NCBI GenBank assembly: GCA_963700315.1
Contig: CAVOXC010000006.1
Coordinates: forward strand, 58,546-122,545
DNA length: 64,000 nucleotides
Reading direction: 5' to 3'
Source: an uncultured Acidobacteriota bacterium
Lineage (GTDB): Bacteria > Acidobacteriota > Thermoanaerobaculia > Multivoradales > JAGPDF01
This document shows positions 1 through 64,000 of the stretch, in pieces. Below the pieces are notes generated by a model. The model did not search any database. It was not told the DNA's origin and saw only the letters and a program-made list of their open reading frames with translations. Positions within the stretch are counted from its first letter, which is position 1. Each line of letters starts with the position of its first letter. The position numbers and the translations under genes are program-made.

Positions 1-318
1 CGCCTTCCGACGGACACCAGCTCGCCCGACCTGTTCGCTTACTGGTACCTCGAAGCGAAGCTGGCGCGCGGAACCGATCCCGCGGAGATCCTCGACACCG
101 TCGCGATCGAATCCCAACGGCGCAAAGACATCGGGCCGCTGCTCGACTCCGTGCGCTCGGAAGCGCTTTGGCGACTCGGCAGGCTCGACGAGGCGAGGGA
201 AGCCGCCCGCCGCGCGCTCTCCGACCTCGACCGCGGCCTGCCGCAGCAGCTCTCCTGGCGCGTCCACCGTCCGATCCTCGCCGAGCGGTTGGCGCGAATC
301 GGGAGTCGCCAAGGCTGA
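1..318 (+). CDS. 3' end of a helical-repeat (TPR-like) protein gene; 5' end outside the window
   Basis: Frame 1 is open from the window edge to TGA at 316-318 (no start in window, so absent from the ORF track). Translation ends ...EALWRLGRLDEAREAARRALSDLDRGLPQQLSWRVHRPILAERLARIGSRQG. Family not recognised. Confidence 0.4.
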   Translation, partial: RLPTDTSSPDLFAYWYLEAKLARGTDPAEILDTVAIESQRRKDIGPLLDSVRSEALWRLGRLDEAREAARRALSDLDRGLPQQLSWRVHRPILAERLARIGSRQG

Positions 319-353
319 GTCCGACTACCGCGCCTCACCGCCCGAGCCCCCCG

Positions 354-638
354 TCAACGGTCGATCTCGTGCAGCCTTCCCGCGGCGTACTTGTGGATCA
401 CGCTCGAGATCAGCGTCTGGTACGGAAGGCCCTCGACGAGCGCCCGCTTCTTGATCGCGTCGAGGTCACGCGAAGAGATCCGCAGGTTGACGCGCCGATC
501 CTTGCGCAGCGTCGCGGCCGCCGCCTGCTCCAGGCGCGCCCGCTCCGCCCGCGAGGCTCCGGCGGAGCGCCACTCGCCTCGTTCGAACGACTCGAGCAGC
601 GCCGCTTCTTCCGGCTCTGGAGCCTTTCTCTTGCTCAT
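354..638 (-). CDS. brnA: BrnA-like antitoxin (ribbon-helix-helix type)
   Basis: Internal ATG at 638 of ORF 354..992 gives 94 aa: MSKRKAPEPEEAALLESFERGEW...RRVNLRISSRDLDAIKKRALVEGLPYQTLISSVIHKYAAGRL. ATGA overlap with the upstream toxin stop. Confidence 0.7.
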   Translation of the reverse strand: MSKRKAPEPEEAALLESFERGEWRSAGASRAERARLEQAAAATLRKDRRVNLRISSRDLDAIKKRALVEGLPYQTLISSVIHKYAAGRLHEIDR

Positions 639-952
639 GGCGGCTTGCCTCCTTCTCCGAGGTAGTCCCGGGTCGCCTTCCGGCTCGGGATGATCGTCTT
701 CAGATAGATCTCGCCCGCGGACTCGACGTACGGCACGAGGTACGCATAGTCGCCGACCCGAACCACGAAGATCCGCTGCTGGCCGAAGCGCTCCGGCTGG
801 GGCTGCTCGAGCCGGTCGAGAAGATCGCCCTTCTCGATGTGAAAGACGATCTCCTCGAAGCCGATGCCCCTCTCGCGCTGGAGTCGGAGGTTCTTCTCCT
901 CGCTCCAGCCGAACCGTTTCGCCACCGCCGGAGGATAACACGATGTGTGCAT
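635..952 (-). CDS. brnT: BrnT-like toxin (DUF497 family)
   Basis: ATG at 952 within ORF 635..1015. FGWSEEKNLRLQRERGIGFEEIVF...IYLKTIIPSRKATRDY matches the W..KN...RGI.FEE and C-terminal S.RKAT pattern of BrnT. Toxin-first gene order as in BrnTA. Confidence 0.7.
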   Translation of the reverse strand: MHTSCYPPAVAKRFGWSEEKNLRLQRERGIGFEEIVFHIEKGDLLDRLEQPQPERFGQQRIFVVRVGDYAYLVPYVESAGEIYLKTIIPSRKATRDYLGEGGKPP

Positions 953-1030
953 GTTCAGCACACAGACACGCTGACACGAAACGCGGCGACAAGCTCCCGC
1001 GCCGCTCGACCGCACCGCCGATGTGGTCTC

Positions 1031-1265
1031 GAGCGCACCGCAGCCGTCATCCCGAGCGCACCGCCAATGTCGTCCTCAGCACGCCACCACTGTCGTCCTG
1101 AGCGCACCGCCACTGTCGTCCTGAGCACGCCACCGCTGTCGTCCTGAGCGAAGCGAAGGACCTTGCGTGACGATCGAGGAACCGCTGTCGACGCTTCTTC
1201 AGCCGGCGGCGCAAGATCCTTCACTTCGTTCAGGATGACCTCGCTCGGGGGGCGTTCAAGGTGAC
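1031..1265. repeat. Composite palindromic repeat, copy 1
   Basis: Five tandem 23-nt units (about GAGCRCRCCRCCNNTGTCGTCCT), then a 102-nt core at 1138-1239. The core is a 30-nt imperfect inverted repeat, GTCGTCCTGAGCGAAGCGAAGGACCTTGCG / CGCAAGATCCTTCACTTCGTTCAGGATGAC, around a ~42-nt loop. The same core occurs at 2228-2329 and 24856-24957. Confidence 0.85.
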
Positions 1266-1277
1266 AGCGGGAGTCGC

Positions 1278-1412
1278 GACGAGGAGGCCCGGCGCCTCGC
1301 CCGCCAGGCTCTCGTCAACCTCGACCGCGGTCTCCCCCACGAGATCGAGTGGCGGGCGCACCGGAAGCTGGTGGCGGAGCGAGCGGCGCGGATCGGCAAA
1401 GCAACGCGCTGA
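1278..1412 (+). pseudogene. Orphan 3' fragment paralogous to the gene ending at 318
   Basis: DEEARRLARQALVNLDRGLPHEIEWRAHRKLVAERAARIGKATR* aligns residue-for-residue with DEAREAARRALSDLDRGLPQQLSWRVHRPILAERLARIGSRQG* (196-318). No start codon or upstream coding context; it begins at the repeat edge. Confidence 0.5.
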
Positions 1413-1433
1413 GCCCCTCCACGCCGAGATGTC

Positions 1434-1468
1434 TTGACATCGAACGTACGTCTTGAGTAACGTACGTA
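1434..1468 (+). promoter_or_regulatory. Candidate promoter/operator of the phd-vapC module
   Basis: TTGACA at 1434-1439. Two copies of AACGTACGT (containing the self-complementary ACGTACGT) at 1443-1451 and 1460-1468, just upstream of the ATG at 1473. Confidence 0.4.
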
Positions 1469-1472
1469 CGCC

Positions 1473-1715
1473 ATGAGCGACCCCATCTCCCCAACCGAGC
1501 TCCGAAGCACGATCTACCGGGTCCTCGACGAGATCGCCGCGACCGGCGAGCCCCGCGAGATCGTGCGGGGCGACCGGCGCTTCCTGATCCTGCCGCTCGG
1601 CCCGACGCTCGCGCGGGACCTCTGGGACCGGCCAAAACGGTCGGCGCTCGTCGACATCAGCGCCGACGAGCTGGTCGCGACCCGCTGGGACTACGAGCCG
1701 GACCCGGCGGTGTGA
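1473..1715 (+). CDS. Phd/YefM-like antitoxin
   Basis: 80 aa. PTELRSTIYRVLDEIAATGEPREIVRGDRRFLILP resembles the Phd/YefM N-terminal pattern. Stop overlaps the GTG start of the PIN gene (GTGA). Confidence 0.6.
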   Translation: MSDPISPTELRSTIYRVLDEIAATGEPREIVRGDRRFLILPLGPTLARDLWDRPKRSALVDISADELVATRWDYEPDPAV

Positions 1716-2089
1716 AGGCATTCCTCGACACCCACGCGGTCGTTTTCCTCTGGGAAGCGGAGCGCGACCGCTTCGGTCCCGCGGGGATCGAGCTGCTCGA
1801 CCGCTCCGCGCTCTTCATCTCCCCGATCGTCCGGCTCGAGCTCGCGCTGCTCCACGAGATCGGCAAGATCGCGCCCCAGGCCGGCGAGATTCTGGGCACC
1901 CTCACGAGCGAGGTCGGCCTCACGGAATCGGACGACCGGCTCGCGGAGATCATCCGCGAATCGGTGCGCCTGACCTGGACCCGCGACCCGTTCGACCGGG
2001 TGATCGTCGCCACCGCGGCCCTCCACCGTTCCCCCCTCGTCACCCGCGACGACCGAATCCGGCGCCACTTCCCCGGCGCCGTCTGGTAG
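1712..2089 (+). CDS. vapC: VapC-type PIN-domain toxin
   Basis: 125 aa. Starts MKAFLDTHAVVFL (first acidic PIN residue) and ends ...TRDPFDRVIVATAALHRSPLVTRDDRIRR (typical PIN C-terminal D..I.ATA...LvT.D motif). Confidence 0.75.
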   Translation: MKAFLDTHAVVFLWEAERDRFGPAGIELLDRSALFISPIVRLELALLHEIGKIAPQAGEILGTLTSEVGLTESDDRLAEIIRESVRLTWTRDPFDRVIVATAALHRSPLVTRDDRIRRHFPGAVW

Positions 2090-2159
2090 GCCCCTGTCCC
2101 GCCGCCGCTGCCGCCCCAACCCGCCGCCGTCTGGTTGGCCCCTCATCCCGCCGCCGATG

Positions 2160-2500
2160 CTGCCCTGAGCACGCCGCCACCGTCGTCGTCAGCACGCCGC
2201 CCCTGTCGTCCTGAGCACGCCACCAATGTCGTCCTGAGCGAAGCGAAGGACCTTGCGTGCCGATCGAGGAACCGCTGTCGACGCATCTTCAGCCGACGGC
2301 GCAAGATCCTTCACTTCGTTCAGGATGACAACGGAGAGAAGGTTCAGGGTGACATCGGAGAGAAGGTTCAAGGCGACATCGGAGAAAAAGCTCAGGGTGA
2401 CAGCGGGAGAGCTCAAGATGACATCGAGGTGCGTTCAGGGTGACATCGACCTGTCGTCCTGAGCGCAGCGAAGGACCTTGCGCGGCGATCGAGAAACCGC
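2160..2500. repeat. Composite palindromic repeat, copy 2 (plus an extra left half-copy)
   Basis: Left tandem 23-mers; core at 2228-2329; five right-hand tandem ~24-nt units (ATCGGAGAGAAGGTTCAGGGTGAC-like) at 2330-2450. A further left arm, TGTCGTCCTGAGCGCAGCGAAGGACCTTGCG, starts at 2452. Confidence 0.85.
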
Positions 2501-2519
2501 GGCGCGCGAGCCGCGTGTC

Positions 2520-2768
2520 GCTCCTGCCGAGGTCGCCCGCGCCGAGCAAGATCTCGCCCGCCTCTTCGACCGCGTCGAGCTCCTGGAGATCTCGGCCGAG
2601 GTCGCGACCCTCGCGGAGCGCGCCGCCCCCGGCTCGTCGCTCCGCACCCTCGACGCCATCCACCTCGCCACCTGGCAGCTCGCCCGCGGCTTCGAGCCCG
2701 ATCTCGAGCTCCTGACCTCCGACCTCCGCCTCGCCGCCGCCGCCGGCGTCGACCCGGCGCTCGACTGA
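2520..2768 (+). pseudogene. 5'-truncated PIN-domain (VapC-like) gene remnant
   Basis: C-terminal PIN pattern only: ...VELLEISAEVATLAERAAPGSSLRTLDAIHLATWQLARGFEPDLELLTSDLRLAAAAGVDP. The N-terminal half, including the first acidic residue, is missing; it starts at the repeat edge. Confidence 0.6.
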
Positions 2769-3570
2769 GCGTCGGCCCGCTTCGCTCTCCCGTCCGCTCT
2801 TGCACCCGCGGCCGCTCTAGAGCAAGACTGGCCGCGATGCTCCGCCTCGCCGTCCGCTTCGAGAGCAGCGTCCGCCGCTTCCGGCTTCCGGTCGCCGAGG
2901 TGACTCTCGGCGCTGATTCCGATTGCGAGCTGGTCGCGCCGTTCCCCGGCGTCTCACGCCACCACGCCACCGTCCGCCCGCTCGACGGCGGATTCCTCGT
3001 CAAGGACCTCGACTCGAAGAATGGACTGGTGAGAGACGGCGCGCGGCTCTCCGAGGTGCTTCTGCGCCCCAGGGACACCATCCGCATCGGCCGCGCTCTG
3101 CTCGAGCTCGAAGAGGTCGACTCCTCGGACGCCGCGGTGGCTCTCTCGATCGCCGCCGGCGCGCCCCGCCGCCACCGCAAGGAGAGCGACACCGGCTCTC
3201 TCACGGAGCTGCCAGGAGCCGGCTCGCCGGCCGACGCCCTCGCCCTCATCCGCGAGGTCGAGCGCGCAGGGGACATCGACCCGTCGCGCCCCGACCAAGC
3301 GCGCCACCTGCTGGAGCTGGCGCGAACCGCACTCGAAGCGCCCGCGGTCTGGATCTGGACGGGAAGGAGCGAGGGCGCGCCGCCGATCGTCGCCATTTCC
3401 GGAACGCTACCGGAGGATGAGGAGCTCGATCGCATCGCCCAGTTGGCGGCCAGCGAGGGCGACCCTCGAGCCGAGGAGCGCGGCCAGCACGCCGCTCTCT
3501 TCGCGCCGATCAGACCCGGGCGACCCGGCTTGGCCGCAACCTTGCTTGGCTCGTCCGAGAAGATCCCCGA

Positions 3571-4719
<1,149 letters not shown>

Positions 4720-5084
4720 TGGGTGCGCGGCGAACTGGAACCAGCCCCTCCTAGCAATTCGCGGTCGTTCGCCGCTCTTCAGATCGAGCCACAACCACTC
4801 GTGCGTGTTTGTCCGACCTAGGAGCCTGCGCGGCAGAAACCGGTATGAGGAATCAGATCCTGAGTATCGCTCAGGGTCGACGATCTCGAGGTGAGCAAGG
4901 TCCGGAGATCCCCCAATATCGGGCGAAAAGCATTCTGCCGCGCACGCTCCAAGACGATATGGAGCGACCGGCCCCCCGGTCGTAAGTTCGAGGTGTGAGG
5001 CCTCGAGGTTGCCGGCGCGTGTCCGGCGATTTCGCGGGTTACCACCGAGACGGCGGCAGAGCCGCAGACGACGAGGAGCCGATC

Positions 5085-6017
5085 ATGAGAAACGCTAGCA
5101 CGACGTTCGTCGGGATGGATGTCCACAAGTCGACGGTGACGGTGGCTCGGTTGGCACCGGGAGCGGAGATGCCGGAGTTCTGGGAGCTGATCAACGAGCT
5201 GCGGGCGGTCCGTCGTCTGGCCAAGAAGCTGTTGCGGGAGGCGCCGGGCGAGGTGTCCTGCTGCTACGAAGCGGGGGCGTGCGGGTATGCGTTGCAAAGG
5301 CAGCTGAGAAGGGAAGGGGTGGCGTGCGACGTGGTGGCGCCGTCGCTGGTGCCGCGCAAGCCGGGCGAGCGGATCAAGACCGATCGCCGCGACGCCAGGA
5401 AGCTCGCCGAGTACTGGCGCAGCGGGTCGCTGACGGTGGTCGAGCCACCGAGCCCGGAGCAGGAGGCGGTCCGGGACCTGGTGCGTTGCCGCGAGGACGT
5501 GAAGCAGGATCTGCTGCGCTGGCGACACCGGTTGAGCAAGATGCTCCTGCGTCGGGGCTTGGTGTTTCGCGAGGCCCGGGCCTGGACCGCGCGTCATCGC
5601 GCTTGGCTTCGCGGCCTGCGCTGGGAGCAGCCGAGCGACGAGATCGTCTTCACCGAGTATCTGATGGCGGTCGAGCTGCTCGAGGAGCGGCTGCGAGTGC
5701 TCGACAAGGAGCTCGCCAAGGTGGCGACGAGCGAGCCGTACCGCGAGCGGGCAGGCAGGCTTCGCTGTTTCCGCGGGATCGACACCGTGAGCGCGATGAC
5801 CGTGCTCGCCGAGCTGCACGGAATCGAGCGATTCGACTCGCCGCGACGGCTGATGGCGTTTCTCGGGCTGGTCCCGGCGAACACTCGAGTGGCGAGAGCG
5901 AGCGTCGAGGCGGGATCACCAAGGCCGGCAACTCGCACGTCCGTCGAGCGCTCGTGGCAGCGGCTTGGCACTATCGGCATCGTCCGGGAGGTCACGTCAA
6001 TAGGTGTGTAAACGGCA
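5085..6017 (+). mobile_element. IS110-family transposase gene, frameshifted and 3'-truncated
   Basis: MRNASTTFVGMDVHKST... (DEDD-type N-terminus) and RFDSPRRLMAFLGLVP (Transposase_20-like). The expected continuation, SGESERRGGITKAGNSHVRRALVAAAWH, is in another frame (ORF 5279..6049), implying a frameshift near 5875. The gene abuts the IS256 fragment. Confidence 0.75.
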
Positions 6018-6830
6018 TCAGGCGGCGGCCTCTCGGTCGCTGGTGTTGATCTTCTCGACGACACGCACTCCATCCTGGTACTTGGCGCCCTCGGCGACCT
6101 CCGCGAGCAGCTGCGGATGATCGAGTCTGCGAAACGACCGTTCGGCAACGAGTAGGACGCGCCAGATCAGCGCGGTCGCGTTGGCGACCTTCTTGAAGCG
6201 CTTCGCCGCCGTCGTTCGTAGGCGCACGGCAGCGAAGGGCGACTCGACGATGTTGGTCGTGCGCAGGTGCTTCCAGTGCTCTTTCGGAAAGCCATAGAAG
6301 GTCACCATCCGCTCCCAGTCGGCACCTAGGATTCTCGCCGCGTCGGGGTAGGCCTTGCCAAACTGCCCGATGAAGGCATCTCGCTTCTTCTCGGCTTCTT
6401 CCAGCGTTTCGCAGTAGGGAATCGCGCAGAGCAGCACCCGGGCCTCGGCTTGCCGCTTCTTCGGCAAGCGGTCGAGCACGTTGACGATCTTGTGATTCCA
6501 GCAGCGCTGCTGCTCGACTTCCGGAAAGATCTCACCGAGCGCCGACCAGATCCCGAGGTGACCGTCGGCGACGACGAGCTTCGGCATTCGAAGACCGCGG
6601 GCCTTCAGGCTCCGCACCAAACTCGACCACGACTCTTGCGATTCGCGATACCCAGGCTCGACCGCGAGCAAGACCTTGCGGCCGTCGCGAAGACCGGCGA
6701 TCACCACCAGGAGCGCGGCTTTCTCTTTCTCCAAACCCGCCTTGACGTAAACCCCGTCGGCCCACAAGTACACCGGCTCGATCCCCGTAAGAGGTCGCGT
6801 CCGCTCCAGACAACATCCTCTTATAGGGGT
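6018..6830 (-). mobile_element. IS256/Mutator-family transposase gene fragment (N-terminal third missing)
   Basis: YLWADGVYVK, LVVADGHLG, QRCWNHKIVNVLDRLPKK and TTNIVESPF are motifs of IS256-type DDE transposases. There is no homologous N-terminus. Confidence 0.75.
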
Positions 6831-7261
6831 CTTCATCGCGCCTCCCGGAGGCCGAGAGCGCCAAGCAACTGAGCGCTGCGGTCTTTTCCTTCGCGGTGAC
6901 TGCAAAGAAGGTTGTCGCTAGGGGATTTCCGATCACTCTTGGATCGAACTACGACCGTTGGAAGCAGAGCAAGAGATTCAGCCTATTGATGGCGTATCTC
7001 GCGGCATGTCGGGACGCTGAGAACATTGCTGGCTCTCGCACGAGAAGGACTGGGCACAGACCTTGCGACGCAAAGATCTAGTCTTCGGTGTCTCTCAATG
7101 GGTTCATTGAATGTGCCCCAAGTGGTGACCCCGTGGCCGAGCTACACGGCGGGTGCCCTGGACCTCGTCACAACCGCGGCGCTCTCCAGTGGTCTCCGAT
7201 CGCTGATCGATCTTGGTTCGACCTTGGCGCACTGGGCGACAGACCGGAAGGAGGTGGATCA

Positions 7262-8287
7262 ATGGCATCAAGTAGGGTTTCGAGAGGGGTCGCTGCCGGG
7301 ATGCTCGTCTGCTTTAGCCTTCTGTTGAAGGGCTGCACTCTCACCCTCCTCTTCATCTCATCGATCGTGGAGGACGGGGATGCGGTCACCGTCGTTCTAG
7401 AGGGCGACCCGGATGGACAGGGGGGCGGGGCGTCTCCACAGTTTCTGAAAGCCCATGTGCCAGAGTCATGGAACCTGGCTTCAGCGACGTTCTCGGGCAC
7501 CAGCAACGGCGACCGGATCTATGGGTCGGGAGAAGTGATCCCGAATCCCCCGAGCTGCGATGGTTGCCTCTGCGGCCCACCCGCCGGCTATCAAGAGCTG
7601 CGCATCGCGCCTGAAGCAGGGATCTTCCCTTTCAACGGAACCGACCAAGTTACGATGACCCTTAGGTTCGTAACCGCAGGCGCTGGTTCGCAACAGGTCT
7701 ATTTCAAGCTCTGTCTCAACAACTCTTCAAATGTCATTGAGGCGAGCGTAGACGTACTGCCTGCGGGCACTGGACTGGTCTTCGCCGACAACTTCGAGAG
7801 CGGCACGATCGCGCCGTGGAGCGTTCACCTGGCGATTGACAATGGTGGGTTCGAGTCGGGAGATGCGTTCTGGAACCCCGACTCCATTCAGGGCATCGAT
7901 CCGATAGTCGGACCGGGAGCGACACCGGTGACACCCTACGCAGGCGACTGGCTCGCTCAGCTTGGGACCGTCGACTCCGAAGTAACCTATATTGTGCACG
8001 AGTATCTCCAGCTTCCAGTCTCACCCTATCGGGTGAAATACCGGCGGTGGGTCCAGTCGACCGAAGTTGAGTGTAACCATGACTACTTCGCCATCGACTT
8101 CAACGGCATTCCCGGAGTCGTGCTTCCCCTTTGTGCCGCCACCGAGACCGGGGGATGGGAGGAATCCGAAGCCGATCTCTCTCCCTGGGCTGGGCAGTGG
8201 GTCTTGATCGGCCTCGGAGGCTACACGGACGCTTCGGTGCCGAGTTCCGCTTACGTCGATCAGCTAGAGCTAACCAATACACCATGA
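7262..8287 (+). CDS. Exported hypothetical protein (possible lipoprotein) with jelly-roll/CBM-like C-terminal region
   Basis: Internal ATG at 7262 gives MASSRVSRGVAAGMLVCFSLLLKGC (signal, weak lipobox). DNFESG / GGFESG motifs. Visibly lower GC than the flanks. Confidence 0.5.
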   Translation: MASSRVSRGVAAGMLVCFSLLLKGCTLTLLFISSIVEDGDAVTVVLEGDPDGQGGGASPQFLKAHVPESWNLASATFSGTSNGDRIYGSGEVIPNPPSCDGCLCGPPAGYQELRIAPEAGIFPFNGTDQVTMTLRFVTAGAGSQQVYFKLCLNNSSNVIEASVDVLPAGTGLVFADNFESGTIAPWSVHLAIDNGGFESGDAFWNPDSIQGIDPIVGPGATPVTPYAGDWLAQLGTVDSEVTYIVHEYLQLPVSPYRVKYRRWVQSTEVECNHDYFAIDFNGIPGVVLPLCAATETGGWEESEADLSPWAGQWVLIGLGGYTDASVPSSAYVDQLELTNTP

Positions 8288-8474
8288 GGAATCGCACGCT
8301 CACGGCGTGCGTCCTGCCTCGTCTTCGCCGATGGATTCGAGACCGGCGACCACTCGATTCTGGGCACCCTAGAGATCAGTTTGCAAGCGGCTCGCGCCGT
8401 GTAGCGGGCGCCTTCACTACCATGGGAGGAATGGCGAATGTGGCCTTTGTCGAAATGGGAACGACGCCCGAGCT

Positions 8475-9092
8475 TTGCGAAGCGCCCATGCCTGTGCCGA
8501 GCCCGGCCTGCACTGCATCCTCCTGGGACTTCTCGTGTGCTCATCGTCGAGCCATGCGCAGAACCTGATTCCCAGCGGTGAGTTCGACTCGGATCCCATC
8601 GATGCCGGCTGGTCTGTGAATCCAAACGCGCCCGTCAGTCTCGGGCCCGACTCCGACGAATGTCAATTCTCGTTCTCTTTTCATGTCGGGAGCTTTCCAG
8701 CGGTCCCACCATTTCAGCTCTCCGAGGCCGAGAGCCCCTGCTTCCCAGTCGTCGAGGGCACTCGCCTTTTCACCTCCCTGCGAACCCTCTCTCCGGCAAG
8801 CGGGTCCCTATATCTCGATCTCTCCAGCGACGCCAATTGCGGTAGCTACGTCGACACTATTGGCTTCATCCCATCCGGCTTCTCGGCTTCCGCGAGTTTC
8901 GCTACAACGACCGCACAAAGCACGCTGATTCCTACCGGTCAGGGAATCGTCTCGGCCGCGATCGGCTTCAGCTCCGACTTCGCAGGAGAATTCGAGGTCG
9001 TCGTCGATCGGTGGTACGTCGGCGCTTCAAACCCAATCTATCTGGACGATTTCGAAGCCCAAGAAACCTGCCGCTGGAGCCTCACGCAGTAG
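8475..9092 (+). CDS. Secreted hypothetical protein
   Basis: Signal-like N-terminus ...LHCILLGLLVCSSSSHAQN. C-terminal DDFEAQETCRW resembles the D.FE motif of the preceding gene. Lower GC. Confidence 0.45.
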   Translation: MRSAHACAEPGLHCILLGLLVCSSSSHAQNLIPSGEFDSDPIDAGWSVNPNAPVSLGPDSDECQFSFSFHVGSFPAVPPFQLSEAESPCFPVVEGTRLFTSLRTLSPASGSLYLDLSSDANCGSYVDTIGFIPSGFSASASFATTTAQSTLIPTGQGIVSAAIGFSSDFAGEFEVVVDRWYVGASNPIYLDDFEAQETCRWSLTQ

Positions 9093-9120
9093 TCTCCGTG
9101 GCCTGAGTGGCTCGCCCGAG

Positions 9121-9969
9121 CTAGCGCCGCGTCGCGATCACGAAGTCCTGGTAGGGCGGGGTCTCGGCGCGGTGGCCGCGCCACCAGCCGCGGTGGATGG
9201 CGTCGAGTTGGAGGTCGAGGCGGGCGAGCTGAGCGAGGAGCCAGGGCTCTTCGAAGCCGACCGCGGCTTCGGGATCGGCGGGGTCTGCGATCCAGGTTGG
9301 ACCCTCGTGCGGAGCGAGCTTGGGCTCGGATCGCCGGGCGGCCGACTGGCGCTTGGCGATGTCGTCTATCAAGAAGCACGTGAAGACGCAGCGTCCTCGC
9401 GGGCGCAGGCAGCGCGCCATCTCTTCCCAGTAGCGCAGCGCCGAGCGCTCGAGCAGGTGGGTAAAGAGCGAGGTTGCGAAGGCGAAGTCGAAACAGGCGT
9501 CGTCGTAAGGGAAGCGAAAGGTCTCCGGGTCGATCGTCCCCTGCAGGTTGTACGCGGAGTTGTGAATGTCGACGTGCTGAAAGCGGAAGTGGGGGACGTG
9601 TTGCCCGATGAAGGCGCGGTCCCACTCGATCATCTCGCGCACGATGTCGAACCCCTCGTACCACCCCCGCCGCGACAGGTAACCCTGGAGCTGAAAGGCG
9701 ATCCGCCCGAGGCCGCAGCCGACGTCGAGCACGCGGTGGTGCGGCATGAGCCCGCAGCGCTGAATCAGGAACTCCGTGTTCTCCCGACCCGTCTCCCAGA
9801 AGTTCCCCTCGCCAATCGCGCCGACCAGATGTTGCGGCAGGAACTGCAGCAGGTGCCGCGCCTCCGGATTCGTGACGAAACCGTTACGGTACTGCCAGTG
9901 CCGGCGGTATCCGTTCAACCGATTCCACGGCGCGCGCAGCCAGCGCGCCAGACGCCCCGATCCGGTCGT
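9121..9969 (-). CDS. Class I SAM-dependent methyltransferase
   Basis: Motif I VLDVGCGLGR, then FDFAFATSLFTHL and LRPRGRCVF. Start uncertain (ATGs at 9969, 10008, 10047). Confidence 0.7.
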   Translation of the reverse strand, partial: TTGSGRLARWLRAPWNRLNGYRRHWQYRNGFVTNPEARHLLQFLPQHLVGAIGEGNFWETGRENTEFLIQRCGLMPHHRVLDVGCGLGRIAFQLQGYLSRRGWYEGFDIVREMIEWDRAFIGQHVPHFRFQHVDIHNSAYNLQGTIDPETFRFPYDDACFDFAFATSLFTHLLERSALRYWEEMARCLRPRGRCVFTCFLIDDIAKRQSAARRSEPKLAPHEGPTWIADPADPEAAVGFEEPWLLAQLARLDLQLDAIHRGWWRGHRAETPPYQDFVIATRR

Positions 9970-10220
9970 CATCTCCCCTTTCTCGGATTCCTGTGACTCT
10001 TCGACCATTCCGGACGCGCCTCGAATCCTCAGGTGGGCCGAGACCAATCGTCCCGGAGTCGATAACTCTAAACGACGCGCGAGCCCCTGTCACCGGGAAC
10101 GGCTGCCGAGCGGCGTCCCTTCCTTGCGCTCCCCACTCCCAGGGCGTACTGTGGGCCGGAGCGAACCGCCCTGACTCGGTCGCCCGCGGATCGCGGGGCC
10201 TGGAAGGTGAGGTGACGTCG

Positions 10221-10742
10221 ATGCCTCGTGCGCTGTTGGTCTATCCGGAGTTTCCGCCCTCGTACTGGGGGTTCCGGTATGCGCTCGAGCTGGTGGGGAA
10301 GCGCTCTTCGATGCCGCCGTTGGGTTTGCTCACCGTCGCCGCGATGTTTCCGTCCTCGTGGGAGCTGCGGTTGGTGGACCTCAACGTCCAGCCTCTGCTC
10401 GACGCCGACATCGAGTGGGCCGATCTGGTGCTCACGTCGACCATGGTCGTGCAGCAGCGCTCGTTGCGCGAGGTGCTCACGCGGTGTAACGCCTTGTGCA
10501 AGCCGGTCGCTGTCGGTGGGCCGCATCCGACCTCGTTCGCGTCCGAGATCGTCGGGGCGGATTACTTCCTGCTGGATGAGGTCGAGGAGACCTTCCCGCG
10601 CTTCCTCGCCGACTTCGAGGCGGGGCGGGCGGCGCGCGAGTACCGGCCCGAGTCGAAGCCGGCGGTGACCTCGACGCCGGTGCCGCGGTTCGACCTGCTC
10701 GATCTCTCGGTCTACGGGTCGATGGCGCTCACGCTACTCTGA
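10221..10742 (+). pseudogene. Truncated duplicate of the 5' end (B12-binding domain) of the radical SAM gene at 12305
   Basis: MPRALLVYPEFPPSYWGFRYALELVGKRSSMPPLGLLTVAAMFP... is colinear with 12305-12814 without indels. Homology ends at 10730, just before the CxxxCxxC motif, and a stop follows at 10742. Confidence 0.8.
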
Positions 10743-10816
10743 CGGGAACGGAGACGGCTCGCGGAGCGAGCGGCGCTCGTGGGCGCGCTCGGGTGGGCCG
10801 ACGTCAAACCGCTCGT

Positions 10817-11632
10817 TCAGCCGGGGCGCATGACGGGTAGGGCCCCGCCGATCCTGCCGGCGTGGAATCGCAGCTCCCCGCGCGCGAGCGCGGCCTCGAG
10901 CGCGTCGGGCGGCTGGCGGCAGAGGTGGCCACCCGAGTCCAGGACGGCACGCCCTACCTCCTCGGCCGGCAGGTGCTCGACGATCTCGCGCGCAGCGGCG
11001 ATCAGGGCGTGCCAGCGGCGCGACAGGTCCGCGGCGTCCGGCCGCTTCCCCGCGAAGGCCAGCGGCTCGAGCTCGACCGCGCTGTATCTGCCGTTCTTCG
11101 CGGCGTGCTCCACGAGCAGCGAGGGACCGAAGCCGGGGTCCTTGCCGCACGCCGCCCAGGCGAGGTAGCCGAACGGCTGAAGCCGCTCGTGGCAGGAGAC
11201 GACGTCGACCCAGTCGCGCGGCTCCAGGCGCCCGACGAGCGCCAAGACCTTGTTGGTCGCCAAGTCGAACGGATGGAGCACGAGGCCGAGCTCGGAGTGC
11301 TCGACCAATGGGAAGAACCGGTAGCTCGAGTCGCGGCTCCATTCGACGCGCAACCTCTCCCCACCGGTCGAGACCTCCGCCTCGACGAAGCCGCGCCGCT
11401 CGTGCAGCAGCTGCAGCTCGAAGCCGGCCGCTTCGAGGCTTCGCCGATCCGCGGCGAAGGCCGCCGCGACGGCGCTTTCGGTGTCGTGGAAGAGGTCGAC
11501 GTCGCGGGAGACGCGCTCCGCGCCGAGTAGCTCGTTGAGCGCCAGGCCGCCGGCGAGGTAGCTCTCGCCAGCCGCGATGCGCCGCGCGGCTAGGAGGCGG
11601 CAGACGCGACGTTGGATCGCCGTGAGTGCCAT
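10817..11632 (-). CDS. AbiEii/DUF1814-like nucleotidyltransferase (putative toxin)
   Basis: 271 aa. N-terminal YLAGGLALNELLGAERVSRDVDLFHD resembles the GG.AL....R.S.D.D.F motif of AbiEii-type nucleotidyltransferases. Confidence 0.55.
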   Translation of the reverse strand: MALTAIQRRVCRLLAARRIAAGESYLAGGLALNELLGAERVSRDVDLFHDTESAVAAAFAADRRSLEAAGFELQLLHERRGFVEAEVSTGGERLRVEWSRDSSYRFFPLVEHSELGLVLHPFDLATNKVLALVGRLEPRDWVDVVSCHERLQPFGYLAWAACGKDPGFGPSLLVEHAAKNGRYSAVELEPLAFAGKRPDAADLSRRWHALIAAAREIVEHLPAEEVGRAVLDSGGHLCRQPPDALEAALARGELRFHAGRIGGALPVMRPG

Positions 11633-11856
11633 TGCCGGAGCCGCCGCGCGCGCGCGAAGGTGGCGCGATCGCCGCGCCGCTCGATCGCCCGGAGCGTCGC
11701 CTCGATCTCCGGGTCGGTCCGCGGCCGATAGTCGGGCCGCAGATACCAGAGGCAGCTCGACCGCGCCTCGTCGATCAGCTCCCCGAGCTCGCCTTCGAAG
11801 CTCGCGGCGTCGGGCACGGGGTTGCTGTCGGCTCGCGCTTCGGGCCGTGCTTTCAT
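11590..11856 (-). CDS. Small partner protein of the nucleotidyltransferase (putative antitoxin)
   Basis: ATG at 11856 gives 88 aa containing LWYLRPDYRPRTDPEIEATLRAIERRGDRATFARARRL. It overlaps the NTase start by 43 nt. The rest of ORF 11590..12306 is P/R/S-rich and not protein-like. Confidence 0.35.
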   Translation of the reverse strand: MKARPEARADSNPVPDAASFEGELGELIDEARSSCLWYLRPDYRPRTDPEIEATLRAIERRGDRATFARARRLRQWHSRRSNVASAAS

Positions 11857-12304
11857 TGGCTCATTGTACGGGATACCGGTCGAGTGCCTTCCGCGGGACG
11901 CGCTCTCGTCGATCGCGGTCTCGAAGAGGTCGACCCTCGTAGCGAGCGAGGCAGGCCCACGGAGCCCCCCTTGCAAGCCCGTCCGCGGCTCGACGGGCGC
12001 TCTGCCAGCTCGGCTGCGAAGCGCAGACAGACCGTCGCGAAAGCTCTCCACCGAACGGGAAGGGTGGAGCGCGCCGAGGCGCTTCGCTGTAGGCGAGGGG
12101 GCGTTCGGTGACACGGGAGGTGCTGTGAGCGGTGCGGCCATCGCCGACCCCTTCCGTCGCGCTACTGTCGCAATCGTGTCAGGAGTGCGTCCTACGCGGT
12201 CGAGCGACCTTGTGGCCGGTGCCTCCGGGGAGTACCCTGACTCCGCAGCCGGTTCGACATCGAGTCGACCTCTGCGGGTCAGTCCTGAAATCAGGGGGTC
12301 CCCC

Positions 12305-14596
12305 ATGCCACGCGCGCTTCTGGTCTATCCGGAGTTCCCACCCTCGTACTGGGGGTTTCGGTACGCGCTCGAGTTCGTGGGGAAGCGGTCGTCGATGCCG
12401 CCGTTGGGGTTGCTGACGGTCGCCGCGATGTTTCCGTCCTCGTGGGAGCTGCGGTTGGTGGACCTCAACGTCCAGCCTCTGCTCGACGCCGACATCGAGT
12501 GGGCCGATCTGGTGCTCACGTCGACCATGGTCGTGCAGCAGCGCTCGTTGCGCGAGGTGCTCGCGCGGTGTAACGCCTTGTGCAAGCCGGTCGCAGTCGG
12601 TGGGCCGCATCCGACCTCGTTCGCGTCCGAGATCGTCGGGGCGGATTACTTCCTGCTGGATGAGGTCGAGGAGACCTTCCCGCGCTTCCTCGCCGACTTC
12701 GAGGCGGGGCGGGCGGCGCGCGAGTACCGGCCCGAGTCGAAGCCGGCGGTGACCTCGACGCCGGTGCCGCGCTACGACCTGCTCGATCTCTCGGCCTACG
12801 GGTCGATGGCGCTCCAGTTCTCGCGCGGGTGCCCCTTCGACTGCGAGTTCTGCGACATCACCAAGCTGTTCGGGCGGGTGCCGCGGACCAAGAGCAACGA
12901 GCAGATCCTGACCGAGCTCGAAGCGCTCCATGCGCTCGGCTGGCGCGGGTCGCTCTTCCTCGTCGACGACAACTTCATCGGCAACAAGAAGGAGGCGCTG
13001 CGGCTGCTGCCGGCGGTCGCCGAGTGGCAGCGCGAGCGCGGCTACCCCTTCGACCTCTACACCGAGGCGAGCGTCAACCTGGCCAAGCTCGAGCCGCTGC
13101 TGGACGCCATGGTCGCGGCCGGCTTCTCGATGGTCTTTCTCGGCATCGAGAGCCCGAACCCGGAAGCCCTGCGCAAGACCAACAAGCTCCAGAACACCGC
13201 GAAGGACGACCGCGACTTCCTGCTCCATGCGGTCACCGCGATCCAGGAGAAGGGGATCGAGGTCACCGGCGGCTTCATCTTGGGGCTCGACGGCGACGGT
13301 GCCGAGGTGTTCGACGCCCAGGTCGAGTTCATCCAGCGCGCCGGGATCCCGATCGCGATGGTGGGCCTGCTGACCGCGCTCAAGGGGACGAACCTCTACA
13401 CCCGGCTCGAGCGCGAAGGGCGTCTCCTCTCCGAATCGACCGGCAACAACGTCGAGATCGCGCTCAACTTCGTGCCCGAGCTCGACCGCGACCTCTTGAT
13501 CGACGGCTATCGCGGAGTCCTCTCGGCGCTCTACGGACCCGACCTGCGCGCCTACTTCGCGCGCTGCAAGACGCTGCTGGCGCGACTCGGCAAACGACCG
13601 CGCGCCCGGCGGGCGCCTTCGCGCGCCGAGCTCCTGGCCGGGTTCCACTCCCTGCGCCTGCAGCTCTTCTCGCCGCAGGGCCCGGCCTACGCCGCGTTCC
13701 TCGCGCACACGCTGTTGACCCGGCCTTCGCGCATCGGCGAGGCGATCCGCATGGCCGTCAAGGGGTGGCACTTCCAGCGCTTCACCGCGCAGACGCTCGC
13801 CTCGCATGCCTATCGCGAAGCGGCGCTCGAGGAGTACGGCAGGGTCGAGGGGTTGCTCGAGCGCGCCGTGGCGGCGCACGACCGACTACGGCGCACGGTG
13901 GAACGACAAGTGGCGATCACGATCCGGCGGCTGCGGCGGCGCTACCGGCGGCTGCGGCCGGAGTTCCGGCAGGGCTTGCTGCCCGACCGCGCGGGGATCG
14001 AGAGCGCTCTTCGGGAGCTTGTCAGCGAAGTCGCCGGCCATGAGCTCGTTCGCCGTTGGACCCCACGCTTCAGGACCGCATTCTCGACCGAGACCTGGCG
14101 CAACGCGCTGGAAGCGGCGGGCTACCAGCCCGCCGATCGTCCGCTTGCCGGCGGCGCTCCGCCGACGGTGGCGATGGCGCCGATGGTCGAGCACGCGCGC
14201 TTGCGCCGTTCGCTCGAGCAGTTCTTCCGCGACCTCGGCATGCGGGTGGTGACGACGGGCGAGCAGCTCGCCCATCTCGGCCAGGAGGGTCTCGAGCGGA
14301 TCCACGCCCTCGCCGAAGCGCCCGAGCGGGTGAAGAGCTACCTCCTGGCCGTCGCCGAGCGGGTCGACACCCTGGTCGTCCCGGGCGCCGAGGGGTTGGG
14401 CGAGCTCGGCGGCAAGGTGCAGCTCCTCGCCGCCAAAGCAGCCGACCGCGCCGCGGCGCTGCCGCGCCTCGTCTGCGTCCGCCTCGAAGGGAGCCGCCGC
14501 GAAGTGCGCGCCGGCCTGATCGAGCTCGGCGTCGCCCTCACCGGCGACGCCGCCCGCGCCGAAGCCGCCTCGGAGCGGGCGCTGGCGTTGATCTGA
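12305..14596 (+). CDS. B12-binding-domain radical SAM protein with long C-terminal extension
   Basis: Start taken at MPRALLVY, supported by the duplicate at 10221. SRGCPFDCEFCDI (CxxxCxxC), FLVDDNF, FLGIESPNPE. A DUF4070-like region (...IRMAVKGWHFQRF) is followed by about 200 further residues of unknown type. Confidence 0.85.
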   Translation: MPRALLVYPEFPPSYWGFRYALEFVGKRSSMPPLGLLTVAAMFPSSWELRLVDLNVQPLLDADIEWADLVLTSTMVVQQRSLREVLARCNALCKPVAVGGPHPTSFASEIVGADYFLLDEVEETFPRFLADFEAGRAAREYRPESKPAVTSTPVPRYDLLDLSAYGSMALQFSRGCPFDCEFCDITKLFGRVPRTKSNEQILTELEALHALGWRGSLFLVDDNFIGNKKEALRLLPAVAEWQRERGYPFDLYTEASVNLAKLEPLLDAMVAAGFSMVFLGIESPNPEALRKTNKLQNTAKDDRDFLLHAVTAIQEKGIEVTGGFILGLDGDGAEVFDAQVEFIQRAGIPIAMVGLLTALKGTNLYTRLEREGRLLSESTGNNVEIALNFVPELDRDLLIDGYRGVLSALYGPDLRAYFARCKTLLARLGKRPRARRAPSRAELLAGFHSLRLQLFSPQGPAYAAFLAHTLLTRPSRIGEAIRMAVKGWHFQRFTAQTLASHAYREAALEEYGRVEGLLERAVAAHDRLRRTVERQVAITIRRLRRRYRRLRPEFRQGLLPDRAGIESALRELVSEVAGHELVRRWTPRFRTAFSTETWRNALEAAGYQPADRPLAGGAPPTVAMAPMVEHARLRRSLEQFFRDLGMRVVTTGEQLAHLGQEGLERIHALAEAPERVKSYLLAVAERVDTLVVPGAEGLGELGGKVQLLAAKAADRAAALPRLVCVRLEGSRREVRAGLIELGVALTGDAARAEAASERALALI

Positions 14597-14624
14597 TTCC
14601 CTTTTGCTCCTGATTCGCGCGGAG

Positions 14625-14814
14625 GAGGCGCTGCGCGTTCGGCGCTGCGCCGCTTCGATCCGCGCAAGAAGCTTCGGTCATGGGTCGGCAGGACAGGAAG
14701 GGTGGCGTTACGCGTTGGCGACGCGCTGATCCGGTCGTGCGCGGAAGCTCCCTGGAAGGGTTGGGATTCCGAGCGCTGAGGCGCTGCGCGTTCAGCGATG
14801 CGCCGGTTCGACGG
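14625..14814. repeat. Second short repeat family (two copies here, a third near 25110)
   Basis: GAGGCGCTGCGCGTTCGGCGCTGCGCCGCTTCGA at 14625-14657 and GAGGCGCTGCGCGTTCAGCGATGCGCCGGTTCGACGG at 14778-14814. Related GGCGCTGCGCCGTTCGACGGG at 25110-25130. Confidence 0.6.
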
Positions 14815-15079
14815 GTGCAAAGAGGTTCATCGAGGGGTTGCGGGCTCGAGCGAATTGCCGCTGCGCGTCGACCGGCCACGGGCGACGAAGGCTCGTGATC
14901 GTCCGGCCGAGCGTCGTGCGAATCGTCAGGCGCCCGCGGTGACGGCGCTCCCCCAGATCTGCCAGCTTCCTCCACCGTGCGCCGGTGCGCTGACGAGGCC
15001 GTCGCCACCTCCGTCTTCAAGGCCACGGTTTTTTCCGCATCACCCCTCGCGTCCTTCGCCTACCGCAACAGATCCTCCC

Positions 15080-15116
15080 TTGACACGGAACCGGTTGTAA
15101 GTATTTGATACTTACA
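15080..15116 (+). promoter_or_regulatory. Candidate promoter and palindromic operator of the abrB-doc module
   Basis: TTGACA at 15080-15085, TATTTG at 15102-15107. Perfect palindrome TGTAAGTAT-TTG-ATACTTACA at 15096-15116 ends on the A of the ATG start. Confidence 0.5.
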
Positions 15117-15361
15117 TGAAGAGAAAGCTCGTTCAGGCCGGAGGCTCGCTGGCGGTGACACTGCCCGCCGAGGTGGTGCAGGAGCTCGGGCTCGAGAAGG
15201 GGATGACGGTCGACGTGTCGGTCCATCCGCAGACCGGCGCCGTGACAGTCCGCGCGGGCGTGAAGCTGTTCGAAGAGGGTCGAATCACCTCGCGGTTCGA
15301 GCAAATGGCCGAGTCGATCGCCCAGCGATTCGACGAGACGTTTCGCGACTTGGCGAAGTGA
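15116..15361 (+). CDS. AbrB/MazE/SpoVT-type antitoxin
   Basis: MKRKLVQAGGSLAVTLPAEVVQELGLEKGMTVDVSV is the swapped-hairpin AbrB-type motif. Its stop overlaps the Doc start (GTGA). Confidence 0.75.
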   Translation: MKRKLVQAGGSLAVTLPAEVVQELGLEKGMTVDVSVHPQTGAVTVRAGVKLFEEGRITSRFEQMAESIAQRFDETFRDLAK

Positions 15362-15750
15362 TCGAGTACCTTTCGCTCGAGCAGGTGCTGGTGCTCCACG
15401 ACTTTCAGATCCGGCGCTACGGAGGCGCCCGTGGACTGAGGGACCGAGGCGCGCTCGAAGCCTCGGTCGCACGGCCGCGAGCGACGTTCGGAGGCGAGGA
15501 CCTCTACCCCGACCTCGCAGCCAAGGCGGCTGCGCTACTCCACTCTCTCTCAGCGAACCATCCGTTCGTGGACGGCAACAAGAGGGTCGCCGCCCATGCC
15601 GCCCTGCTCTTTTTGGAGGGGAACGGGTTCGAGCTCGAGTCGACTCCGTCCGCGCTCACCGCGCAGGTCTTGGCAGTCGCCCGCGGCGAGGTCGAGGCGG
15701 CGGCGCTGGCGATCTGGCTGCGGCAGCGGCTGCGCGTGCTCGAGCCCTGA
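15358..15750 (+). CDS. doc: Doc (death-on-curing) Fic-family toxin
   Basis: HPFVDGNKRVA Fic/Doc motif; 130 aa; GTG start. Confidence 0.85.
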   Translation: MIEYLSLEQVLVLHDFQIRRYGGARGLRDRGALEASVARPRATFGGEDLYPDLAAKAAALLHSLSANHPFVDGNKRVAAHAALLFLEGNGFELESTPSALTAQVLAVARGEVEAAALAIWLRQRLRVLEP

Positions 15751-16129
15751 GGCTCTCGTCCGACCGGGCCAGGCTGACGCATCGAAAGGAGCTCTCGGTT
15801 CAAGCAATCGCTGAAAGGGCGTTCGCGCCAGCTGGCTGGCCGCCTCGTGCCCCTCGAAAGAGCCGGTGAGCGAACGGTCCGGGCAAGCGTCGCATAGCAT
15901 CCCGACGAGCCACCGGCTCCTTCAATGGTCACTCTTCGCATGGAGAGAGGCAGCAGAACGTGGGTCACGGCGCGCCTGCTGGAAATGCCGAATCGGCGAT
16001 CTCGCGACCCGGTCCGCGGAGCGCCATCCGGAGGGCGACCGCCCCGCCGCGCGCGGCCGCCCTGATACGCTCTTGTCGACCCACCTTCGACGCCACGGCG
16101 CAGTCCAACCCAACCAAGGAGGGAGCGCC

Positions 16130-17380
16130 ATGAATCAGCGGTCCGCGTCGTACTTCTGCAGTCTCTTTCTGGTGCTGTCGTTCCCGGCCACGATGGCCGG
16201 ACAGGAGGACGCCTCGTTCGCCTCCTTCCAGTTCAATCGTTCGCTTCCCGGAGCTCGAAGTCTCGCGATGGGCGGAGCGTTCGTCGCGCTGGCCGACGAC
16301 GCCACCGCCGCCTACTCCAACCCGGCCGGCCTCACCCTGATCGAGCGCCCGGAGATCTCCGTCGAGGGGCGCAACTGGAGCACGGGCTCCGTCTACACCA
16401 ACACCGGAGTCGCACGGCCGGCGGCGCCCTTCGGCGACTTCACGTTCGGTGAGACGAGCGACGACGTCACCGGCCTCTCTTTCGTCTCCTACGTGTTCGC
16501 CCGGCAGGGCTCGCCGTGGGCCCTGGCACTCTACCGCCACGAGGTGGTGAATTACCAGTCGAGCTTCCGCAGTGACGGCGTCATCAAGAATCGTGATGGC
16601 GAGCTATTCGGGCCGTACGAGTTCTTGACCGATCTCGGCATTGAGAACTACGGCGCGTCCGCATCCTGGCGGGTCAGCGACGTTCTTCGGCTCGGCTTGG
16701 GCATCTCCTGGTTCACGTTCGACTTGAACTCCGTCCAGGACATTTTCAGCGACCCGCCCAACGACGACCAGCTCGTGACGACCGCGACGAAGAGGGGTGG
16801 CGACGAAAACTCCGCCCTCAACATTGGCCTGCTCTGGCAGATCGGGACTGACTGGTCGCTCGGCGCCGCCTACCGGCAGGGACCGACCTTCAAATTCCAA
16901 GAGACCTTCCCCGGCGTGTATGACGTGGCAAGCAGGCTCGCGGTGCCCGATCAGGCGGCCGTCGGGCTCGCCTTCCAGCCCAACGACCGACTGACGCTGC
17001 TACTTGAGTGGGACTGGGTGGAGTACTCGGCGCTGCTCGAGGGGAACCGGCTGGGGCAGCCGCCGGAGGGGAGATTCCTGCTCGATGACGCCAACGAGCT
17101 GCGGCTGGGAGCCGAGTATCTCTTCCTGTTGTCGAAAGGAAACTCGATCGCGCTGATGGCCGGCGCCTGGCACGACCCCAACCACGCGATCGTCTTCGAA
17201 GGCGAATGCGACGCCTCCTCCACCTGCTTCCGCAAGGCTTACTTCCAGGACGCCGGCTCCGACGAGATGCACTACTCGGGAGGCGTCGGGGTGAAGCTCG
17301 ACCGCGTCGAGATCGACCTCGGCGCCGACCTATCGGACCGTATCGACACGATCTCGCTGTCGACGGTCGTGAGATTCTGA
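16130..17380 (+). CDS. Outer-membrane beta-barrel protein (FadL/OMPP1-like)
   Basis: AAGGAGGGA precedes the ATG at 16130. Signal peptide MNQRSASYFCSLFLVLSFPATMAGQ; GARSLAMGGAFVALADDATAAYSNPAGL; terminal ...LSTVVRF (C-terminal Phe). Confidence 0.6.
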   Translation: MNQRSASYFCSLFLVLSFPATMAGQEDASFASFQFNRSLPGARSLAMGGAFVALADDATAAYSNPAGLTLIERPEISVEGRNWSTGSVYTNTGVARPAAPFGDFTFGETSDDVTGLSFVSYVFARQGSPWALALYRHEVVNYQSSFRSDGVIKNRDGELFGPYEFLTDLGIENYGASASWRVSDVLRLGLGISWFTFDLNSVQDIFSDPPNDDQLVTTATKRGGDENSALNIGLLWQIGTDWSLGAAYRQGPTFKFQETFPGVYDVASRLAVPDQAAVGLAFQPNDRLTLLLEWDWVEYSALLEGNRLGQPPEGRFLLDDANELRLGAEYLFLLSKGNSIALMAGAWHDPNHAIVFEGECDASSTCFRKAYFQDAGSDEMHYSGGVGVKLDRVEIDLGADLSDRIDTISLSTVVRF

Positions 17381-20300
17381 CGACCGCCGTCCGGCTGGAA
17401 CGCCTCCGGTACGCCGGACGCGTCGCGGCCGCGCTCGCCCTCGCCGCCACGCTCGCCGCCGCGCCGATACGGTCGGAGGAGGGGTCTCACTACAGCCGCG
17501 CTTATCGCGCAGGGCGACTCGCCCACCTGGCCGGCAATCACCGCACCGCCGTGCTACTCCTCCTAGAAGCGATCGAGCGAAACGCCGTCGAGGGGGAGCC
17601 CTGGGTGCGCCTCTACGGCCGCAACCGCGCCCCCTACCTTCCCTACTTCTACCTCGGTGCGTCGCTCTTCGAGCTCGGGGAGTACGCTGCCGCCATTGCT
17701 GCGCTCGACGAGTCCGAGCGGCAGGGCGCGGTCCTGGACGCCGAGGAGGCCGTGCCGTTTCGCTCCTATCGCGGACGGCTCCGTTCGGAGATCCTCCCCG
17801 CCGTGCGCGAGGAGGCCCAGTTCGAGCTCGATGCAGCGCGACGCCTGCTGGCGGGGATCGACCACACCATCGCGAGCGGCCAGCCGGAAGATACCGGCGC
17901 CACCGAACGAGAACGTGCCCGGGAACAGCTCGCGAACGCGTCCGCCGCGCTCACGCGGCCGGAGGTGCAGGACGACCTGGCATCGCTCCAGGCGGCGCGC
18001 GAGACCTTGGCAAAGATCGATCTCGAGCTGACTTCGATCCTGGAGCTCGCCGAGCGCGGGCGCGTCGAGCTCGCGGTCGCGGAGCGCGATGTTCGACTCC
18101 GCGAGCTCCTGGCTACTCCGCACCCGCGCTGCGACCGTGACCACCTCGACGCGCTCGCTCGCCTCCTCGCCCAGGAACTGCCCCTCGCGCCCGAGCTCGA
18201 CGCGGAGGCCCACCTCGCGATGGCCAGAGGAAAGCTCGAATGCGAGGCCTTTGGCGAGGCCCGGCGGGAGCTCGACGCCATGACCCTGCGGCTGGCGCCG
18301 CCCGAGCTCCCTGCCGACCGAGCGACGAATCTCTTGGCCAGAGTAGGCCCGCTCTCCGAGGAGATCGCGCGGAGGGAGCTCGAGTCGAGCTGGCGCGCGT
18401 GGTTCGAGCGTGCCCAGGCGTCGGCCTGCGATCGGGAAGCGCTCGAGCGGCTCGAGCGCTCGGCCGAGGCGCTGCTCGCTCGGTTTCCGCAGAGGCTCGA
18501 CCGCTCGACGATCTCGCCTCGATTCGAGCTTGCGCGTCGGCTGTTCGCATGTGGCGACCTCGACGGCGCGGCGCTCCGGCTCGAGGCCGCCGCAGCGACC
18601 CAGGAGCGGAACGAGGTCGCGCGAGCGGCTCTCGCCGGCGAGATTCGCTCCGCGCTTGCGGCGCGAGCGCAGCAGGCACGACTCACCGAAGCCGCACGTC
18701 GGCTGCACGACGCGCTCCAGCGGCTCGCGTCAGCCCAGGAGTGCTCACCGGCCGACCGGACGAAGGCGACGGGCCTGCGCCAGGAGCTCGTCACGAGCGG
18801 GCTCGCCGGGGCCGAGGACCTCGCGCGGCTCGACCTCGCGCTCGCCCGGGCCGCACTCGGCTGCGGCGAGCTCGAGGAGGCGACGCGCCATCTCGTCGGC
18901 CTCTCGCGGCAACCCGCCGTCGCACCCGCCGAGAGCGCCGAGGTCGCGCGGCAGATCGCCGAGCGGCGCGCGGCCGAGGCAAGAGCCCTGGCCGAACGGG
19001 AGGCCGCAGGACGCTACGTCGCCGCGCTCGGCCTGGTCTCCGGCGGCGCCTGCTCACTCGAGGCCATCGCCCTCCTCGAGGACCTCGCCCGCGACGGCTG
19101 GACGGGACGAGCGGACGACCTGCCGCAACGTGTTCTCGTCGCGCTCGCTACCGCGCGGCTCACCTGCGGCGAGCTCGACCGCGCCGCGGAGACTCTCTCC
19201 AGCTCGGAGCTCGCCCTCTCCGCCCTGGAGGAAGAGATCGCGCAGATCCAGGCCCGATTGCAAGCCCGGCGGCTCGAAGCGCAAAGCGCGGCGCGCCGCG
19301 AACGTTTTGAGGCCTCGTTGCGAGAGCTCCTGGTGGGCGTGGCCGGCGAGGCCTGCCATCCGGAGGGCGTGCGGGCGCTCCAGCGAACGCTCGCCGAGGC
19401 GCCCGCGGAGCTCGACCCGATCGACGTCGCGACGGCGGCGGCTCAGGCCGAGTTGGCGCGCGCGCAGCTCGCCTGCGGCGACCTCGACGCCGCAGAGGCT
19501 TCGCTCGTCGCCGCCCGCGCCCACCATACCGGCAGGGCCGGCCCCCTCGCCGAGCTCGGCGCGCGGGTGGCCCGAGAGCGCGAGCGGCGACTCGAACGGG
19601 AGCACCGGGCGCGGCTGCTCGAGCGCTACGTCGACGCGACGACCTCGGTCGACCTCGGCCTGTGCGAGCGAGCGGCGGTCGAGACGCTCGAGGAGGTCGC
19701 CGACCTGCCGCCGGACGACCCACTTCCCGACTGGATTGCCGAGGCCTCGGGTCTGGAGCGGCGGCCGGAGCTCGATCTCGCGCGGGCGCAGGCGAGCTGC
19801 GGCGATGTCGCCGCGACTCGACGCGCGCTCGCGCGACTCGAGGTCCAAGGCGCCAGCGCGCCGGCCGAGGCGCGACGAGAGGTCGAGCGCCGGCTGGTTG
19901 ATCGCGCAGCGCACCGGCTCTACAGCGGCCGTTACGCCCTCCTCGTCGGCGCCAGCGACTACGCGCGAAATCGCGGCGGATGGTGGAATCTCGCCGGCGT
20001 GAGCGACGACCTCGAGACGATTCGATGCGCTCTCGTCGGCTCTGGCTTCGACGCTATCCGCACCGTCGCGCCGCCAGTGACGGCGAGCCGGATCCGCGCC
20101 GCCGTCGAGTCCTTCATCGCCGAGTTCGGCGGAGAGCGCGACGGTGAAGAACATCTGCTGCTCTTCTATTTCGCCGGACACGGCGAGACCTTGACCGGAC
20201 GCCTGGCGCGCGACGACGGCAGCTACGAGTTCAAGTCGGGCTACTTCGTGCCGGAGGACGCGCCGCGCCCCGACGGCACGGAGGCGATCCGCGATCGGTT

Positions 20301-20946
20301 CCTCGAACTCGCCGTCGGCATGGACGAGGTCGACCGGTGGGCTCGCTCGATCCGGGCGAAGCACGCCTTCTTCTTGTTCGACACCTGCTTCTCCGGTACG
20401 GTCTTCCGGGCGCTGGCGCGCGGGCGTGGGCTGCTGCGCGTCGAAGGCACCGAAGGGTCGGACTCGATTCTTCCCCCGCTCGTCCTTGCGCGCGCGGCCA
20501 AGCCGGTCCGGCTCTTCGCCACCGCCGGCGCGGAGGACCAGGTCGTGCCCGACGAGAGCGTCTTCCGCCGGCTCCTGGTCGCCGCGCTCGAAGGACGGCG
20601 CAACGACGCGGACTTCACCCGCGACGGCTTTCTCATGGGGCGCGAGATCTGCCTCTTCTTGGAGGACCAGGTCGCGATCGAGACCGACAGCCGGCAGACT
20701 CCGCAGTGCGGCACGATGCCCCCTCCCTTCCACGAAGGGGACGTGATCTTCGAGCTCCGCGGACTCGAGCGGGGCGTCGAGGAGGCGATGCGCGACCGGC
20801 TCCGAAAGGAGGTCGAGGTCTGGAGAGGGGCGCGCACCAAGCCGATCGGCCTCGACCTCTACCTGGAGCGCTACCCCGTGGGACGCTACGCGGGACTCGC
20901 GCGCTTCCTTGCAGACGACGACGCCGCGATTGCGGCCTCGAGGTGA
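17206..20946 (+). CDS. Exported Cys-repeat / caspase-like (peptidase C14) protein; true start unresolved
   Basis: C-terminal YALLVGASDY...LLLFYFAGHGE (His)...AFFLFDTCFSG (Cys) caspase dyad. Six ~100-aa helical repeats lie upstream. Signal-like RVAAALALAATLAAAPIRSEE is encoded just after the OMP stop, but there is no ATG/GTG/TTG in frame between 17206 and about 17548. Confidence 0.75.
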   Translation: MRRLLHLLPQGLLPGRRLRRDALLGRRRGEARPRRDRPRRRPIGPYRHDLAVDGREILTTAVRLERLRYAGRVAAALALAATLAAAPIRSEEGSHYSRAYRAGRLAHLAGNHRTAVLLLLEAIERNAVEGEPWVRLYGRNRAPYLPYFYLGASLFELGEYAAAIAALDESERQGAVLDAEEAVPFRSYRGRLRSEILPAVREEAQFELDAARRLLAGIDHTIASGQPEDTGATERERAREQLANASAALTRPEVQDDLASLQAARETLAKIDLELTSILELAERGRVELAVAERDVRLRELLATPHPRCDRDHLDALARLLAQELPLAPELDAEAHLAMARGKLECEAFGEARRELDAMTLRLAPPELPADRATNLLARVGPLSEEIARRELESSWRAWFERAQASACDREALERLERSAEALLARFPQRLDRSTISPRFELARRLFACGDLDGAALRLEAAAATQERNEVARAALAGEIRSALAARAQQARLTEAARRLHDALQRLASAQECSPADRTKATGLRQELVTSGLAGAEDLARLDLALARAALGCGELEEATRHLVGLSRQPAVAPAESAEVARQIAERRAAEARALAEREAAGRYVAALGLVSGGACSLEAIALLEDLARDGWTGRADDLPQRVLVALATARLTCGELDRAAETLSSSELALSALEEEIAQIQARLQARRLEAQSAARRERFEASLRELLVGVAGEACHPEGVRALQRTLAEAPAELDPIDVATAAAQAELARAQLACGDLDAAEASLVAARAHHTGRAGPLAELGARVARERERRLEREHRARLLERYVDATTSVDLGLCERAAVETLEEVADLPPDDPLPDWIAEASGLERRPELDLARAQASCGDVAATRRALARLEVQGASAPAEARREVERRLVDRAAHRLYSGRYALLVGASDYARNRGGWWNLAGVSDDLETIRCALVGSGFDAIRTVAPPVTASRIRAAVESFIAEFGGERDGEEHLLLFYFAGHGETLTGRLARDDGSYEFKSGYFVPEDAPRPDGTEAIRDRFLELAVGMDEVDRWARSIRAKHAFFLFDTCFSGTVFRALARGRGLLRVEGTEGSDSILPPLVLARAAKPVRLFATAGAEDQVVPDESVFRRLLVAALEGRRNDADFTRDGFLMGREICLFLEDQVAIETDSRQTPQCGTMPPPFHEGDVIFELRGLERGVEEAMRDRLRKEVEVWRGARTKPIGLDLYLERYPVGRYAGLARFLADDDAAIAASR

Positions 20947-20958
20947 CGCCGCGCGCCG

Positions 20959-21729
20959 CTAACGGGGAACGTGCTGGAAGTGGAGCCGGTAGATCGCCAC
21001 GCCCCCTGCGTCGAGCTCCACCACCACGCCCTCGCGGCCGGCGACGCGAATCAGGCCGCGATTGCCCAGGCCGAAGCCGCCAGGAACCGAGGGCGCGACC
21101 GTGCCGGTGAGCGCGGGTTCCGCTCGGGCTCGTCGGTGGGACGGCGCAATCCCGCCTTTCGCCGGCACGTCGCGCGGGGCCTCGGTAGCCGCGGGCGCCA
21201 CGGCCGCGGGTTCCGAAACCGGCTTCTCGAGCTCGGCCCCGAGCGCCGCCCCTCCAGGTGAGGCCCGCACCTCGCGCAGGCGCGCCGCAACGAGCGCATC
21301 GACCTCGGCGATCGGACCCGCCGAGGCTACGAAGTAGAGATTCTCCTCCCCGACCGCGTCGTCGAGCACGAACCAGGAACCGGTCGCCGGCAATCGGAGT
21401 GAGTAGCCCGCCTGCAGAATCAGATCGCCCTCCTCAGGATGGAGCACGGCCGCCGCGCCGTCCGCAAAGAACTGCAACAGATAGAGGTAGACGTCGCGGT
21501 CGGCTGCGGCGAGCACATGGATCCGCTCGCCGCTCCTGAGGCGATCTCCGGCGGCGACGACTTCGAGGTGGCCGTTGCGCTCGACCTCGACGCGCACGGT
21601 GAGCTGCGCCGGCGCGACGGGGGGAAGCGCCGGAGGCTCGGCGCCAGCCGCCAGGGCGGCCGACAGGGTCGCCGCCAGGAAAGCCCACGGCGCGTACCGA
21701 TGAAGCGCCGATCGTCGCTCCAGATTCAT
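20959..21729 (-). CDS. Secreted DUF4384-like protein
   Basis: ATG at 21729. Signal YAPWAFLAATLSAALAAGA. GERIHVLAAADRDVYLYLLQFFADGAAAVLHPEEGDLILQAGYSLRLP...ENLYFVAS fits the DUF4384 pattern. ATGA overlap with the kinase stop. Confidence 0.6.
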   Translation of the reverse strand: MNLERRSALHRYAPWAFLAATLSAALAAGAEPPALPPVAPAQLTVRVEVERNGHLEVVAAGDRLRSGERIHVLAAADRDVYLYLLQFFADGAAAVLHPEEGDLILQAGYSLRLPATGSWFVLDDAVGEENLYFVASAGPIAEVDALVAARLREVRASPGGAALGAELEKPVSEPAAVAPAATEAPRDVPAKGGIAPSHRRARAEPALTGTVAPSVPGGFGLGNRGLIRVAGREGVVVELDAGGVAIYRLHFQHVPR

Positions 21730-23750
21730 TCGGCCCTCTCCTCCGCGCCGCGCGCGCAGCGGAAGCCGATCTGCGTGCTCGGCTCCTCCGCCGCGCGCCG
21801 ACCGCGACCCGCAGCGCGCGTCATCTCCGCCAATCCCTCCCAGTTGCCGCCGCGCACGACACGCGGGCCCTGCCCCTCCACGAACGGGTCCACGCAGGGC
21901 GGCGAGCACTCGGGATAGGGAGCCGCGAAGGCGTCAGCGACCCACTCCGACACATTGCCTCCGAGGTGCAGCACACCCTCCGGAGAGGCATCCCCGGTCG
22001 CCGCAAGAACGCCCACCGGCATCGCGTCCAGGTGGGAGCAGGGGCCACCCTTTCCCCTGCCGAAGACGGCCCAGGCGCAGTCGGGCCGCTCCGCGCCCCA
22101 GGGAAAGGCGCGCCCCTCGACGCCGCGTGCCGCCCGTTCCCATTCGGTCTCGGTCGGCAAGCGGCGCCCGCGTGCGCGACAGTACGCCGCCGCCCCGAAC
22201 CAAGTCACCTGAACGGCCGGTAGGTCACCCCAGCCGTCGCGGGCGCGGAACGCTCCGTCGAGTTGTTCGACGCCGCTCCAGCCGCGATGCAGGTCGACGA
22301 GAACCCGTCCCCCAGAAAGCACGCGCTCCTCGACGACCTCGGCCGCCGGCACCGCAGCGAGCCATGCGGCGAGCTCACCATTGGAGACCTCGGCGCGGTC
22401 CAGGTAGAACGCACCGACCCGCACTGCGTGCCGGGGTCGCTCGCGCTCGTAGAGCTCGCGGCGGCACTCCGTTCCCGCGAGCTCCTGGCACCAGGAGAAC
22501 GCCTGCTCGATCTCGTCGAGGCTGCTTCCGATCGAGAGGTCCGCGGTCTCGAGGGAGACCATGCCGTCCGGAGGCGCCGACGCGCCGCCGTCGGCGCGCT
22601 CGCCCGCCGCTTGCGGGGACCACGCTCCGTGCCAGAGCCAGAGCGCCGAGCCGAGAGCGACCACCAAGGCGACCGCCCAGCCGGAGGTTTTCCACCGGCC
22701 CCCGAGCCACGATTCCAGAGTGCCGTACGTTCCCCGCCTCGGTTCCGAGCCCCCCTCCTCGACCGCCAATTCGGAGGGCGCCATGGCGGTCGCGTCGGCC
22801 GCGTCGAGGCGAGCGGTGGGCTCGACGTCGCCTTTGGCGCCAGCGACCGTTTCGGTGCGGTCGAGCTCGCACAACATTTCGCTCGCGTCCCCGAAGCGCT
22901 CTTCGGGACTCCTCGCAAGCGCACGGGCGATCAGGCGGTCGAGCCAATCGGGAGTCGCGGGAGCTCGCTCGCGCGGGTGGCGCTCGACGTCGCCGCGGAC
23001 GATCCGGGCAATCACTTCGGTGGTGGAGCCACCACGCGCTGGTGGGGTGCCGGTGAGCAGGTAGTAGAGCGTGGCACCCAGCGAGTAGACATCCGAGCGC
23101 GCGTCGACCGAGCGGAAATCGAGAAGCTGCTCCGCGCTCGCGAAGTTGACCGTGCCGATGAACTCGCCCGATTTCGTCAAGTCGTTCGGGCGGTCGAGCG
23201 CCTTGGCGAGGCCAAAGTCGAGGATCTTGAGTCGCGCCGGCGTTCCGGATCCGACGAGGAAGAGATTCTCCGGCTTGATGTCGCGATGCACGACGCTCTG
23301 CGCGTGCGCCGCGCCGAGCGCTTCCAGGGACTGCCGCGCAATCGCCAGGACCTCGGGGATTCCGAGCCGATCTCCCGAGCGATGCAGCCGCTCCTGAACG
23401 GTCTCGCCCCGCAGGAGCTCCATGACCAGGAAGGGATCGCCGTCCGGATTGGCGCCGAAGTCGGTCACGGCAACGATGCCGGGGTGCTCGAGGCTGGCCG
23501 CGACTCTCGCCTCGCGCACGAAGCGCTCCGCGACGCCCGGCTGACGCGAATGGGGGGCGAGCAGGAGCTTGAGAGCGAACGAGCGCTCGAGCTCGAGGTG
23601 GACGGCGTGGAATACCGCGCCGAAGCCTCCGACACCGAGAAGCTGGTCCAGGCGGTACCTTCCCGCCACGATCGATCCCACTCGACGGGCCGGACAGTCC
23701 GGCGAGCCCAGCGAGTGATCGAGGCCGCAGCGGCCGCACTGCGCGTCCAT
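21726..23750 (-). CDS. Ser/Thr protein kinase - TM - FGE-sulfatase (SUMF1-like) domain fusion
   Basis: ATG at 23750. GVGGFGAVF, ALKLL, HRDIKPENLFL, DFGLAK. One hydrophobic segment, WAVALVVALGSALWLW. Then RLPTETEWERAARG...FPWG...GNVSEWVAD...RVVRGGNWE...IGFRCA. Confidence 0.85.
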   Translation of the reverse strand: MDAQCGRCGLDHSLGSPDCPARRVGSIVAGRYRLDQLLGVGGFGAVFHAVHLELERSFALKLLLAPHSRQPGVAERFVREARVAASLEHPGIVAVTDFGANPDGDPFLVMELLRGETVQERLHRSGDRLGIPEVLAIARQSLEALGAAHAQSVVHRDIKPENLFLVGSGTPARLKILDFGLAKALDRPNDLTKSGEFIGTVNFASAEQLLDFRSVDARSDVYSLGATLYYLLTGTPPARGGSTTEVIARIVRGDVERHPRERAPATPDWLDRLIARALARSPEERFGDASEMLCELDRTETVAGAKGDVEPTARLDAADATAMAPSELAVEEGGSEPRRGTYGTLESWLGGRWKTSGWAVALVVALGSALWLWHGAWSPQAAGERADGGASAPPDGMVSLETADLSIGSSLDEIEQAFSWCQELAGTECRRELYERERPRHAVRVGAFYLDRAEVSNGELAAWLAAVPAAEVVEERVLSGGRVLVDLHRGWSGVEQLDGAFRARDGWGDLPAVQVTWFGAAAYCRARGRRLPTETEWERAARGVEGRAFPWGAERPDCAWAVFGRGKGGPCSHLDAMPVGVLAATGDASPEGVLHLGGNVSEWVADAFAAPYPECSPPCVDPFVEGQGPRVVRGGNWEGLAEMTRAAGRGRRAAEEPSTQIGFRCARGAEERAE

Positions 23751-23886
23751 GATGGTCCATCTTAAAGCCGACCGACCGCCCTCAGCCGCCCGGGACTCGG
23801 AGGAGTAAACTGTCGGCAGGTCTAGGCCGGTCCGGGCGCTGTCCGGAATGGGTCCGGCGCCAGGCGCCTCCCGGCAGGGAGTGCTC

Positions 23887-24732
23887 ATGAGGAATGTATC
23901 CGCACGCGTCGCGCTGGCGCTGTTCGGCCTCCTACTTCTACCTTCCGCGTCTGCCGCTGCCACCTGGCACCGCCCCAACGAGAGCTTGACCGGGGCCGAG
24001 ACGGGGGACTTCAAGTTCCAGTCGCTCGCCTACTTCGTCGCAGCGGGCGGCCACTACGTCGTCACCAGCGCCCAGTACTACGACGGATTCCTGGTCGTCT
24101 ACGGCGGCGGATTCGATCCAGCGGCGCCGCTCGCGCTCGCGCTCGCGGCGAACGACGATGGTCCTGGAGGGCCGGGGACATCGCGGCTCGAGCTCGACCT
24201 CGTGCCGGGGGTGATCTACCACTTCGTCATGACCACGAAGAACCCGATCGACATCGACGTCTTCGAGCTCAACACCTTCTCGCTCGAGATCAGCGGGCCG
24301 GGCGAGCCGACGCTCGCCGCCTGCTTCTACGGCGACGAGGTTCCGTTCGCCGACCTCGTGCCGCTCCAGGACCTGGGCCTCGGCGACGTCGAGGGATCGC
24401 GCGGCCGCTTCTGCGTCACGGCGCGCTGGTGGGATTTCCAGGGCGGCTCGGGCTACGGGCGGCCGATCGGCTTCCGCTCGGCCGACTCGGGGATCTTCGA
24501 GTTCTTCGGGACGTCGAACTGGGAGCTCACGGTCAAGGTGCTCGACGGCTGCGGGGTCAACGAGCACTACTGGGTCTTCCTGACCGGCGCGACCAACCTC
24601 CACTACGAGGTGACGATCTACGACCTCGCCGCGGGCGAGGAGCGCAGCTACCAGAACAGCGCCGGCGTCCCGAGCCCCGCGTTCGTCGACACCGAGGCGT
24701 TCGAGACCTGCGACGCGTACTGGCCGAACTGA
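23887..24732 (+). CDS. Secreted hypothetical protein
   Basis: MRNVSARVALALFGLLLLPSASA signal. C-terminal RFCVTARWWDFQGGSGYG...SGIFEFFGTSNWELTVKVLDGCGVNEHYWVFLTGATNLHYEVTIYD region of unknown family. Confidence 0.5.
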   Translation: MRNVSARVALALFGLLLLPSASAAATWHRPNESLTGAETGDFKFQSLAYFVAAGGHYVVTSAQYYDGFLVVYGGGFDPAAPLALALAANDDGPGGPGTSRLELDLVPGVIYHFVMTTKNPIDIDVFELNTFSLEISGPGEPTLAACFYGDEVPFADLVPLQDLGLGDVEGSRGRFCVTARWWDFQGGSGYGRPIGFRSADSGIFEFFGTSNWELTVKVLDGCGVNEHYWVFLTGATNLHYEVTIYDLAAGEERSYQNSAGVPSPAFVDTEAFETCDAYWPN

Positions 24733-24854
24733 GGAAGGACGAGGAAGATCGGGGGTCGAAGTCGCGGCGCCGCGCCAGCCGCTATCGTGGCGCTGCGTCC
24801 TGCCTGCCGAGGCCTGCTCGATTCGCCGCCCGCCTGCGCCTCGTTGGTCTCCAA

Positions 24855-25060
24855 TGTCGTCCTGAGCGCAGCGAAGGACCTTGCGTGATCGGCGGGAAGC
24901 CACCGTCCTCGCTTCTTCAGGCGAGGGCGCAAGATCCTCCACTTCGTTCAGGATGACATCGGGGAGAGGGTTCAAGATGACATGGGAGAGGGGGTTCGAG
25001 ATGACCTCGGAGAGAAGCTTCGAGGTGACATCGGGGGCGTTCGGGATGACATCGAGAATG
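24855..25060. repeat. Composite palindromic repeat, copy 3
   Basis: Core at 24856-24957, identical in layout to copies 1 and 2, followed by four or five ~24-nt right-hand tandem units (ATCGGGGAGAGGGTTCAAGATGAC...). Confidence 0.85.
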
Positions 25061-25282
25061 CTCCGTCGGCCCCGCCGGTAGCCTCGGCGCGGCCTGCCGC
25101 GTCGGCATCGGCGCTGCGCCGTTCGACGGGCATCTCCGGCGACCTGGTCTCCCCCTAACTGCCCGCCTCCGCCGCCGTCGGACCCCGCGCCAGAGGAGCC
25201 TTCGCCCCTGGCCCAGAGCCAGCGACCGGCCTCCGCTCGACGTATCGGTCTCGAGTCCTTCGCGACCCTTCGGCTGTGGCCC

Positions 25283-25379
25283 GCTCACCGCGCAGGTCCT
25301 GGCCGTCGCCCGCGGCGAGGTCGAGGCCGCCGCGCTCGCGATCTGGCTGCGGCAGCGGCTGCGTGCGCTCGAGCCCTGA
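25283..25379 (+). pseudogene. Orphan 3' remnant of a doc paralogue
   Basis: [31 protein letters not shown] is nearly identical, at nucleotide level too, to the end of doc (15655-15750). There is no upstream Fic motif. Confidence 0.7.
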
Positions 25380-25392
25380 GACGACTCTCGAT

Positions 25393-26182
25393 TCAGCGCG
25401 TCGCTGCGGCGAGCTCGCGGGCCTTCTCGACGAACGCCTTGCGGCTGCGGCAGCCGCCGGCGGCGGTGACCAGGGCGCTGCCGACGACGACGCCGTCGGC
25501 GACCTTGGCGACTTCGCGCACCTGCTCCGGAGTCGAGACGCCGAAGCCGACGGCGATGGGGAGCGCGAGCTTGCGCCGCAGCGCGCGCACCTCGCGCTTC
25601 AGATCCTGGCGCACGCTCGCGCGCGCTCCGGTCACACCCGCGCGGCTGACGTAGTAGACGAAGCCGGAGCCCGCATGGGCGACCCGCCGGATCCGCTCCT
25701 TGGTGCTGGTCGGGGCGAGCAGGAAGATCGGGTCGAGACCGCTCGCCGCCGAGCGCGTCGAGATAGGCGCCCGCGGCCTCTTCCGGCGGCAGGTCGACGC
25801 ACAGCACGCCGTCGACGCCGCACTCGGCGGCGTGCTCGGCGAAGCGCTCGACGCCATAGGCCAGGATCGGGTTGCAGTAGCTGAACAGGACGATCGGCGT
25901 CGCGATGCCGCGGCCGCGCAGCCGGGCGATGAGCTCGAAGATCTTCTCGAGCGTCACGCCCTCGGCGAGCGCCCGCTGCGCCGCGGCCTGGATCGTCGGT
26001 CCGTCGGCGATCGGGTCGCTGAACGGCACGCCGACCTCGATCAGGTCGGCCCCCGCCTCGTCGAGCGCGGCGAAGAGCTCCTCGCTCGCCGCGAGCGACG
26101 GGTCGCCGGCGACCAGGAAGGGCACGAACGCCGCGCGCTTCTCGACGCGGCAGAGCTCGAAGACCTCGGCGATCGCGCTCAT
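25393..26182 (-). CDS. trpA: Tryptophan synthase alpha chain (apparent single frameshift near 25740)
   Basis: N-terminal part [28 protein letters not shown]...[15 protein letters not shown] in one frame; C-terminal part [12 protein letters not shown]...[13 protein letters not shown]...AVGFGVS in another. Confidence 0.8.
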
Positions 26183-27624
26183 CGCGAGGGTCTCCGTCCG
26201 AGCCAGCCCCGCCAGCGCGGCGGATCGGGGATCTCGATCCAGTCCTCGTGCTCCGGGCCGGGCAGCTCGACGACGCGCTCGGCCGGCTCCTCTTCGTCGG
26301 CGGCGGCCGGCCGACGCGCGCCGGGCTGGCCACTCTCGCGGCCCGGCATCGGCTCCGGTTCGGCCCGGCGCGCGCGCGGACCACGTCCCCGTTCGCCGGG
26401 CGCCGGCTCGCGCCGAGCCTGCTCGGCGTCGTAGGCGATCACCGACTCGAGGTCCTTGTCGCCCCGGCCCGAGAGGTTGACCACGATCGCGTAGCGCCGG
26501 GGCAGCCGCTTCGCCCGCTTCGCCGCCTCGGCGACGGCATGGGCGCTCTCGAGCGCGGCGAGAATCCCTTCCGTGCGGGCGAGCAGATGAAATGCTGCGA
26601 TCGCCTCGGCGTCCGTCGCCGAGACGTACTCCACCCGGCCGGCGTCGTGGAGCAGCGCGTGCTCGGGGCCGATCGCCGGGTAGTCGAGCCCGGCCGAGAC
26701 CGAGTGCGTCGGCGCGATCTGGCCGTGGCGGTCCTGCAGCAGGTAGGTGCGCGTGCCGTGCAGGACGCCGACGGCGCCGCCCCTGGCCGCGAAGCGCGCC
26801 GCGTGCTCGCCGAGCTCGGTGCCCCGCCCCCCCGCCTCGACGCCGACCAGCCGCACCCGCCGGTCGTCGAGGAAGGCCGAGAAGAGGCCGATCGCGTTCG
26901 AGCCGCCGCCGACGCAGGCGATGGCGCAATCCGGGTTCGGCCGGCCGAGCCGCTGCTTCAACTGCCGGCGCGTCTCCGCGCCGATCACCCTGTGGAAATC
27001 GCGCACCATGCGCGGGAAGGGATCGGGGCCGAGCACCGAGCCGAGGATGTAGTGGGTGGTCGCGACGTTCGTCACCCAGTCGCGCATCGCCTCGTTGATC
27101 GCGTCCTTGAGCGTGCGGCTGCCCGCGTCGACGCCGACGACCTTGGCGCCGAGCAGACGCATCCGCTCGACGTTGAGGTGCTGCCGGCGCATGTCCTCGG
27201 TGCCCATGTAGACGACGCACTCGAGGCCGAGCAGGGCGGCGGCCGTCGCGGTCGCGACACCGTGCTGCCCCGCCCCGGTCTCGGCGATGACGCGCGGCTT
27301 GCCCATGCGCGCGGTGAGCAGCGCCTGGCCGAGGGCGTTGTTGATCTTGTGCGCGCCGGTGTGGAGCAGGTCCTCGCGCTTCAGGAAGATGCGCGCGCCG
27401 CCGAGCTCGCGCGACAGGCGGTCGGCGAAGTAGAGCGGCGTCGGCCGGCCGGCGTAGTTCTTGAGCAGCTCGGCGAGCTCGTCGCGGAAGCGGCGATCGC
27501 GCCGCGCCCGGTCGTAGGCGCGCGCCAGCTCCTCGAGCGGCGCCATCAGGGTCTCGGGCGCGAAGCGGCCGCCGTAGGAGCCGAAGTGGCCGCTAGCGTC
27601 GGGATGGCATCGTCGTCTCGGCAC
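26179..27624 (-). CDS. trpB: Tryptophan synthase beta chain with ~80-aa C-terminal tail
   Basis: [51 protein letters not shown] start. The stop overlaps the trpA ATG (ATGA). Confidence 0.9.
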
Positions 27625-28249
27625 GTCGAATCTCCTCGATCAGCTCTCTCATTCTCTCGCGATCCTTGACGCCAGGGCCACGCTCGACGCCGGAGGCGAC
27701 GTCGACGCCGTCTGCCCCGCTCGCGGCGAGCGCCGCGGCGGCGTGGCCCGGCCGGATGCCGCCGGCGACAAGCAGCGGCCGCGGCCCGCGCCAGCCGGCG
27801 AGCGCCGCGTAGTCCCAGCTCTCACCGGTGCCACCGTATCGCGCTCCAGCGGCGCCGTCGATCAGCGCGCCCCAGACCGGCGGCGTGCGCCCGAGCCTCG
27901 CGACGTCCGGCACGCCCCGGTAGACGCGGATCGCCCGCCCTTCGAGCGCGGCGAAGTCGGCATCGGGCTCGTCGCCGTGGAGCTGGGCGAGGTCGAGGCC
28001 GACCGCCTCGAGCGTCTCTCGCACCGCCTCGATCGGTTCGTTGACGAAGACGCCGACGAGCAGCGCGCCGCGGCCGCGCACGGCGTCGGCGATGGCGCGA
28101 GCGCGCGCCATCTCGACGTGGCGCGGGCTCTCCGGCCAGAAATTGAGGCCGAGCAGGTCGGCGCCGAGCTCGACCGCCGCGAGCGCGTCCCCGTGGCCGG
28201 TGAGACCGCAGATCTTGACCAACCGCCGCTCCGGGCCAGCAACGCTCAC
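27593..28249 (-). CDS. trpF: Phosphoribosylanthranilate isomerase
   Basis: VKICGLT...[11 protein letters not shown]...LAQLHGDE...GGTGESWDY...LLVAGGIRP. Confidence 0.85.
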
Positions 28250-29036
28250 CCGAACAGCTCCGCGAGCTTCGCGGCGGGGTCGCCCGAGACGAGCAGCGCC
28301 TCGCCGACCAGGAACGCCTCGAACCCCGCCGCGCGCAACCGCTCGACGTCGGCGCGCGAGTCGATGCCACTCTCGGCGACCGCGAGCGCGGACTCCGGCA
28401 GCCGCGGGCGCAGCGCGATCGAGTGCTCGAGCGAGACCTCGAACGTGCGCAGGTCGCGGTTGTTGACGCCGACGAGCTCCCAGGCGGAGCCCTCGAGCCG
28501 ATCGAGATCCGCCGCGTCGTGGGTCTCGACCAGCGGCACCAGCCCGCGCGCGCGCGCCGCCCCCGCCCAGGCGGCGAGCTTGGCGGGTGAATAGAGCGCC
28601 GCGATCAACAGGATCGCTGCCGCGCCGGCGGCGACCGCCTCGTCGAGCTGACGCTCGGAAACGACGAAGTCCTTCGCGATCGCCGGCAGACCGGAGGCCT
28701 CTTGGCAGCGCGCCAACAGCTCGTAAGAGCCGAAGAAGAAGTCGGGCTCGACCACCACCGAGAGAGCGGCGGCGCCCGCACCCGCGTACGTTCGAGCCTG
28801 GTTCACCGGATCGAAGCGTCCCGCCAGGGATCCGAGTCGGGGCGAGCCCATCTTGATCTCGGCGATCACCGCCCCGCCTCGGCGAGCGTCCAAAGCTCCA
28901 TAGAAGGGGTTGTCGAGAAGAAGCTTCGGCGCGTCCGCGCTCGGCCCGGTCCGGGCGCTCGTCACGAAGGCCGCGTAGCGCTCGCAGCGCCGTGCGACGA
29001 TGCGACGCAGGACGTCCGGGACCTCGCCGTCCCCCT

Positions 29037-29040
<4 letters not shown>
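28246..29040 (-). CDS. trpC: Indole-3-glycerol-phosphate synthase
   Basis: ATG at 29040. VIAEIKMGSP, LSVVVEPDFF, AIAKDFV, LVETHD, VGVNNRDLRTFEV, AESGI. Confidence 0.85.
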
Positions 29041-30043
<1,003 letters not shown>

Positions 30044-30047
<4 letters not shown>

Positions 30048-30634
30048 CGCGCGGCTCCGGCGTGCTCGGCGCAGAGCGCGAGAAAGTTCTCGACGAGCCT
30101 GGGGCCGGCGACGGTGAGTATGGACTCGGGGTGGAACTGCACGCCCCAGTAGGGCAGCTCGCGGTGGCGCAGCCCCATCACCAACCCGTCGTCCGCGCTC
30201 CACGCCACCGCCTCGAGCTCCGGCGGCAGGCTCGCCTCGCGCACCTCGAGCGAGTGATAGCGGGTCGCCTCGAACGGGCTCGGTAGGCCCGCGAAGAGAC
30301 CTTCGCCACGGTGGCGGATCTGCGAGGTCTTGCCATGCTTCGGCGCCGGCGCGCGGTCGACTTCGGCGCCGAAGGAAACCCCGAGCGCCTGGTGGCCGAG
30401 GCAGACACCGAGAATCGGCAGGTCGGGGCGGCGCGCGAGCAGCGGCAGGCAGACCCCGGCTCCCTCCGGACGCCCCGGTCCGGGCGAGAGCAGGATGCCA
30501 TGCGGCGAGCGTGCCAAGAGCTCGTCGACGCTCGCGGCGTCATTGCGCACGACTTCGTAGTCGGTCCCGGACGCGGCGATCAGCTGCACCAGGTTGTAGG
30601 TGAAGGAGTCATAGTTGTCGACGACCAGGATCAT
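30044..30634 (-). CDS. trpG: Anthranilate synthase component II (glutamine amidotransferase)
   Basis: MILVVDNYDSFTYNLVQ, ILGVCLGHQAL, VQFHPESI. Confidence 0.9.
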
Positions 30635-32097
30635 CGCTCGAGCTCCTCGGCGAGCGCCACGGCGGCCAGCAGCGCCGCGGCCTTGCTCTCGGTCTCGCGC
30701 TGCTCGAGCGCGGGGTCGGAGTCGGCGACGATGCCCGCGCCCGCGGTGACGCTCACTTCCTGCCCGCCCTCGTCGCGGCGGATACAGAGGGTGCGGATGG
30801 TGATGCAGGTGTCGAGGTCGCCGGAAAAGGAGAGGTAGCCGATGGCGCCGGCGTAGGGGCCGCGCGCCTCGGGCTCGAGCGCGTCGAGGATCTCGATCGC
30901 GCGGATCTTGGGCGCTCCGGAGACGGTGCCCGCCGGAAAGGCGGCGAGCAGCGCGTCGAAAGCGCCACGATCCGCGGCGAGCTCCCCCTCGACGCTGGAG
31001 ACCAGGTGCATGACGTGGCTGTAGCGCTCGACCTCGAGGAAGGCCGCGACCTCGACGGTGCCCGGCCGGCAGACGCGGCCGAGATCGTTCCGGCCGAGGT
31101 CGACGAGCATGACGTGCTCGGCGCGCTCTTTGGGATCGGCGAGCAGCTCCTCGGCGATCGCGGCGTCCTCTTCGGCGCTCCGGCCGCGATGGCGGGTACC
31201 CGCGATCGGGCGCGCGACGACGCGATCGCCGGTCTTCTTGACCAGCATCTCGGGCGAGGCGCCGACCAGCGCGATCTCGGGGAGCTCGACGAGCACCATG
31301 TAGGGGCTCGGGTTGACGCGCCGCAGCGCCCGATAGAGCGCCTCGGGCGACGCTGCGGAACGGAGCCGGAAGCGCCGCGCGAGAACGACCTGGAAGATGT
31401 CGCCGGCGGCGATCTGTTCCTTGGCGGCGCGGACCGCGGCCTGAAACTCCTCGCCGGAGAGCGTGGCCTCGGGCTCCCGATCGAGTCTCGGCGGCGAGGC
31501 CGGCAGCCGCACCGCCTGGACCCCGACCTCGCGCGCGAGCGCGGCCTCGAGACGGTCGAGCGCCGCCTCGGCCGCGGCCGCGGCAACCTCCCCCTCGATC
31601 TCGTTGGCGACGAGCAGGAGGCGTTGCTGGGCGTGGTCGAAGGCGACGACGCTGTCGAAGCGGCCGAGAATGGCGACCGGCAGCCCCCAGGGATCGGGCG
31701 GGCGCGCGGGGATGCGCTCGATCAGCCGGACGAGATCGAAGCCGAAGCTGCCGACGAAGCCACCGGCGAACGGCACCGGCGACCCCGGCGCCGAATAGCG
31801 CTCGACCTCGCGCCGCAGTGCCTCGAGCGGCGCGCCGGAGCGCGTCTCGCGGCGGCCCGCGCGCTCGACTTCGAGCCGATCTCCATAAAGACGGTAGATG
31901 GCCGCGGGCGCGGCGCCGAGAAAGCTGTAGCGCGCCACCTGCTCGCCGCCGGTGACGCTCTCGAAGAGGAAACGCACGGGGGAGAGGTCGCGCAGGCGCT
32001 GGTAGACCGCGAGCGGGGTCAGCGTCTCGGCGAGCAGCTCGCGGGTGTGCGGGACGACGCGTCGCTTCCCGCCCTCGGCGACCTCGCTCTCACTCAC
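30631..32097 (-). CDS. trpE: Anthranilate synthase component I
   Basis: LFESV, GDIFQVVLARRF, SPEMLV, RPIAGT, GAPKIRAIEIL, RGPYAGAIGY. GTG start overlapping the hisIE stop. Confidence 0.9.
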   Translation of the reverse strand: MSESEVAEGGKRRVVPHTRELLAETLTPLAVYQRLRDLSPVRFLFESVTGGEQVARYSFLGAAPAAIYRLYGDRLEVERAGRRETRSGAPLEALRREVERYSAPGSPVPFAGGFVGSFGFDLVRLIERIPARPPDPWGLPVAILGRFDSVVAFDHAQQRLLLVANEIEGEVAAAAAEAALDRLEAALAREVGVQAVRLPASPPRLDREPEATLSGEEFQAAVRAAKEQIAAGDIFQVVLARRFRLRSAASPEALYRALRRVNPSPYMVLVELPEIALVGASPEMLVKKTGDRVVARPIAGTRHRGRSAEEDAAIAEELLADPKERAEHVMLVDLGRNDLGRVCRPGTVEVAAFLEVERYSHVMHLVSSVEGELAADRGAFDALLAAFPAGTVSGAPKIRAIEILDALEPEARGPYAGAIGYLSFSGDLDTCITIRTLCIRRDEGGQEVSVTAGAGIVADSDPALEQRETESKAAALLAAVALAEELER

Positions 32098-32735
32098 GAC
32101 GGGCCCCGATGGCGAGCCGCGAGCTCCGCGGCGACCGCCTCGATCGAGACTCCGCGCGCCTGGAGCAGCACGGCGAGGTGAAACAGCAGATCGCTCGTCT
32201 CCTCGACCAGTCGGGCCCTCGCGGCCTCGTCACTACCCTCGGCGGAGAGCGCCGCCACGACGACCTCGGTCGCCTCCTCGCCCACTTTCTGCGCGATACG
32301 GCCCACGCCCTCGCGCAGCAGCCGGGCCGTGTAGCTCTTGCCGGCGTCGGCGCCGGCGCGCGCCGCGACGATCCGTTCGAGCGCGCCCAGGTCGAGGCCA
32401 CCCGGCGCCTCCGCGAAGCAGCTGGCGGTCCCCGAATGGCAGGCGGGCCCCGCGGGGACTACGGCGAGCAGCAGCGCGTCGCCGTCGCAATCGGCGGCGA
32501 CGCCGACCACGCGCAGCGTGTTGCCGGAGCTCTCCCCCTTCTTCCAGAGCCGCTCGCGCGAGCGCGACCAGAACCAGGCCTCGCCGCACTCGAGCGTCCG
32601 CTCGAGCGCCTCGCGATTCGACCACGCGAGCATCAGGACCCGTCCGCTGAAGGCGTCCTGAGCGATCACGGCGATCAAGCCACGATCGTCGAAGCGGAGC
32701 GCCTCGCGATCGAGCGCCAGCGCGAATTCGCTCAT
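32094..32735 (-). CDS. hisIE: Bifunctional phosphoribosyl-AMP cyclohydrolase / phosphoribosyl-ATP pyrophosphatase
   Basis: ATG at 32735. [25 protein letters not shown]...[19 protein letters not shown]...CHSG, then SYTARLL...KVGEEATE...DLLFHL. Confidence 0.85.
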
Positions 32736-33586
32736 GCCGTCCCCTCCCCGCTTGCCGTCGAGCTGTCGCGGACCGGAAAGCCGCGCTCGGCGAGCGCGCG
32801 ATGGATCGCCGCGACGGTGGTCTCGCCCGAGTGGAAGACCGAGGCGGCGAGCACCGCGGCGGCGCCCGCGTCGAGCGCGGCGGCGAAGTCGTCGATCGTC
32901 GCGCCGCCGCCCGACGCGATCACCGGAACCGCGACGCGCATGCAGGCAGCCGCGAGCAGCTCGAGATCGTAGCCCTCGCGCGTGCCGTCCCGGTCGATCG
33001 AGGTGAGCAGGATCTCGCCGGCGCCCCGCGCCACGCCCGCGCCGATCCAGTCGATCGCGTCGATCGCCGTGGGCCGGCGGCCGCCGTGAGTCACCACCTC
33101 CCAACCTCCGTCCGGGCGCCGCAGAGCGTCGACCGACAGCACCACACACTGGCTGCCGAAGCGGCCGGCGAGCTCGGCGAGGAGCCCGGGGCGCGCGACG
33201 GCCGCGCTGTTGATGCCGACCTTGTCGGCGCCAGCCTCGAGCAACGCGCGCGCATCGTCCAGCGAACGCACGCCGCCACCGACGGTGAGCGGCACGAAGA
33301 CGCGCTCGGCCACCCGCTCGACCCACTCGAGCGCCGGGCCGCGCAGCTCGTGCGACGCCGCGACGTCGAGAAAGACCAGCTCGTCGGCTCCTTCGGCGGC
33401 GTAGCGCGCCGCCTGTTCCGCCGGATCGCCGGCATCCACCAGACCCTCGAAGCGCACGCCCTTGACCACCCGTCCCGCCGCGACGTCCAGACAGGGGATG
33501 ACCCGGCGGCAGAGCCGCGTCGGGCCAGGAAAACGGCTGGAGCCATGGGCGAGGGCGCCGGTCTTCGCGCTCTGCGCACTGGTCAC
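32732..33586 (-). CDS. hisF: Imidazole glycerol phosphate synthase cyclase subunit
   Basis: [65 protein letters not shown]. The only in-frame start candidate is GTG at 33586. Confidence 0.8.
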
Positions 33587-34331
33587 GGCTGGACCCCCGC
33601 CATGGACCGCGGCGCTCTCGCACGCCGCGAGCGCATCCTCCAGGGTCACGCGACCCTCGTAGAACGCCCGACCCAGGATCGCCGCGCCGATTCCGGGTGT
33701 CGCCGCCGCTCGACCGAGATCGCCGACCGAGCTCACGCCGCCCGAGACGATTGCCGGGAAGCCGCTCGCGCGGGCCACGCCGGCGGCGAGCTGGAGGTTC
33801 GGTCCCGACAGCATCCCGTCGCGCTCGACGTCGGTCACGAGCACCGCCAGGGCAGGGCAAGCCACGTAGACGATTCGACGCTGCTTGCCAGTGAAGGGAG
33901 GACGACTCGGACCAGCCCGCCACGCGCACCGTTCCGGCGGCGCAATCGAGGGCGGGAACGATGCGACCGGGAAGCGCGGCGGCGAGGGCGGCGAACCCGT
34001 TCGGATCGCGCACCACCATCGACCCGACGACCGCCCGCTCGAACCCCCACGCCAACGCCCGCTCGACAGCCGCAACGCTCCTCAAGCCCCCCCCTAACTG
34101 GCAGCTTTTCAGAACGCCGGAACCGGCGAGACGCCCCAGGATCTCCTCCTGCGCCGCTTCACCGAACGCCGCATCGAGGTCGACGACGTGCACACGCTCG
34201 ACGCCCGCCGCGGCGAACTGTGCGAGCAGCTCGAGTGGCTCCAACGGATAGACGGTGAGGCTGGCGTCGTCCCCCTTCTCGAGACGCACGACCTTGCCGC
34301 GGCGCAGGTCGATCGACGGGATCAGCTCCAC
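33583..34331 (-). CDS. hisA: ProFAR isomerase (apparent frameshift near 33890; 3' end ambiguous)
   Basis: GTG at 34331. [21 protein letters not shown]...VAGWSESSS in one frame; ...[18 protein letters not shown]...IVSGGVSS...[15 protein letters not shown] in the hisF frame, with no stop before hisF. Confidence 0.7.
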
Positions 34332-34942
34332 GCACCCTCCCAGGCGAGGAAGCTCGACAGCATGCGCAGGCCGGCCGCGCCGCTCTTCTCCGGATGAAAT
34401 TGCACCCCCACAACCCGTCCGCGCCCGGCGATCGCGGCGAACTCGCGGCCGTGGAGCGCGGTCGCGATCTGCGACTCGGCCGGCACGCCTTCCGGAGCGT
34501 AGCCATGGACGAAGTAGACCTCGGCCCCGCTGCCCATCCCGTCGAGCAGCGGATGCGATCGCGCGACCTCGATTCGGTTCCAGCCGATCTGTGGCAGCGG
34601 CACTGTCGCCGGCAGCGCGGTCACGCGGCCCGGCAGCAGGCCGAGGCCGTCGGTGGCGCCATGTTCCTCGCCGCTCTCGAACAACAGCTGGTAGCCGACG
34701 CAGATGCCGAGCAGCGTCGCGCCCGCCTCGACCGCCGAGTGGAGCGCACGCTCGAGCGCCCCACGCAGCCGCTCGCGCGGCGGGCGGAAGGCGCCGACTC
34801 CGGGCAGCACGATCCGGCGCGCCGCGGCGAGCTCCGCGGCATCGCTCGTCACCCGCGGCGCGCCGCCGCAGGCCACCAGCGCCCGCCGCACGTTGCCGAG
34901 GTTGCCGACGCCCAGATCGACGATCGCGACGTCGCGGCTCAT
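34322..34942 (-). CDS. hisH: Imidazole glycerol phosphate synthase glutaminase subunit
   Basis: VAIVDLGVGNLGNV, LPGVGAF, LLGICVGYQLL, VQFHPEKSG. Confidence 0.9.
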   Translation of the reverse strand: MSRDVAIVDLGVGNLGNVRRALVACGGAPRVTSDAAELAAARRIVLPGVGAFRPPRERLRGALERALHSAVEAGATLLGICVGYQLLFESGEEHGATDGLGLLPGRVTALPATVPLPQIGWNRIEVARSHPLLDGMGSGAEVYFVHGYAPEGVPAESQIATALHGREFAAIAGRGRVVGVQFHPEKSGAAGLRMLSSFLAWEGAWS

Positions 34943-35547
34943 GCCGTGAGGGTCCCCTTGGTGCTCGGCGGCTCGTCGCTTCCCGCGCGCGCCGCGACCG
35001 CCTGCCGTAGCGCCAGCGCCACGGCCTTGAAGACCGCCTCGGCGACATGGTGCGGGTTGCGGCCGTGGAGCACGTCGACGTGGAGGGTGAAGCGTCCCCG
35101 GTCGGCGCAGGCCTGCAGGAAATCGGCGACGAGCGTCAACGGAAAGAGCCGGGTCACCCAGCTCGCCTCGAGCTCCGGCGACACCCGCCAGGCGAAGAAG
35201 CCACGTCCCGAAAGATCGACCACCGCGCGCGCCAGCGCCTCGTCGAGCGGCGCGTAGGCGTGGGCGAAACGGACGACTCCGCGCCGCTCGCCGAGCGCCG
35301 TCGCGAACGCCTCGCCCAGAGCGATGCCGACGTCTTCGACGGTATGGTGGAGGTCGACCTGGGTGTCGCCGCTCGCGCGCACCTCGAGACCGAGGCCACC
35401 GTGGCTGGCCAGCGCCTCGAGCATGTGGCCGAAGAAGCCGTCCGGGACGTCGATGCGTCGAGCGCCGCCGTCGAGCGTGAGGCGGAGGGCGATCTCGGTT
35501 TCCTGGGTCTTGCGCTGCACTTCGGCGCTGCGTGCGGCTGCGGTCAT
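34939..35547 (-). CDS. hisB: Imidazoleglycerol-phosphate dehydratase
   Basis: RKTQETEIALRL, GFFGHMLE, DLHHTVEDVGIALG, GRNPHHVAEAVFKA. Confidence 0.9.
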   Translation of the reverse strand: MTAAARSAEVQRKTQETEIALRLTLDGGARRIDVPDGFFGHMLEALASHGGLGLEVRASGDTQVDLHHTVEDVGIALGEAFATALGERRGVVRFAHAYAPLDEALARAVVDLSGRGFFAWRVSPELEASWVTRLFPLTLVADFLQACADRGRFTLHVDVLHGRNPHHVAEAVFKAVALALRQAVAARAGSDEPPSTKGTLTA

Positions 35548-36635
35548 GTCGAGATCTCCTCGAGAGCGCGGCGAACGGCACGCAGGGCGTCTCCCCCGGC
35601 GACCGAGACGCGCAGGCAGCGCGCCAAGCCCGGGCCCGCAGAGACGTCGCGCACGCGAATGCCGTGGGCGTCGAACGCGGCGAGCGCACGCGCAAAGCCC
35701 TCTTCGCTCCAACGGGTGAGCAGGAAGTTCGCCTCCGAAGGCAGGACTTCGGCGCCGGCCCGCGCGAACGTCCGCCGCCACCCCTCGCGCCGCGCGACCA
35801 AGAGACGCACACGCTGCTCGGCCCGCCGGGCATGCTCGGGCTCGAGCGCCAGCGCGCCGATCACCGACCCCGCATGGCCGAGGTTGTACGGCAGCTTCAC
35901 CTTGAGGATCTCCGCCACCAGCTCGGGATCGGCGAGCAGGTAGCCGAGCCGGATGCCGGCGAGCGACCAGGCCTTGGAGAAGGTGCGGAAGAGGACGAGC
36001 CGGCGGTGGCGCGCGAGCAGGGGCCGGTAGTCGAAGCGGCAGAATTCGCCGTAGGCATTGTCGAGCAGCAACGGCGCTTCGAGCCGTTCGAGCAGTCGTT
36101 CGACCCGCTCCGGCGCGATCGCCTCGCCGGTCGGATTGTTGGGCGAGGCGAGGAGCACGGGTCGACGCGGATCGCGCTCGATCGCGGCTTCGAGCTCGCC
36201 CAACGGCAGCGCGAGATCGGCGCGCGGGCCGAGCGGGGCGAGCCGCGCGCCGGAGGCCAGCGCGAACAGGGGATAGAGCCCGAACCCCGGCAACAGGGCG
36301 AGCACCTCGCGCCCGGGACCGGCGACAGTGGCGAGCGTCGCGCCCAGCAGCTCGTTCGAACCGTTGCCGACGAGCGTGCCGTCGGTCGTCCAGCCGTGGC
36401 GCGCAGCGAGCGCCGCGCGCAGCGCGTCGGCATGAAAATCGGGATAGCGGCTCCACGAGCGCGCGATCAGCCGCCGCGCCGCCTCCTCCTTGAAGCGCCG
36501 CGAGGGTTCCCACGGGACCTCGTTCTGATCGAGCTTGAAGCGGCCGGGCGACGGCTCGAGCGAATAGGCGCGCAGCGCGCGTACCTCGGCGCGCGCGAGC
36601 CGGGCTCCGGCGGCCGTCGGCGCCGCGCTTACCAT
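35544..36635 (-). CDS. hisC: Histidinol-phosphate aminotransferase
   Basis: KLDQNEVPW, GNGSNELL, SPNNPTG, LLDNAYGEF, RTFSKAWSLAGIRLGY. Confidence 0.9.
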   Translation of the reverse strand: MVSAAPTAAGARLARAEVRALRAYSLEPSPGRFKLDQNEVPWEPSRRFKEEAARRLIARSWSRYPDFHADALRAALAARHGWTTDGTLVGNGSNELLGATLATVAGPGREVLALLPGFGLYPLFALASGARLAPLGPRADLALPLGELEAAIERDPRRPVLLASPNNPTGEAIAPERVERLLERLEAPLLLDNAYGEFCRFDYRPLLARHRRLVLFRTFSKAWSLAGIRLGYLLADPELVAEILKVKLPYNLGHAGSVIGALALEPEHARRAEQRVRLLVARREGWRRTFARAGAEVLPSEANFLLTRWSEEGFARALAAFDAHGIRVRDVSAGPGLARCLRVSVAGGDALRAVRRALEEIST

Positions 36636-37966
36636 GGCTCCTCCGCACCAGCGCCGGCAGGAGCGTCGCGACGCAGCGCCGCGGCTTCGGCATGCGCGGG
36701 CAGGCCTTCGGCGCGGGCGAGGACCTCGGCCGCGCTCGCCAAGCGGTCGAGCGCGGCCGGGCGCACGAGCTCGATCCGGTGCGAGCGGCGCAGGAAGGTC
36801 TCGACGCCGAGCGCCGAGGCGAACCGAGCGCTGCCGCAGGTCGGCAGCACGTGGCTGGGCCCGGCGACGTAGTCGCCCAGCACCGCGGGTGTCGTGGCGC
36901 CGACGAAGAGCGCACCGGCCCGGCGGAAACGCTCGCGCGCCCCCGCCGCCTCCGCCCCCACCAGCTGCAGATGCTCGGGCGCGAGCTCGTCGGCGAGCTC
37001 GACCGCTTCGTCGAGGTCGTAGACCACCAAGGCGCCGCCGCAGGCCCGCAGCGCGGCGCGCGCGCCCGCCGCGGTCGGCAGCCCATCGAGGCGCCGCTCG
37101 ACGGCGCGAGCGACCTCCTGGGCGAAAGCGCGCGCTGTCGTCACCAGCAGCGCCGCGGCGGCCGGATCGTGCTCGGCCTGGGCGAGCAGGTCGGCGGCGA
37201 CCCACTCCGGATCACAAGCCCCCGCCGCGACGATCACCACCTCGCTCGGACCCATCAGGCCATCGATCGCGACGCGGCCCGCGACATGGCGCTTGGCCGC
37301 GGTGACCCAGGCGTTGCCGGGCCCGGCGACGAGGTCGACGCGGGCGACCGAGTCGGTGCCGAAGGCGAAGGCGGCGACGGCGTGAGCGCCGCCCATGCCC
37401 CAGATCTCCGAGATGCCGAGCCGCTCGAGCGTGTAGCGCAGCGCCGGCTGGGCGAGGTAGGCCGGCGCCGGCGTCGCCACCGCGATCTCGGCGACGCCAG
37501 CGACACGCGCGGGCACCACGGTCATGACCGCGGTCGAAGGGTAGCTGGCGCGCCCGCCCGGCACGTAGAGACCGATCCGCGCCAAGGGCTCGACCCGCTC
37601 CTCGATCTCCACCCCTTCGATGGTCGTGACGAACCCGCGCGGAATCTGCCGGCGGGCGCACTCGTCGACGGCGGCGATCGCCTGCTCGAGCGCCTCGGCG
37701 AAGCCCTCCGGAAGGCCGCGCCGCACCCCGTCTCCGGGCAGCGGCCCGAGTCGTAGGGCGTCGATCGACGGCGGGTGCCAGCCATCGTGCTCCGCGACGG
37801 CGGTGAGCAGGGCGCGGTCACCGCCGCGCCGCACGCGCTCGACCAGCTTGCCCGCGTCGCGCTCGAGGCGCCGGTCGAGCACGGCGTCGAAGCGCGCCGC
37901 GAAACGCTCGATGAGCTTGCGTCCGGCCCGGCTCGAGGCCTCGGCGACGCGCAACGCGAGCTTCAC
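36629..37966 (-). CDS. hisD: Histidinol dehydrogenase
   Basis: GTG at 37966. GLYVPGGRASYPSTAVM, AGPGNAWVTAAK, IDGLMGPSEVVIVA, AQAEHD, GDYVAGPSHVLPT. Confidence 0.9.
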   Translation of the reverse strand: MKLALRVAEASSRAGRKLIERFAARFDAVLDRRLERDAGKLVERVRRGGDRALLTAVAEHDGWHPPSIDALRLGPLPGDGVRRGLPEGFAEALEQAIAAVDECARRQIPRGFVTTIEGVEIEERVEPLARIGLYVPGGRASYPSTAVMTVVPARVAGVAEIAVATPAPAYLAQPALRYTLERLGISEIWGMGGAHAVAAFAFGTDSVARVDLVAGPGNAWVTAAKRHVAGRVAIDGLMGPSEVVIVAAGACDPEWVAADLLAQAEHDPAAAALLVTTARAFAQEVARAVERRLDGLPTAAGARAALRACGGALVVYDLDEAVELADELAPEHLQLVGAEAAGARERFRRAGALFVGATTPAVLGDYVAGPSHVLPTCGSARFASALGVETFLRRSHRIELVRPAALDRLASAAEVLARAEGLPAHAEAAALRRDAPAGAGAEEPW

Positions 37967-38592
37967 GCCGCCACCCCCGCGCCTTCGAGGCGTGCGACCA
38001 GCGCGCCGATCTCGGCCCGCAGTGTCTGCCAGGCGGCGCGGTGGACCACCAGGCAGGGGGCGATCTCGCGCACGGTCGCGAGCTCGACGAGACCATGCGC
38101 GCGCAGAGTCTTCCCGGTCGCGACGATGTCGACGATCAGGTCCGAGAGGCCGAGCAGCGGCGCCAGCTCGATCGAGCCCGAGAGCTCCAGGATCTCCGCG
38201 CTCCAGGCCTGGCGCCCGAGGTAACGCTCGGCGCTGCGCGGATACTTGGTCGCGAGGCGCACCTGCTCGCCCGGGCCGGGCAGCCGGGCGCCCGCGGAGC
38301 CGATCAACGCCAGGCGACAGCGCCCGTCGGCGAGCTCGAGCGGCACCAACAGGTCGCCGTCGACCTCGTCGAGCACGTCGCGGCCGACGACGCCGCAATC
38401 GGCGACGCCGCGCTCGACGTAGAGCGGCAGGTCCCGATCCTTGAGCAAGAGGATCTCGAGCCCGGCCGCGGGCAACTCGTGGCGTAGCCGGCGGTCCTCG
38501 AGGTCGAGGCCTGCGAGATCGAAGCCGGCACGCTCGAGCGCCGCGCGAGCGACCTCGAGACTGCGCCCTTTGGGCAGCGCCAGGCGGATCAT
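37963..38592 (-). CDS. hisG: ATP phosphoribosyltransferase, short form
   Basis: MIRLALPKGR, DLPLYVERGVADCGVVGRDVL, RLATKYP, DLIVDIVATGKTLRAHGL. 209 aa, adjacent to hisZ. Confidence 0.9.
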   Translation of the reverse strand: MIRLALPKGRSLEVARAALERAGFDLAGLDLEDRRLRHELPAAGLEILLLKDRDLPLYVERGVADCGVVGRDVLDEVDGDLLVPLELADGRCRLALIGSAGARLPGPGEQVRLATKYPRSAERYLGRQAWSAEILELSGSIELAPLLGLSDLIVDIVATGKTLRAHGLVELATVREIAPCLVVHRAAWQTLRAEIGALVARLEGAGVAA

Positions 38593-39560
38593 CGCCCGAC
38601 CTCGTCGGCGAGCGCACCGAGCCGCAGCGAGAAGCCGACTGCCGCCACCGCCGCGCCGAGCGCCGCGAAGAGACGATCGTAGCGGCCGCCCGCGCCGATC
38701 GGCCGGGCGCGCCCCGGCAGGTAGGCGCGAAAGACCGGGCCGTCGTAATAGGGCCGCAGATCGCGCCCGCGCCCCTCTGCCGCCAGCGTCGAGAAGTCCG
38801 CGAACTCGGCGAGATCGATGCTCGCTTCGACGCCGAGAGCCCCATCGCCCACGGCCGCGGCGATCCCTTCGAGGCGGCCGAGCGCCTCCTCGCCCCGCGC
38901 CCCGAGCGCTCCGGGCCGCGCCGGGGCTCCGCGCTCGACCACCTCCGCGACCGCGGCGCCCGCACCGCGCGCCGCTCCGAGCTCGCGCCGCGCCACGGCA
39001 CGCGCCAGCTCGGGCGCGCGCTCGGCACCGACCGCCCCGCGCAGCAACTCGTCGAGAGCGCCGGCGTGGCCGAGGACGATGCGGGCGCGACCGGGCGCGG
39101 CGATGCCGATCAGGCGGGCGAAGAGCATCGCCGCCTCGAGCTCCAGGTCGGCCGCCTGCTCCGGCGCGCCGAGCAGCTCGCCGCCGAGTTGGTAGACCTC
39201 GATCTCGCGGCGCGCGCCGCGCTCCGGACGGCGCACCACGTCGCCCCGGTAGAAGAGCTTGAGCGGCAGGTCGAGCGCGACGAGGTGCGGCGCCAGCAGC
39301 CGCGCGACGAGGGGTGTGAAGTCGCCGCGCAGCGCGAGCAGCTCGCCGTCGCGATCCGCGAAGCGGTAGAGCTCGGCCCGCGCCGGAGCGGGCAGCAGCG
39401 GCTCGTAGGGCGCGAAGAAGTCGACGACCGGCAGGATCGCCTCGCGCAGGCCCGCTTCCTCGAGAGCCCCGACGAGCTCGCGCTCGAGCGCCCGCAATCG
39501 CGCCGCCGAGTCGAAGAAGAGCGCCGAGACGCCCGCGGGCAGACCGCTCGTCAGCTTCAC
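38589..39560 (-). CDS. hisZ: ATP phosphoribosyltransferase regulatory subunit (HisRS paralogue)
   Basis: 323 aa. LYRFADRDGELLALRGDFTPLVAR, KLFYRGDVVRRPERG..REIEVYQLGGEL. Position upstream of short hisG. Confidence 0.75.
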   Translation of the reverse strand: MKLTSGLPAGVSALFFDSAARLRALERELVGALEEAGLREAILPVVDFFAPYEPLLPAPARAELYRFADRDGELLALRGDFTPLVARLLAPHLVALDLPLKLFYRGDVVRRPERGARREIEVYQLGGELLGAPEQAADLELEAAMLFARLIGIAAPGRARIVLGHAGALDELLRGAVGAERAPELARAVARRELGAARGAGAAVAEVVERGAPARPGALGARGEEALGRLEGIAAAVGDGALGVEASIDLAEFADFSTLAAEGRGRDLRPYYDGPVFRAYLPGRARPIGAGGRYDRLFAALGAAVAAVGFSLRLGALADEVGR

Positions 39561-41044
39561 GCGCGCTCCTCGTCGAGGCCGAGGGCCGCGCGGCCCACCG
39601 CGAGCGGCAGCTCGCGGCCGGTCATCGCGCGGAACTGCGGCAGCGCCTGGCGCAGCAGCACCTCGCGGCCGTCGATCGCCACCAAGCCGCGGCGCGCGGC
39701 CTCGGCGATGAGCTGGGTCGGCGCTTCACCGTAGACCAGGTCGACCACCGCCGAGCCCGCGGGCAGTCGGGCCACCGGCAGCGGCAGCTCGTCCGCGGGC
39801 GCGCGGCCGAGCGGCGTCGCATGGACGAAGAGGTCGAAGCGAGACGGGTCGAGCTCGGCGAGCGTCACGAAGGGGAGCCCGAGCGCGCGAGCGGCGGAGA
39901 GCCCCCGCTCCTCGCCCCGATTGACGACGACGACCTCGGCGCCCGCGAGCGCCAGACCGAGGGCCGCCGCTCGGCCGGCGCCACCGCAACCGATGACCGC
40001 CGCGCGGCGGCCGCGCGGTTCGACGCCGCGCGCCCGAATCGCCTCGACAGTGCCCTCGGCGTCGGTCGACTCCCCTTCCCAGACCCCCGAGCGTACCGTC
40101 AGGGTGTTGACCGCTTGCAGCCGCTGTGCGAGCGGGCTGGTGGCGCCGGCGACGGCAAAGGCGACGTCCTTGTGCGGCGTGGTCACCGAGAGGCCGCCGA
40201 GCGGCAGGCCGATCCGCGCCGGCACCGTGGACTCGACCAACTCGAGCCAGAAGTCGGCGAACGAGGGGACCTCGAAGGGCACGTAGAGCGCCGGCACGCC
40301 CAACGCCCGGTAGGCCGCGTTGTGCAGGCGGGGTGAGAGCGAGCCGACGACCGGGTCGCCGACCACGCCGAAGAGCGCTCGCGCCGCGGGCAACTCGGGA
40401 ATGCCGTAGTCGCGCTCCAAGCGGTCCAGCGAGATCTGCCCGGGCGCCGCCGGTTGCTCGCCCGCGGAGGCATAGACGACGCGCGCGCCGAGCCGGGGCG
40501 CGACGAGGCGGGTCCAGACCCCGACCGCGCCCGCCGCGAAGGCCACCACGTCGCGGCGGTCGAGGTCCGCCAGCAGGGCGAGCGGGACCAGATCCTCGCC
40601 GGAATGCGCGGCGGTCGGCACCAGCTTGTAGAGCGCGGCGGGGGTCTCGGCGAGATGCGTGAAGCGCGCCCGCAGTCCGGCGAGGTCGGTCGCGGCACCG
40701 TGCCAGGAGACGATCCGCCGCTCGGGCGGAATCGCCGCGAGCACGTCGGGCACGAGATCGCGGTCCGCCTCGAGGTCGACCCGGTCGTAGCGCGGCGCCA
40801 CCGCCACCAGCCGCATGCGCCGCCGTTCGCGCGACCCGCCGAATCCCCCGCCCTCGTGGCGGCTGCGCAGGGTGTAGACGATCTCGCCCGGAAAACGGGC
40901 GCGGAGCCAGTCGGGATCGACGTCACCGATCCGGTCGGCGCGCACCTCGAGCGCCTCGGCGCGCCCGGCGAGCGCGGCGATCTCCTCGCCGCCGCTCGAC
41001 GGGGGCTCGACCAGCGAGACGATCCGGGTGACGCGTTCGCTCAA
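39557..41044 (-). CDS. aroDE: Bifunctional 3-dehydroquinate dehydratase (type I) / shikimate dehydrogenase
   Basis: N-terminal ALEVRADRIGD...IVYTLRS (DHQase I-like). C-terminal FGVVGDPVVGSLSPRLHNAAY, LSVTTPHK, VNTL, IGCGGAGRAAA. TTG start at 41044. Confidence 0.75.
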   Translation of the reverse strand: MSERVTRIVSLVEPPSSGGEEIAALAGRAEALEVRADRIGDVDPDWLRARFPGEIVYTLRSRHEGGGFGGSRERRRMRLVAVAPRYDRVDLEADRDLVPDVLAAIPPERRIVSWHGAATDLAGLRARFTHLAETPAALYKLVPTAAHSGEDLVPLALLADLDRRDVVAFAAGAVGVWTRLVAPRLGARVVYASAGEQPAAPGQISLDRLERDYGIPELPAARALFGVVGDPVVGSLSPRLHNAAYRALGVPALYVPFEVPSFADFWLELVESTVPARIGLPLGGLSVTTPHKDVAFAVAGATSPLAQRLQAVNTLTVRSGVWEGESTDAEGTVEAIRARGVEPRGRRAAVIGCGGAGRAAALGLALAGAEVVVVNRGEERGLSAARALGLPFVTLAELDPSRFDLFVHATPLGRAPADELPLPVARLPAGSAVVDLVYGEAPTQLIAEAARRGLVAIDGREVLLRQALPQFRAMTGRELPLAVGRAALGLDEERA

Positions 41045-41076
41045 AACGAAAACCTCCTTCCGGGCCCGGAAGGAGG
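41043..41076 (-). terminator. Intrinsic terminator / SD-sequestering hairpin directly before the aroDE start (attenuator terminator)
   Basis: Minus strand CCTCCTTCCG-GGCC-CGGAAGGAGG (perfect 10-bp stem) followed by TTTTCGTTTT. The 3' arm carries the GGAGG Shine-Dalgarno, 8 nt before the TTG start. Confidence 0.7.
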
Positions 41077-41144
41077 TTCGTCGAATCGACGGATCTGGAT
41101 CGCCTCGCCCCGGGCCTTGCGGCCGGGACGGAGAGCCCCGGCCG

Positions 41145-41228
41145 TCAGCTCACCGCATGGTGATGGCCGGAGCGGCGCCAGCAGAGCGAGCGACTCGAGA
41201 GCGCGCGAAAACGGTCCGTTCCGATCAT
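41145..41228 (-). CDS. Candidate 27-codon leader peptide with HHH and W
   Basis: ATG ATC GGA ... TGC TGG CGC CGC TCC GGC CAT CAC CAT GCG GTG AGC TGA = MIGTDRFRALSSRSLCWRRSGHHHAVS. It lies between a promoter-like element and the terminator. No SD (possibly leaderless). Confidence 0.5.
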   Translation of the reverse strand: MIGTDRFRALSSRSLCWRRSGHHHAVS

Positions 41229-41237
41229 CGGACGCGG

Positions 41238-41266
41238 ATCACATCACCCGCTCCCGGCGCTGTCAA
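41238..41266 (-). promoter_or_regulatory. Candidate sigma-70-type promoter of the leader/supraoperon
   Basis: Minus strand TTGACA (41266-41261), 17-nt spacer, TGTGAT (41243-41238); 9 nt before the leader ATG. Confidence 0.4.
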
Positions 41267-41283
41267 GGGGCGCTCGAGCGCTT

Positions 41284-41688
41284 CTAGCGAACCGCTCCAC
41301 TCTCCGATTGCTGCACGAGCTTGGCGTTGACGGGGCGCTTCTCGTAGAAGGCGACCGGCTTCATCAGGACGGCGTTGGTCATGCAGACGTCGTCGTCGTT
41401 GCCGAGCTCGCCGTCGGGACCCGCCGAGACGAGATCGTAGCGGCCGTCGTTGATCCGGCGATAGTAGAGCGCATTGCCCCAGCCGTCCTCGAAACTCCTG
41501 CCGACCCGCATGATCGAGTCGATCTCGGCGAGCTCCATCGGATACTCGTTGCCCGCCGCGAAGTTGCCGGCGAGATGGGCGTTCAGCGACTCCGCCCACT
41601 GGATCATGCTGTGTTCGGTGTCATTCCGGGCGCCGCAGGCGGCGGCGCCGAGGCAGAGCAGGATCACGGCGGCGAGCTTCTCTTTCAT
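41284..41688 (-). CDS. Lipoprotein with GspG (type II secretion pseudopilin)-like C-terminal domain
   Basis: MKEKLAAVILLCLGAAAC (signal with Cys). DGWGNALYYRRINDGRYDLVSAGPDGELGNDDDV resembles the GspG globular domain (D.WGN...Y......Y.L.S.G.DG..G..DD). Confidence 0.5.
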   Translation of the reverse strand: MKEKLAAVILLCLGAAACGARNDTEHSMIQWAESLNAHLAGNFAAGNEYPMELAEIDSIMRVGRSFEDGWGNALYYRRINDGRYDLVSAGPDGELGNDDDVCMTNAVLMKPVAFYEKRPVNAKLVQQSESGAVR

Positions 41689-41791
41689 TATCCCCCCATT
41701 GGTTGTCGCGCGATGCGCGGCGGCATTCTAGCCGGTCGGATTCCCACCCTTTGACGAGCGCGCGGCTCGGCGCGAGGGCGTTCGGCGGCGA

Positions 41792-43009
41792 TCAGCGACG
41801 GAGCGGCGGCGCGCCCAGGCGGTCGGCGACCATTCGAGCGATGCGGCGTCCGATCGCGAGCGACGCGGTCGCCGCGGGCGACGGCGCGTTGAGCACGTGG
41901 ATCATCGACTCGCGCTCCTCGAGCACGAAGTCGTCGAGCAGCCGTCCGTCCCGGCCGAGCGCCTGCGCGCGGATGCCGCAGCCGCCCGGCGCGAGATCGT
42001 CCAGCCCGATCTCCGGCACGAGCCGGGCGAGCGCCGCGACGAAGGCGCGCTTGTCGAAGGCGCGGCGCATCTCGCCGAACCCCGTTCGTGCCCAGCGCGG
42101 CGCCATCCGCCAGAAGCCGGGAAAGCCGATCGTCGAGGCCGCGTCGCGCAGCGAGAAAGCCGTCCGCGAGTAGCCGTCGCGACGGAACGAGAGCACCGCG
42201 CTCGGCCCCGCCTCGACCTCGCCGTCGACGCCGCGGGTCAGATGGACGCCGAGAAAGGGCAGGTCAGGATCGGGCACCGGGTAGATCAGGTTGCGCACCA
42301 GCGCCCGTGCCGCCGGCGCCAACACGTGGTAGTCGCCGCGAAAAGGCACGATCCGCACCTCGGGCTCGAGGCCGGCCCGCCGCGCCACGCGGTCGCTCTC
42401 GAGCCCCGCGCAGGCGACCAGGAAGGGCGCGGAGACCCTCTCGCCGCCAGCTTCGACCACGACCTGCCGGGAGCTCGCGCGGATCTTGCGGACGGGCGCG
42501 TCGAGGCGGATCTCGCCGCCCGCGGCGCGCACGTCGGCCGCCATCGCCGCCGCGACCAGGCGGTAGTCGGTGATCCCGGTCTCCGGCACCCAGAGTCCGG
42601 CGAGGCCGGCGGCGTGCGGCTCGCGCTCGCGCACGCCGGCGCCGTCGAGCCGCTCGAGCCCGGCGAGGCCGTTGGCTCGCCCGCGGCGCTCGAGCTCGTC
42701 GAGCTGCGGCAGTTCCTGCTCCGCCACCGCGACCACGACCTTGCCGCAGCGCTCGTACGGCAGGCCGCGCTCGGCGGCGAACGCGAAGAGCGCCTCGCGG
42801 CCGGTGACGCAGAGCTCGGCCTTGAGCGAGCCGGGGCGGTAGTAGAGCCCGGAGTGGACGACGCCGCTGTTGTGGCCGGTCTGATGAGCAGCTAGCCGCG
42901 GCTCGGCCTCGAGCAGCGTGATGCGCAGGCCGTGGTCGAGCGCGAGGCTGCGCGCCGTCGCGAGCCCGACGACGCCGCCGCCGATCACGATCGCGTCGGG
43001 ACTCGACAT
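41792..43009 (-). CDS. lhgO: L-2-hydroxyglutarate oxidase (FAD-dependent)
   Basis: ATG at 43009. DAIVIGGGVVGLATA, AAHQTGHNSGVVHSGLYYRPGSLKA, HVLNAPSPAATASL. Confidence 0.7.
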   Translation of the reverse strand: MSSPDAIVIGGGVVGLATARSLALDHGLRITLLEAEPRLAAHQTGHNSGVVHSGLYYRPGSLKAELCVTGREALFAFAAERGLPYERCGKVVVAVAEQELPQLDELERRGRANGLAGLERLDGAGVREREPHAAGLAGLWVPETGITDYRLVAAAMAADVRAAGGEIRLDAPVRKIRASSRQVVVEAGGERVSAPFLVACAGLESDRVARRAGLEPEVRIVPFRGDYHVLAPAARALVRNLIYPVPDPDLPFLGVHLTRGVDGEVEAGPSAVLSFRRDGYSRTAFSLRDAASTIGFPGFWRMAPRWARTGFGEMRRAFDKRAFVAALARLVPEIGLDDLAPGGCGIRAQALGRDGRLLDDFVLEERESMIHVLNAPSPAATASLAIGRRIARMVADRLGAPPLRR

Positions 43010-43134
43010 GATGAAATCCTCCCACGCGCGTCGGTCGAATGCACTGCTCCATTGATGAGCCCGAGCGCATGGCGTGCAATGATGATTCGGTCGCCGCGAT
43101 AGCCGCGGCGCGACCGCCCGGGAGGATCGATGAG

Positions 43135-43662
43135 ATGTGGAAGCGTGAGAACGAATCGCCCGCGACCCCGAACGCCCCGACGGCTCCGTCTTCACGGCCC
43201 GAGCCAGAACCGGTGCGCGAACGCTTTTCCAGCGACTCGGCGGGGCGCGCGGTGATCGGGCCGTCGATCAAGATCAAGGGCGAGCTCTCCGGCGGCGAGG
43301 ACCTGTTCATCGAGGGGCGCATCGAAGGCAAGGTCTCGCTCGTGCAGCACGCAGTTACCGTCGGCGCCAAGGGACGGGTCGCGGCGGACATCCACGCGCG
43401 CGCGGTCCAGGTCGAAGGGGAGGTCGACGGCAACATTTCGGCCGAGGAGCTGGTGGTGCTCAAGAAGAGCGCCCGCGTCCGCGGCGACCTCGCCGGTCCC
43501 CGCGTGGTGATCGAGGACGGCGCCCGCTTCAAGGGCTCGATCGACATGGAGTCGAAGCAACCGACGGCTGCGGCCGCGGCGCCCCGCGCAGCCGGCGCGG
43601 AAGGCGTGAAACGGCCCCTGGATGAAGTGAAGCGGCCCGCGGACGCGGCGAAGGTGGGCTGA
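43135..43662 (+). CDS. Bactofilin (polymer-forming cytoskeletal protein)
   Basis: VIGPSIKIKGELSGGEDLFIEGRIEGKVSL..HAVTVGAKGRVAADIHARAVQVEGEVDGNISAEELVVLKKSARVRGDLAGPRVVIEDGARFKGSI. Start ATG at 43135 or 43039. Confidence 0.75.
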   Translation: MWKRENESPATPNAPTAPSSRPEPEPVRERFSSDSAGRAVIGPSIKIKGELSGGEDLFIEGRIEGKVSLVQHAVTVGAKGRVAADIHARAVQVEGEVDGNISAEELVVLKKSARVRGDLAGPRVVIEDGARFKGSIDMESKQPTAAAAAPRAAGAEGVKRPLDEVKRPADAAKVG

Positions 43663-43669
43663 GCCGGCG

Positions 43670-44398
43670 ATGGGTTGGCTCGCGGGACTTCGGCGGCACG
43701 CGGCGGCTTCCGTAGCCGTCGCTCCCGAGCCCCCACCGCCGCCGGAGCTGCACACGGCCCCCGGCCTGGTGCAGGCTTTTGCCCGCCTCGAGGGCCGGCC
43801 CAAGCGCATTCTCGATCTCGGCCCACCGCTCCACGCCAACCTGTCCCGCTACGCCCGCCTCTCCCCGCGGCTCGCGATCGCCGATCTCACTGGAGCGCTC
43901 GAGGACGGGCTCTCCCCGGTCGCGGCGATCGACGAAGCCTTCGCGGCGTTGCCGTCGGGCGGGCTGGCGGAGCCCTACGAGCTGGTGCTTGCCTGGGATC
44001 TGCCCAATCACCTCGGCCGCGAGGCGCTCCCCCGGCTCGCCGCGATTCTGGCACCGCGCTGCTCGCAGGGGTGCCACCTCTACGCTCTGCTCGAGGTCGG
44101 CAAGACGATGCTGGCGCTGCCACGCCGCTACCGGATCCGGGAGGGAGAACTCGAGCAGGAGGCCTCGACCGGCGAGGAGATCGCCTGCCCCCGGCTGCAG
44201 CCCGGCGAGCTCGACCGGGTGTTGCCCGGCTTCGTCGTCGACAAGAGCCGGCTGCTCGCGCATGGCGTGCAGGAGGTGCTGCTGCTGCGCACCGACCACG
44301 CCGAGGTGCCGATCACCCGACGGGCGCCGCTCCGGCGCGAGCTGCGCAAGACCCTTCCGCGCGGGCGCCAGGCGCCCCCCCCACGCCGCCGGCCCTGA
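43670..44398 (+). CDS. Hypothetical protein (degenerate methyltransferase-like?)
   Basis: 242 aa, 8 nt after the bactofilin stop. RILDLGPP and LVLAWDLPNHL loosely recall class I MTase motifs I and post-II. Confidence 0.35.
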   Translation: MGWLAGLRRHAAASVAVAPEPPPPPELHTAPGLVQAFARLEGRPKRILDLGPPLHANLSRYARLSPRLAIADLTGALEDGLSPVAAIDEAFAALPSGGLAEPYELVLAWDLPNHLGREALPRLAAILAPRCSQGCHLYALLEVGKTMLALPRRYRIREGELEQEASTGEEIACPRLQPGELDRVLPGFVVDKSRLLAHGVQEVLLLRTDHAEVPITRRAPLRRELRKTLPRGRQAPPPRRRP

Positions 44399-44410
44399 CA
44401 GACCCGCCGC

Positions 44411-44797
44411 TCAGCAGCTCGCTTCGACGATCTCGATCCGGTCGGGAGCGTTCGGTACGACGCAGAGGAACTCGAAGGGCGCCTCGACCACCTCGTAAGA
44501 ATGGGGCATCCCGGCCGGGATGTAGAGGACGTTGCCGGCGGCGACCTCGTGGACGTCGGCGCCCACGGTGATCCGAGCGCGCCCGGTGAGCACGTACTGC
44601 TCGTGCTCGACCAGGTTGGTGTGACGGGGCATGCCACCCCCCGCGCCCATGATGAAACGCCGCAACGCGAAGTTCGGCGCGCCGTCGCCGGGGCCGATCA
44701 GCACCTGCACCTCTGTCGCCGTGCCCGCGGCGACAGGTTTGGCCTCGACCTCTTCGGCTCGCTTCACGGCGGGGATCTGGGTCGTCGTCTCGGACAT
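44411..44797 (-). CDS. Cupin-domain protein
   Basis: ATG at 44797 preceded by GGAGG. GGGMPRHTNLVEHEQYVLTG...VLYIPAGMPHSY (cupin motifs 1 and 2). Confidence 0.7.
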   Translation of the reverse strand: MSETTTQIPAVKRAEEVEAKPVAAGTATEVQVLIGPGDGAPNFALRRFIMGAGGGMPRHTNLVEHEQYVLTGRARITVGADVHEVAAGNVLYIPAGMPHSYEVVEAPFEFLCVVPNAPDRIEIVEASC

Positions 44798-45057
44798 CGC
44801 TTCGCCTCCTGCTCTCTTGGCCTCATCGTAGCGCTTGGCTCGCCCCGCTCGATTCGCGCCCTCGCCGAATCCCCGCCGACGTCGCCCTGAACGAAGCACA
44901 AAGAAGCTTCAATGATAGGGGTGTGGTTCGAATCGTGGCGGCTTTCGCGCAGCGCCTCGGCGTTCTCCAGGCTCCTCCTTCAACAGAAAGCCGTCATGAC
45001 GTGCGATCTCGCACGACGAATTCCGCGCAGCGCCCCGGAAATCCGAATAGCCCCGCC

Positions 45058-45086
45058 TTGACTTGATCGAATTTACGCTTTATTTT
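45058..45086 (+). promoter_or_regulatory. Candidate promoter upstream of imuA
   Basis: TTGACT (45058-45063), 17 nt, TATTTT (45081-45086). The spacer contains ATCGAATTTACGCTT, similar to a motif upstream of dnaE2. Confidence 0.45.
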
Positions 45087-45124
45087 CGCCATGCGCCCTC
45101 CCCCCGACGGCGCATGGAGGTGCG

Positions 45125-45886
45125 GTGGCGGAACCCCTCAGGATCGAGCCGGCCAGCGAGCCCGGAGCAGACGGTGTGGTGGCCTGGCTGCGGCGCCATG
45201 GCTCGCCACTGGCGGGGCGGGTGCGCACCGGGCGTGACCTCGCCGCCGGGCTGGGGGCGCGCACCGGCGAGGGAGCGCCCTGGAGCCGGGCGGTGCCGGC
45301 GCTGGCGACGGCGCTCGCCGCGGGACTGCCGCGGGGCGAGCTGACCGAGATCGTCGGGCGGCGCGGCAGCGGGCGGATGGGGCTCGGGCTCGCGCTGCTC
45401 GCCGCGGCGACCGGGAGCGGCGAGAACGCCGTTCTGGTCGACTTGGGCGATGGCCTCGACCCACAGGGGGCAGCCGCCACCGGGGTCGCCCTCGAGCGGC
45501 TGCTCTGGGCGCGACCGCGCCAGCTCAAGGAGGCGCTCGGTGCCGCCGAGGCGGCGCTCGGCGGCGGCTTCTCCCTGGTCCTGGTCGACCTCGGCCTGCC
45601 GCCGGTGCCCGGCGGTCGCGGGGCGGAGGCCCAGTGGCTCCGGCTCGCCCGCGCCGCGCGCGAGCCGGCGAGCGCGCTGGTCGTCTCCGCCCCCTACCGC
45701 GCCACGGGGATCGCCGCCGCGGCGGTGCTCGAGCTCGGGCGCCCCCACGCCCGCTGGCTCGGCCGGGGCGCCGAGCCCCGGCTGCTCGATGGCGTCGAGG
45801 CCCGCCTCGCGCTCGCTCGCGGTCCGGGGGCTCGACCCGGTGTGGGGCGGGGCGCGGGCGAGGCGCTCGCCCTCGCCGCCAGCTGA
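45125..45886 (+). CDS. imuA: ImuA-like (RecA/SulA-fold) component of the mutagenesis cassette
   Basis: ALATALAAGLPRGELTEIVGRRGSGRMGLGLALLAAAT...VLVDLG. Immediately precedes imuB. GTG start. Confidence 0.65.
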   Translation: MAEPLRIEPASEPGADGVVAWLRRHGSPLAGRVRTGRDLAAGLGARTGEGAPWSRAVPALATALAAGLPRGELTEIVGRRGSGRMGLGLALLAAATGSGENAVLVDLGDGLDPQGAAATGVALERLLWARPRQLKEALGAAEAALGGGFSLVLVDLGLPPVPGGRGAEAQWLRLARAAREPASALVVSAPYRATGIAAAAVLELGRPHARWLGRGAEPRLLDGVEARLALARGPGARPGVGRGAGEALALAAS

Positions 45887-45901
45887 GACGGAGGCGCCGC
45901 G

Positions 45902-47431
45902 GTGCCCCGGATCGCCTGCCTCACCGTCCCGCTCTTCCCCCTCGCCGCGCGGCTGCGCGCCGAGCCCGAGCTCGCGCTCGAGGCGCTCGCGGTAGTCGAG
46001 GGGAGCGGCCCGGCGGCACGGGTGGTGGCGGCGACCCGCGCCGCGCGTCGCGCCGGCGTCTCCGCCGGCGCGACGCTCGCCCAGGCGCGCGCGCTGGTTC
46101 CCCGGCTGATCGCCCGCGGGCGCGATGCCGAGTGCGAGCGCGCCGCACGAGAAGCGCTCGCCGAGGCCGCCGAGCGCTTCTCCCCTCGCGTCGAACCGGC
46201 CGCGGCCGGCAGCGTCTGCCTCGACATCGACGGCGCCGCACACCGCTTCCGTGGCCGAGAGCCCGAGCGCGACCTCGGCCTCGCGCTCGAGCGCGAGGCG
46301 GCGCGCGCGGGACTGCCGGCGCGTGTCGGCATCGCCTCGTCGAAGCTCGCCGCGACGATCGCCGCGCGCGAGGCGCGGGCGAGCGATCCGCGCATCGTCC
46401 CGCACGGACGAGAGGCGGGATTCCTCGCCCCGCTCCCGCTCGCCCGGCTCGACCCCGGCATCGATCTCGCCGAGCGGCTGGCGCGCTGGGGGCTGGTCTC
46501 GGTCGGAGACCTGGCGCGGCTCCCGCCCGACGAAGTCGCGAGCCGGCTGGGCGAGGAGGGGCGCCGGCTCTCCGCGATCGCCCGCGGGCGCGACCCCTAC
46601 CCGCTCCAGCCCCGCGAGCCACCCCCCGACTTCCGTGAGGGCGTCGATCTCGAGTGGCCGCTGGCGACGCTCGAGCCCTTTCTCTTTCTCGCGCGCGCCG
46701 CGCTCGACCGGCTCTGCCGTCGGCTCGAGGGGGCGGGGCTCGGCTGCGCGCGGATCGAGGTGGCGCTCACGCTCGAGCCGGAGGGTGTCGACGAGCGCGC
46801 GATCGACCTGCCCGCTCCGACCCGGGACGCGAAGACCCTCCTCCAGATCGTCCGCCTGGCGCTCGAGGAGCGGCCGCCGGGAGCCGCCGTCGCCGGCTTC
46901 GCTTTCGTCGCGCGACCCGACCGGCCGCGCGCGGCACAGCTCTCTCTGTTCGGCCCGGCCGCCCTTTCGCCCGACCGGCTGGCGACCACGCTCGCGCGCC
47001 TCTTCGCTCTCCTCGGCCCTGGCCGCGTCGGCTCGCCGCGCGCTGTCGACGGCCACCGCCCCGAGCGCTTCGGCCTCGCTCCCTTCGCCCCACCGCCGCC
47101 ACCCCTGCTCACCGAGGAGGCGCCACGGCCACGCGGCCTCCTCGCCGTGCGCACGCTCCGGCCGCCGCTCCCGCTCGAGGTCCGGCTCGACCCGGACGCC
47201 CGCCCGGACGCCGTCGCTCCGTGCGATGGCGACGGCTCGGACGCCAAGCGTCCGAGAATCGAGGGCCGGGTCCGCCTCGCCGCCGGCCCTTGGCGGCTCG
47301 AGGAGGGGTGGTGGTCCGACGCCCCGGCCGACCGCGACTATTGGGATGTCGAGCTCGAGCCGGCGGGACTCTTCCGGATCTTCCGCGACGTCCCCACCGG
47401 ACGCTGGTACGCCGATGGCGTCTACGACTGA
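45902..47431 (+). CDS. imuB: ImuB, Y-family polymerase-like protein
   Basis: MPRIACLTVPLFPLAA...PLAVVEG-type N-terminus, CLDIDG, GIASSKLAA, LPLARL. 509 aa. Confidence 0.75.
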   Translation: MPRIACLTVPLFPLAARLRAEPELALEALAVVEGSGPAARVVAATRAARRAGVSAGATLAQARALVPRLIARGRDAECERAAREALAEAAERFSPRVEPAAAGSVCLDIDGAAHRFRGREPERDLGLALEREAARAGLPARVGIASSKLAATIAAREARASDPRIVPHGREAGFLAPLPLARLDPGIDLAERLARWGLVSVGDLARLPPDEVASRLGEEGRRLSAIARGRDPYPLQPREPPPDFREGVDLEWPLATLEPFLFLARAALDRLCRRLEGAGLGCARIEVALTLEPEGVDERAIDLPAPTRDAKTLLQIVRLALEERPPGAAVAGFAFVARPDRPRAAQLSLFGPAALSPDRLATTLARLFALLGPGRVGSPRAVDGHRPERFGLAPFAPPPPPLLTEEAPRPRGLLAVRTLRPPLPLEVRLDPDARPDAVAPCDGDGSDAKRPRIEGRVRLAAGPWRLEEGWWSDAPADRDYWDVELEPAGLFRIFRDVPTGRWYADGVYD

Positions 47432-47466
47432 GCTGCACTGATTCCTGTGCTACCCTCGCGGCTCAG

Positions 47467-49821
47467 ATGGCCGAGCCGGCTCCCCTGCCCGAGGCGGTGC
47501 TCGAGGCTCTCGACGACGCGGTGCTCGTCACCGCCGCCAACGGCGCGATCGTCTGGGCGAGCGCCCGCGTCGAAGAGCTCTGGGGCTACACACGGCGCGA
47601 GCTCGCCGGCAAGAAGCTGCCGCTTCTGCTCTCCTGGGAGAGCCGCGACGAAGGCGATGACGCCGCAACCCGCGGCAAACCGCTCGAAGCCTTCCGCAAG
47701 GACGGCACCAGCTTTCCGGTCCGAGTCACCCGCGTCCACAAGATCGCGCCCGACCGGACGCTGCTGCTGATCCGCGACCGCTCGGCCCTGGCCCAGGCGC
47801 GCGAGCGCCTTCGCCAGCTCGACCAGGCGCTCGCCACGATGGGCGCCGGCGTCGCCATCGCCAACCGCGAGCTCGAGATCGTCGAGCACAACCGGGCGCT
47901 CGCCGAGATGCACGGATACCCAGAGCGTGGGCTGCTGGGACGGCGGCTCGCCGAGATCGCCAACGAGGCGCTCGCCGGAGTCGATTTCCGCGCGCTGCAA
48001 GTCATGGGCGGTCTGCGCGCCGAGGCCATCAACCGGCGGCTGGACGGCACGCCGCTGCCGGTCGAGATCCGGCTCGACGTCGTTCAGGACGACGAGAGAA
48101 TCGCCGTCGGCCTGGTCGGCATCTTCCAGGACATCACCGAGCGCCGTCGCGCCGAGGAAGCCCTCCGGCTCTCCGAGGAGCGCTACGCGCTGGCCGTGCG
48201 CGGCGCCAACGACGGGATCTGGGACTGGAACCTGCGCAGGAGCGAGATCCACTACTCGGAGCGCTGGCAGTCGATGCTCGGTCTCGATCCGGACTCCGCC
48301 TCGCTATCGCCGGACGAGTGGTTCTCGCGCGTCCATCCAGAGGATCTCGCCGGTCTGACCGAAGCCCTGCAGCGCCACTTGGGTGGCGAGAGCGAACACT
48401 TCGAGCACGAGCACCGAATGCTCCATCGCGACGGTGGCTACCGTTGGATGCTGGCGCGTGGCGCGGTGATTTGGGACCCCGGTGGCATTCCGGTGCGGAT
48501 GGCCGGCTCGCAAACCGACATCACCGATCGCAAGGTGCACGACCCACTGACCGGCCTGCCCAACCGCGCGCTCTTCCTCGACCGGCTCGACGGCGCCCGC
48601 GCGCGCGCGCGCCGCCGCGACGCCAAGCAGTTCGCCGTCCTGTTCCTCGACATCGATCGTTTCAAGATGGTCAACGACAGCTTCGGCCATCCGGCGGGCG
48701 ATCTGCTGCTGGTGTTGGTCGCCCGCCGGATCGAGACCTGTCTGCGGGCCGGCGACACCGTGGCTCGTCTCGGCGGCGACGAGTTCACCTTCCTGCTCGA
48801 GGAGGTTGCCGGCATCGACGACGCGGTCGCCATCACCGATCGCATCCACCAGGCGTTCTCGGCACCCTTCGACGTCGACGGCCACGAGCTCTTCGTGACG
48901 GCGTCGATCGGCATCGTCCTCGGCGATCCCGACACCGAGAACCTGCCCGAAATGGTGCGCGACGCCGACACGGCGATGTACCGGGCCAAGGTCGGCGGCA
49001 GAGGCCGCTCCACCATCTTCACCGGCGAGATGCGCCACGCCGCGATCGAGAAGCTGCGGATCGAGACGGATCTGCGCCGAGCCCTCGACCGCGGCGAGTT
49101 CGAGGTCTACTACCAGCCGATCGTCACGCTCAAGACCAACCAGATCGAGGGCTTCGAGGCGTTGGTGCGCTGGCACCACCCGCAGGACGGCCTGGTGCTG
49201 CCTGACCTCTTCATCCCCTCCGCCGAGGAGACGGGGCTCATCCTGCCGCTCGGCATGTGGGTGCTCGAGCAGGCCTGCCGGCAGCTCGCCGAGTGGCACC
49301 AAGCCGGGTCCGCGTGGCGGCGTGCCTGGATGTCGGTCAATCTCTCGCCCAAGCTCTTCTCCCAGCCCGACCTTGTCCCACAGGTCCGCGACACGCTCGA
49401 GCGAACGGGCCTGCCCGCGCAGAACCTCAAGCTCGAGATCACCGAAGGCGTGTTGATCGAGAGCCCGGAGCGCGCCGCCGAGATGCTGCGCGAGCTGCGC
49501 GCCATGGGAGTCGGCATCTGCATCGACGACTTCGGCACGGGGTACTCCTCGCTCGCCTATCTCGACCGCTTCGCCGTCGACGTGCTCAAGATCGACCGCT
49601 CGTTCATCGCCTCGTTGTCGGCTGGCGGCGATCGCGTCGAGCTCGTCCGCAACATCATCCAGCTCGCCATGGATCTCGACCTACACGTCGTGGCCGAAGG
49701 CGTCGAGACCGCCGAGCAGCGCCGCCGCCTCGCCAACCTCGACTGCGAGCTCATGCAGGGCTTTCACTTCGCCCGGCCCGCGCCGGCGTCGTCGATCTGG
49801 TCCGATTTCCACAAGCGCTAG
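47467..49821 (+). CDS. PAS/PAC - GGDEF - EAL signalling protein
   Basis: Start at the ATG at 47467, after the imuB stop. Three PAS-like segments; DPLTGLPNR...RLGGDEFTFLL (GGDEF); FEALVRW...DDFGTGYSSL...KIDRSF...AEGVET (EAL). Confidence 0.85.
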   Translation: MAEPAPLPEAVLEALDDAVLVTAANGAIVWASARVEELWGYTRRELAGKKLPLLLSWESRDEGDDAATRGKPLEAFRKDGTSFPVRVTRVHKIAPDRTLLLIRDRSALAQARERLRQLDQALATMGAGVAIANRELEIVEHNRALAEMHGYPERGLLGRRLAEIANEALAGVDFRALQVMGGLRAEAINRRLDGTPLPVEIRLDVVQDDERIAVGLVGIFQDITERRRAEEALRLSEERYALAVRGANDGIWDWNLRRSEIHYSERWQSMLGLDPDSASLSPDEWFSRVHPEDLAGLTEALQRHLGGESEHFEHEHRMLHRDGGYRWMLARGAVIWDPGGIPVRMAGSQTDITDRKVHDPLTGLPNRALFLDRLDGARARARRRDAKQFAVLFLDIDRFKMVNDSFGHPAGDLLLVLVARRIETCLRAGDTVARLGGDEFTFLLEEVAGIDDAVAITDRIHQAFSAPFDVDGHELFVTASIGIVLGDPDTENLPEMVRDADTAMYRAKVGGRGRSTIFTGEMRHAAIEKLRIETDLRRALDRGEFEVYYQPIVTLKTNQIEGFEALVRWHHPQDGLVLPDLFIPSAEETGLILPLGMWVLEQACRQLAEWHQAGSAWRRAWMSVNLSPKLFSQPDLVPQVRDTLERTGLPAQNLKLEITEGVLIESPERAAEMLRELRAMGVGICIDDFGTGYSSLAYLDRFAVDVLKIDRSFIASLSAGGDRVELVRNIIQLAMDLDLHVVAEGVETAEQRRRLANLDCELMQGFHFARPAPASSIWSDFHKR

Positions 49822-49831
49822 CGGCGCGACC

Positions 49832-51139
49832 TCAGGTCACGCTGGCGTGGTGGATGTGGAGCTCGAACTCGATCATGCCGGCGCGAAAGCGATCGCCGGG
49901 GCGCAGGCGCGCCGAGTCGACGCGGCGCTCCTCGTAGACGACGCCATTGGTCGAGCCGAGGTCGAGCAGAAAGACCTCGCCCTCCTCGAGCACCAGCCGC
50001 AAGTGCTGCACCGACATGGTCGGGTCCTGGAAGGCCAGCGTGTTCTGTTTCGAATCCCGGCCGATGTCGATGGCGCGGTCGGGCGGTATCCGAAAGAAGC
50101 GCGGTTCGCGACCTGGCTCGCGGATTCCCAGCACGACCTCCTCGGTCAGCACCAGCGTCCGTTCGATCGACTCCGAGAAGGGCAACCGCCGGAACGCCGC
50201 GGTGTCGTCCAGCGAGACCTCGATCAGGCCGCCGGGTGAGATCTGAGGCCTGCCGCGCAACTGCGCTGCCTGGATCTCGTCGACGAGTCGGTGAGAGGGC
50301 CGGGACGGCGGAGCCGCCGGCAGGGGAACGCCGGGCTCGGTGCCGCGCTCCGGCTCGCTGGCGGCCGGCGGCGGCGCGGGCCGCCGACGCGATAGCAGGA
50401 ACCCGATCGCGATGCCCGCGACGGCGACCAACGCGGCGACGAGCAGAAGGAGCCGCGATCCGTCCGCCGCAGGCGGCGGCGCGGGCACCGCGCTCGGCGC
50501 CGCCGTCGCGATCGGGGTCGGCGGCGGCGGCGCGGCCGGTCTCGCCGCGACCGCGACCCGTCGCAGCGCCTCGATCTCCGCGGCCAGCGCATCCGGGTCG
50601 GCGGCGACCACCGCTCCAGCGTAGAGACCACCAGTGAGCAGGGCGAGTCGCCGCAGCGTCCGCTCGTCGACACGGCCGGTGCCCAAGGCGACCACCCGCA
50701 CCCCTCGCTCGCTCGCCAGGCGAGCCACGTCCTCGAGGGTCGTCGCCGAGTTCTCGTCCCGCCCGTCCGAGACCAGGACCAAGACGCCGCCGACGCCGAG
50801 CGCGCGAACGCCCTCGATCAGGCCATCGTGCAGCACGGTATAGCGGCCGGCGGGACGCAGCGCCGCCAGCGCCTCCTGCAGGCCCGCCCCTCCGGGGCGT
50901 AGCAGCCAGCGCACCTCGTCGTCGAAGGCCAGCGCCGCCGGCTCCGCGCCGGCAGGAAGCCGCAGGAACAACTGGCGGGCCAACTCGGCGGCGGCGCGGC
51001 TCTGCTCGCTGGTGAGCGACCGGCTCGAATCGAGCGCGATCAGGACCCGCGGCTCTTCCGCTGCCTCGGCACCTGCTGAGACCCCGATGAGGACGCAGGG
51101 CAGCGCCAGGACGATGCACCAGCGTGGAGCGCGACGCAT
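49832..51139 (-). CDS. Signal peptide - vWA domain - TM - FHA domain protein
   Basis: VLIALDSSRSL (MIDAS-like D.S.S), VLVLVSDGRDE, TM LLLLVAALVAVAGIAIGFLL. C-terminal FHA: IDIGRDSKQNTLAFQDPTMSVQHLRLVLEEGEVFLLDLGSTNGV. Confidence 0.75.
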   Translation of the reverse strand: MRRAPRWCIVLALPCVLIGVSAGAEAAEEPRVLIALDSSRSLTSEQSRAAAELARQLFLRLPAGAEPAALAFDDEVRWLLRPGGAGLQEALAALRPAGRYTVLHDGLIEGVRALGVGGVLVLVSDGRDENSATTLEDVARLASERGVRVVALGTGRVDERTLRRLALLTGGLYAGAVVAADPDALAAEIEALRRVAVAARPAAPPPPTPIATAAPSAVPAPPPAADGSRLLLLVAALVAVAGIAIGFLLSRRRPAPPPAASEPERGTEPGVPLPAAPPSRPSHRLVDEIQAAQLRGRPQISPGGLIEVSLDDTAAFRRLPFSESIERTLVLTEEVVLGIREPGREPRFFRIPPDRAIDIGRDSKQNTLAFQDPTMSVQHLRLVLEEGEVFLLDLGSTNGVVYEERRVDSARLRPGDRFRAGMIEFELHIHHASVT

Positions 51140-51206
51140 GAGCGGAACCTCCCGGCCCGCCAGTCTAGTCGCCTTCGCTCGGTTCCGAACCGCCTCCCGG
51201 GATGGG

Positions 51207-51815
51207 TCAGCGCCCAGCGCCAGGACGAGCGAAGAGACGTCGGGCCAGCAGATCGCCGGGAAGGAAGAGGAGGATCGTGGCGATCGGGACCGCCGCGAAG
51301 GCGAAGAGGAGGGGCGGCAGGAGGGTCTGCTCGACGCCGAAGGGGAACCACATCCAGTTGAGATTCTGCTCCGGCGTGCCGAGCTGCTGGCCGAGCGGGA
51401 AGAGGACGAGCGCGACGAGCGTCTCGAGGCGGACGCCGCGCCGGTCGTGGCCGACCCGGCGCATCAGCCAGACGAGCAGCGGCACCATCCAGAGGTGAAA
51501 GAGCGAGAGCATCCGCAGCCACCAGGGCGACGCCGCGTCGAACATGTACTCGGTGCCGCCGACCGGATGGGCGCCGAACAGCAGCCGGCCGAGAAAGTCG
51601 ACCGCCCAGACGAGCTGGATGACAAAGACACCGGCGAGTTGCGACGAGACCAGCAGGGCGCTCTCCGACCAGATCGCCACGAGCGTCACGAAGTTGGCGA
51701 AATCGCAGATCCAGAGAAAGTTCGAAGGGCCGTTCTGGGTCCAATAGACCGGCACCCAGATCACCATCCAGAGCGTGAACGAGAGCTTTGCCGCGAGCGG
51801 CACTCTAGCCGGCAC
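51207..51815 (-). CDS. Integral membrane protein, unknown function
   Basis: 202 aa with about six hydrophobic, Trp-rich segments (FTLWMVIWVPVYW, LFHLWMVPLLVWL...). Confidence 0.5.
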   Translation of the reverse strand: MPARVPLAAKLSFTLWMVIWVPVYWTQNGPSNFLWICDFANFVTLVAIWSESALLVSSQLAGVFVIQLVWAVDFLGRLLFGAHPVGGTEYMFDAASPWWLRMLSLFHLWMVPLLVWLMRRVGHDRRGVRLETLVALVLFPLGQQLGTPEQNLNWMWFPFGVEQTLLPPLLFAFAAVPIATILLFLPGDLLARRLFARPGAGR

Positions 51816-52130
51816 TTCTCACCGGCCTTGCAAGGTGGGTCCGGATCTGCCCCCGAGCGCCGCGATGACCTGGATCGGGCTCCTCGACGATGTCTGCGAA
51901 AACCGACAAGGGCTGCTGTCGAACTGCATCCACCCGACGCCGCGGAGGATTCGCCTCGCAACCACTCGCGCCACGAAAGCCTGCATTGAAGGAGAGACGT
52001 GCGGAGTCGCCGAGTCGCCTCGCGGCAGCCGAGCTCGCTGACTCGGCATTTCCTTCACTGCCCGTTTCCTGCGTCGCGAGTCCGATCTCGAGAGCTGTCC
52101 CCATCGAGGAATCGGCCTCGGACGCGTCGC

Positions 52131-52165
52131 GCAAGAAAAGAGCCGGGGCCTCTCGACCCCGGCTC
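52131..52165 (-). terminator. Intrinsic terminator after the TonB-dependent receptor gene
   Basis: Minus strand GAGCCGGGG-TCGAGAGG-CCCCGGCTC followed by TTTTCTTGC, about 25 nt after the stop at 52190. Confidence 0.65.
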
Positions 52166-52189
52166 CCCTGACGCGTAGCGCTGCTCGGC

Positions 52190-54274
52190 TCAGAACCGGA
52201 AGCCGACCTGACCCGTTACCTTGCGGCTGATGATGTCGCCGAAGATGTGCTGCATCACGTCCTCGTCGAAGAGATTGGAGCCGATGATCTGGAGCGTGAG
52301 CCGCTCGTCGAGCAGGCGCACGCCGATCGCCGCATTGACCTGCGTGAAGGCATCGGTATAGCCACGGACGTTGAGCACGTCCGCCCAGAACGCCTTGTCC
52401 TGGTAGTTGACGTTGGTGCTCCAGAACCAGGAGCCGGCGTCGTAGGAGAGCCCGAAGTTGCCGCGCCACTCCGGCGGCAGGTTCTGGCTATTCGCGTCAG
52501 CCGCGTCGAGGCCTTTGAATTCTGGATTGTCCTGCCACGACGCGTTCAGGAACCAGGACCAGTCGGTGCCGATACGCTGGTTCAAGGAGAGCTCGAAGCC
52601 CTGGTCGGTCTGCTCGCCGATGTTGCGATAGCTGAAGCTCGACGGGACGACTCCGGCGAGACCGCCGAGAGGACAGGCCGGCACCGATCCCGGCGGAACG
52701 AAGAAGCAGGGGAGCACCTGCGACGGCACGCCCGGGGGCAGGTTGGTCGGACCGTAGGTCCTCTGGACGTAGAAGTCGATCGTGTCCTCGGTCTCGTTGC
52801 GATAGGCCGCCAGCGTCAGCGTCAAGCCGTTGTCGAAGGTGCCGACGTAGCCCACCTCGTAGGCGGTGAGGTGCTCCTCGACGAGATCGACATTGCCGTC
52901 GGCGACCGCGGGGATCAGCAGCGGACCGACCTGGTTGAGGATGGTGACGTCGAGGTAGTTGTTGATCGCGGACGGCGTGCGGAAGGCCTCGTTGTAGGAA
53001 AGGCGGAAGGTGTGCCGGGGCACGGGGGAGATCAGCAGGCTCGTGCGCGGCGTGAACACTCCGTCCTTGAGCGGATCGATGTCGTCGTAGCGGCCACCGA
53101 TCAGCCAGCGCACCTTGTCGCCGAGCAGGATCTCGTCCTGCAGGAAGACGCCCCACTCGTCCTTGTCCTTGCCCTGGGGCGCGATCTCGAGGTCGAAGCT
53201 GCTGGTCCTGTAGTTGCCGCCGTAGGTGAGGATGTTGCGGCTGCCGGCGACGGAGGTGTTCGCCACGTCGAGGTTGTAGGTGTCGGTGCCGAAGGCGAAG
53301 CCGAGGGGCTGACCGTCGACGCCGCGCGTCAGCAGATTGATCGAGTCGGCGTCGAGGAAGTTCGCGAACAACCCGATGTTGAGGGCGAGCTTGTTGTAGG
53401 TCGCCTTGGCATAGGAAAGGTTGGAGCTCTTGTCGATGTCGAACGGACCGATGCCGGTGTGGATGATGCCGTCGGTGCCCGCGTAGCCCGCGCCGAACGA
53501 GGCGAAGGTGGCCTCGTCGAGATCCCAGTCGAACCGGAGGTCACCCTTCGGCTGCTGCGTGCCCGAGTTCTCGAAGGGGGGATAGACGGTCGGCGGGTTC
53601 GAGCCCGGCACCAATCCGGTGGGGCGATCGTAGGGATCCTGCTCGTAGTAGCCAGCCGAAACCTTGTATCCGAAGCTCCCGGAGACGCCGGCGTGACTGA
53701 CGCTGCCGTAGGCGGTGCCGAGCTCGCCGGCGCCCAGGAGCAGCGTCGTTCCGGCCATCTCCTTCGGCCGCTTGGTGATGAGGTTGACCACGCCGCTCAT
53801 CGCGTTGGCGCCCCAGACGGCGCTGCCCGGACCGCGCACCGCCTCGATCTGCTTGATCTCGCCCGGATTCACCGGCAGAAAGTCCCACATGACGAAGCCG
53901 AAGAAGTCGAGATAGATCGAGCGCCCGTCGAGCAGCACCAGCTGTGAGGTCGAGAGCGTGTTGGTCGCGCCTCGGGCCGTCATGTTGATATCGCGGGCGC
54001 TCGTCTGCGAGACGTTGAGACCGGGGACGTTGCGCAGCAGGTCGCCATAGTCATCCGCGGGAATCGACTCGATCGTCCGCGCGTCGAGCACCGTGATCGC
54101 CGCGGGCGCCTCGTTGAGCGACTGCTCCGTTCGCGACGCCGTGACGACAATGACCTCCTCGACTCGATCCTGCGGCTCATCCGCGCCTGGGGTCTGAGCC
54201 TCCTGGGCCAATGTCGCCCCCGAGCCGAGCACGGCCCCGACGAGCATCCACCCCACTACTGAGTTCGGCTTCAT
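52190..54274 (-). CDS. TonB-dependent receptor
   Basis: ATG at 54274. Signal peptide; plug EEVIVVTASRTEQSLNEAPAAITVL...GDLLRNVPGLNV...LVLLDGR. Terminal ...GQVGFRF. Confidence 0.9.
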   Translation of the reverse strand: MKPNSVVGWMLVGAVLGSGATLAQEAQTPGADEPQDRVEEVIVVTASRTEQSLNEAPAAITVLDARTIESIPADDYGDLLRNVPGLNVSQTSARDINMTARGATNTLSTSQLVLLDGRSIYLDFFGFVMWDFLPVNPGEIKQIEAVRGPGSAVWGANAMSGVVNLITKRPKEMAGTTLLLGAGELGTAYGSVSHAGVSGSFGYKVSAGYYEQDPYDRPTGLVPGSNPPTVYPPFENSGTQQPKGDLRFDWDLDEATFASFGAGYAGTDGIIHTGIGPFDIDKSSNLSYAKATYNKLALNIGLFANFLDADSINLLTRGVDGQPLGFAFGTDTYNLDVANTSVAGSRNILTYGGNYRTSSFDLEIAPQGKDKDEWGVFLQDEILLGDKVRWLIGGRYDDIDPLKDGVFTPRTSLLISPVPRHTFRLSYNEAFRTPSAINNYLDVTILNQVGPLLIPAVADGNVDLVEEHLTAYEVGYVGTFDNGLTLTLAAYRNETEDTIDFYVQRTYGPTNLPPGVPSQVLPCFFVPPGSVPACPLGGLAGVVPSSFSYRNIGEQTDQGFELSLNQRIGTDWSWFLNASWQDNPEFKGLDAADANSQNLPPEWRGNFGLSYDAGSWFWSTNVNYQDKAFWADVLNVRGYTDAFTQVNAAIGVRLLDERLTLQIIGSNLFDEDVMQHIFGDIISRKVTGQVGFRF

Positions 54275-54430
54275 CCTCGGATCTCCTGTCCCCGCCTGCA
54301 TCTTCCGCCGCGGCTTGCGACGAAGCTAACCCGACATCTTCATGGAAACTGGCGCGATGGTACCTCTAGGCGCACTCGGCTTCAAGGCATGCCGCGGCGC
54401 CGCGACGGAGGGCTCCGGTAGGATGCGCCG

Positions 54431-56643
54431 ATGTCGACGCGACCGCCCACGCCGCCTCATCGATTCGCCGACGGAACCCGTCTGGCCGCCGGCTGCCTGC
54501 TCTTCGCCGTCGTGGCCGTAGGCACCGCCGCACCATCCCGAGCCCTGCCGCCCGCCGGGCGATCTCCCATCGTGGTGATCTCGATCGACACGCTTCGCTC
54601 CGACCGGTTGCCGGTCTACGGCTACGACAAGGTCCAGACGCCGGCGATCGACGCGCTCGCCAAGGACGGCGTTCTCTTCGAGCACGCCTTCAGCCAGATA
54701 CCGCTCACCCTGCCCTCGCACCTCTCGATGTTCTCCGGGCTGCTGCCGGCCGCGCACGGCGTGCGCGACAACAGCGGCTACCACTTCGACGCCTCCCGCC
54801 ACCCCTGGACACCCGAGACACTGCGCGCCGGCGGCTACCGCACGGCGGGTTTCGCGTCCACTTTCGTCCTGCGGCCGGAGACAGGCATCGCCGCGGGTTT
54901 CGAGAGCTACGACGCCGACATCGATCTCGGGACCAGCTCCGACCTCTCCGGCGCCCAGCGACCGGGGCGGATCGCCGTGGGCAAGGCGATCGAATGGCTC
55001 CGCACACGCGGATCGGATCCGTTCTTCCTGTTCGTCCACCTCTACGAACCGCATGCCCCCTATCAACCGGAACCCCCCTTCGCCAGCCGCTACGCCGATG
55101 CCTACGACGGCGAGATCGCGACGGCCGACGCGCTTGTCGGCGAGCTCTTGGCCGAGCTGAAGCGGCTGGGGCTCGTATGGCCGGTCGCTGGTGCTCCTGC
55201 TCTCCGACCACGGCGAGGGACTCGGCGACCATGGCGAGGACGAGCACGGCATGCTGCTCTACCGGGAGACCCTGCAGGTCCCGATGATTCTCAAGCTGCC
55301 CGGTGGCGCTCGGGCCGGCCAGCGCGTGTCGACGCCGGCGCAGACGATCGACGTGGCGCCGACGCTGCTCGCGGCGGCAGGATTGCCGGCCGATCCCCGG
55401 CTCGAGGGCGTGGCGCTCCAGGAGCTGAGCGCAGCGGCAGCGGTCGACCGCCCACTCGTCGCGGAGTCCAACTACGCTCGCCTCCACTACGGTTGGAGCG
55501 AGCTGATCTCGGTGATCGAGTACCCCTTCCAGCTGATCGACGGGCCGGATCCCGAGCTCTACGATCTTGCGGCGGACCCCGGCGCGACGCGCAACCTCCG
55601 CGACACCGAGCGTCGCCGCTTTCATGCGCTCCGCGAGATCGCCAAGCAGAACGCCGTGGCTCCCGACACACCCACCGCCGAGGACACCGAGACGGCCCGA
55701 CGCCTCGCAGCCCTCGGCTACCTCGGCGGAGTCGCCAAGACCGCAGGCCCACCGGTCGATCCCAAGTCGAAGCTGGAGCTGTTGAGCCGTTTCCGCGCGG
55801 CGCGCGCGGAGATCCAGAACGGTCTGCCCCAGCAGGCCGTGCCCACGCTCGAGCAGTTGGTCCAAGCGGCGCCGGGAATGATCGACGGTTGGCTCCAGCT
55901 CGGGGACGCCCGCCGCCTGCTCGGCGACCTCGAAGGCTCGCTTTTCGCCTACAAGCAAGCGATGACGTTGTCATCGGGCGCCGACCGCGCCGCGCTCGGC
56001 GCGGCGGGTGTTCTGCGCGACCTCGGCCGGCTCGGCGAAGCGCAGCAGCACGCCGAGCTCGCGCTCGCCGGCGCGGCGCATGCGGCGTACCGAGTTCTCG
56101 CCGAGATCGCGCTCGCCGACCGCGACCCGGCCGCCGCGCAGGCCGCGGCACAAGGCGCCATCGACAACGGCGCGGAGCTCGGCGGTCGCATCCTGCTGGC
56201 GCGCGCCTTGATCGCATCGAAGCAACCGGAACGAGCGCTCGCCGAGCTCGACCGCGCCGAGCAGCGCAAGGCTGCCCTTGGCGCCGGGAGCAACGACTTC
56301 CTCGGTTTGTACTCGGCACGCGGCGACGCGATGCTCACGCTCGGCCGCCGCAGCGAGGCATTCGACGCCTACCGGCTCGAGGTCGAGGAATTCCCGGGAA
56401 TCCGAGCTCGGCTACATGAGCCTCGCCATCCTGCTGCGGATCGAGGGCCGGCTCGAGGAGGCGGTGCGCGTGCTCGAAATGATGGTCGCCCGCAACCCCG
56501 AGCGGCCCAACGCCTACTACGCGGCCGCGGCGACGATGCTGAAGCTCGGCGCCAGCGAGCCGGGCGCGCGCGTACTCCGTCTCGGACTCGCCCGCTTTCC
56601 CGACAACGCCAAGCTCCGCTCGTTGGCCGCGGGCAGAGGCTGA
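54431..56643 (+). pseudogene. Sulfatase-like (alkaline-phosphatase superfamily) - TPR fusion with two apparent frameshifts
   Basis: VVISIDTLRSD, PLTLPSHLSMFSG, then frame change near 55170 (LKRLGL / YGRSLVLLLSDHGEGLGDHGE). TPR-like C-terminus; second frame change near 56400 (EVEEFPG / ELGYMSLAILLRIEGRLEEA). Confidence 0.65.
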
Positions 56644-56726
56644 TCCACCGGATCACGCCGGTCGTGCCAATTCGGACCAACCTGCAGATCGAGGGCCCGG
56701 CACCGTCCTTGCGGTGACCCGAGATC

Positions 56727-57832
56727 GTGAATCCGCGAGCCCTTGCGCTCCTCTGCGTTGCTGCCCACCTCACGAGCCCAATCCGGGCTCGCGGCCGAGA
56801 ACGGCTTCGCGCCACCGGCCGACGCCGACCAGGCCTTCGCCGGGCCGAGGTGATCGACCGTGACGGTCGACGTTGCGCTTCGATCGCTCCGTGCCTACCC
56901 CCTCTCGAGTCGCTCGGCAAGCGGGGCCGCGAAGATTTCATCTACTACGAGGACGGCCGCCCCTGCCCGACGATTCGATCTCGACCCCGAAGGAGATGCC
57001 ACGGACTGGCACCTCGTGGTCTGGATGGATCCGCTGCTCGCGGGCGGCGAGGCGCTGACCGTCGCGGCCCGCGAGCTCGCTACGCGGGCGGAATCGCTGG
57101 CGGCGGCCGGAACCCTGGAGATCGTCGCGGCGACCGGCGCGACGCCTCGCCTGATCGGCGAGTTCCGTGGCGCCGCAGCGATCTCGGAAGCTCTGGTGGC
57201 GACGGCGGCCTCGTTGCCGCGCGGCCCTGCGCCGGTGATCGCGCGGGTCGCGGCGGAGCGAATCGACAGGATGGTGGTCACGCTGGCGGCACGACCCGCC
57301 GCAGGACCGCGCGCGGTCTTGCTGCTGGCCGCCGGCTTGGCGATCGACGAAACGGTACGCTCGCCGAGCTCACCCAGGCGCCGGTACTGGAAATCCCGCG
57401 CCCCGCTGGGCCGAGTCTCTGGCGGGCGGGGCACGAGCTCTCGCCGCCTCCGGCTGGGTACCGATCGTCCTCGGCTTGGCGGGGGAAGCTCAGCCCGAGA
57501 CGAGGCCCGGAGGCGAGGCGACGGTGTCGATCGGGCCGGGCGGTGACTCGCGGATCACCTATCCGGTGCTGACCCTGCCCAGCGGCGCGAAGCCTCGATC
57601 GGATCGCCTGGAGACCGCGCTCGACCTGTCGCTCCTGCCGCTGGCGGACCGGGACGACCCGGCTCGGGCGGGCTCGTCGGCTCGGGGTCCCAGCTCGCCG
57701 CGGACACTGTTCCGCCTCTCCGGCGGTCCCGGCTCGTCGCGACGGCGCCCGAGCCCGGAGCCGGCGCGACGGTTCGGCGCGAAGTGCGCTGGGCTCGGGG
57801 GCGACGGAAGGCCCCTGCCGTTCCGGCGCTGA
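56727..57832 (+). pseudogene. Possible VWFA-related (Acidobacteria-type) secreted protein, heavily frameshifted
   Basis: Pieces in three frames: VNPRALALLCVAAHL (signal-like), VTVDVAL, EDFIYYEDGRPCPTI, DWHLVVWMDPLLAGGEALTVAARE. Frame boundaries not resolved. Confidence 0.3.
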
Positions 57833-58190
57833 GCTCGACCGGCCGCTCCCGCGAGCTCGCGGCCGCGCGGCTCCGACTCCGGCTGGCCGGAGACGACGCG
57901 GTTGGGGCCAATTGATCGCTCTTTCCGCCTCGACGGCCGGGAGCCGCTCCGCGTCTGCCTCGCCGGCGGTACGAAGCGGGCCCTGGTCCGTTTCTCGCAC
58001 GCCGGCGCAGGCGCGGACGGCACGGCGATCGAGGTTGGCGCTGCCGTCGAGCTCGTCGCGACGCGGGACCGGACTGCGCGCAGGACGACGCCGCGCCAAG
58101 GCCGGCTCCCGTCGGGCTCCACTTCGTCGAAGAGATCGAGCGGGGCAAATGGGCGCTGTTCTGAATCGAGCGCCGTCGTACCATCCCGCC

Positions 58191-58733
58191 ATGCGGATTC
58201 GCACCGAGCGACTGATTCTGCGCCCTCCCGGGTGAGCCAAGGATGAGGCGGCCCTGGCCCTGGAGGCCAACGACCGCCGAATCTGGTCGGCGCTGCGCGA
58301 TCGCTTTCCCCACCCCTACGATCGCGACTGCGGCCCGCGGGTGGATCCAGACCCAGGCCGGATGCGCGCCGGCGGAGAGCCTCGCGATCGCGCCACGAGA
58401 GACGGACAGGGCGATCGGCGGCATCGGGCTCGAGCGGCACGCGGACGTCGTCCGCTTCACCGTGAGATCGGCGACTCGGCTGGGCACGGCGCATGGGGAA
58501 AGGGCTACGCCGCCGAAGCGGTTGCTTTCGTCGACTACGCCTTCACGACTTTCGATTTCGAGCGGTTGGAAGCCTGGGTCTTCGCCACCAACGAGCGCTC
58601 GGCCCGCGTGCTCGAGAAGTGCGGTTTCCGGCACGAGGGAACCGCGCGGCGCAGCGTGTTCAAAGAGGGCAGATTCCTCGACAGCCGGCTCTACGGACGC
58701 CTGCGCGGCGATTCGCCGTCCGGCGCAGCCTGA
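58191..58733 (+). pseudogene. GNAT-family (RimJ/RimL-like) N-acetyltransferase, at least three frameshifts
   Basis: MRIRTERLILRP | DEAALALEANDRRIWSALRDRFPHPY | AARGWIQ...SLAIAPRETDRAIGGIGLE | WGKGYAAEAVAFVDYAF...LEAWVFATNERSARVLEKCGFRHEG lie in different frames. Confidence 0.65.
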
Positions 58734-58762
58734 CGCCGATCTCGGCGCTCCACCCTCGCCCC

Positions 58763-59897
58763 GTGGATCCCCTCGCCCACACCCTGGTCGGAGCCGCGCT
58801 CGCCCGCACCCGGCTCGCTCGCGGCGTGCCCTTCGTGACCACCGTGCTGGTCGCCGCCGCGAACCTGCCCGACGTCGACGTGCTCGCCTACCTCGGCGGT
58901 GAGGACGCCGCGCTGGCGTTCCGCCGCGGCCCGACCCACGGGCCGCTCGGATTCCTCCTGCTCCCGCTCGTCCTGGTCGCGATCCTGGCGCTCGCCACGC
59001 GGCGGCGACGCGCCGGCGGCGAGCCGGTCCCGCTGGCCCGCCTCCTCGCCCTCGCTTACTTCGGCGCGCTCACCCACCCGCTGCTCGATCTGCTCGAACA
59101 CCTACGGCCTTGCTCCTCTCGCCTTTCTCGAACCGCTGGCACTACGGCGACATCCTCTTCATCGTCGACCCATGGTTCTGGCTCATCCTCGGCAGCGCGG
59201 TCTTCCTGGTGCGCGCGCCGACGCGGCCGGCCCTCGGCACTCTGGAGCGCCGCCGCCGCCAGCGCGACCTACTTGCTCTTCTCGCAACCGACACCAGCCT
59301 GGGCGCGAATGCTCTGGACCGCGGCGCTCGCCACGACGCTCGCCACCCGTTTCCTGTCACGCGACTTGCTGCGACGGCGCCGCGAGACGATCGCCGCCGC
59401 CGCGCTCGGAGTCCTTCTCGTTTACTTGGGTGCGATGGCGATCGCCGCCGGAATCGCGCGCCGGAGCGTCGACGCCGCGCTCGCCCACCGCGGTCTCGCT
59501 GCCATCGAATGCCGCCGATGGTGGCGCCGGTTCCCGTCGACCCGCGGCCGCGCGACGTCGTGGCACGATTGCCCGACGGCTACCGGTTCGGACGCTTCCG
59601 CCGTCGACCGGCGATCTCGACCTCGAGGCGGAGCTCGAGCCGAAGCCACCCACCACGCCCGAGGTCCGCGCCGCGCTCGCCGACCCGTCGGTCCAGGGCT
59701 TTCTCGGCTGGGCCCGCTTCCCCTTCGTCCGTATCGAGCACGCGGGCGACGTCACCCGCGTCCACCTCCTCGACGCCCGCTACGCCCGCGAGGTGCCGAC
59801 TACTGGCCGCCGCTTCGGCGTCGCGACGGTGGAGTTGCTTGCTGCGGGAACGGACGGCGAAGGGCCGATCAGCGCCGCAGCGAGAACGCCACCGTAG
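58763..59897 (+). pseudogene. DUF457 / YdjM-like membrane-bound metal-dependent hydrolase, at least four frameshifts
   Basis: VDPLAHTLVGAALA...AAANLPDVD...THGPLGF | LLSPFSNRWHYGDILFIVDPWFWL | ...LLVYLGAMA | ...FLGWARFPFVRIEH alternate among three frames. Confidence 0.6.
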
Positions 59898-60596
59898 CTT
59901 CCATGCTCCAGGCGACGCGCTGATCGCCGCGGCGAGCGGGCTCGAACCGCCACTCTCGGATGGAATCCGACGCCGCGAACGTCAAAGTCTCGATCGAGCC
60001 CCGATCGATCAGGCGCGGATGGGTGGGCAGGCCGTCGGTTCCGATCACCACCTCGAACACAACCTTCGATTGGAGACCTAGGGAGCGCGCGCCTTCGAAG
60101 TACTGGGGTGCAGGCGCGCGGGTCTTCTCGGGATAGCTAACGCCCTCGGCCTCGGCGGTGCCCGGACGGATCGCCGCAGGAGGAGGATCCGCGATCAGTC
60201 GATGAACAGGCGTCCGCCGCGCCGCCGAGTTCGCCAGGTTCAGGTCTCGAGGCTGAGGATCCAGCTGTTGTGCGACCTGCCAGTCCCAGATATCGCCTCG
60301 CGCTCCTCGCCGAGCCCTGCCTCGGCGAGCGCGCGGCACATCAGGAACATGCCGACCGCCGAGCCTGCCTTGGCTCCCGGCGCGAGGTAACGGCCAAGGT
60401 CCTCGAGCCCCGCCTGGGCGTTGACCTTCCCCTCCGCCCACTTCCCCTCCCGCAGCTGCGCCACGGTCGCCTGCAGCCGCTCGTTCCACGACTTCACGCT
60501 CCGGCCGGCCCACGAGGGCGGAGGTGATCCGAGGACCAGCGGAGCCAGGACGAGAATCGAGGTGACGCGACGCCTACTTCCAGGGGATTTGAACAT
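59869..60596 (-). pseudogene. Exported protein with TonB C-terminal-like domain, one apparent frameshift near 60290
   Basis: MFKSPGSRRRVTSILVLAPLVLG signal in ORF 60240..60596. In ORF 59869..60513: PQYFEGARSLGLQSKVVFEVVIGTDGLPTHPRLIDRGSIETLTFAASDSIREWRFEPARRGDQRV. Confidence 0.5.
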
Positions 60597-60973
60597 GGCG
60601 CGGAGCGTACCGCCCGGCCGGCTCCGGCGCCATCGCGAAGCCCATCGATCGGTGGACCGTCGGCGCGCGCCCTCGAGACGTGAACGGCTTCAGAGGCCGC
60701 GCATGTCAGAAGAGGAAGCTGCATAGAAGGGTCGGTGGGCCGAGCGAGAGGAACTAGTCGGTCACGCCCAGGCAAGCCTGATCGCGATCCGGCACCGAAG
60801 CTGGCTTCGTGGCGCACGAGCCGGAGCAAGGGGTGCCGCGGAGCGCCCGAGAGCTCGGCCCTTTTCCTCCTTAAACAGCACGCTTTCACAAGGTTCGAGT
60901 GGCCGCCGGGTCGCGTCGCGCAGCGTTTCGTCGAGAATCGTATTTTACGTCTTGTTTACGCTATTCTCTCTGC

Positions 60974-63900
60974 ATGTCCGGCCGCAGCCGTCACGAGCTC
61001 GCGCGCAACATGGGGTCGGGGCGCCCCTACCAGTCGCCGGGGGCGCGCAAGGAGAAGCTGCGCGAGCGGGTCTATCGCCCCGGCGGCGGGCGCGGCGGCG
61101 GCGCCCGTCCCCCTGTTCCGTACGCCGAGCTGCAGGCCGCTTCGGCGTTCTCTTTCCTCGAGGGGGCCTCGGTGCCGGAGGACCTCGTCGCCCGCGCCGC
61201 CGCGCTCGACCTTCCCGCCGTCGCGCTCGTCGACAGCAACGGCGTCTACGGCGCGCCGCGTTTCTGGAAGGCGGCGGAGCAGGCGGGATTCAAGGCGCTC
61301 GTCGGGGCGGAGAGTCGTCCTCGAGAACCCGCTCGAGCCGCCGCCCCGCGGAGCCACTCGCTCGTGCCGACGCCGCCCTCCGCCCGCCCGCCGCCGGCTC
61401 GCCCTCCTCGCCGAGTCGCGCACCGGCTACCGGAACCTCTCGGCTCGTGACGGCCGCTGCGCGGCTCGGCCAAGCCGAGCTCGCCGCGACCTGGCGTGAC
61501 GTCGAGGCGCACGCGGAAGGGCTGCACGCGCTGACCGGCGGCGGCGAGTCGCCGGTGGCGCTCGCGCTCGCGCAGGGCGGGCACGACGCCGCGCGCGCTC
61601 TGCTCGAGAGGCTCGCCGCGATCTTTCCGGGGCGCCTCCACGTCGAGCTTCAGCGGCACTTCCTGCGCGAGGAAGAGCGCCGCAACCAGGCGCTGGCGGA
61701 TCTCGCGCGCCGGCTGCGCCTGCCGATTCTCGCGTCCAACGGCGTGCGCTACGCGCGCGAGAAGGACAAGGAGCTCCACGATGTTCTGACCTCGATCCGC
61801 CACCATGTGACGCTCGACGGCGCGGGGCGCCTGCTCGCGGCGCAGAGGGAGCGTCACTTCAAGAACGCCCGGCAGATGCGCGAGCTCTTCGCGGATGCGC
61901 CCGGAGCGCTCGAGGCGTCGGTGGAGCTGTCGCGGTGGCTCGATTTCACGCTCGCGGACCTCGGCTACCGGTTCCCCGCCTACCCGCTCCCCCGGGGAAA
62001 CGCCGGCCTCGTTCCTGCGCAAAATCACCTGGAACGGCGCTCGCGCGCGCTTCCGGCCGCTGACGGCGAAGGCCCAGGCCCAGATCGAGAAAGAGCTCGC
62101 GATGATCGAGAAGCTCGATCTGCCGGGTTACTTCCTGATCGTCTGGGACCTCGTCGCTTCTGCCGGAGAATCGGATCCTGACGCAGGGCCGGGGCTCGGC
62201 GGCCAACAGCGCCGTCTGCTACGCGCTCTCGATCACGGCGGTGGACCCGGTGAAGATGGAGCTGCTTTTCGAACGGTTTCTTTCCGAGGAGCGCGGCGAG
62301 TGGCCGGACATCGACCTCGACCTTCCGTCGGGCAGCCAGCGCGAGCGCGTGATCCAGCACGTCTACGACGGCGGAAGTACGGCCCGCACGGCCGCCGGCA
62401 TGACGGCCAACGTGATCACCTACCGCGACCGCTCCTCCGCGCGCGAGGTCGCCAAGGCGCTCGGCTACTCGGCCGCGCAGGTCGACGCGCTCTCCAGGCG
62501 CTCGGCTCGTTCCGCTGCGACCTCGAGCGGGGCGACCGCGCTGAGCTGCGGCGAGTCGATCGGCGGCGGGGCTCGATCCCGGGCAGCGGCGGGCCCGCCA
62601 CTTCGCGGCTCTTCCGGCACATCCAGAACCTGCCGCGGCACCTCGGCCAGCACTCGGGCGGGATGGTGGTCGCGGCCGGCCGTCTCGACGAGGTGGTGCC
62701 GCTCGAGCCGGCGTCGATGCCGGGCCGCGTCGTCGTCCAGTGGGACAAGGACGACTGCGCGGACCTCGGGATCGTGAAGGTGGACCTGCTCGGCCTCGGC
62801 ATGCTCGCGGCGATCGAGGAGGCGATCCCGATCATCCGTGCGCACGAGAGGGTCGAAGTGGACCTGGCGCACCTGCCGCAAGACGACCCGCGCGTTTACG
62901 CGATGCTGAACGCGGCGGACACGGTCGGGCTCTTCCAGGTCGAGAGCCGCGCGCAGATGGCCTCGTTGCCGCGCAACGCTCCCCGGCGCTTCTACGACAT
63001 CGTCGTCCAGGTCGCGATCATCCGCCCGGGCCCGATCGTCGGCGGCATGGTGCACCCGTTCTTCGAGCGGCGGCAGGGCGAGGCGGTCGAGTATCCCATC
63101 CGTGCTCGAACCGATTCTGACGCGCACGCTCGGCGTGCCCCTCTTCCAGGAGCTCCTGCGGATGGCGATGGCGGCGCCGGCTTCACGGGCGGCGAGGCCG
63201 AGGAGCTGCGCCGCGCGATGGGCTTCAAGCGCTCGGTCGAGCGGATGGAGGCGATCGAGGCGCGCCTGCGCCGGGGATGGCCGCGCGCGGCATCGCCGGC
63301 GCGGCGCAGGAGCAGATCGTCAAGTGCATCACCTCGTTCGCGCTCTACGGTTTCCCCGAGTCGCACGCGGCGAGCTTCGCGCTGATCGCGTACGCGAGCG
63401 CGTACCTGAAGGCGCATCACCCGGCGGCTTTTTGCGCCGCGCTCTTGAACGCGTGGCCCATGGGCTTCTACCACCCCGCGACCCTCGTCAAGGACGCCGA
63501 GCGGCACGGGACCGTGCTGCCGATCGACGTCGCGGTCTCCTCCTGGAAGTGCGTTTGGGAAGATCCGCCTACCGCTCTTCCTGCAGCGTCTCGCCGGCAT
63601 TCGACCGTCGGAGCCTCCGGTGCCGGCCGGGTCCACGTCCGGTATTCGCTGCTTGCGAGGAACCCCAATCGATCGGACCGAATCAGGGCGCGGCGGCCCC
63701 CCGTCTCCGCGCATCGAACACCGGCCGCGGACCCGGCTGCAAGGTGTGCGCAAAGTGCCCGAACGCCAACGGCGCAGAGCCGGCCCGCCGGCAGAACGAT
63801 GCGCGCCGCGGGCGCCTGCCGCCTCGGCCTGCGCTACGTCGCCGGTCTGCGCCAAGCGACCGCCGAGCGCATCGTCACCGAACGCGCGCGGCGTCCCTTC

Positions 63901-64000
63901 GCCGACCTCGACGACCTCAAGCGCCGCGCCGGCCTGAACGAGCGTGAGCTCCGGCGCTCGCCGAGGTCGGCGCGCTCGCCGCCTTCGGCATGACGCGGCG
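60974..64000 (+). pseudogene. dnaE2: Error-prone DNA polymerase III alpha (DnaE2), about nine frame changes; 3' end outside window
   Basis: PYAELQAASAFSFLEGASVPEDLV (PHP), [125 protein letters not shown]. These are distributed over all three frames. Confidence 0.8.

Follow-up and report, generated by a model that had tools for sequence, protein, structure and literature searches.

Organization of the locus

The locus studied here raises the question of how the 5' end of a radical SAM gene came to be present twice, with a nucleotidyltransferase gene pair between the two copies. The stretch of DNA that was analyzed (64,000 nt, called the window) is part of an uncultured acidobacterial metagenome contig. 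Our answer, which we favor with modest confidence, is that the upstream copy represents a relic of chimeric origin, derived from a second radical SAM gene and bearing a gene-conversion patch, that it lies beside a chromosomal nucleotidyltransferase pair and that the arrangement is a scar left by several steps.

A repeat finder and BLASTN recovered a direct repeat, in which positions 10221-10730 (copy A) align with 12305-12814 (copy B) at an offset of 2084 nt without gaps, and 490 of the 510 nucleotides are identical (96.08%). This duplication is the sole long repeat of the region and no further fragments of the radical SAM gene were detected in the 64-kb window. The colinear arrangement with its constant offset and its lack of indels, which a preliminary description had read from the letters, was thereby confirmed.

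Copy B opens an intact gene on the plus strand (12305..14596) that encodes a class B radical SAM protein of 763 amino acids. The Pfam domains B12-binding, Radical_SAM and DUF4070 are all present in the order usual for class B (cobalamin-binding) enzymes with DUF4070, but the protein differs from this class by about 260 additional amino acids at its C-terminus. Orthologues of the 763-aa form (76-85% identity) were found in Thermoanaerobaculia-type metagenome contigs and the closest relative, at locus L001, is 85% identical at the amino acid level. No NCBIfam equivalog matched copy B at cutoff (best score 64.6 bits vs 251). Copy A differs from the class in that its truncated open reading frame (10221..10742, plus strand, 173 amino acids) involves the B12-binding domain alone (PF02310, 38.8 bits), and the Radical_SAM Pfam domain gave no match. 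Homology ends at 10730/12814, where copy B runs on as ...ALQFSRGCPFDCEFC and copy A as ...AL-TLL-stop (stop codon at 10740-10742). The upstream copy is indeed cut off before the CxxxCxxC cluster, as had been described.

Mosaic structure of copy A

The two copies differ at 20 positions. Fifteen of these differences are located in the first 114 nt (10226-10334), where 13 are synonymous (third- or first-position) and two fall into the L24F codon. In nt 115-510, there are only five (10479, 10511, 10688, 10690, 10711), two of them synonymous and three non-synonymous. The best mosaic breakpoint lies after 10334 and, with the next difference at 10479, the junction is confined to 10335-10478. The uneven distribution (15/114 vs 5/396) gave p = 4.5e-7 in Fisher's test and was reached in 0/2000 permutations. 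Earlier hand counts of about 16 and 5 differences were essentially right, and the pairwise alignment and the breakpoint analysis reproduced both the mosaic and the proposed recombination or conversion endpoint near 10340.

Over codons 1-38 (10221..10334, plus strand; one amino acid change), copies A and B share 87.5% identity, and this value matches that of copy B with its closest relative (86.7%). Beyond codon 38, in the segment covering codons 39-170 (10335..10730, plus strand), copy A is 98.7% identical to 12419-12814, whereas copy B and L001 are only about 85% identical. Here, we found that the residues EIVGAD, LADF and VTSTP of copy A occur otherwise only in copy B and in L001. When copy B was compared with L001, neither an identity discontinuity nor a lineage switch was seen along the gene. 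A near-identical tract that carries the lineage markers of copy B argues for sequence flow from B to A. Of the five differences in the homogenized segment, three cluster in its last 43 nt. This cluster fits a conversion tract that stopped short of the end of homology, but two of the three differences, which are unique and non-synonymous, look like later mutations.

Promoters and leaders

The flanks preceding the two start codons had been called unrelated. Our comparison contradicts this statement, since both flanks carry a family-conserved promoter-like motif, a homologous leader and a Shine-Dalgarno region. In copy A, the motif CTTGCG-N17-GTAC (TTGCGC-17-TACTGT; 10123..10149, plus strand) is located 98 nt 5' of the ATG and is followed by a leader with Shine-Dalgarno region (10150..10220, plus strand; …GGCCTGGAAGGTGAGGTGACGTCG-ATG). 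The native upstream region of copy B (12167..12304, plus strand) involves a 21-nt block shared with L001 (CAATCGTGTCAGGAGTGCGTC), the promoter-like motif at 12209-12235 and a leader. The pattern CTTGYG-N17-GTAY has just these two matches in 64 kb (0.08 expected), and in both copies it lies about 96-98 nt upstream of the ATG with a 2-nt change in offset. The same promoter-like motif was found 95-107 nt 5' of the radical SAM orthologues at L001, L010, L090, L092, L093 and L095. The leader of copy A aligns with those of L089, L091, L092 and L096, and only poorly with that of copy B.

Since both copies carry the family promoter and leader in strongly diverged form, copy A is to be regarded as the head of a second, diverged radical SAM gene. 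The repeated unit thus comprises promoter, leader and 170 codons, with its left part of about 255 nt diverged at the species level. The homologous promoter and leader rule out that copy A is a bare homology arm starting at the ATG. The earlier suggestion that the stub might be expressed is plausible, because a predicted promoter and a Shine-Dalgarno sequence have been retained.

The nucleotidyltransferase and its small partner

Between the two copies, there are two overlapping genes oriented opposite to the radical SAM gene, in agreement with the preliminary description. The larger one (10817..11632, minus strand) encodes a DUF1814 (AbiEii/MenT-fold) nucleotidyltransferase of 271 amino acids, which matched the Pfam model AbiEii (PF08843) with 36.1 bits (cutoff 22.5). 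Its AF2 model (pLDDT 85) matched in Foldseek the putative DUF1814 nucleotidyltransferase JHP933 of Helicobacter pylori best (PDB 4ok0, E 6.5e-6), and MenT4 was also retrieved (6y56, E 1.2e-4). Across 32 homologues, G28, G29, R40, D44, D46, K128, R135, D140 and D143 are invariant. The smaller gene (11590..11856, minus strand), which we delimited by GC3 and by the lengths of its homologues, encodes an 88-aa three-helix protein (AF2 pLDDT 83) and overlaps the nucleotidyltransferase start by 43 nt. A 238-aa open reading frame (11590-12306) was rejected as partner because GC3 periodicity begins only at about 11860 and the homologues are 75-110 aa long. The partner family involves 239 cluster representatives. 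Neither a Pfam nor a PDB match (sequence or fold) was detected for the 88-aa protein, and the AbiEi Pfam models were matched by 0/47 family members.

The proposed AbiEii-like assignment holds for the nucleotidyltransferase, but its partner is not an AbiEi and there are thus no grounds for classing the pair as AbiE. As in the AbiE type IV toxin-antitoxin (TA)/abortive infection system of Streptococcus agalactiae and Lactococcus (Dy et al., 2014; PMC3985639), the nucleotidyltransferase carries motif I (GG), motif II (R…DxD), motif III (K…R) and then a conserved Asp, read according to the definitions of that paper, and in a bicistronic arrangement the small gene precedes the nucleotidyltransferase and overlaps it. 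In contrast to AbiE, the overlap is 43 nt rather than 4, the partner is all-helical, lacks a wHTH and matches no AbiEi/COG5340 family, the PADLOC AbiEii models match the nucleotidyltransferase only marginally and the pair shows the synteny and conservation of a housekeeping locus. A precedent for a short helical antitoxin of a DUF1814 toxin is provided by MenAT1 of Mycobacterium tuberculosis, which combines the nucleotidyltransferase toxin MenT1 with the 68-aa helical MenA1 (PMC10435456). Here too, a MenT-fold enzyme (TM about 0.5 for MenT4) stands behind a short helical protein without DNA-binding domain, but it is only about 15% identical to MenT4. JHP933 also differs, with 13% identity, a TM-score of only 0.45-0.53 and another genomic setting. 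By analogy with MenAT1, a plausible working model has the toxin extend tRNA 3' ends by nucleotides while the partner blocks the active site. We infer a MenT/AbiEii-like toxin function for the pair, in which nucleotides would be transferred, probably to the 3' ends of tRNA, and the partner would keep the toxin in check.

The pair represents a widespread, very large chromosomal family. Pairs with the same 43-nt overlap were found at L083, L084/L085, L166 and L167, and at L083, L084 and L166 they are located 3-4 kb from trpA/trpB. In the window, trpEGDCFBA occupies 32064-25396, 13.7 kb from the pair, which is inverted here. The closest nucleotidyltransferase context showed 66% identity; relative to L166, the nucleotidyltransferase (66% at the amino acid level) lies inside the range of the Trp proteins (50-82%). 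The pair is nearly absent from viral contigs and was found on plasmids at <40% identity only, and it carries neither an integrase or transposase nor significant terminal repeats. Taken together, the trp synteny in three relatives, the housekeeping-like divergence, the large chromosomal family, the lack of mobility genes and the scarcity on viral contigs and plasmids weaken the earlier idea of an arriving cassette. Such strong conservation and synteny are unusual for a TA module.

Junctions

An 86-nt spacer (10731..10816) extends from the non-homologous left junction (10730|10731) at the end of copy A to the nucleotidyltransferase stop codon, and neither copy B nor any of the fetched loci resembles it. 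On the other side, the presumed promoter region of the pair, a stretch of about 300 nt ahead of the partner gene (11857..12159), is free of coding periodicity and of similarity to radical SAM upstream regions or to other nucleotidyltransferase loci. The edges of the non-radical SAM segment share the 7-nt direct repeat CGCTACT (10732..10738 and 12160..12166, both plus strand), and homology to the region upstream of the L001 radical SAM gene begins just after the right copy. The probability of such a shared 7-mer by chance is about 3%, as assessed post hoc, and an inverted-repeat test at the edges was not significant. The direct repeat could mean that the pair-bearing segment was inserted as a unit.

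Origin of the arrangement

According to our preferred reading, the B12-binding radical SAM gene, together with the promoter region that belongs to it (12167-14596), would be the working gene, and the relic (about 10123-10742) would be the cut-off head of a second copy, consisting of promoter-like element, leader and the first 170 codons. Promoter, leader and codons 1-38 of the relic may come from a different radical SAM lineage (displaced allele, xenologue or old paralogue), which probably diverged while under protein-level selection, and codons 39-170 would have been copied recently from the intact gene. Two equivalent routes may have led to this chimera. Either a conversion or recombination patch ran from B to A and has its left boundary within 10335-10478, or B was recently duplicated in part and a foreign allele later replaced the left portion of that duplicate. 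An illegitimate junction at 10730|10731 would have fused the stub to a segment carrying the DUF1814 nucleotidyltransferase and its putatively translationally coupled 88-aa partner, which appear to be a vertically inherited neighbor of the trp operon in this Acidobacteriota group, inverted here. The whole structure is best read as a scar and neither as a functional device nor as demonstrated homology-arm delivery. However, gene conversion is inefficient between repeats that are only about 87% identical and this counts against our reading. Since the search yielded no sister genome, be it one that has the structure or one that lacks it, the order of events is not polarized.

Gene fragments displaced in homology-anchored replacement offer a comparison, such as orphan Rhs/CDI toxin tips and those left by T6SS effector displacement in Vibrio cholerae (PMC5361080). 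As in these systems, part of a conserved gene is present twice, with one copy truncated beside newly joined DNA, and one junction is seamless and homologous while the other is illegitimate. In contrast, the remnant is a 5' end with promoter and not a 3' tip, the gene encodes an enzyme and not a polymorphic toxin, and sequence of the intact copy appears to have replaced part of the remnant since then.

The preliminary description had favored homology-arm integration. In this model, an imported TA or abortive-infection cassette carried the radical SAM 5' end with promoter as homology arm, duplicated this arm and left the resident head as a stub; it would have integrated through a Campbell-type single crossover or through homology-facilitated illegitimate recombination (HFIR). 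The near-identical tract would then reflect heteroduplex or mismatch-repair conversion in the same event. We consider this scenario rather unlikely. The duplication, the mosaic and its endpoint are real, the homologous direct repeats bracket the insert exactly with a seamless right join to the rest of the gene, and the pair is missing from close radical SAM relatives (0/15 loci). The 7-nt repeat at the segment edges also speaks for import, a symmetric heteroduplex could generate the diverged, identical and slightly diverged pattern, and HFIR is documented as leaving displaced gene fragments, but its frequency is lower than that of ordinary recombination by orders of magnitude (PMC5361080). Moreover, a plain crossover predicts uniform divergence on both sides, whereas the divergence is non-uniform, copy B shows no lineage switch and the shared tract is of B type. 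The apparent vertical inheritance of the pair near the trp operon and its lack of mobility features argue in the same direction.

It is quite improbable that co-occurring strains or species were merged during assembly across the near-identical stretches of 144-176 nt, so that the chimeric copy A, or even the entire duplication, is absent from any one molecule. The window does come from an uncultured-organism assembly, assemblers typically switch paths at exact repeats such as these, which reach 176 nt, and two frame-split conserved genes (a sigma-54 activator at 2837-3610/3571-4719 and trpA near 25747-25750) suggest an imperfect consensus. However, junction 10730|10731 does not coincide with a repeat and must therefore be present in reads. 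The identical nucleotidyltransferase is also encoded on an independent Logan contig (ERR12037370, 1539 nt) which, by arithmetic from the gene coordinates only, would span about 10712-12250 and cross this junction into copy A. In addition, a path switch would require a strain that is 13% diverged in codons 1-38 and yet near-identical from codon 39 on, so that the mosaic would be real anyway.

A functional arrangement, either a selected stand-alone B12-binding stub or repeats that excise the pair as a promoter switch and put the radical SAM gene under the other promoter, with the addictive pair keeping the duplication from collapsing, is very improbable: the stub has its promoter-like motif, a Shine-Dalgarno sequence, an open 173-codon frame and an intact B12-binding domain, and in-frame recombination of the repeats would presumably rebuild an intact hybrid gene, but three of the five differences after homogenization are derived in copy A (two non-synonymous, one at A164, which is invariant in 14/14 orthologues), no comparable stub with insert was found among about 165 loci, and the sole other truncated radical SAM copy (L119) is a plain internal deletion.

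The left flank of the locus carries an IS110 transposase and a truncated Mutator/IS256 transposase as well as genes of low GC3 (0.66-0.70 vs 0.82-0.93). With the IS110 element, the IS256 fragment, the low-GC island and three TA-like modules, the locus sits in a plasticity zone.

Mosaic structure of the repeated radical SAM head

The 5' end of a B12-binding radical SAM (rSAM) gene is present twice in the window, as a truncated stub (copy A, 10221-10742, plus strand) and as part of an intact gene (copy B, 12305-14596, plus strand). The preliminary description had reported this duplication, and our alignment of 10221-10730 with 12305-12814 confirmed it: the two stretches form a gap-free alignment with a fixed offset of 2084 and share 490 of 510 bases. 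When the 64-kb window was searched by tBLASTN with the full protein, no further rSAM fragments were detected. The 20 differences between the copies are unevenly distributed. Fifteen are located in the first 114 nt (13 synonymous ones and two within a single codon, Leu24/Phe24), and only five (10479, 10511, 10688, 10690, 10711; two synonymous, three non-synonymous) fall in the remaining 396 nt. This corresponds to a divergence of 13% left of position 10335 and of 1.3% right of it. The best mosaic breakpoint was found after 10334 (Fisher p 4.5e-7; none of 2000 permutations equalled it) and the next difference follows at 10479. Therefore, the junction must lie within 10335-10478. Homology between the copies stops at 10730/12814, where copy B goes on with ...QFSRGCPFDCEFC... 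and copy A continues with three unrelated codons before it terminates at 10742, six codons short of the first Cys of the CxxxCxxC motif. The final 43 nt of the repeat hold three of the five right-hand differences (p about 0.01 under uniformity by our own calculation). Their clustering mildly favours an internal conversion tract and their character mildly favours later mutation.

To the right of the junction the two copies carry the same sequence type. Within codons 39-170, the residues EIVGAD, LADF and VTSTP are common to both copies and occur otherwise only in L001, the locus that holds the closest rSAM relative of copy B. L001 is also the relative that has Phe24 and a 21-nt upstream block in common with copy B, and the identity of copy B to this locus shows no step along the gene. 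Therefore, the shared tract is of the B-type. Judging from the sequences, either B would have overwritten A or the right part of A would have begun as a copy of B. After homogenization, copy A acquired three unique changes and copy B one. Among those of copy A is Ala164Val, at a position that is invariant in all 14 orthologues compared (14/14). These numbers are small, but the changes in copy A fit a relaxed constraint on the stub.

Upstream flanks and origin of the truncated copy

For comparison of the flanks, we aligned the 160 nt that precede the ATG in copies A and B and in 15 close orthologues. It can be seen that the upstream layout is conserved: CTTGCGC is followed by 17 nt and GTAcgCT about 96 nt from the ATG, and the leader ends with ...GGCCTGGAAAG, a purine-rich stretch and the ATG. 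The pattern CTTGYG-N17-GTAY has exactly two matches in the window (10123, 12209) versus 0.08 expected, and it was also found 95-107 nt 5' of the rSAM gene in six of the comparison loci (L001, L010, L090, L092, L093, L095). The two promoter-like sites are separated by 2086 nt, not 2084, and the leaders of A and B can barely be aligned to each other. The 21-nt block CAATCGTGTCAGGAGTGCGTC, which copy B and L001 have in common about 135 nt 5' of the ATG, is a possible operator.

As a separate observation, the promoter-like element and the leader of about 95 nt are conserved in most close relatives of the 763-aa rSAM subfamily (window 10123-10220 and 12167-12304; L001 7865-8000; other loci). A known RNA was not matched in this leader when the window and the stretch 9900-12500 were searched against Rfam, and RNAalifold did not return a consensus structure for 13 leaders.

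The upstream flanks are homologous and thus, the repeated unit comprises promoter, leader and 170 codons, about 650 nt altogether. Along this unit, the identity of A and B is near-random in the leader, reaches 87% in codons 1-38 and rises further to 98.7% in codons 39-170. For codons 1-38, the A/B identity (87.5%) is about that of copy B with L001 (86.7%) and nearly all changes are synonymous, so that this part diverged within a functional gene. Together with the homologous flanks, this divergence indicates that copy A is what remains of the 5' part of another, distinct rSAM gene and represents neither a fresh duplicate nor a bare homology arm. The third-position differences give a date for the older part of the stub.

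Copy A might also stem from ancient tandem paralogues. Full-length copies in tandem were found only in distant genomes and are absent from the 763-aa close relatives, and this origin was kept as a minor sub-scenario. Such pairs, with 1.8-2.3 kb from start to start, are present in Poribacteria (L018, L022, L036, L037, L042), and additional ones in Terriglobia and Versatilivorator MAGs (L040, L046) and in Acidobacteria (L048). Therefore, two-copy states of the gene arise naturally. A different rSAM relic was observed in L119 (1179-1807), where residues 4-154 are fused out of frame to about residues 723-748, equivalent to the loss of about 1.7 kb from within the gene.

Genomic origin of the gene pair between the copies

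Between the two copies lie a gene for a DUF1814 nucleotidyltransferase (NTase, 10817-11632, minus strand) and a small partner gene (11590-11856, minus strand). The pair is missing from all 15 close rSAM loci (0/15), and this absence suggested an insertion. Genome and metagenome scans did not reveal any other locus with the pair upstream of an rSAM gene. The NTase family has more than 3600 matches, typically 60-70% identical and about 271 aa long, and in L083, L084 and L166 we found one conserved neighbourhood (DedA/VTT, partner, NTase, ..., trpA, trpB). In the window, trpEGDCFBA is located on the minus strand (32064-25396), on the same side of the pair and 13.7 kb off. The Trp proteins of the window are 50-82% identical to those of L166 and the NTase is 66% identical. 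These data fit vertical descent of the pair in the trp region, if the window lineage has undergone an inversion and further rearrangements. Among 2.9 million viral contigs only two partial matches to the NTase family were found, and its plasmid relatives are all below 40% identity.

No recombinase gene was detected in the 1.43-kb non-rSAM segment (10731-12159) or up to 12166, and the set of hallmarks of a mobile element (terminal inverted repeats or attC, recombinase, target-site duplication) was not found. Terminal inverted repeats around the pair, as in a MITE or cassette, were rejected since their best match was reached by 457 of 500 shuffles. A 7-nt direct repeat, CGCTACT, is present at both edges of the segment (10732 and 12160), with a chance probability of about 3% judged post hoc. 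Its right copy sits exactly where homology to the L001 upstream region starts, and the repeat may mark the microhomology used in an illegitimate join. Homology-facilitated illegitimate recombination encloses foreign DNA between a seamless homologous junction and an illegitimate one, the latter often with 3-10 nt of microhomology. The junction geometry fits this process; a foreign origin of the pair is without support from synteny.

A DedA/VTT gene as link between the rSAM and the NTase neighbourhoods was discarded, because the VTT protein of L001 is only 24% identical to that of L084 and the window has none. A distant homologue of the pair (55% / 34% aa) was also found in L070 (6001-8791; Spirochaetia, OZ242313.1), in convergent orientation just downstream of an rSAM-family homologue. 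This is the only other co-occurrence of pair and rSAM gene among about 165 loci and may be due to chance.

Reconstruction of the recombination history

At least two events are needed for the observed structure, and they may have occurred in either order. In one of them, an illegitimate junction at 10730/10731 would have placed one rSAM head next to the inverted pair and 5' of the remaining copy. A further event would have produced the patch whose left boundary falls within 10335-10478. Such a patch may go back to gene conversion between the direct repeats in the direction from B to A; alternatively, a recent stub derived from B may have had its left part replaced by a foreign allele, which would have come in with the low-GC, IS-bearing island upstream. 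The structure is a recombination scar of several steps, ordinary in kind but neatly legible. It constitutes a clean natural case of how the 5' end of a conserved gene, together with its promoter, can persist as a stub and later be overwritten in part by gene conversion; nothing in this analysis alters the current understanding of toxin-antitoxin (TA) systems or recombination.

According to the preliminary description, the locus looks as if a TA or abortive-infection-type cassette had arrived on an rSAM homology arm. The underlying observation was confirmed and that interpretation is supported in part. A single Campbell-type crossover alone does not give the observed pattern and appears unlikely. 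Under this model, the two copies should be reciprocal hybrids of donor and resident that differ on either side of the crossover, whereas the divergence is largely confined to the stretch before 10335 and, compared with L001, copy B keeps to one lineage over its whole length. The model would also require additional heteroduplex repair and a pair of foreign origin, and synteny argues against the latter. Thus, an insert that is flanked by a duplication should be interpreted as homology-arm delivery only after the flanks and the synteny of the insert have been checked. An assembly or strain chimera is more improbable still, since the junction at 10730/10731 is not at a repeat and an independent 1539-nt Logan contig (ERR12037370) with an identical NTase is placed by gene coordinates alone at about 12250 to 10712, across the junction, ending by this arithmetic one base short of the SNP at 10711.

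Products and relatives of the rSAM genes

Copy B encodes a 763-aa protein with the domains PF02310 (B12-binding), PF04055 (Radical_SAM) and PF13282 (DUF4070), and this combination of B12-binding domain, CxxxCxxC core and DUF4070 is that of a class B radical SAM domain protein. The 173-aa product of copy A involves only PF02310 and does not belong to this class. For copy B, no NCBIfam equivalog scored near its cutoff. Among metagenome contigs there are orthologues of equal length (76-85% identical); the named relatives are more distant (64-67%) and belong to Thermoanaerobaculia (Acidobacteriota). Exact-protein look-ups with the intact rSAM protein and the 173-aa stub did not return any other contig, and genome and metagenome scans did not reveal a sister strain (best N-terminal match 88% aa).

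Expression of the intact gene is presumably driven by its own promoter region. In the stub, an open frame persists together with a promoter-like site and a good Shine-Dalgarno sequence, so that a 173-aa B12-binding fragment could be produced and the earlier suggestion that the truncated reading frame might still be expressed is plausible. There is no indication of selection on the stub.

Nucleotidyltransferase and partner protein

The 271-aa NTase matched PF08843 (AbiEii/DUF1814) over positions 2-222 of the 238 in the profile, with 36.1 bits versus a cutoff of 22.5. NCBIfam did not yield a match and the AbiEii matches in PADLOC were marginal. An AlphaFold model built on 32 homologues (pLDDT 85) had its best PDB matches in the H. 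pylori DUF1814 protein (4ok0, E 6.5e-6) and in M. tuberculosis MenT4 (6y56, E 1.2e-4). Foldseek comparison with 6y56 (probability 1.00, TM 0.54/0.51, 264 columns) thus predicts a MenT fold. G28, G29, R40, D44, D46, K128, R135, D140 and D143 are invariant in the 32 homologues. For AbiEii, motifs I-IV (hG[GS]…R…DhD; K…R; downstream Asp) have been defined by mutagenesis, and G49/G50, R63, D67/D69, K173, R180 and D192 are needed for toxicity (Dy et al., PMC3985639). All four catalytic motifs are present in our NTase, the last Asp being matched by position only.

The partner gene runs from 11856 to 11590 and encodes 88 aa, for which three helices are predicted (pLDDT 83). A 238-aa reading frame (11590-12306) was rejected as partner, since GC3 periodicity is seen only from about 11860 down and the homologues measure 75-110 aa. 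The partner and NTase genes overlap by 43 nt and an identical 43-nt overlap was found in L083, L084/L085, L166 and L167. Here (11590-11632) and in the homologous loci the overlap is dual-coding and conserved in both frames; it encodes the tail W-L/H-S-x-x-S-S-x-x-S-A-x-S of the partner and M-A-L-T-x-L-Q-R-x-V-C-R-L-L of the NTase. This conservation suggests tight translational coupling.

The partner had no Pfam match at E ≤ 1, none of its 46 relatives (0/46) matched an AbiEi family, its model had no PDB fold match and phmmer found no PDB sequence at E ≤ 10; PDB sequence searches with NTase and partner likewise gave nothing meaningful. With neither a Pfam family nor a PDB relative or fold match, the partner is therefore not AbiEi. 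The type IV TA system AbiE shares the DUF1814/PF08843 toxin and its catalytic motifs with our NTase, but its antitoxin AbiEi (COG5340-type) consists of an N-terminal winged HTH and a C-terminal neutralizing domain and is unlike the partner. The nearest precedent is MenA1, a helical protein of 68 aa that blocks MenT1 (PMC10435456). Both proteins are short and helical, which is a resemblance of kind only, and the partner did not match any antitoxin chain in sequence or fold, be it MenA1 or MenA3/MenA4 (COG5340).

The pair adds a new member, one with a non-canonical partner, to the known DUF1814 NTase modules. By analogy with MenT and AbiEii proteins, we infer with moderate confidence that the NTase would add nucleotides to RNA, most likely to tRNA 3' ends, and, with similar confidence, that the translationally coupled partner would neutralize it by direct binding. 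A non-toxic regulatory role is a real alternative because conservation and synteny of the pair are housekeeping-like. It is a rather improbable idea that the pair represents a new, very widespread DUF1814 TA/regulator type without a described antitoxin family, whose addictive property blocks RecA-mediated pop-out between the 396-nt in-frame repeats and thus locks the partial duplication. If this were true, pop-out would otherwise delete the pair and join the upstream promoter to the rSAM gene. As a large, uncharacterized DUF1814 subfamily the pair is a sensible target for a toxicity/neutralization test and the more useful by-product of this analysis.

Genomic setting

The left flank is a plasticity zone. 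It involves a PIN-domain gene (1712-2089), which is a possible VapC-type toxin, an FHA/sigma-54 activator split into two frames (2837-3610 and 3571-4719) and orthologous to that of L001, an IS110-family transposase (4995-6011), an N-terminally truncated Mutator/IS256 transposase (6018-6905), two hypothetical genes (7088-8287, 8475-9092) with a GC3 of 0.66-0.70 versus 0.82-0.93 elsewhere, and a methyltransferase (9121-10047). The stretch 4995-9092 upstream of the stub, with its two transposase genes and low-GC3 genes, looks like an acquired island. The sigma-54 activator is a single 622-aa gene in L001 and frame-split in the window (2837-4719). For trpA (25396-26143), tBLASTN gave two pieces in different frames that meet near 25747-25750. 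Both genes are either pseudogenes or carry assembly indel errors, which bears on the trust in single-base details.

Downstream of the rSAM gene, two GC-rich 51-nt copies (14625-14675 and 14778-14828; 80% identical, 153 nt apart) occupy the intergenic region, and their core GAGGCGCTGCGCGTTC... was found nowhere else in the window. They are followed by a MazE/AbrB-type antitoxin gene (15116-15361), which overlaps a Fic/Doc toxin gene (15358-15750). Within the stretch 15075-15750, this pair is preceded by a textbook TTGACA-N17-TAAGTA promoter with the palindrome GTAAGTATTTGATACTTAC over the -10 region. Counting the PIN-domain gene, there are three TA-like modules within 16 kb. In L002, another close relative, a PIN + DUF6364 pair (10289-10938) abuts the rSAM 3' end, and TA-like modules seem to gather around the rSAM gene in several lineages.

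Follow-up and report, generated by a model that had tools for sequence, protein, structure and literature searches.

A four-gene cassette from Thermoanaerobaculia as a probable cell-envelope sensing module

The 64,000-nt stretch of Acidobacteriota DNA analysed here (the window) contains a cassette of two convergent gene pairs that most likely make up an undescribed module for sensing at the cell envelope, a function we infer. One pair joins a FadL-family outer-membrane barrel (OMP) to a large caspase-like protease, and the other joins a DUF4384 protein to a Ser/Thr kinase with a lectin-like ectodomain (Table 1). The four domain assignments of a first-pass annotation (Toluene_X/FadL, Peptidase_C14, DUF4384, and Pkinase plus FGE-sulfatase) were all recovered in Pfam, and its placement of every non-kinase module in the periplasm or envelope agrees with their export signals or their position beyond a single transmembrane (TM) segment.

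Table 1. Features of the cassette and its flanks (window coordinates).
Feature	Positions	Strand	Remarks
Left copy of 99-nt direct repeat	15653..15751	+	3' end of intact doc toxin gene
FadL/TodX-family outer-membrane beta-barrel (OMP)	16130..17380	+	416 aa; Pfam Toluene_X
Exported orthocaspase-like protein	17395..20946	+	1183 aa if start is CTG 17395
Signal-peptide-coding stretch LERLRYAGRVAAALALAATLAAAPIR	17395..17472	+	aligns with P0002/P0003 signal peptides
TPR-like head domain, EGEPWVRLYGRNRAPYLPYFYLG...	17482..17799	+	residues ~30-135; conserved
Six helical repeats	18058..19899	+	~103 aa each; one conserved Cys pair each
Peptidase C14 (caspase/metacaspase-like) domain	19921..20754	+	His929, Cys998; Pfam 2e-8
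C-terminal helical segment	20767..20943	+	W...YLxxYPxGxFAGLA motif; helices 1125-1182 (AF2)
Gap between convergent stop codons	20947..20958	.	12 nt
Exported DUF4384 protein	20959..21729	-	256 aa; Pfam 5e-9
Hanks-type Ser/Thr kinase, single TM segment, FGE-type lectin-like ectodomain	21726..23750	-	674 aa
FGE-sulfatase-fold (C-type-lectin-like) ectodomain	21750..22463	-	both catalytic cysteines absent
Single hydrophobic segment GWAVALVVALGSALWLWHGAW	22626..22697	-	basic residues precede it in orthologues
Kinase catalytic domain	22851..23678	-	K61, HRD, N162, DFG intact
N-terminal Cys3-His motif	23694..23738	-	CxxCGxDHSxGSxDCP; invariant
Right copy of 99-nt direct repeat	25282..25380	+	93% identical; orphan doc 3' end

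Genes, junctions and domains

Because the OMP-caspase and DUF4384-kinase pairs are convergent, they constitute two transcription units rather than one operon. The caspase and DUF4384 stop codons (20944-20946 and 20959-20961) leave exactly the gap first reported, in which no terminator-like hairpin was found; loci L002-L004 instead show a 16-nt overlap of these genes. On the minus strand the DUF4384 start overlaps the kinase stop as ATGA, the basis on which translational coupling had been proposed. The cluster had been drawn from 16130 to 24732, a span that holds for the four genes but whose end also takes in a fifth open reading frame (23887-24732) with no conservation in the other cassette loci. 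MazE/Doc, AbiEii, PIN and IS110 genes and repeat families make up the setting, as expected from the toxin-antitoxin- and repeat-rich surroundings described earlier. The two copies of the 99-nt repeat bracket the cassette, and no doc reading frame lies upstream of the right copy.

The OMP matches Toluene_X at 4e-13 (49 bits; cut-off 29.7). Its sequence opens with a signal peptide, carries the hatch motif GARSLAMGGAFVALADDATAAYSNPAGL in its N-terminal part and a conserved pair of Cys residues close to the C-terminus, and finishes on the terminal Phe of the ...VVRF ending noted before. By sequence similarity it resembles channels for hydrophobic substrates rather than any known protein-anchoring barrel, its best PDB profile matches being TbuX (1.5e-5), CymD and FadL.

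Where does the caspase-like protein begin? Its frame is open over 17206-20946(+), and in the database the gene (P0001, 1131 aa) is called from GTG 17551, without a signal peptide. A start-codon survey found no ATG, GTG or TTG between the OMP stop and that codon, and only a start at CTG 17395 or CTG 17377 would include a signal peptide; CTG 17395 lines up with the GTG at which the homologues of L001/L005/L007 begin. The signal-like N-terminus earlier ascribed to this protein of more than 1100 residues is therefore present from either CTG, with a hydrophobic segment at residues 7-25, but absent from GTG 17551; a start there would leave the protein in the cytoplasm and cut into the conserved head. 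Of 43 relatives, 33 have a signal-like N-terminus. Given its non-canonical start, the copy in the window could be poorly expressed.

In a five-sequence alignment the protein shows 48-52% identity, and its AF2 model has a mean pLDDT of 83. The head is the most widely recurring part of the N-terminal region (most of 113 protein clusters match query residues ~7-130), and all ten of the best head-matching clusters carry a C-terminal Peptidase_C14 domain. The six Cys-containing helical repeats of the first-pass annotation were found as such, with the motif C...LARAxLxCG[DE]L and Cys pairs at 246/283, 345/386, 450/490, 553/591, 654/694 and 757/802. Residues 1-840 contain no other Cys, the repeat Cys columns are invariant in the five-sequence alignment, and the region is all-helical in the AF2 model. 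The repeats are probably disulfide-stapled. Homologues carry three or six repeats, with repeats 3-5 missing in P0003-5.

The Peptidase_C14 match (2e-8) lies above the Pfam cut-off, and Foldseek aligns the domain with metacaspase-4 and caspase-7/-9 (probability 1.00, target TM 0.47-0.68). An intact His/Cys dyad had been proposed, and an alignment bears this out: His929 and Cys998, in FYFAGHG and FDTCFSG, are invariant in 30 relatives, showing at the sequence level that the catalytic residues are intact. An invariant RGRGL directly follows the catalytic Cys, in a low-confidence loop (residues 1008-1012, pLDDT < 50). The protease probably cleaves after basic residues, a predicted P1 specificity. 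Invariant residues also mark the C-terminal segment (W1143, Y1156, L1157, P1161, G1163, A1166-G1167), the motif of which recurs in P0019 and P0027.

The kinase protein matches Pkinase at 1e-41, FGE-sulfatase at 4e-39 and PknB at 2.7e-63. K61, HRD155-157, N162 and DFG178-180 are invariant in the orthologue alignment, in line with the earlier expectation of conserved catalytic residues, as are C5, C8, H12 and C19 in four orthologues, which possibly form a zinc knuckle. As had been predicted, the FGE-type domain lies beyond the sole hydrophobic segment, and the positive-inside rule suggests an N-in/C-out orientation. Opposite 'GGSYlchDSYCNRYR' of the S. coelicolor FGE the domain reads 'GGNW...EGLAEMTR', and because both catalytic cysteines are absent we regard it as a binding domain, not a sulfatase maturase. 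That it makes formylglycine from Cys or Ser in a sulfatase, a reading encouraged by the Pfam match and by a sulfatase-family gene in the window (54431), is thus effectively refuted. That gene lies 30 kb from the cassette, and its protein reads TLPSH and lacks a CxPxR motif, as first stated; the conclusion that classical maturation is unlikely holds, the cysteine loss being a stronger argument than the sulfatase motif originally invoked.

The DUF4384 protein comprises a signal peptide, a beta-sandwich (~40-156), a Pro/Ala-rich linker that is disordered (160-219) and, at the C-terminus, a conserved piece of three strands (GFGLxNRGLVRVAG...); AF2 pLDDT exceeds 90 both in the sandwich and in these strands. 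No solved structure matched it below E 1e-3, the nearest being the Wzt glycan-binding domain and RhoGDI. This partner is rare: a set of 5.8 billion proteins yields just 13 clusters of it. No cleavage motif is conserved in the linker across 13 sequences; a recurrent linker Arg has a Pro directly after it and is missing in 2 of the 13.

Conservation and separability of the gene pairs

The order OMP, caspase, convergent DUF4384 and kinase-FGE is found in L001-L005, L007-L010 and one JGI contig, so the co-occurrence on which the first-pass annotation had staked its reading extends to other genomes. It is kept in at least six diverged lineages, with proteins 42-75% identical, and the flanks of the other loci show no synteny with the window; with unrelated flanking genes, the four-gene linkage appears to be selected. 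All assignable lineages are Thermoanaerobaculia, and since the family is this narrow, part of the synteny could reflect shared ancestry.

The cassette nevertheless consists of two separable gene pairs rather than one indivisible four-gene system. In L006, kinase-FGE and DUF4384 stand on their own, with neither OMP nor caspase; in L018 and L032 the caspase directly follows a FadL-like OMP, and neither kinase nor DUF4384 was detected in their short tails. OMP identity is 57-75% in L001-L004 and 36-37% in L018/L032, and OMP-to-caspase gaps in the cassette loci measure 2-14 nt.

The caspase's closest relatives are exported, and many of them bear an FGE-type lectin domain in direct fusion; those at 35-41% identity are C14-FGE-sulfatase fusions. 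Caspase occurs with FGE in 25 of 80 metagenome loci, mostly in one open reading frame, and DUF4384 is the top Pfam family (9 matches) among 93 immediate neighbours of the caspase clade. L012 combines several C14-FGE genes with DUF4384, C14-DUF4384 and OmpA genes, and its C14-FGE fusion genes flank a diversity-generating retroelement.

A possible outside-in sensor and its alternatives

Which way would a signal run? We tentatively favour an outside-in sensor, in which the protease, the DUF4384 protein and the lectin ectodomain would converge on a single ligand in the periplasm, with the kinase reporting to the cytoplasm. The FadL-family barrel would be translated together with the large periplasmic orthocaspase-like protease, most likely positioning or anchoring it at the outer membrane; the barrel's role is the weakest part of the proposal. 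The TPR-like head and the helical repeats, three to six in number, may provide a scaffold or spacer. The exported DUF4384 beta-sandwich protein would partner the PknB-like kinase, whose non-catalytic periplasmic lectin domain could sense ligand binding or a cleavage product, reported inward by phosphorylation. Sister-clade caspase-FGE fusions and DUF4384 neighbours suggest that protease, DUF4384 and lectin domain share one periplasmic ligand or complex, and the fusion of caspase to lectin domain in relatives points to periplasm-to-kinase signalling, not kinase-to-protease control. Physical contacts, signalling direction, ligand and biological purpose are what we infer; our leading guess at the purpose is that the cassette monitors the envelope for invaders or damage.

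The first-pass annotation had proposed the reverse, a kinase-gated protease, which in its fullest form would execute defence or programmed death with the kinase timing the protease's firing. Toxin-antitoxin genes in the accessory region and the retroelement beside caspase-FGE relatives, suggestive of an arms race, fit this idea, as does the company that caspase-like proteases and FGE-type domains keep in predicted conflict systems (PMC7159879). However, the inner membrane separates the cytoplasmic kinase domain from the periplasmic protease, so phosphorylation cannot act directly on the protease, and the caspase-lectin fusions indicate the opposite flow. The cassette contains neither an NTPase core nor an effector-associated domain and fits no known defence model, and the FGE domain is conserved rather than diversified (its C-terminal region is near-invariant among orthologues), with neither a diversity-generating retroelement nor a template-repeat copy of the domain in the window. 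This kinase-gated defence reading appears quite improbable.

Two further alternatives loosen the tie between the pairs. Their adjacency could reflect co-regulation only, or they might be independent modules travelling together without cross-talk, the OMP-caspase pair processing or degrading envelope or extracellular proteins and the kinase-DUF4384 pair sensing an unrelated ligand. Convergent transcription and the occurrence of each pair alone favour independence, but the order persists amid unrelated flanks despite protein divergence, and the caspase clade, habitually FGE-fused and DUF4384-neighboured, links domains of both pairs across many lineages; we consider independence unlikely, if not strikingly so. 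In type IX secretion, the FadL-like PorV tethers the gingipain-like PorU, and the barrel might likewise tether its clan-CD protease for extracellular work (nutrient proteolysis, surface remodelling or cell-cell interaction), with the kinase pair regulating only transcriptionally. In every locus, even the distant L018/L032, the OMP gene is tightly coupled to that of the protease; PorV/PorQ are the OMP's best NCBIfam matches, the FGE domain matches PorK (PDB, 1.7e-14) and PorK/GldK (NCBIfam), and P0033 ends, by eye and with Pfam silent, in a fused-barrel-like beta-rich segment with terminal Phe. Yet the NCBIfam scores fall far below their cut-offs (PorV/PorQ, 37.7 against 90 bits; PorK/GldK, 65.9 against 350), the PDB profile matches of the OMP do not include PorV, no further component of type IX secretion was observed, and the 1183-aa protein has no evident route through the outer membrane, all of which makes surface tethering a doubtful prospect. 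The outside-in sensor remains our preferred reading.

Relation to known systems

The cassette matches none of the curated defence systems, PADLOC returns only generic kinase and caspase matches for it, and the searched literature contains no description of it. FGE-like, DUF4384 and caspase domains had been said to recur together in bacterial conflict systems; this stands for caspase and FGE, but DUF4384 has no mention in the main conflict-system paper (PMC7159879), and its caspase/protease link comes from other papers. In some Csx30 proteins, substrates of the caspase-like Csx29, DUF4384 is the C-terminal domain (10.1101/2022.08.17.504292). Published caspase/FGS conflict systems are defined by NTPase cores, which the cassette lacks. 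Its parts nonetheless have recognised counterparts: kinases with FGE-sulfatase or DUF4384 domains constitute an existing family (10.1101/2025.01.12.632604), and kinase-CLec and orthocaspase-CLec proteins are established ligand-sensing architectures (PMC7517822; PMC7159879).

Gene layout, conservation and genomic setting

In this window (G+C ~70%), Pfam matches above the curated cut-offs identify the four genes of the cassette, which are arranged as two facing pairs. The stop codons of the caspase and DUF4384 genes lie 12 nt apart, with no terminator-like hairpin in the convergent gap, and the stop of the kinase gene overlaps the start of the DUF4384 gene as ATGA. Every factual element of the first-pass annotation, from the genes and their domains to these two junctions and the six Cys pairs of the caspase protein, was recovered.

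Cassette genes and other features of the window
Feature	Position	Strand	Details
FadL/TodX-family outer-membrane protein (OMP)	16130-17380	+	416 aa; signal peptide, N-terminal hatch motif, terminal ...VVRF; Pfam
Large protein with C-terminal Peptidase_C14 domain (caspase protein)	17206-20946 (open frame)	+	Pfam
DUF4384 protein	20959-21729	-	256 aa; Pfam
Pkinase + FGE-sulfatase protein (kinase)	21726-23750	-	674 aa; Pfam
Cys3-His motif of the kinase	23694-23738	-	CxxCGxDHSxGSxDCP
Cys pair of the OMP family	~17260-17290	+	GEC-x5-6-CF, residues ~378-387
Signal-peptide ORF	23887-24732	+	281 aa
99-nt direct repeat, left and right	15653-15751; 25282-25380		93% identical
300-nt direct repeat	10221-10520; 12305-12604		94% identical
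AbiEii toxin gene	10817-11632		between the 300-nt copies
Intergenic repeat family	992-1338; 2128-2500; 24851-25056		23-nt tandem units (...GTCGTCCTGAGCGCACCGCC...) and conserved ~50-nt block
VWA-FHA protein	49832-51139	-	FHA 3e-13
TonB-dependent receptor gene	52190-54301
Sulfatase/phosphodiesterase-family protein	54431-56419	+	TLPSH at nucleophile position

Where does the caspase gene start? The OMP stop codon occupies 17378-17380, and no ATG, GTG or TTG occurs from there up to GTG 17551, where the public gene call P0001 (1131 aa) begins and thus yields a protein without a signal peptide. The stretch between codes for a good signal peptide that aligns with those of the homologues, and within it CTG 17395 aligns exactly, at the DNA level, with the GTG start codon of three other cassette loci (L001, L005 and L007). 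Two further loci, L003 (1827-1893) and L004 (1445-1616), also lack a canonical start ahead of the signal-peptide-coding sequence, giving three loci, with the window (17374-17551), in which the caspase gene has no ATG, GTG or TTG before this conserved sequence. At every locus, the TTC TGA that ends the OMP gene generates a CTG overlapping the stop. The missing canonical starts and this overlapping CTG together suggest non-canonical or termination-coupled initiation, and we infer that translation begins at CTG 17395 (or 17377), which ribosomes finishing the OMP gene would probably reach. A start at ATG 17206 is unlikely, because the frame would then share 175 nt with the conserved C-terminal part of the OMP gene.

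The four genes co-occur elsewhere: the same gene order and orientation are found on metagenome contigs L001-L004, a JGI contig, L005 (a GTDB representative annotated as a Thermoanaerobaculia MAG) and L007-L010 (further assemblies of one Thermoanaerobaculia genus). Identity to the window proteins is 57-75% for the OMP, 48-52% for the caspase protein, 42-58% for the DUF4384 protein and 52-63% for the kinase; the OMP-caspase gap is 2-14 nt across the loci where the start is clear, and the convergent 3' ends at other loci are 13 nt apart or overlap by 16 nt. The flanks vary, with Kelch-repeat, PAS/response-regulator and GGDEF-EAL genes in L007 and a cold-shock gene in L003, and none of the other loci's flanking genes has a syntenic counterpart beside the window cassette. 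Because the flanks are unrelated across loci, selection appears to hold the cassette together, at least within Thermoanaerobaculia. The cassette is uncommon. Clusters of the DUF4384 partner number 13 in 5.8 billion proteins; for the 816-residue N-terminal region of the caspase protein, searched exhaustively in 1.84 billion representatives, only 4 clusters fall below 1e-30.

The cluster was also said to sit in a toxin-antitoxin- and repeat-rich accessory region, a description that matches what is observed here: MazE/Doc, a B12-radical-SAM gene, the AbiEii toxin gene, a methyltransferase and an IS110 transposase lie upstream, and the trp operon lies downstream. An intact doc toxin gene has the left copy of the 99-nt direct repeat as its 3' end, and the right copy, 9.6 kb downstream, is an orphan; between them they bracket the cassette, the unconserved signal-peptide ORF and a repeat element in the manner of attachment-site remnants, with no integrase between the copies. 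This setting fits an accessory, rearrangement-prone region. The 300-nt direct repeat corresponds to the 5' part of the B12-binding radical-SAM gene and encloses the AbiEii gene, a gene-end duplication round an insert in the same pattern as at doc. One copy of the intergenic repeat family lies just within the right boundary of the cassette region.

The signal-peptide ORF, transcribed divergently from the kinase gene, has strong coding-type codon bias (GC3 0.91), a clear signal peptide and no match in Pfam, NCBIfam or PADLOC. It was rejected as a cassette component, since it is not conserved beside the cassette elsewhere; a gene near the L007 cassette that also encodes 281 aa bears no meaningful resemblance to it (19% identity, E 0.003 in a single comparison), and an 81-aa gene of L007 is unrelated to the 81-aa MazE of the window.

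Domains and topology of the four proteins

The caspase protein scores 34.4 bits against the 21.4-bit cut-off of PF00656 (Peptidase family C14), and its dyad, His929 and Cys998 (counted from CTG 17395), is invariant among 30 aligned relatives. In an AlphaFold (AF2) model of mean pLDDT 83, residues 845-1120 adopt a caspase fold that Foldseek matches to metacaspase-4 and caspase-7/-9 with probability 1.00 and target TM-scores of 0.47-0.68. D872 is aligned with the S1-pocket Asp of the metacaspase-9 'GCIND' motif, and D996 lies two residues ahead of the catalytic Cys, which we take to match the metacaspase 'DxCxSG' motif; these two positions suggest a likely basic (Arg/Lys) P1 specificity. An invariant RGRGL in the low-confidence, disordered loop right after Cys998 is a candidate autoprocessing site.

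Exactly twelve Cys occur in the first 840 residues; they come as six pairs that recur every ~103 residues, each embedded in a C...LARAxLxCG[DE]L motif. Self-BLAST of the region gave no matches, and the repeats are visible only through the periodic Cys pairs and this motif. Repeat number varies, from six in window-type and L001-type proteins to three in the database proteins P0003-P0005, which have lost repeats 3-5. The model is all-helical here, each repeat comprising a long helix and then short helices, with one Cys of the pair opening the first short helix and the other closing the second, a modelled placement compatible with a disulfide clamp. Foldseek searches with the helical region returned only generic TPR/helical-repeat proteins, among them the anti-sigma factor DdvA and LbcA, with global TM-scores that were very low, and the best 10 relatives of the region all have the same TPR-like head and a C-terminal C14 domain. 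The full-length query retrieved 5 clusters only, its Ala-rich sequence saturating the word index, and relatives were therefore gathered by the caspase domain alone and by the exhaustive N-terminal search.

The DUF4384 protein scores 36.5 bits against the cut-off of 27 for PF14326, which is annotated in 13 of 13 members of its family. Its model (pLDDT 72) comprises a confident beta-sandwich (~40-156), a disordered Pro/Ala-rich linker (160-219) and a confident three-strand C-terminal element; Foldseek found no solved structure below E 1e-3, the nearest being the Wzt glycan-binding domain and RhoGDI (probability up to 0.99, low TM-scores). A recurrent Arg in the linker was discarded as a cleavage site, as Pro follows it and it is missing in 2 of the 13 sequences. 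The OMP (PF03349, 49 bits against 29.7) has an NPAGL hatch motif and a terminal Phe, and its PDB profile search gave TbuX (1.5e-5) and also FadL. Near the C-terminus, the OMP family carries a conserved Cys pair that is missing from the more distant barrels of contigs L018 and L032.

The kinase domain (PF00069, 143 bits) is PknB-like (PknB 2.7e-63), with K61, H155-R-D157, N162 and D178-F-G180 invariant in the alignment. At the extreme N-terminus, before the catalytic domain, lies an invariant Cys3-His motif that may be a zinc knuckle. The ectodomain scores 135 bits with PF03781 (FGE-sulfatase) and matches the S. coelicolor FGE at 2.4e-20, and it is missing the catalytic, copper-binding Cys pair: in the alignment with 6muj and 2q17, the first Cys belongs to an insertion that the query lacks and Ala stands opposite the second, and among orthologues the region is invariant and Cys-free. 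The loss of both Cys indicates a binding domain, not a formylglycine-generating enzyme, and makes the label "SUMF1/EgtB/PvdO family nonheme iron enzyme" misleading on such proteins. It also agrees with the earlier judgement that sulfatase maturation is unlikely, as does the absence of a C/S-x-P-x-R substrate: the only sulfatase-family gene of the window encodes TLPSH, with no CxPxR-type motif in a plausible frame. That gene adjoins the TonB-dependent receptor gene.

The C-terminus of this lectin-like domain is near-invariant between orthologues. Its candidacy as the target of a diversity-generating retroelement was rejected, since 21729-21900 is repeated nowhere in the window; no RVT_1 match occurs among the window ORFs scanned. 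The VWA-FHA protein, encoded ~26 kb from the kinase, and a second FHA match among the window ORFs are possible phospho-Thr readers, with no evident tie to the cassette.

Topology was assigned by reasoning from hydrophobic segments, alignments and the positive-inside rule. The OMP, caspase and DUF4384 proteins each begin with a signal-like segment, and a strict test found an N-terminal hydrophobic segment in 33 of 43 caspase-clade relatives, several of the others being narrow misses or truncated gene calls. Across all five close homologues, six of the Cys columns are invariant, and C694, C757 and C802 show little or no variation in 12 homologues at greater distance, a conservation of the Cys pairs that fits an oxidising compartment. 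A single hydrophobic segment, which follows basic residues in the orthologues, separates the two domains of the kinase; by the positive-inside rule, this would place the kinase domain inside and the FGE-fold domain in the periplasm. The kinase-gated protease proposed in the first-pass annotation is at odds with this topology.

Two separable pairs and a possible outside-in logic

The cassette consists of two pairs, OMP-caspase and kinase-DUF4384. In L006 (1-4728), the most divergent DUF4384 relative directly follows a kinase-FGE gene, with an unknown 245-aa gene and a second Hanks kinase next and neither OMP nor caspase in the locus. In L018 and L032, the gene for a FadL-like OMP (36-37% identity, Pfam Toluene_X) ends 3-4 nt ahead of a caspase gene that belongs to the wider clade, and no kinase or DUF4384 gene was detected in the remaining 1.3-1.5 kb of contig. 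That the two pairs act independently is a real alternative to any joint function, to be weighed against how often their domains meet elsewhere. The nearest relatives outside the family, found by caspase-domain search at 35-41% identity, are exported C14 proteins, many with a C-terminal FGE-sulfatase fusion, and other relatives carry Lcl_C, another lectin-like domain, or PEGA. A scan with a broader alignment, run after over-specific patterns had matched nothing, yielded 80 metagenome loci of the wider caspase clade; by our own profiles, an FGE domain lies beside the caspase in 25 of these, mostly in the same ORF. A Pfam census of 93 immediately adjacent genes puts DUF4384 first (9), then C14 (8), TPR and FGE-sulfatase (4), with reverse transcriptase at 2. 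L012 (1-17142) holds at least four exported Peptidase_C14-FGE genes round a bAvd and reverse-transcriptase pair, along with a DUF4384 gene, a C14-DUF4384 fusion and three OmpA-family genes, and looks like a set of retroelement-diversified periplasmic caspase-lectins. By domain-fusion logic, these fusions and neighbours suggest that caspase, FGE-fold and DUF4384 domains cooperate in the envelope; in the window cassette, the FGE-fold domain appears to have moved onto the kinase instead of the protease. One caspase relative, P0033 (596 aa), ends in ...LGVKF; its residues ~440-596 combine a coiled region rich in Lys and Glu with a beta-rich C-terminal segment that resembles a fused outer-membrane barrel and has no Pfam match.

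We see in the cassette a new variant, split and located in the envelope, of the known theme of caspase or kinase with FGE-lectin and DUF4384. An outside-in logic is most likely: a ligand or a cleavage event in the periplasm would involve the protease and the DUF4384 protein, the lectin-like ectodomain would sense it, and the kinase would turn the signal into phosphorylation. The biological role may be one of surveillance, defence or remodelling. A surface-anchored protease under kinase control is the other real alternative. Taken further, outside-in signalling could make the cassette a bacterial counterpart of immunity in which an extracellular protease feeds a receptor kinase. A periplasmic orthocaspase would be tethered at the outer membrane, its reach set by a stalk of three or six disulfide-stapled helical repeats, and would detect or cleave an envelope component that is invading or damaged; the DUF4384 protein would present the resulting product or be its source, and the lectin-like ectodomain of the Hanks kinase would bind this product, whereupon the kinase would turn on a cytoplasmic response. 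We think it improbable that all of these steps hold jointly. If they did, this would be the first case of proteolysis-coupled Ser/Thr-kinase signalling over a Gram-negative envelope.

Bacterial caspase homologues are discussed mostly as cytoplasmic death or defence effectors. They are numerous, and to our knowledge a substrate or trigger is known for almost none. The cassette and its wider clade point to an entire caspase branch that is exported and habitually coupled to lectin-like FGE-fold domains and DUF4384, a coupling that the cassette wires to a transmembrane Ser/Thr kinase and an outer-membrane barrel. With its compact four genes, one could approach together what DUF4384 does, which ligand a non-catalytic FGE domain binds, and both the input and the output of a bacterial caspase.

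Comparison with known systems

PADLOC 2.0 gave only generic models, for the kinase (PD-T4-6, MAD6) and the caspase, and no match for the OMP and DUF4384 proteins; NCBIfam matches to the cassette proteins were likewise generic or sub-threshold, and none of the seven papers with a mention of DUF4384 in the literature searched describes the four-gene cassette. In type IX secretion, the FadL-like barrel PorV tethers the clan-CD (gingipain-like) protease PorU, PorQ is likewise a FadL-like barrel, and PorK/GldK is an FGE-fold lipoprotein, so that the same three folds are joined in an envelope machine. The OMP matches PorV/PorQ weakly, and the FGE-fold domain PorK/GldK (NCBIfam) and PorK structures, but all matches fall far under the family cut-offs and no other type IX genes occur in the window. 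The OMP was rejected as PorV/PorQ (37.7 bits against 90 in NCBIfam, with residues 33-84 alone matching and PDB profiles favouring TbuX/FadL), as was the FGE-fold domain as PorK/GldK (65.9 bits against 350 for the NCBIfam equivalog). We know of no type IX secretion in Acidobacteriota, and we treat the resemblance as an analogy only. In the LbcA-CtpA system of Pseudomonas aeruginosa, a TPR lipoprotein scaffolds a periplasmic protease. It shares the idea of a TPR scaffold steering such a protease, and the helical N-terminal region of the caspase model resembles LbcA (E 2.3e-4); however, global TM-scores reach only 0.07-0.13, CtpA, a serine protease, is a polypeptide of its own, and the sequences are unrelated.

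The conflict systems of Kaur et al. combine caspase and FGS domains round STAND, vWA-MoxR or GAP1 NTPase cores with effector-associated domains, and are cytoplasmic (PMC7159879). The cassette shares their vocabulary of caspase, FGS/CLec, Ser/Thr kinase and TPR domains, but its four genes, and whatever is conserved at any of the loci, include none of these cores or effector-associated domains, and all of the cassette except the kinase domain is exported. In the type III-E CRISPR 'Craspase', the caspase-like Csx29 cleaves Csx30, and DUF4384, which is often fused to proteases, is the C-terminal domain of some Csx30 (10.1101/2022.08.17.504292). Both systems genetically pair a caspase-like protease with a two-domain, DUF4384-containing protein with a flexible linker, and by analogy we hypothesize that the caspase cleaves the cassette DUF4384 protein; Craspase, by contrast, is cytoplasmic and RNA-guided with a CHAT-type protease, and the cassette has no Cas genes.

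A bacterial kinase atlas lists a Hanks-type Ser/Thr kinase family whose C-terminal domain is FGE-sulfatase or DUF4384, 'Proteo1' (10.1101/2025.01.12.632604). As described, such PknB-like receptor kinases share with ours a PknB-like catalytic domain, one transmembrane segment and an extracytoplasmic FGE-fold sensor domain, whereas the cassette DUF4384 is a separate, translationally coupled protein rather than a fusion, and the cassette kinase has the N-terminal Cys3-His motif and is genetically locked to the OMP-caspase pair. Metacaspase-FGE fusions were counted in 2012 (PMC3501461), and in cyanobacteria, kinase-CLec and orthocaspase-CLec proteins, interpreted as signalling proteins that sense ligands, head the multidomain targets of retroelements in frequency (PMC7517822). 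These caspase fusions belong to the same caspase subclade, at 35-41% identity with the same motifs round His and Cys, and likewise pair a C14 protease with a non-catalytic FGE-fold binding domain, often with DUF4384 as a partner. Unlike them, the cassette carries its lectin domain on a separate membrane kinase, conserves that domain and has no retroelement, and its protease has a TPR-like head with Cys-pair helical repeats and is coupled to a FadL-like barrel; and whereas the cyanobacterial examples are mostly predicted to be cytosolic (PMC7517822), the caspase clade of the cassette is exported.

Follow-up and report, generated by a model that had tools for sequence, protein, structure and literature searches.

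The window, i.e. the whole stretch of 64,000 nucleotides analysed here, carries on its minus strand an operon of 17 genes, which begins with aroDE, coding for a fused 3-dehydroquinate dehydratase / shikimate dehydrogenase, and continues with nine his genes and then seven trp genes, with no intergenic gaps and with a 4-nt overlap between hisIE and trpE. A gene for a lipoprotein-like product lies upstream, its stop being located about 200 nt 5' of the hairpin which precedes aroDE. The G+C content of the window is 70.7%, a value at which long ORFs often arise by chance; apart from the one described below, canonical hairpin-plus-U terminators are rare in the window. A previous, sequence-only reading had proposed that the region in front of aroDE contains a promoter with a 17-nt spacer, a 27-codon leader ORF with three His codons and one Trp codon, and a 10-bp terminator hairpin with a U-tract, whose 3' arm includes the aroDE Shine-Dalgarno sequence. 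All these elements were found on the minus strand where they had been placed, and are reported in Table 1 together with the segments able to form alternative pairings.

Table 1. Features of the aroDE leader region and of the downstream operon. Positions refer to the window.
Feature	Position	Strand	Description
-35 hexamer TTGACA	41261..41266	-	Read from sequence
-10 hexamer TGTGAT	41238..41243	-	17-nt spacer from the -35 hexamer
Leader ORF (predicted)	41145..41228	-	27 codons plus TGA, MIGTDRFRALSSRSLCWRRSGHHHAVS; ATG at 41228, stop TGA at 41147-41145
Putative regulatory Trp codon TGG (UGG)	41178..41180	-	11 codons before the stop
Putative regulatory His codons CAT CAC CAT (CAU CAC CAU)	41157..41165	-	Codons -6 to -4 from the stop
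Segment A	41165..41173	-	GCTCCGGCC / GCUCCGGCC, contains CCGGCC; predicted to pair with B or D if the ribosome is absent (anti-antiterminator)
Segment B	41135..41143	-	GGCCGGGGC, contains GGCCGG; begins 1 nt past the stop codon
Segment C	41121..41129	-	GTCCCGGCC / GUCCCGGCC; pairs with B or D
Segment D, candidate antiterminator arm	41103..41116	-	GGCCCGGGGCGAGG; mimics terminator loop and 3' arm, pairs with E
Intrinsic terminator (predicted)	41043..41079	-	Arm E CCTCCTTCCG / CCUCCUUCCG at 41076-41067, loop GGCC, arm F CGGAAGGAGG at 41062-41053
Terminator U-tract	41052-41043	-	TTTTCGTTTT / UUUUCGUUUU; directly after arm F
aroDE Shine-Dalgarno GGAGG	41053..41057	-	Inside arm F, 8 nt upstream of the TTG
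aroDE start TTG (UUG in RNA)	41044-41042	-	Located in the U-tract
aroDE	39557..41044	-	Fusion gene identified by NCBIfam scan; homologues align from residue 1
hisZ-G-D-C-B-H-A/F-IE-trpE-G-D-C-F-B-A	25460..39560	-	Remaining operon; genes overlap or abut

Comparison of relatives revealed that most related loci have TTGACA 5' of the leader ATG, its distance taking a few recurring values. In the relatives from the clade of the window, the -10 hexamer reads TCTAAT, TCGAAT or TGGAAT at the same spacing, and the ATG follows 8-10 nt beyond. We infer a sigma-70-type promoter, with transcription starting few bases 5' of the leader ATG; since in the window this ATG lies only 9 nt past the -10 hexamer, the leader mRNA is probably leaderless or nearly so.

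Orthologous leaders were collected by using a nhmmer profile, which replaced an earlier regex detection, found to overlook about one third of them. The profile matched 101 distinct leader ORFs, located 5' of orthologous operons in Thermoanaerobaculia, Holophagales and other Acidobacteriota MAGs. The lack of a conserved His/Trp mini-ORF in related genomes had been indicated as an argument against attenuation; the mini-ORF is in fact kept in all these 101 leaders. The leader is present in most of 167 related loci, where AroDE is only 50-73% identical, regardless of the gene found upstream. Promoter, ORF and hairpins accompany aroDE or hisZ as a unit, next to varying upstream neighbours, among them lhgO and genes for ETF-QO and VapB; in loci with aroDE apart from hisZ, it is hisZ that the leader precedes. 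These comparative data contradict the idea that the hairpin just terminates the upstream lipoprotein-like gene, or acts as a stabilising stem-loop, the HHH mini-ORF being a chance ORF: the distance from the upstream stop and the abundance of long chance ORFs at this G+C content would suit it, but the unit moves with aroDE or hisZ whatever the upstream gene, and a consensus TTGACA promoter is interposed between that gene and the hairpin, so that this explanation can hardly be maintained.

The 101 leaders are short predicted ORFs of 22-40 codons, lying in the 5' leader past the promoter, which start with ATG and end at the first hairpin arm. Their 3' portion has a common layout: one to three Trp codons, present in nearly all of them and located 8-11 codons 5' of the stop, then three or four His codons, then about three codons and a stop abutting the first hairpin arm, the distance of three codons between the last His and the stop being a conserved feature. 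At least one Trp is found in the last 14 codons of nearly all leaders, the exceptions (L085, L093 and L094) belonging to one subclade; L019, L043 and L047 have three Trp codons each. The ORFs are thus enriched in codons for the two end products of the operon. Trp accounts for 12.7% of the last 14 residues, compared to 0.1% in the N-terminal part, and His for 20.5%, compared to 1.6%. The enrichment depends on the reading frame, as in the last 16 codons of the 101 ORFs TGG occurs 180 times in frame, versus 18 and 11 times off frame, and CAY 291 times in frame, versus 28 and 6. Both His codons are used, with synonymous variation, and CAU represents 68% of the leader His codons, versus 23-29% in ordinary genes. 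The presence of only three His codons, fewer than in hisL, had been considered a weakness of the attenuator hypothesis; it is no such thing, three or four being the norm of the family. To judge from this pattern, the single Trp codon of the window is a conserved regulatory codon, not an incidental one.

The His run follows the gene content of the operon, being decayed where the his genes have left it. At least three His codons are present in 44 of 45 his-containing loci, versus one of nine aroDE-trpE loci (Fisher p = 7.6e-8, kinship ignored); in the latter, Trp codons are retained while the His run decays. The same pattern is repeated in a second set, derived from metagenomes, where a decay series HHH -> HHR -> PHR is observed inside one clade. 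In the AroDE tree, aroDE-trpE lineages without a His run are interleaved with his-containing ones, implying that the run was lost in several independent events. Two loci do not conform: L066 is an aroDE-trpE locus which retains HHH, and L082, the only locus confirmed as aro-his with trp genes absent, keeps one Trp codon. For the Trp-less leaders L085 and L093, the five contigs examined all end after hisAF or earlier. The decay of His codons after his-gene loss, with persisting Trp codons, amounts to a natural experiment, which backs the attenuation model without laboratory work; if the model is true, it would also be a natural demonstration that leader codons stay under selection only while their cognate genes are downstream.

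These observations bear on a different kind of sensor, in which attenuation would depend on a protein or a small ligand: the conserved CCCGG/CCGGG segments would bind a protein of the TRAP or HutP kind, or fold into a riboswitch aptamer, the mini-ORF being incidental. Such a sensor would not be expected to produce a shift of the regulatory codons with operon content, nor would it account for an ORF conserved in frame, start and stop position, with in-frame Trp and His codons, the latter variable at synonymous sites. It could explain the near invariance of the sequence from B to E, which goes beyond what pairing would need. A scan of the window against Rfam at the gathering score yielded no leader-family match, and a permissive scan of positions 40800-41500, with E up to 10, no leader family either, His_leader (RF00514) and Trp_leader (RF00513) included, which makes an undescribed aptamer formally possible. 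The permissive matches obtained (RNAI, ncS037 and similar) are at chance level, driven by the terminator hairpin, and were rejected. Neither an Rfam T-box match nor a T-box core motif was found in the leader, and a search in it for a TRAP site, i.e. 9-11 (G/U)AG triplets spaced 2-3 nt apart, revealed no chain longer than one triplet. On the whole, a protein or ligand sensor is regarded as very improbable.

A predicted intrinsic terminator separates the leader ORF from the first structural gene. Its stem consists of 10 perfect pairs, 13 in the extended form, and folds at -29.5 kcal/mol (z = -4.9 versus shuffles); for the whole 211-nt leader, z is -3.6. It is the sole strong hairpin-plus-U-tract site in the 64 kb, the other matches having 5-8 pairs and occurring at the rate expected from shuffles. 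In the relatives, E:F is 98% paired, with four compensatory pairs, values not reached by any of 500 shuffles. The relatives also keep the arrangement of GGAGG, 7-8 nt and UUG. The inclusion of GGAGG within arm F and of the UUG start within the U-tract, conserved as it is, could indicate a purely translational switch, in which E:F would hide the Shine-Dalgarno sequence of aroDE, the U-rich stretch being just the spacer and start-codon region; the ribosome-binding site would be opened or closed through translation of the leader, with no premature termination. The rarity of other canonical terminators in the window would agree with this, as would locus L007, in which the hairpin is kept directly behind the promoter without a leader ORF. 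However, with its perfect, G+C-rich stem of 10-13 bp and UUUUCGUUUU directly after it, the hairpin has the canonical form of an intrinsic terminator, which occurs only here in the window, and the U-run is retained in loci in which aroDE starts further downstream (e.g. L001, L025 and L028). A switch acting on translation only is therefore considered unlikely; most likely, masking of the ribosome-binding site is a layer added to termination, the two modes not being exclusive.

The pairings which could control this terminator were analyzed by folding and by alignment. Two of those suggested by the sequence-only reading are present as described, namely that of B with C and the antiterminator candidate D, which is identical to GGCCCGGAAGGAGG at 11 of 14 positions, thus resembling the 3' arm of the terminator, and also pairs with arm E. 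The scheme has to be completed by adding a C:D hairpin, absent from it. For the pairing proposed between CCGGCC and GGCCGG the complementary segments exist, but in the untranslated RNA of the window A mainly sequesters D, not B; a family-wide conserved A:B pairing was sought across the leaders and not found, strong pairing of A being restricted to the lineage of the window. Across leaders, a median gap of 1 nt separates the stop codon from the core of B; in the window, the core as defined by regex begins 3 nt past the stop, while segment B itself begins after 1 nt. Folding energies are -18.7 kcal/mol for B:C, -19.4 for C:D and -27.0 for the D:E region.

C:D is the hairpin found in the consensus of the whole alignment, with compensatory changes at columns 74:99 and 75:98. 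The RNAalifold consensus is made up of C:D and E:F, is 98.5% paired and includes six pairs with compensatory changes, and again none of 500 shuffles reached the observed values. Of the competing helices, the core of B:C is paired in 37-38 of 38 sequences and that of D:E is 94% paired in the same number of sequences, with covariation at column pair 91:152. Covariation is weak for B:C and D:E, because their stems are almost invariant: on four of five measures, 4-51 of 500 shuffles reach the observed values and, for the count of further pair types, 305 of 500.

The effect of translation was modelled on transcripts ending before arm F emerges, by masking the RNA covered by a ribosome at each A-site position, with 3' footprint limits of +9, +12 and +15. 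Pair-specific probabilities of D:E, C:D and A:D were used as readout; a cruder one on truncated transcripts, the pairing of arm E with any partner, was dropped because long-range pairing with the 5' end confounded it. For the window without a ribosome, the predicted probability is 0.55 for A:D and 0.04 for D:E. When the A site is placed at the Trp codon, at the codon which follows the third His (Ala) or anywhere between them, D:E is predicted at 0.31-1.0, the lone low value, 0.31, being obtained at the second His with the +12 footprint and every other stall value being at least 0.63. With the ribosome at the last one to three codons, depending on the footprint, or at the stop, C:D becomes prevalent (0.6-0.8) and D:E falls to 0.12 or less. 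The switch, which the earlier reading had suggested checking by folding with and without the leader masked, is stable over the three footprint limits. In 43 leaders, the median D:E probability drops from 0.74-0.78 at codons -4 and -3 to 0.17, 0.05 and 0.01 at -2, -1 and the stop, respectively. In the model, therefore, an exclusive antiterminator depends on ribosome position, the change between D:E and C:D occurring right after the His run. In many relatives, the model gives about 50% antitermination for RNA that is not translated. When the full leader was folded at equilibrium with ribosome masks and arm F present, the terminator won at every ribosome position, so that this kind of folding does not discriminate between them; the switch would therefore have to be kinetic, like that of the trp leader in E. 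coli.

The conserved mini-ORF, its codon content tracking operon content and the folding models all support the layout of classical leader-peptide attenuation, as had been suggested for this locus, and we regard it as highly probable that the element is a ribosome-mediated transcription attenuator sensing two amino acids, Trp and His. Transcription would start from the sigma-70-type promoter just 5' of the leader ATG. A shortage of either charged tRNA-Trp or charged tRNA-His would stall the ribosome at UGG or at CAU-CAC-CAU, with A masked and B free, so that B:C would form and D be left unpaired. Free D could then capture the terminator 5' arm E and the loop, once transcribed, and the terminator would be blocked; RNA polymerase would enter aroDE-his-trp, with arm F and the aroDE Shine-Dalgarno sequence single-stranded. 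When both amino acids are plentiful, the ribosome would reach the last codons or the stop and mask B; C:D would form, leaving E:F to form in turn, and transcription would end in the U-tract. In untranslated RNA of the window, A would sequester D, favouring termination again.

A survey of attenuation across bacterial phyla was reportedly made by Lopatovskaya, Seliverstov and Lyubetsky in 2010. Leader-peptide attenuation is documented in Proteobacteria, Actinobacteria, some Firmicutes and Deinococcus (PMC2965389, PMC1262725, PMC4007540), and almost none of the attenuators predicted in Acidobacteria is reported to have an assigned function (PMC2965389). In the literature searched, no earlier description was found of the family, of a Trp plus His specificity or of an Acidobacteriota attenuator. 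We are inclined to consider the family as the first of leader-peptide attenuators in Acidobacteriota, in which a leaderless sensor of Trp or His would combine termination with ribosome-binding-site masking in front of a 17-gene aro-his-trp operon, its codon set being re-tuned when the his block, and possibly the trp block, is lost. If this is true, the mechanism extends to a large, mostly uncultured soil phylum, and an operon fused from two unrelated pathways would be regulated by merging two regulatory codon sets in one leader. The alignment can serve directly as the seed of a new RNA family and in the annotation of small ORFs in Acidobacteriota MAGs.

Among known systems, the enterobacterial hisL leader (Rfam His_leader, RF00514) resembles the element in its leader ORF with a His run, in the intrinsic terminator that precedes the first his gene and in its alternative hairpins, three pairs in succession (A:B, C:D and E:F versus B:C and D:E); termination when the leader is untranslated, as predicted for the element, is also common to the two. 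The two differ in that no sequence or covariance-model similarity is detected, His codons are three or four here and seven in hisL, and Trp codons are added; moreover, the Shine-Dalgarno sequence of the first gene is contained in the terminator arm of the element, which is probably leaderless and precedes a fused aro-his-trp operon in Acidobacteriota. Leaderless precedents are the trpEGD leader peptide of Deinococcus deserti (PMC4007540) and the poly-Cys attenuator ORFs of mycobacteria (bioRxiv 10.1101/834739). In the trp leaders of E. coli (trpL, Trp_leader RF00513), actinobacteria and Deinococcus, Trp codons similarly lie shortly 5' of the leader stop, and ribosome position selects antiterminator or terminator. 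They differ from the family, which has no Rfam match and is distinct in sequence, with five or six interacting segments and with Trp codons located 8-11 codons before the stop and followed by the His run.

In E. coli, multivalent attenuators control thr (Thr and Ile), ilvGMEDA (Ile, Leu and Val) and ilvBN (Val and Leu), and starvation for any of the amino acids relieves termination. In these cases too, one leader peptide contains codons for more than one amino acid; however, they serve one branched pathway, whereas the Trp and His pathways are separate and linked only by operon fusion, and the relatives trim the codon set after a gene block departs. The aromatic supraoperon of Bacillus subtilis likewise gathers aro, trp and one his gene in one transcription unit, and combines transcription attenuation with Shine-Dalgarno sequestration, as is predicted here; there, the sensor is a protein, TRAP, acting on 11 (G/U)AG repeats which are absent from the present leader, whereas here it would be the translating ribosome.

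Re-reading of the minus strand recovered every feature that the sequence-only reading had listed upstream of aroDE, which encodes a 3-dehydroquinate dehydratase / shikimate dehydrogenase fusion. By folding, the terminator hairpin region reaches -29.5 kcal/mol (z = -4.9) and the 211-nt leader has a z of -3.6. A pattern search identified the attenuator site as the sole strong hairpin-plus-U-tract in the 64-kb window (70.7% G+C), the remaining hits having 5-8 pairs each and the frequency expected from shuffles. The leader features are not a product of chance.

Features of the leader and of its flanking genes, in window numbering
Feature	Position	Strand	Remark
Upstream ORF, 134 aa	41284-41688	minus	signal or lipobox-like N-terminus (LLCLGAAAC)
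-35 TTGACA	41266-41261	minus	sequence read
-10 TGTGAT	41243-41238	minus	17-nt spacer from TTGACA
Leader ORF MIGTDRFRALSSRSLCWRRSGHHHAVS	ATG 41228, stop TGA 41147-41145	minus	sequence read
Single leader Trp codon	41180-41178	minus	sequence read
Leader His codons CAT CAC CAT	41165-41157	minus	sequence read
Segment A GCTCCGGCC	41173-41165	minus	pairing segment
Segment B GGCCGGGGC	41143-41135	minus	pairing segment
Segment C GTCCCGGCC	41129-41121	minus	pairing segment
Segment D GGCCCGGGGCGAGG	41116-41103	minus	pairing segment
Terminator arm E CCTCCTTCCG	41076-41067	minus	then loop GGCC
Terminator arm F CGGAAGGAGG	41062-41053	minus	after loop GGCC
U-tract TTTTCGTTTT	41052-41043	minus	directly 3' of arm F
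aroDE start TTG	41044-41042	minus	GGAGG 8 nt upstream, within arm F
aroDE	39557-41044	minus	first gene of operon

Related loci were collected through AroDE homologues in three sets: 80 loci came from bacterial and archaeal genomes, one genome per species, a further 80 from metagenome contigs taken with flanks of 10 kb, and 11 were found by exact AroDE homologue sequences. The region 5' of aroDE is strikingly conserved, even at AroDE identities of 50-73%, and shows in order a His-codon run, the stop, GCCGGG..GTCCCGGC, GGaCCCGGGACGAG, a variable spacer and CCTCCTTCCGGGtCCGGAAGGAGGTTTTCGTTTT. A leader profile derived from 38 aligned leaders detects exactly one site in the window and one in most loci. 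The gene 5' of the element varies from genome to genome, which indicates that promoter, mini-ORF and hairpins move together with the biosynthetic genes as a single block. In five genomes (L020, L024, L034, L052, L065) aroDE and hisZ are separated by 0.3-2.5 kb; there the leader is immediately 5' of hisZ, and aroDE is without one.

Two loci depart from this arrangement. L088 (metagenome contig ERZ1292633.5677) carries the leader twice, in front of a lone aroDE (tail AEAGWRGLIQNRMS, 1 Trp, 0 His) and in front of trpEGDCF (tail GWWRRSVHRVA, 2 Trp, 1 His), the element having apparently been duplicated or redeployed upon the operon split. At L007 (about 3900-3975), an aroDE-trpE locus, the promoter TTGACA-17-TCGAAT nearly adjoins the conserved hairpin that holds the Shine-Dalgarno, and its U-run; leader ORF and segments B, C and D are all missing. 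The hairpin might thus act independently of a leader, for instance by hiding the ribosome-binding site or making the RNA more stable.

The aro-his-trp supraoperon postulated in the sequence-only reading is real. On the minus strand, aroDE is followed by hisZ, hisG, hisD, hisC, hisB, hisH, hisA/F and hisIE, then by trpE, trpG, trpD, trpC, trpF, trpB and trpA; the genes abut or overlap (by 4 nt at hisIE/trpE), leaving no room for internal regulatory regions. Compared with the proteins of relatives, hisA(F) appears split across two frames at about 33849-33877 and trpA at about 25740-25748, both on the minus strand; these apparent frameshifts may stem from indel errors in the assembly or reflect genuine pseudogenisation within the leader-controlled operon. 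At the related locus L083 a 180-nt gap (19880-20061) separates hisIE from trpE, against the 4-nt overlap in the window, and might house a promoter inside the operon or another regulatory element; a search of the locus with the leader profile gave no additional leader copy. 3' of the operon, a 762-aa ORF (21726-24014, minus strand) combines a Ser/Thr protein kinase domain with an FGE-sulfatase/EgtB-like C-terminal domain. The ORF upstream of the leader has no Pfam or NCBIfam match; its C-terminal motif VSAGPDGELGNDDD resembles those of type II secretion pseudopilins. Judging from these 64 kb, this 70.7% G+C genome, which protein matches place in the Thermoanaerobaculia, phylum Acidobacteriota, seems to have few canonical intrinsic terminators at its gene ends.

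Mini-ORFs rich in His and Trp codons are conserved 5' of the orthologous operons. The leader ORFs number 101 distinct sequences with lengths of 22-40 codons (median 28), and all of them stop within a few bases of segment B. Within their last 16 codons TGG occurs 180 times in frame, against 18 and 11 off frame, and CAY 291 times against 28 and 6. Trp accounts for 12.7% and His for 20.5% of the last 14 residues, whereas the N-terminal parts contain 0.1% Trp and 1.6% His. The C-terminus typically reads AWGWRAHHHSVS, GWWGHAHHHAVI, CWRSSAHHHAH or GWWWHGVCHHGS, and in the window CWRRSGHHHAVS. Trp codons vary in number and position, and His is encoded by both codons; CAU makes up 68% of His codons in leaders, against 23-29% in the operon genes and in the aroDE genes of the first 80 related loci, a preference for the rarer codon which might adjust how sensitive the leader is or keep additional G+C pairs from forming.

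TTGACA is found among relatives at a few recurring distances from the leader ATG. In the window's clade the ATG is located 8-10 nt past a TnnnAT -10 hexamer without a Shine-Dalgarno in front of it, so that the mRNA probably starts at or very near this codon, making the ORF leaderless or almost so. Leaderless precedents are described in Deinococcus deserti (PMC4007540) and mycobacteria (bioRxiv 10.1101/834739).

Comparison of the leader tails with the genes that follow them provides a natural experiment. In the first 80 loci, at least three His within the last 14 residues were found in 44 of 45 leaders of his-containing loci and in one of nine leaders of aroDE-trpE loci, where his genes are absent (Fisher p = 7.6e-8, uncorrected for phylogeny). 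All nine of the latter keep Trp codons, as in the tails CWRDRGQRLVT, PWRWRGVVHAFGVS, CWRRHVQRRAS and RRWWAYAQPYV. On a neighbour-joining tree of AroDE, aroDE-trpE lineages are interleaved with his-containing ones, pointing to several independent events. The metagenome set follows the same pattern, with 12 more aroDE-trpE (or trpE-only) loci having 0-2 His, and one clade displays a decay series from HHH (L066) through HHR (L111, L114) to PHR (L095, L102). The full aro-his-trp arrangement is present in eight relatives with sufficient downstream flank, each with three or more His and one or more Trp. These tails show that His codons follow his genes.

A corresponding dependence of Trp codons on trp genes is only suggestive. 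An aro-his locus lacking trp genes (L082) keeps one Trp codon, a persistence to be expected, as aroDE itself feeds tryptophan synthesis; two of its relatives (L085, L093) and the hisZ-linked leader of L094 have no Trp, their contigs being too short downstream to reveal any trp genes. In three aroDE-trpE loci (L057, L109, L154) the tail CWWSYAQPYV has two Tyr beside two Trp codons and no His; the Tyr codons may serve the sensing of a second aromatic amino acid, or be there by chance.

The leader RNA segments A to F can form a terminator (E:F), an antiterminator (D:E), a competing hairpin (C:D) and an alternative pairing (B:C). RNAalifold, applied to the 38-leader alignment, returned C:D plus E:F as the consensus fold, a form that is 98.5% paired and has six pairs with compensatory double changes, values reached by none of 500 shuffles. 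The form B:C plus D:E is 87.7% paired on the same alignment (cores 94-100%), and its covariation is small because the stems are nearly invariant; its column pair 91:152 is AU in 15 leaders, GU in 7 and GC in 6. The observed values of this form were reached by 4-51 of 500 shuffles on four of five measures, and by 305 of 500 for the count of further pair types. Segment D mimics the terminator loop and 3' arm; its pairing with E extends across about 13 positions. For the window sub-sequences spanning each pairing, the minimum free energies are -29.8 (A to B), -18.7 (B:C), -19.4 (C:D), -27.0 (D:E) and -18.1 kcal/mol (E:F). The geometry is also conserved: the gap between stop and B core has a median of 1 nt, and three codons stand between the last His and the stop.

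With arm F present, equilibrium folding always yields the terminator; the decision must therefore be kinetic, as in classical attenuators. Transcripts ending ahead of F were folded with a mask for the ribosome placed in turn at every A-site codon, and a switch between D:E and C:D with ribosome position is predicted. Without a ribosome, predicted probabilities in the window are 0.04 for D:E, 0.55 for A:D and 0.98 for B:C. For every A-site position between the Trp codon and the codon that follows the third His, both included, D:E rises to 0.31-1.0, the lowest value being that of His-2 with the +12 footprint and all others at least 0.63. A ribosome whose A-site has reached the last 1-3 codons or the stop (how far depends on the footprint) covers B; C:D is then 0.6-0.8 and D:E does not exceed 0.12. 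The prediction stands whether the 3' edge of the footprint is set at +9, +12 or +15. In a set of 43 leaders, D:E has a median of 0.74-0.78 for codons -4 and -3, falling to 0.17, 0.05 and 0.01 at -2, -1 and the stop; the His run, codons -6 to -4, occupies the last positions where a stall still keeps the antiterminator.

Comparative and modelling evidence thus supports the attenuator interpretation, and ribosome-mediated attenuation is the likely mechanism. The antiterminated form would also expose arm F, the aroDE Shine-Dalgarno, and read-through transcripts in which the terminator hairpin has folded would be translated inefficiently; a second, translational layer may operate through this arm.

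No Rfam family matches the window at the gathering score, and a permissive scan of 40800-41500 gave chance-level matches only, caused by the terminator hairpin. Neither a TRAP-type triplet chain nor a T-box core was found in the leader, and the element belongs to none of the Rfam leader families. No prior description of it was found in the literature searched, which did not cover the 2010 survey by Lopatovskaya and colleagues. A genome-wide survey predicted attenuators in Acidobacteria, almost none with an assigned function; by its own account, leader peptides were at that time known solely from Proteobacteria and Actinobacteria, the survey itself adding Firmicutes hisS (PMC2965389).

The proposed mechanism is that of a textbook leader-peptide attenuator, and the nearest layout is the his leader of Salmonella and E. 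coli. The element differs from known leaders in combining Trp and His codons, matching the fusion of two unrelated pathways; in its few regulatory codons (1-3 Trp, 3-4 His); in its probably leaderless initiation; in a terminator arm that is also the ribosome-binding site of the first gene; and in its host phylum, the Acidobacteriota.
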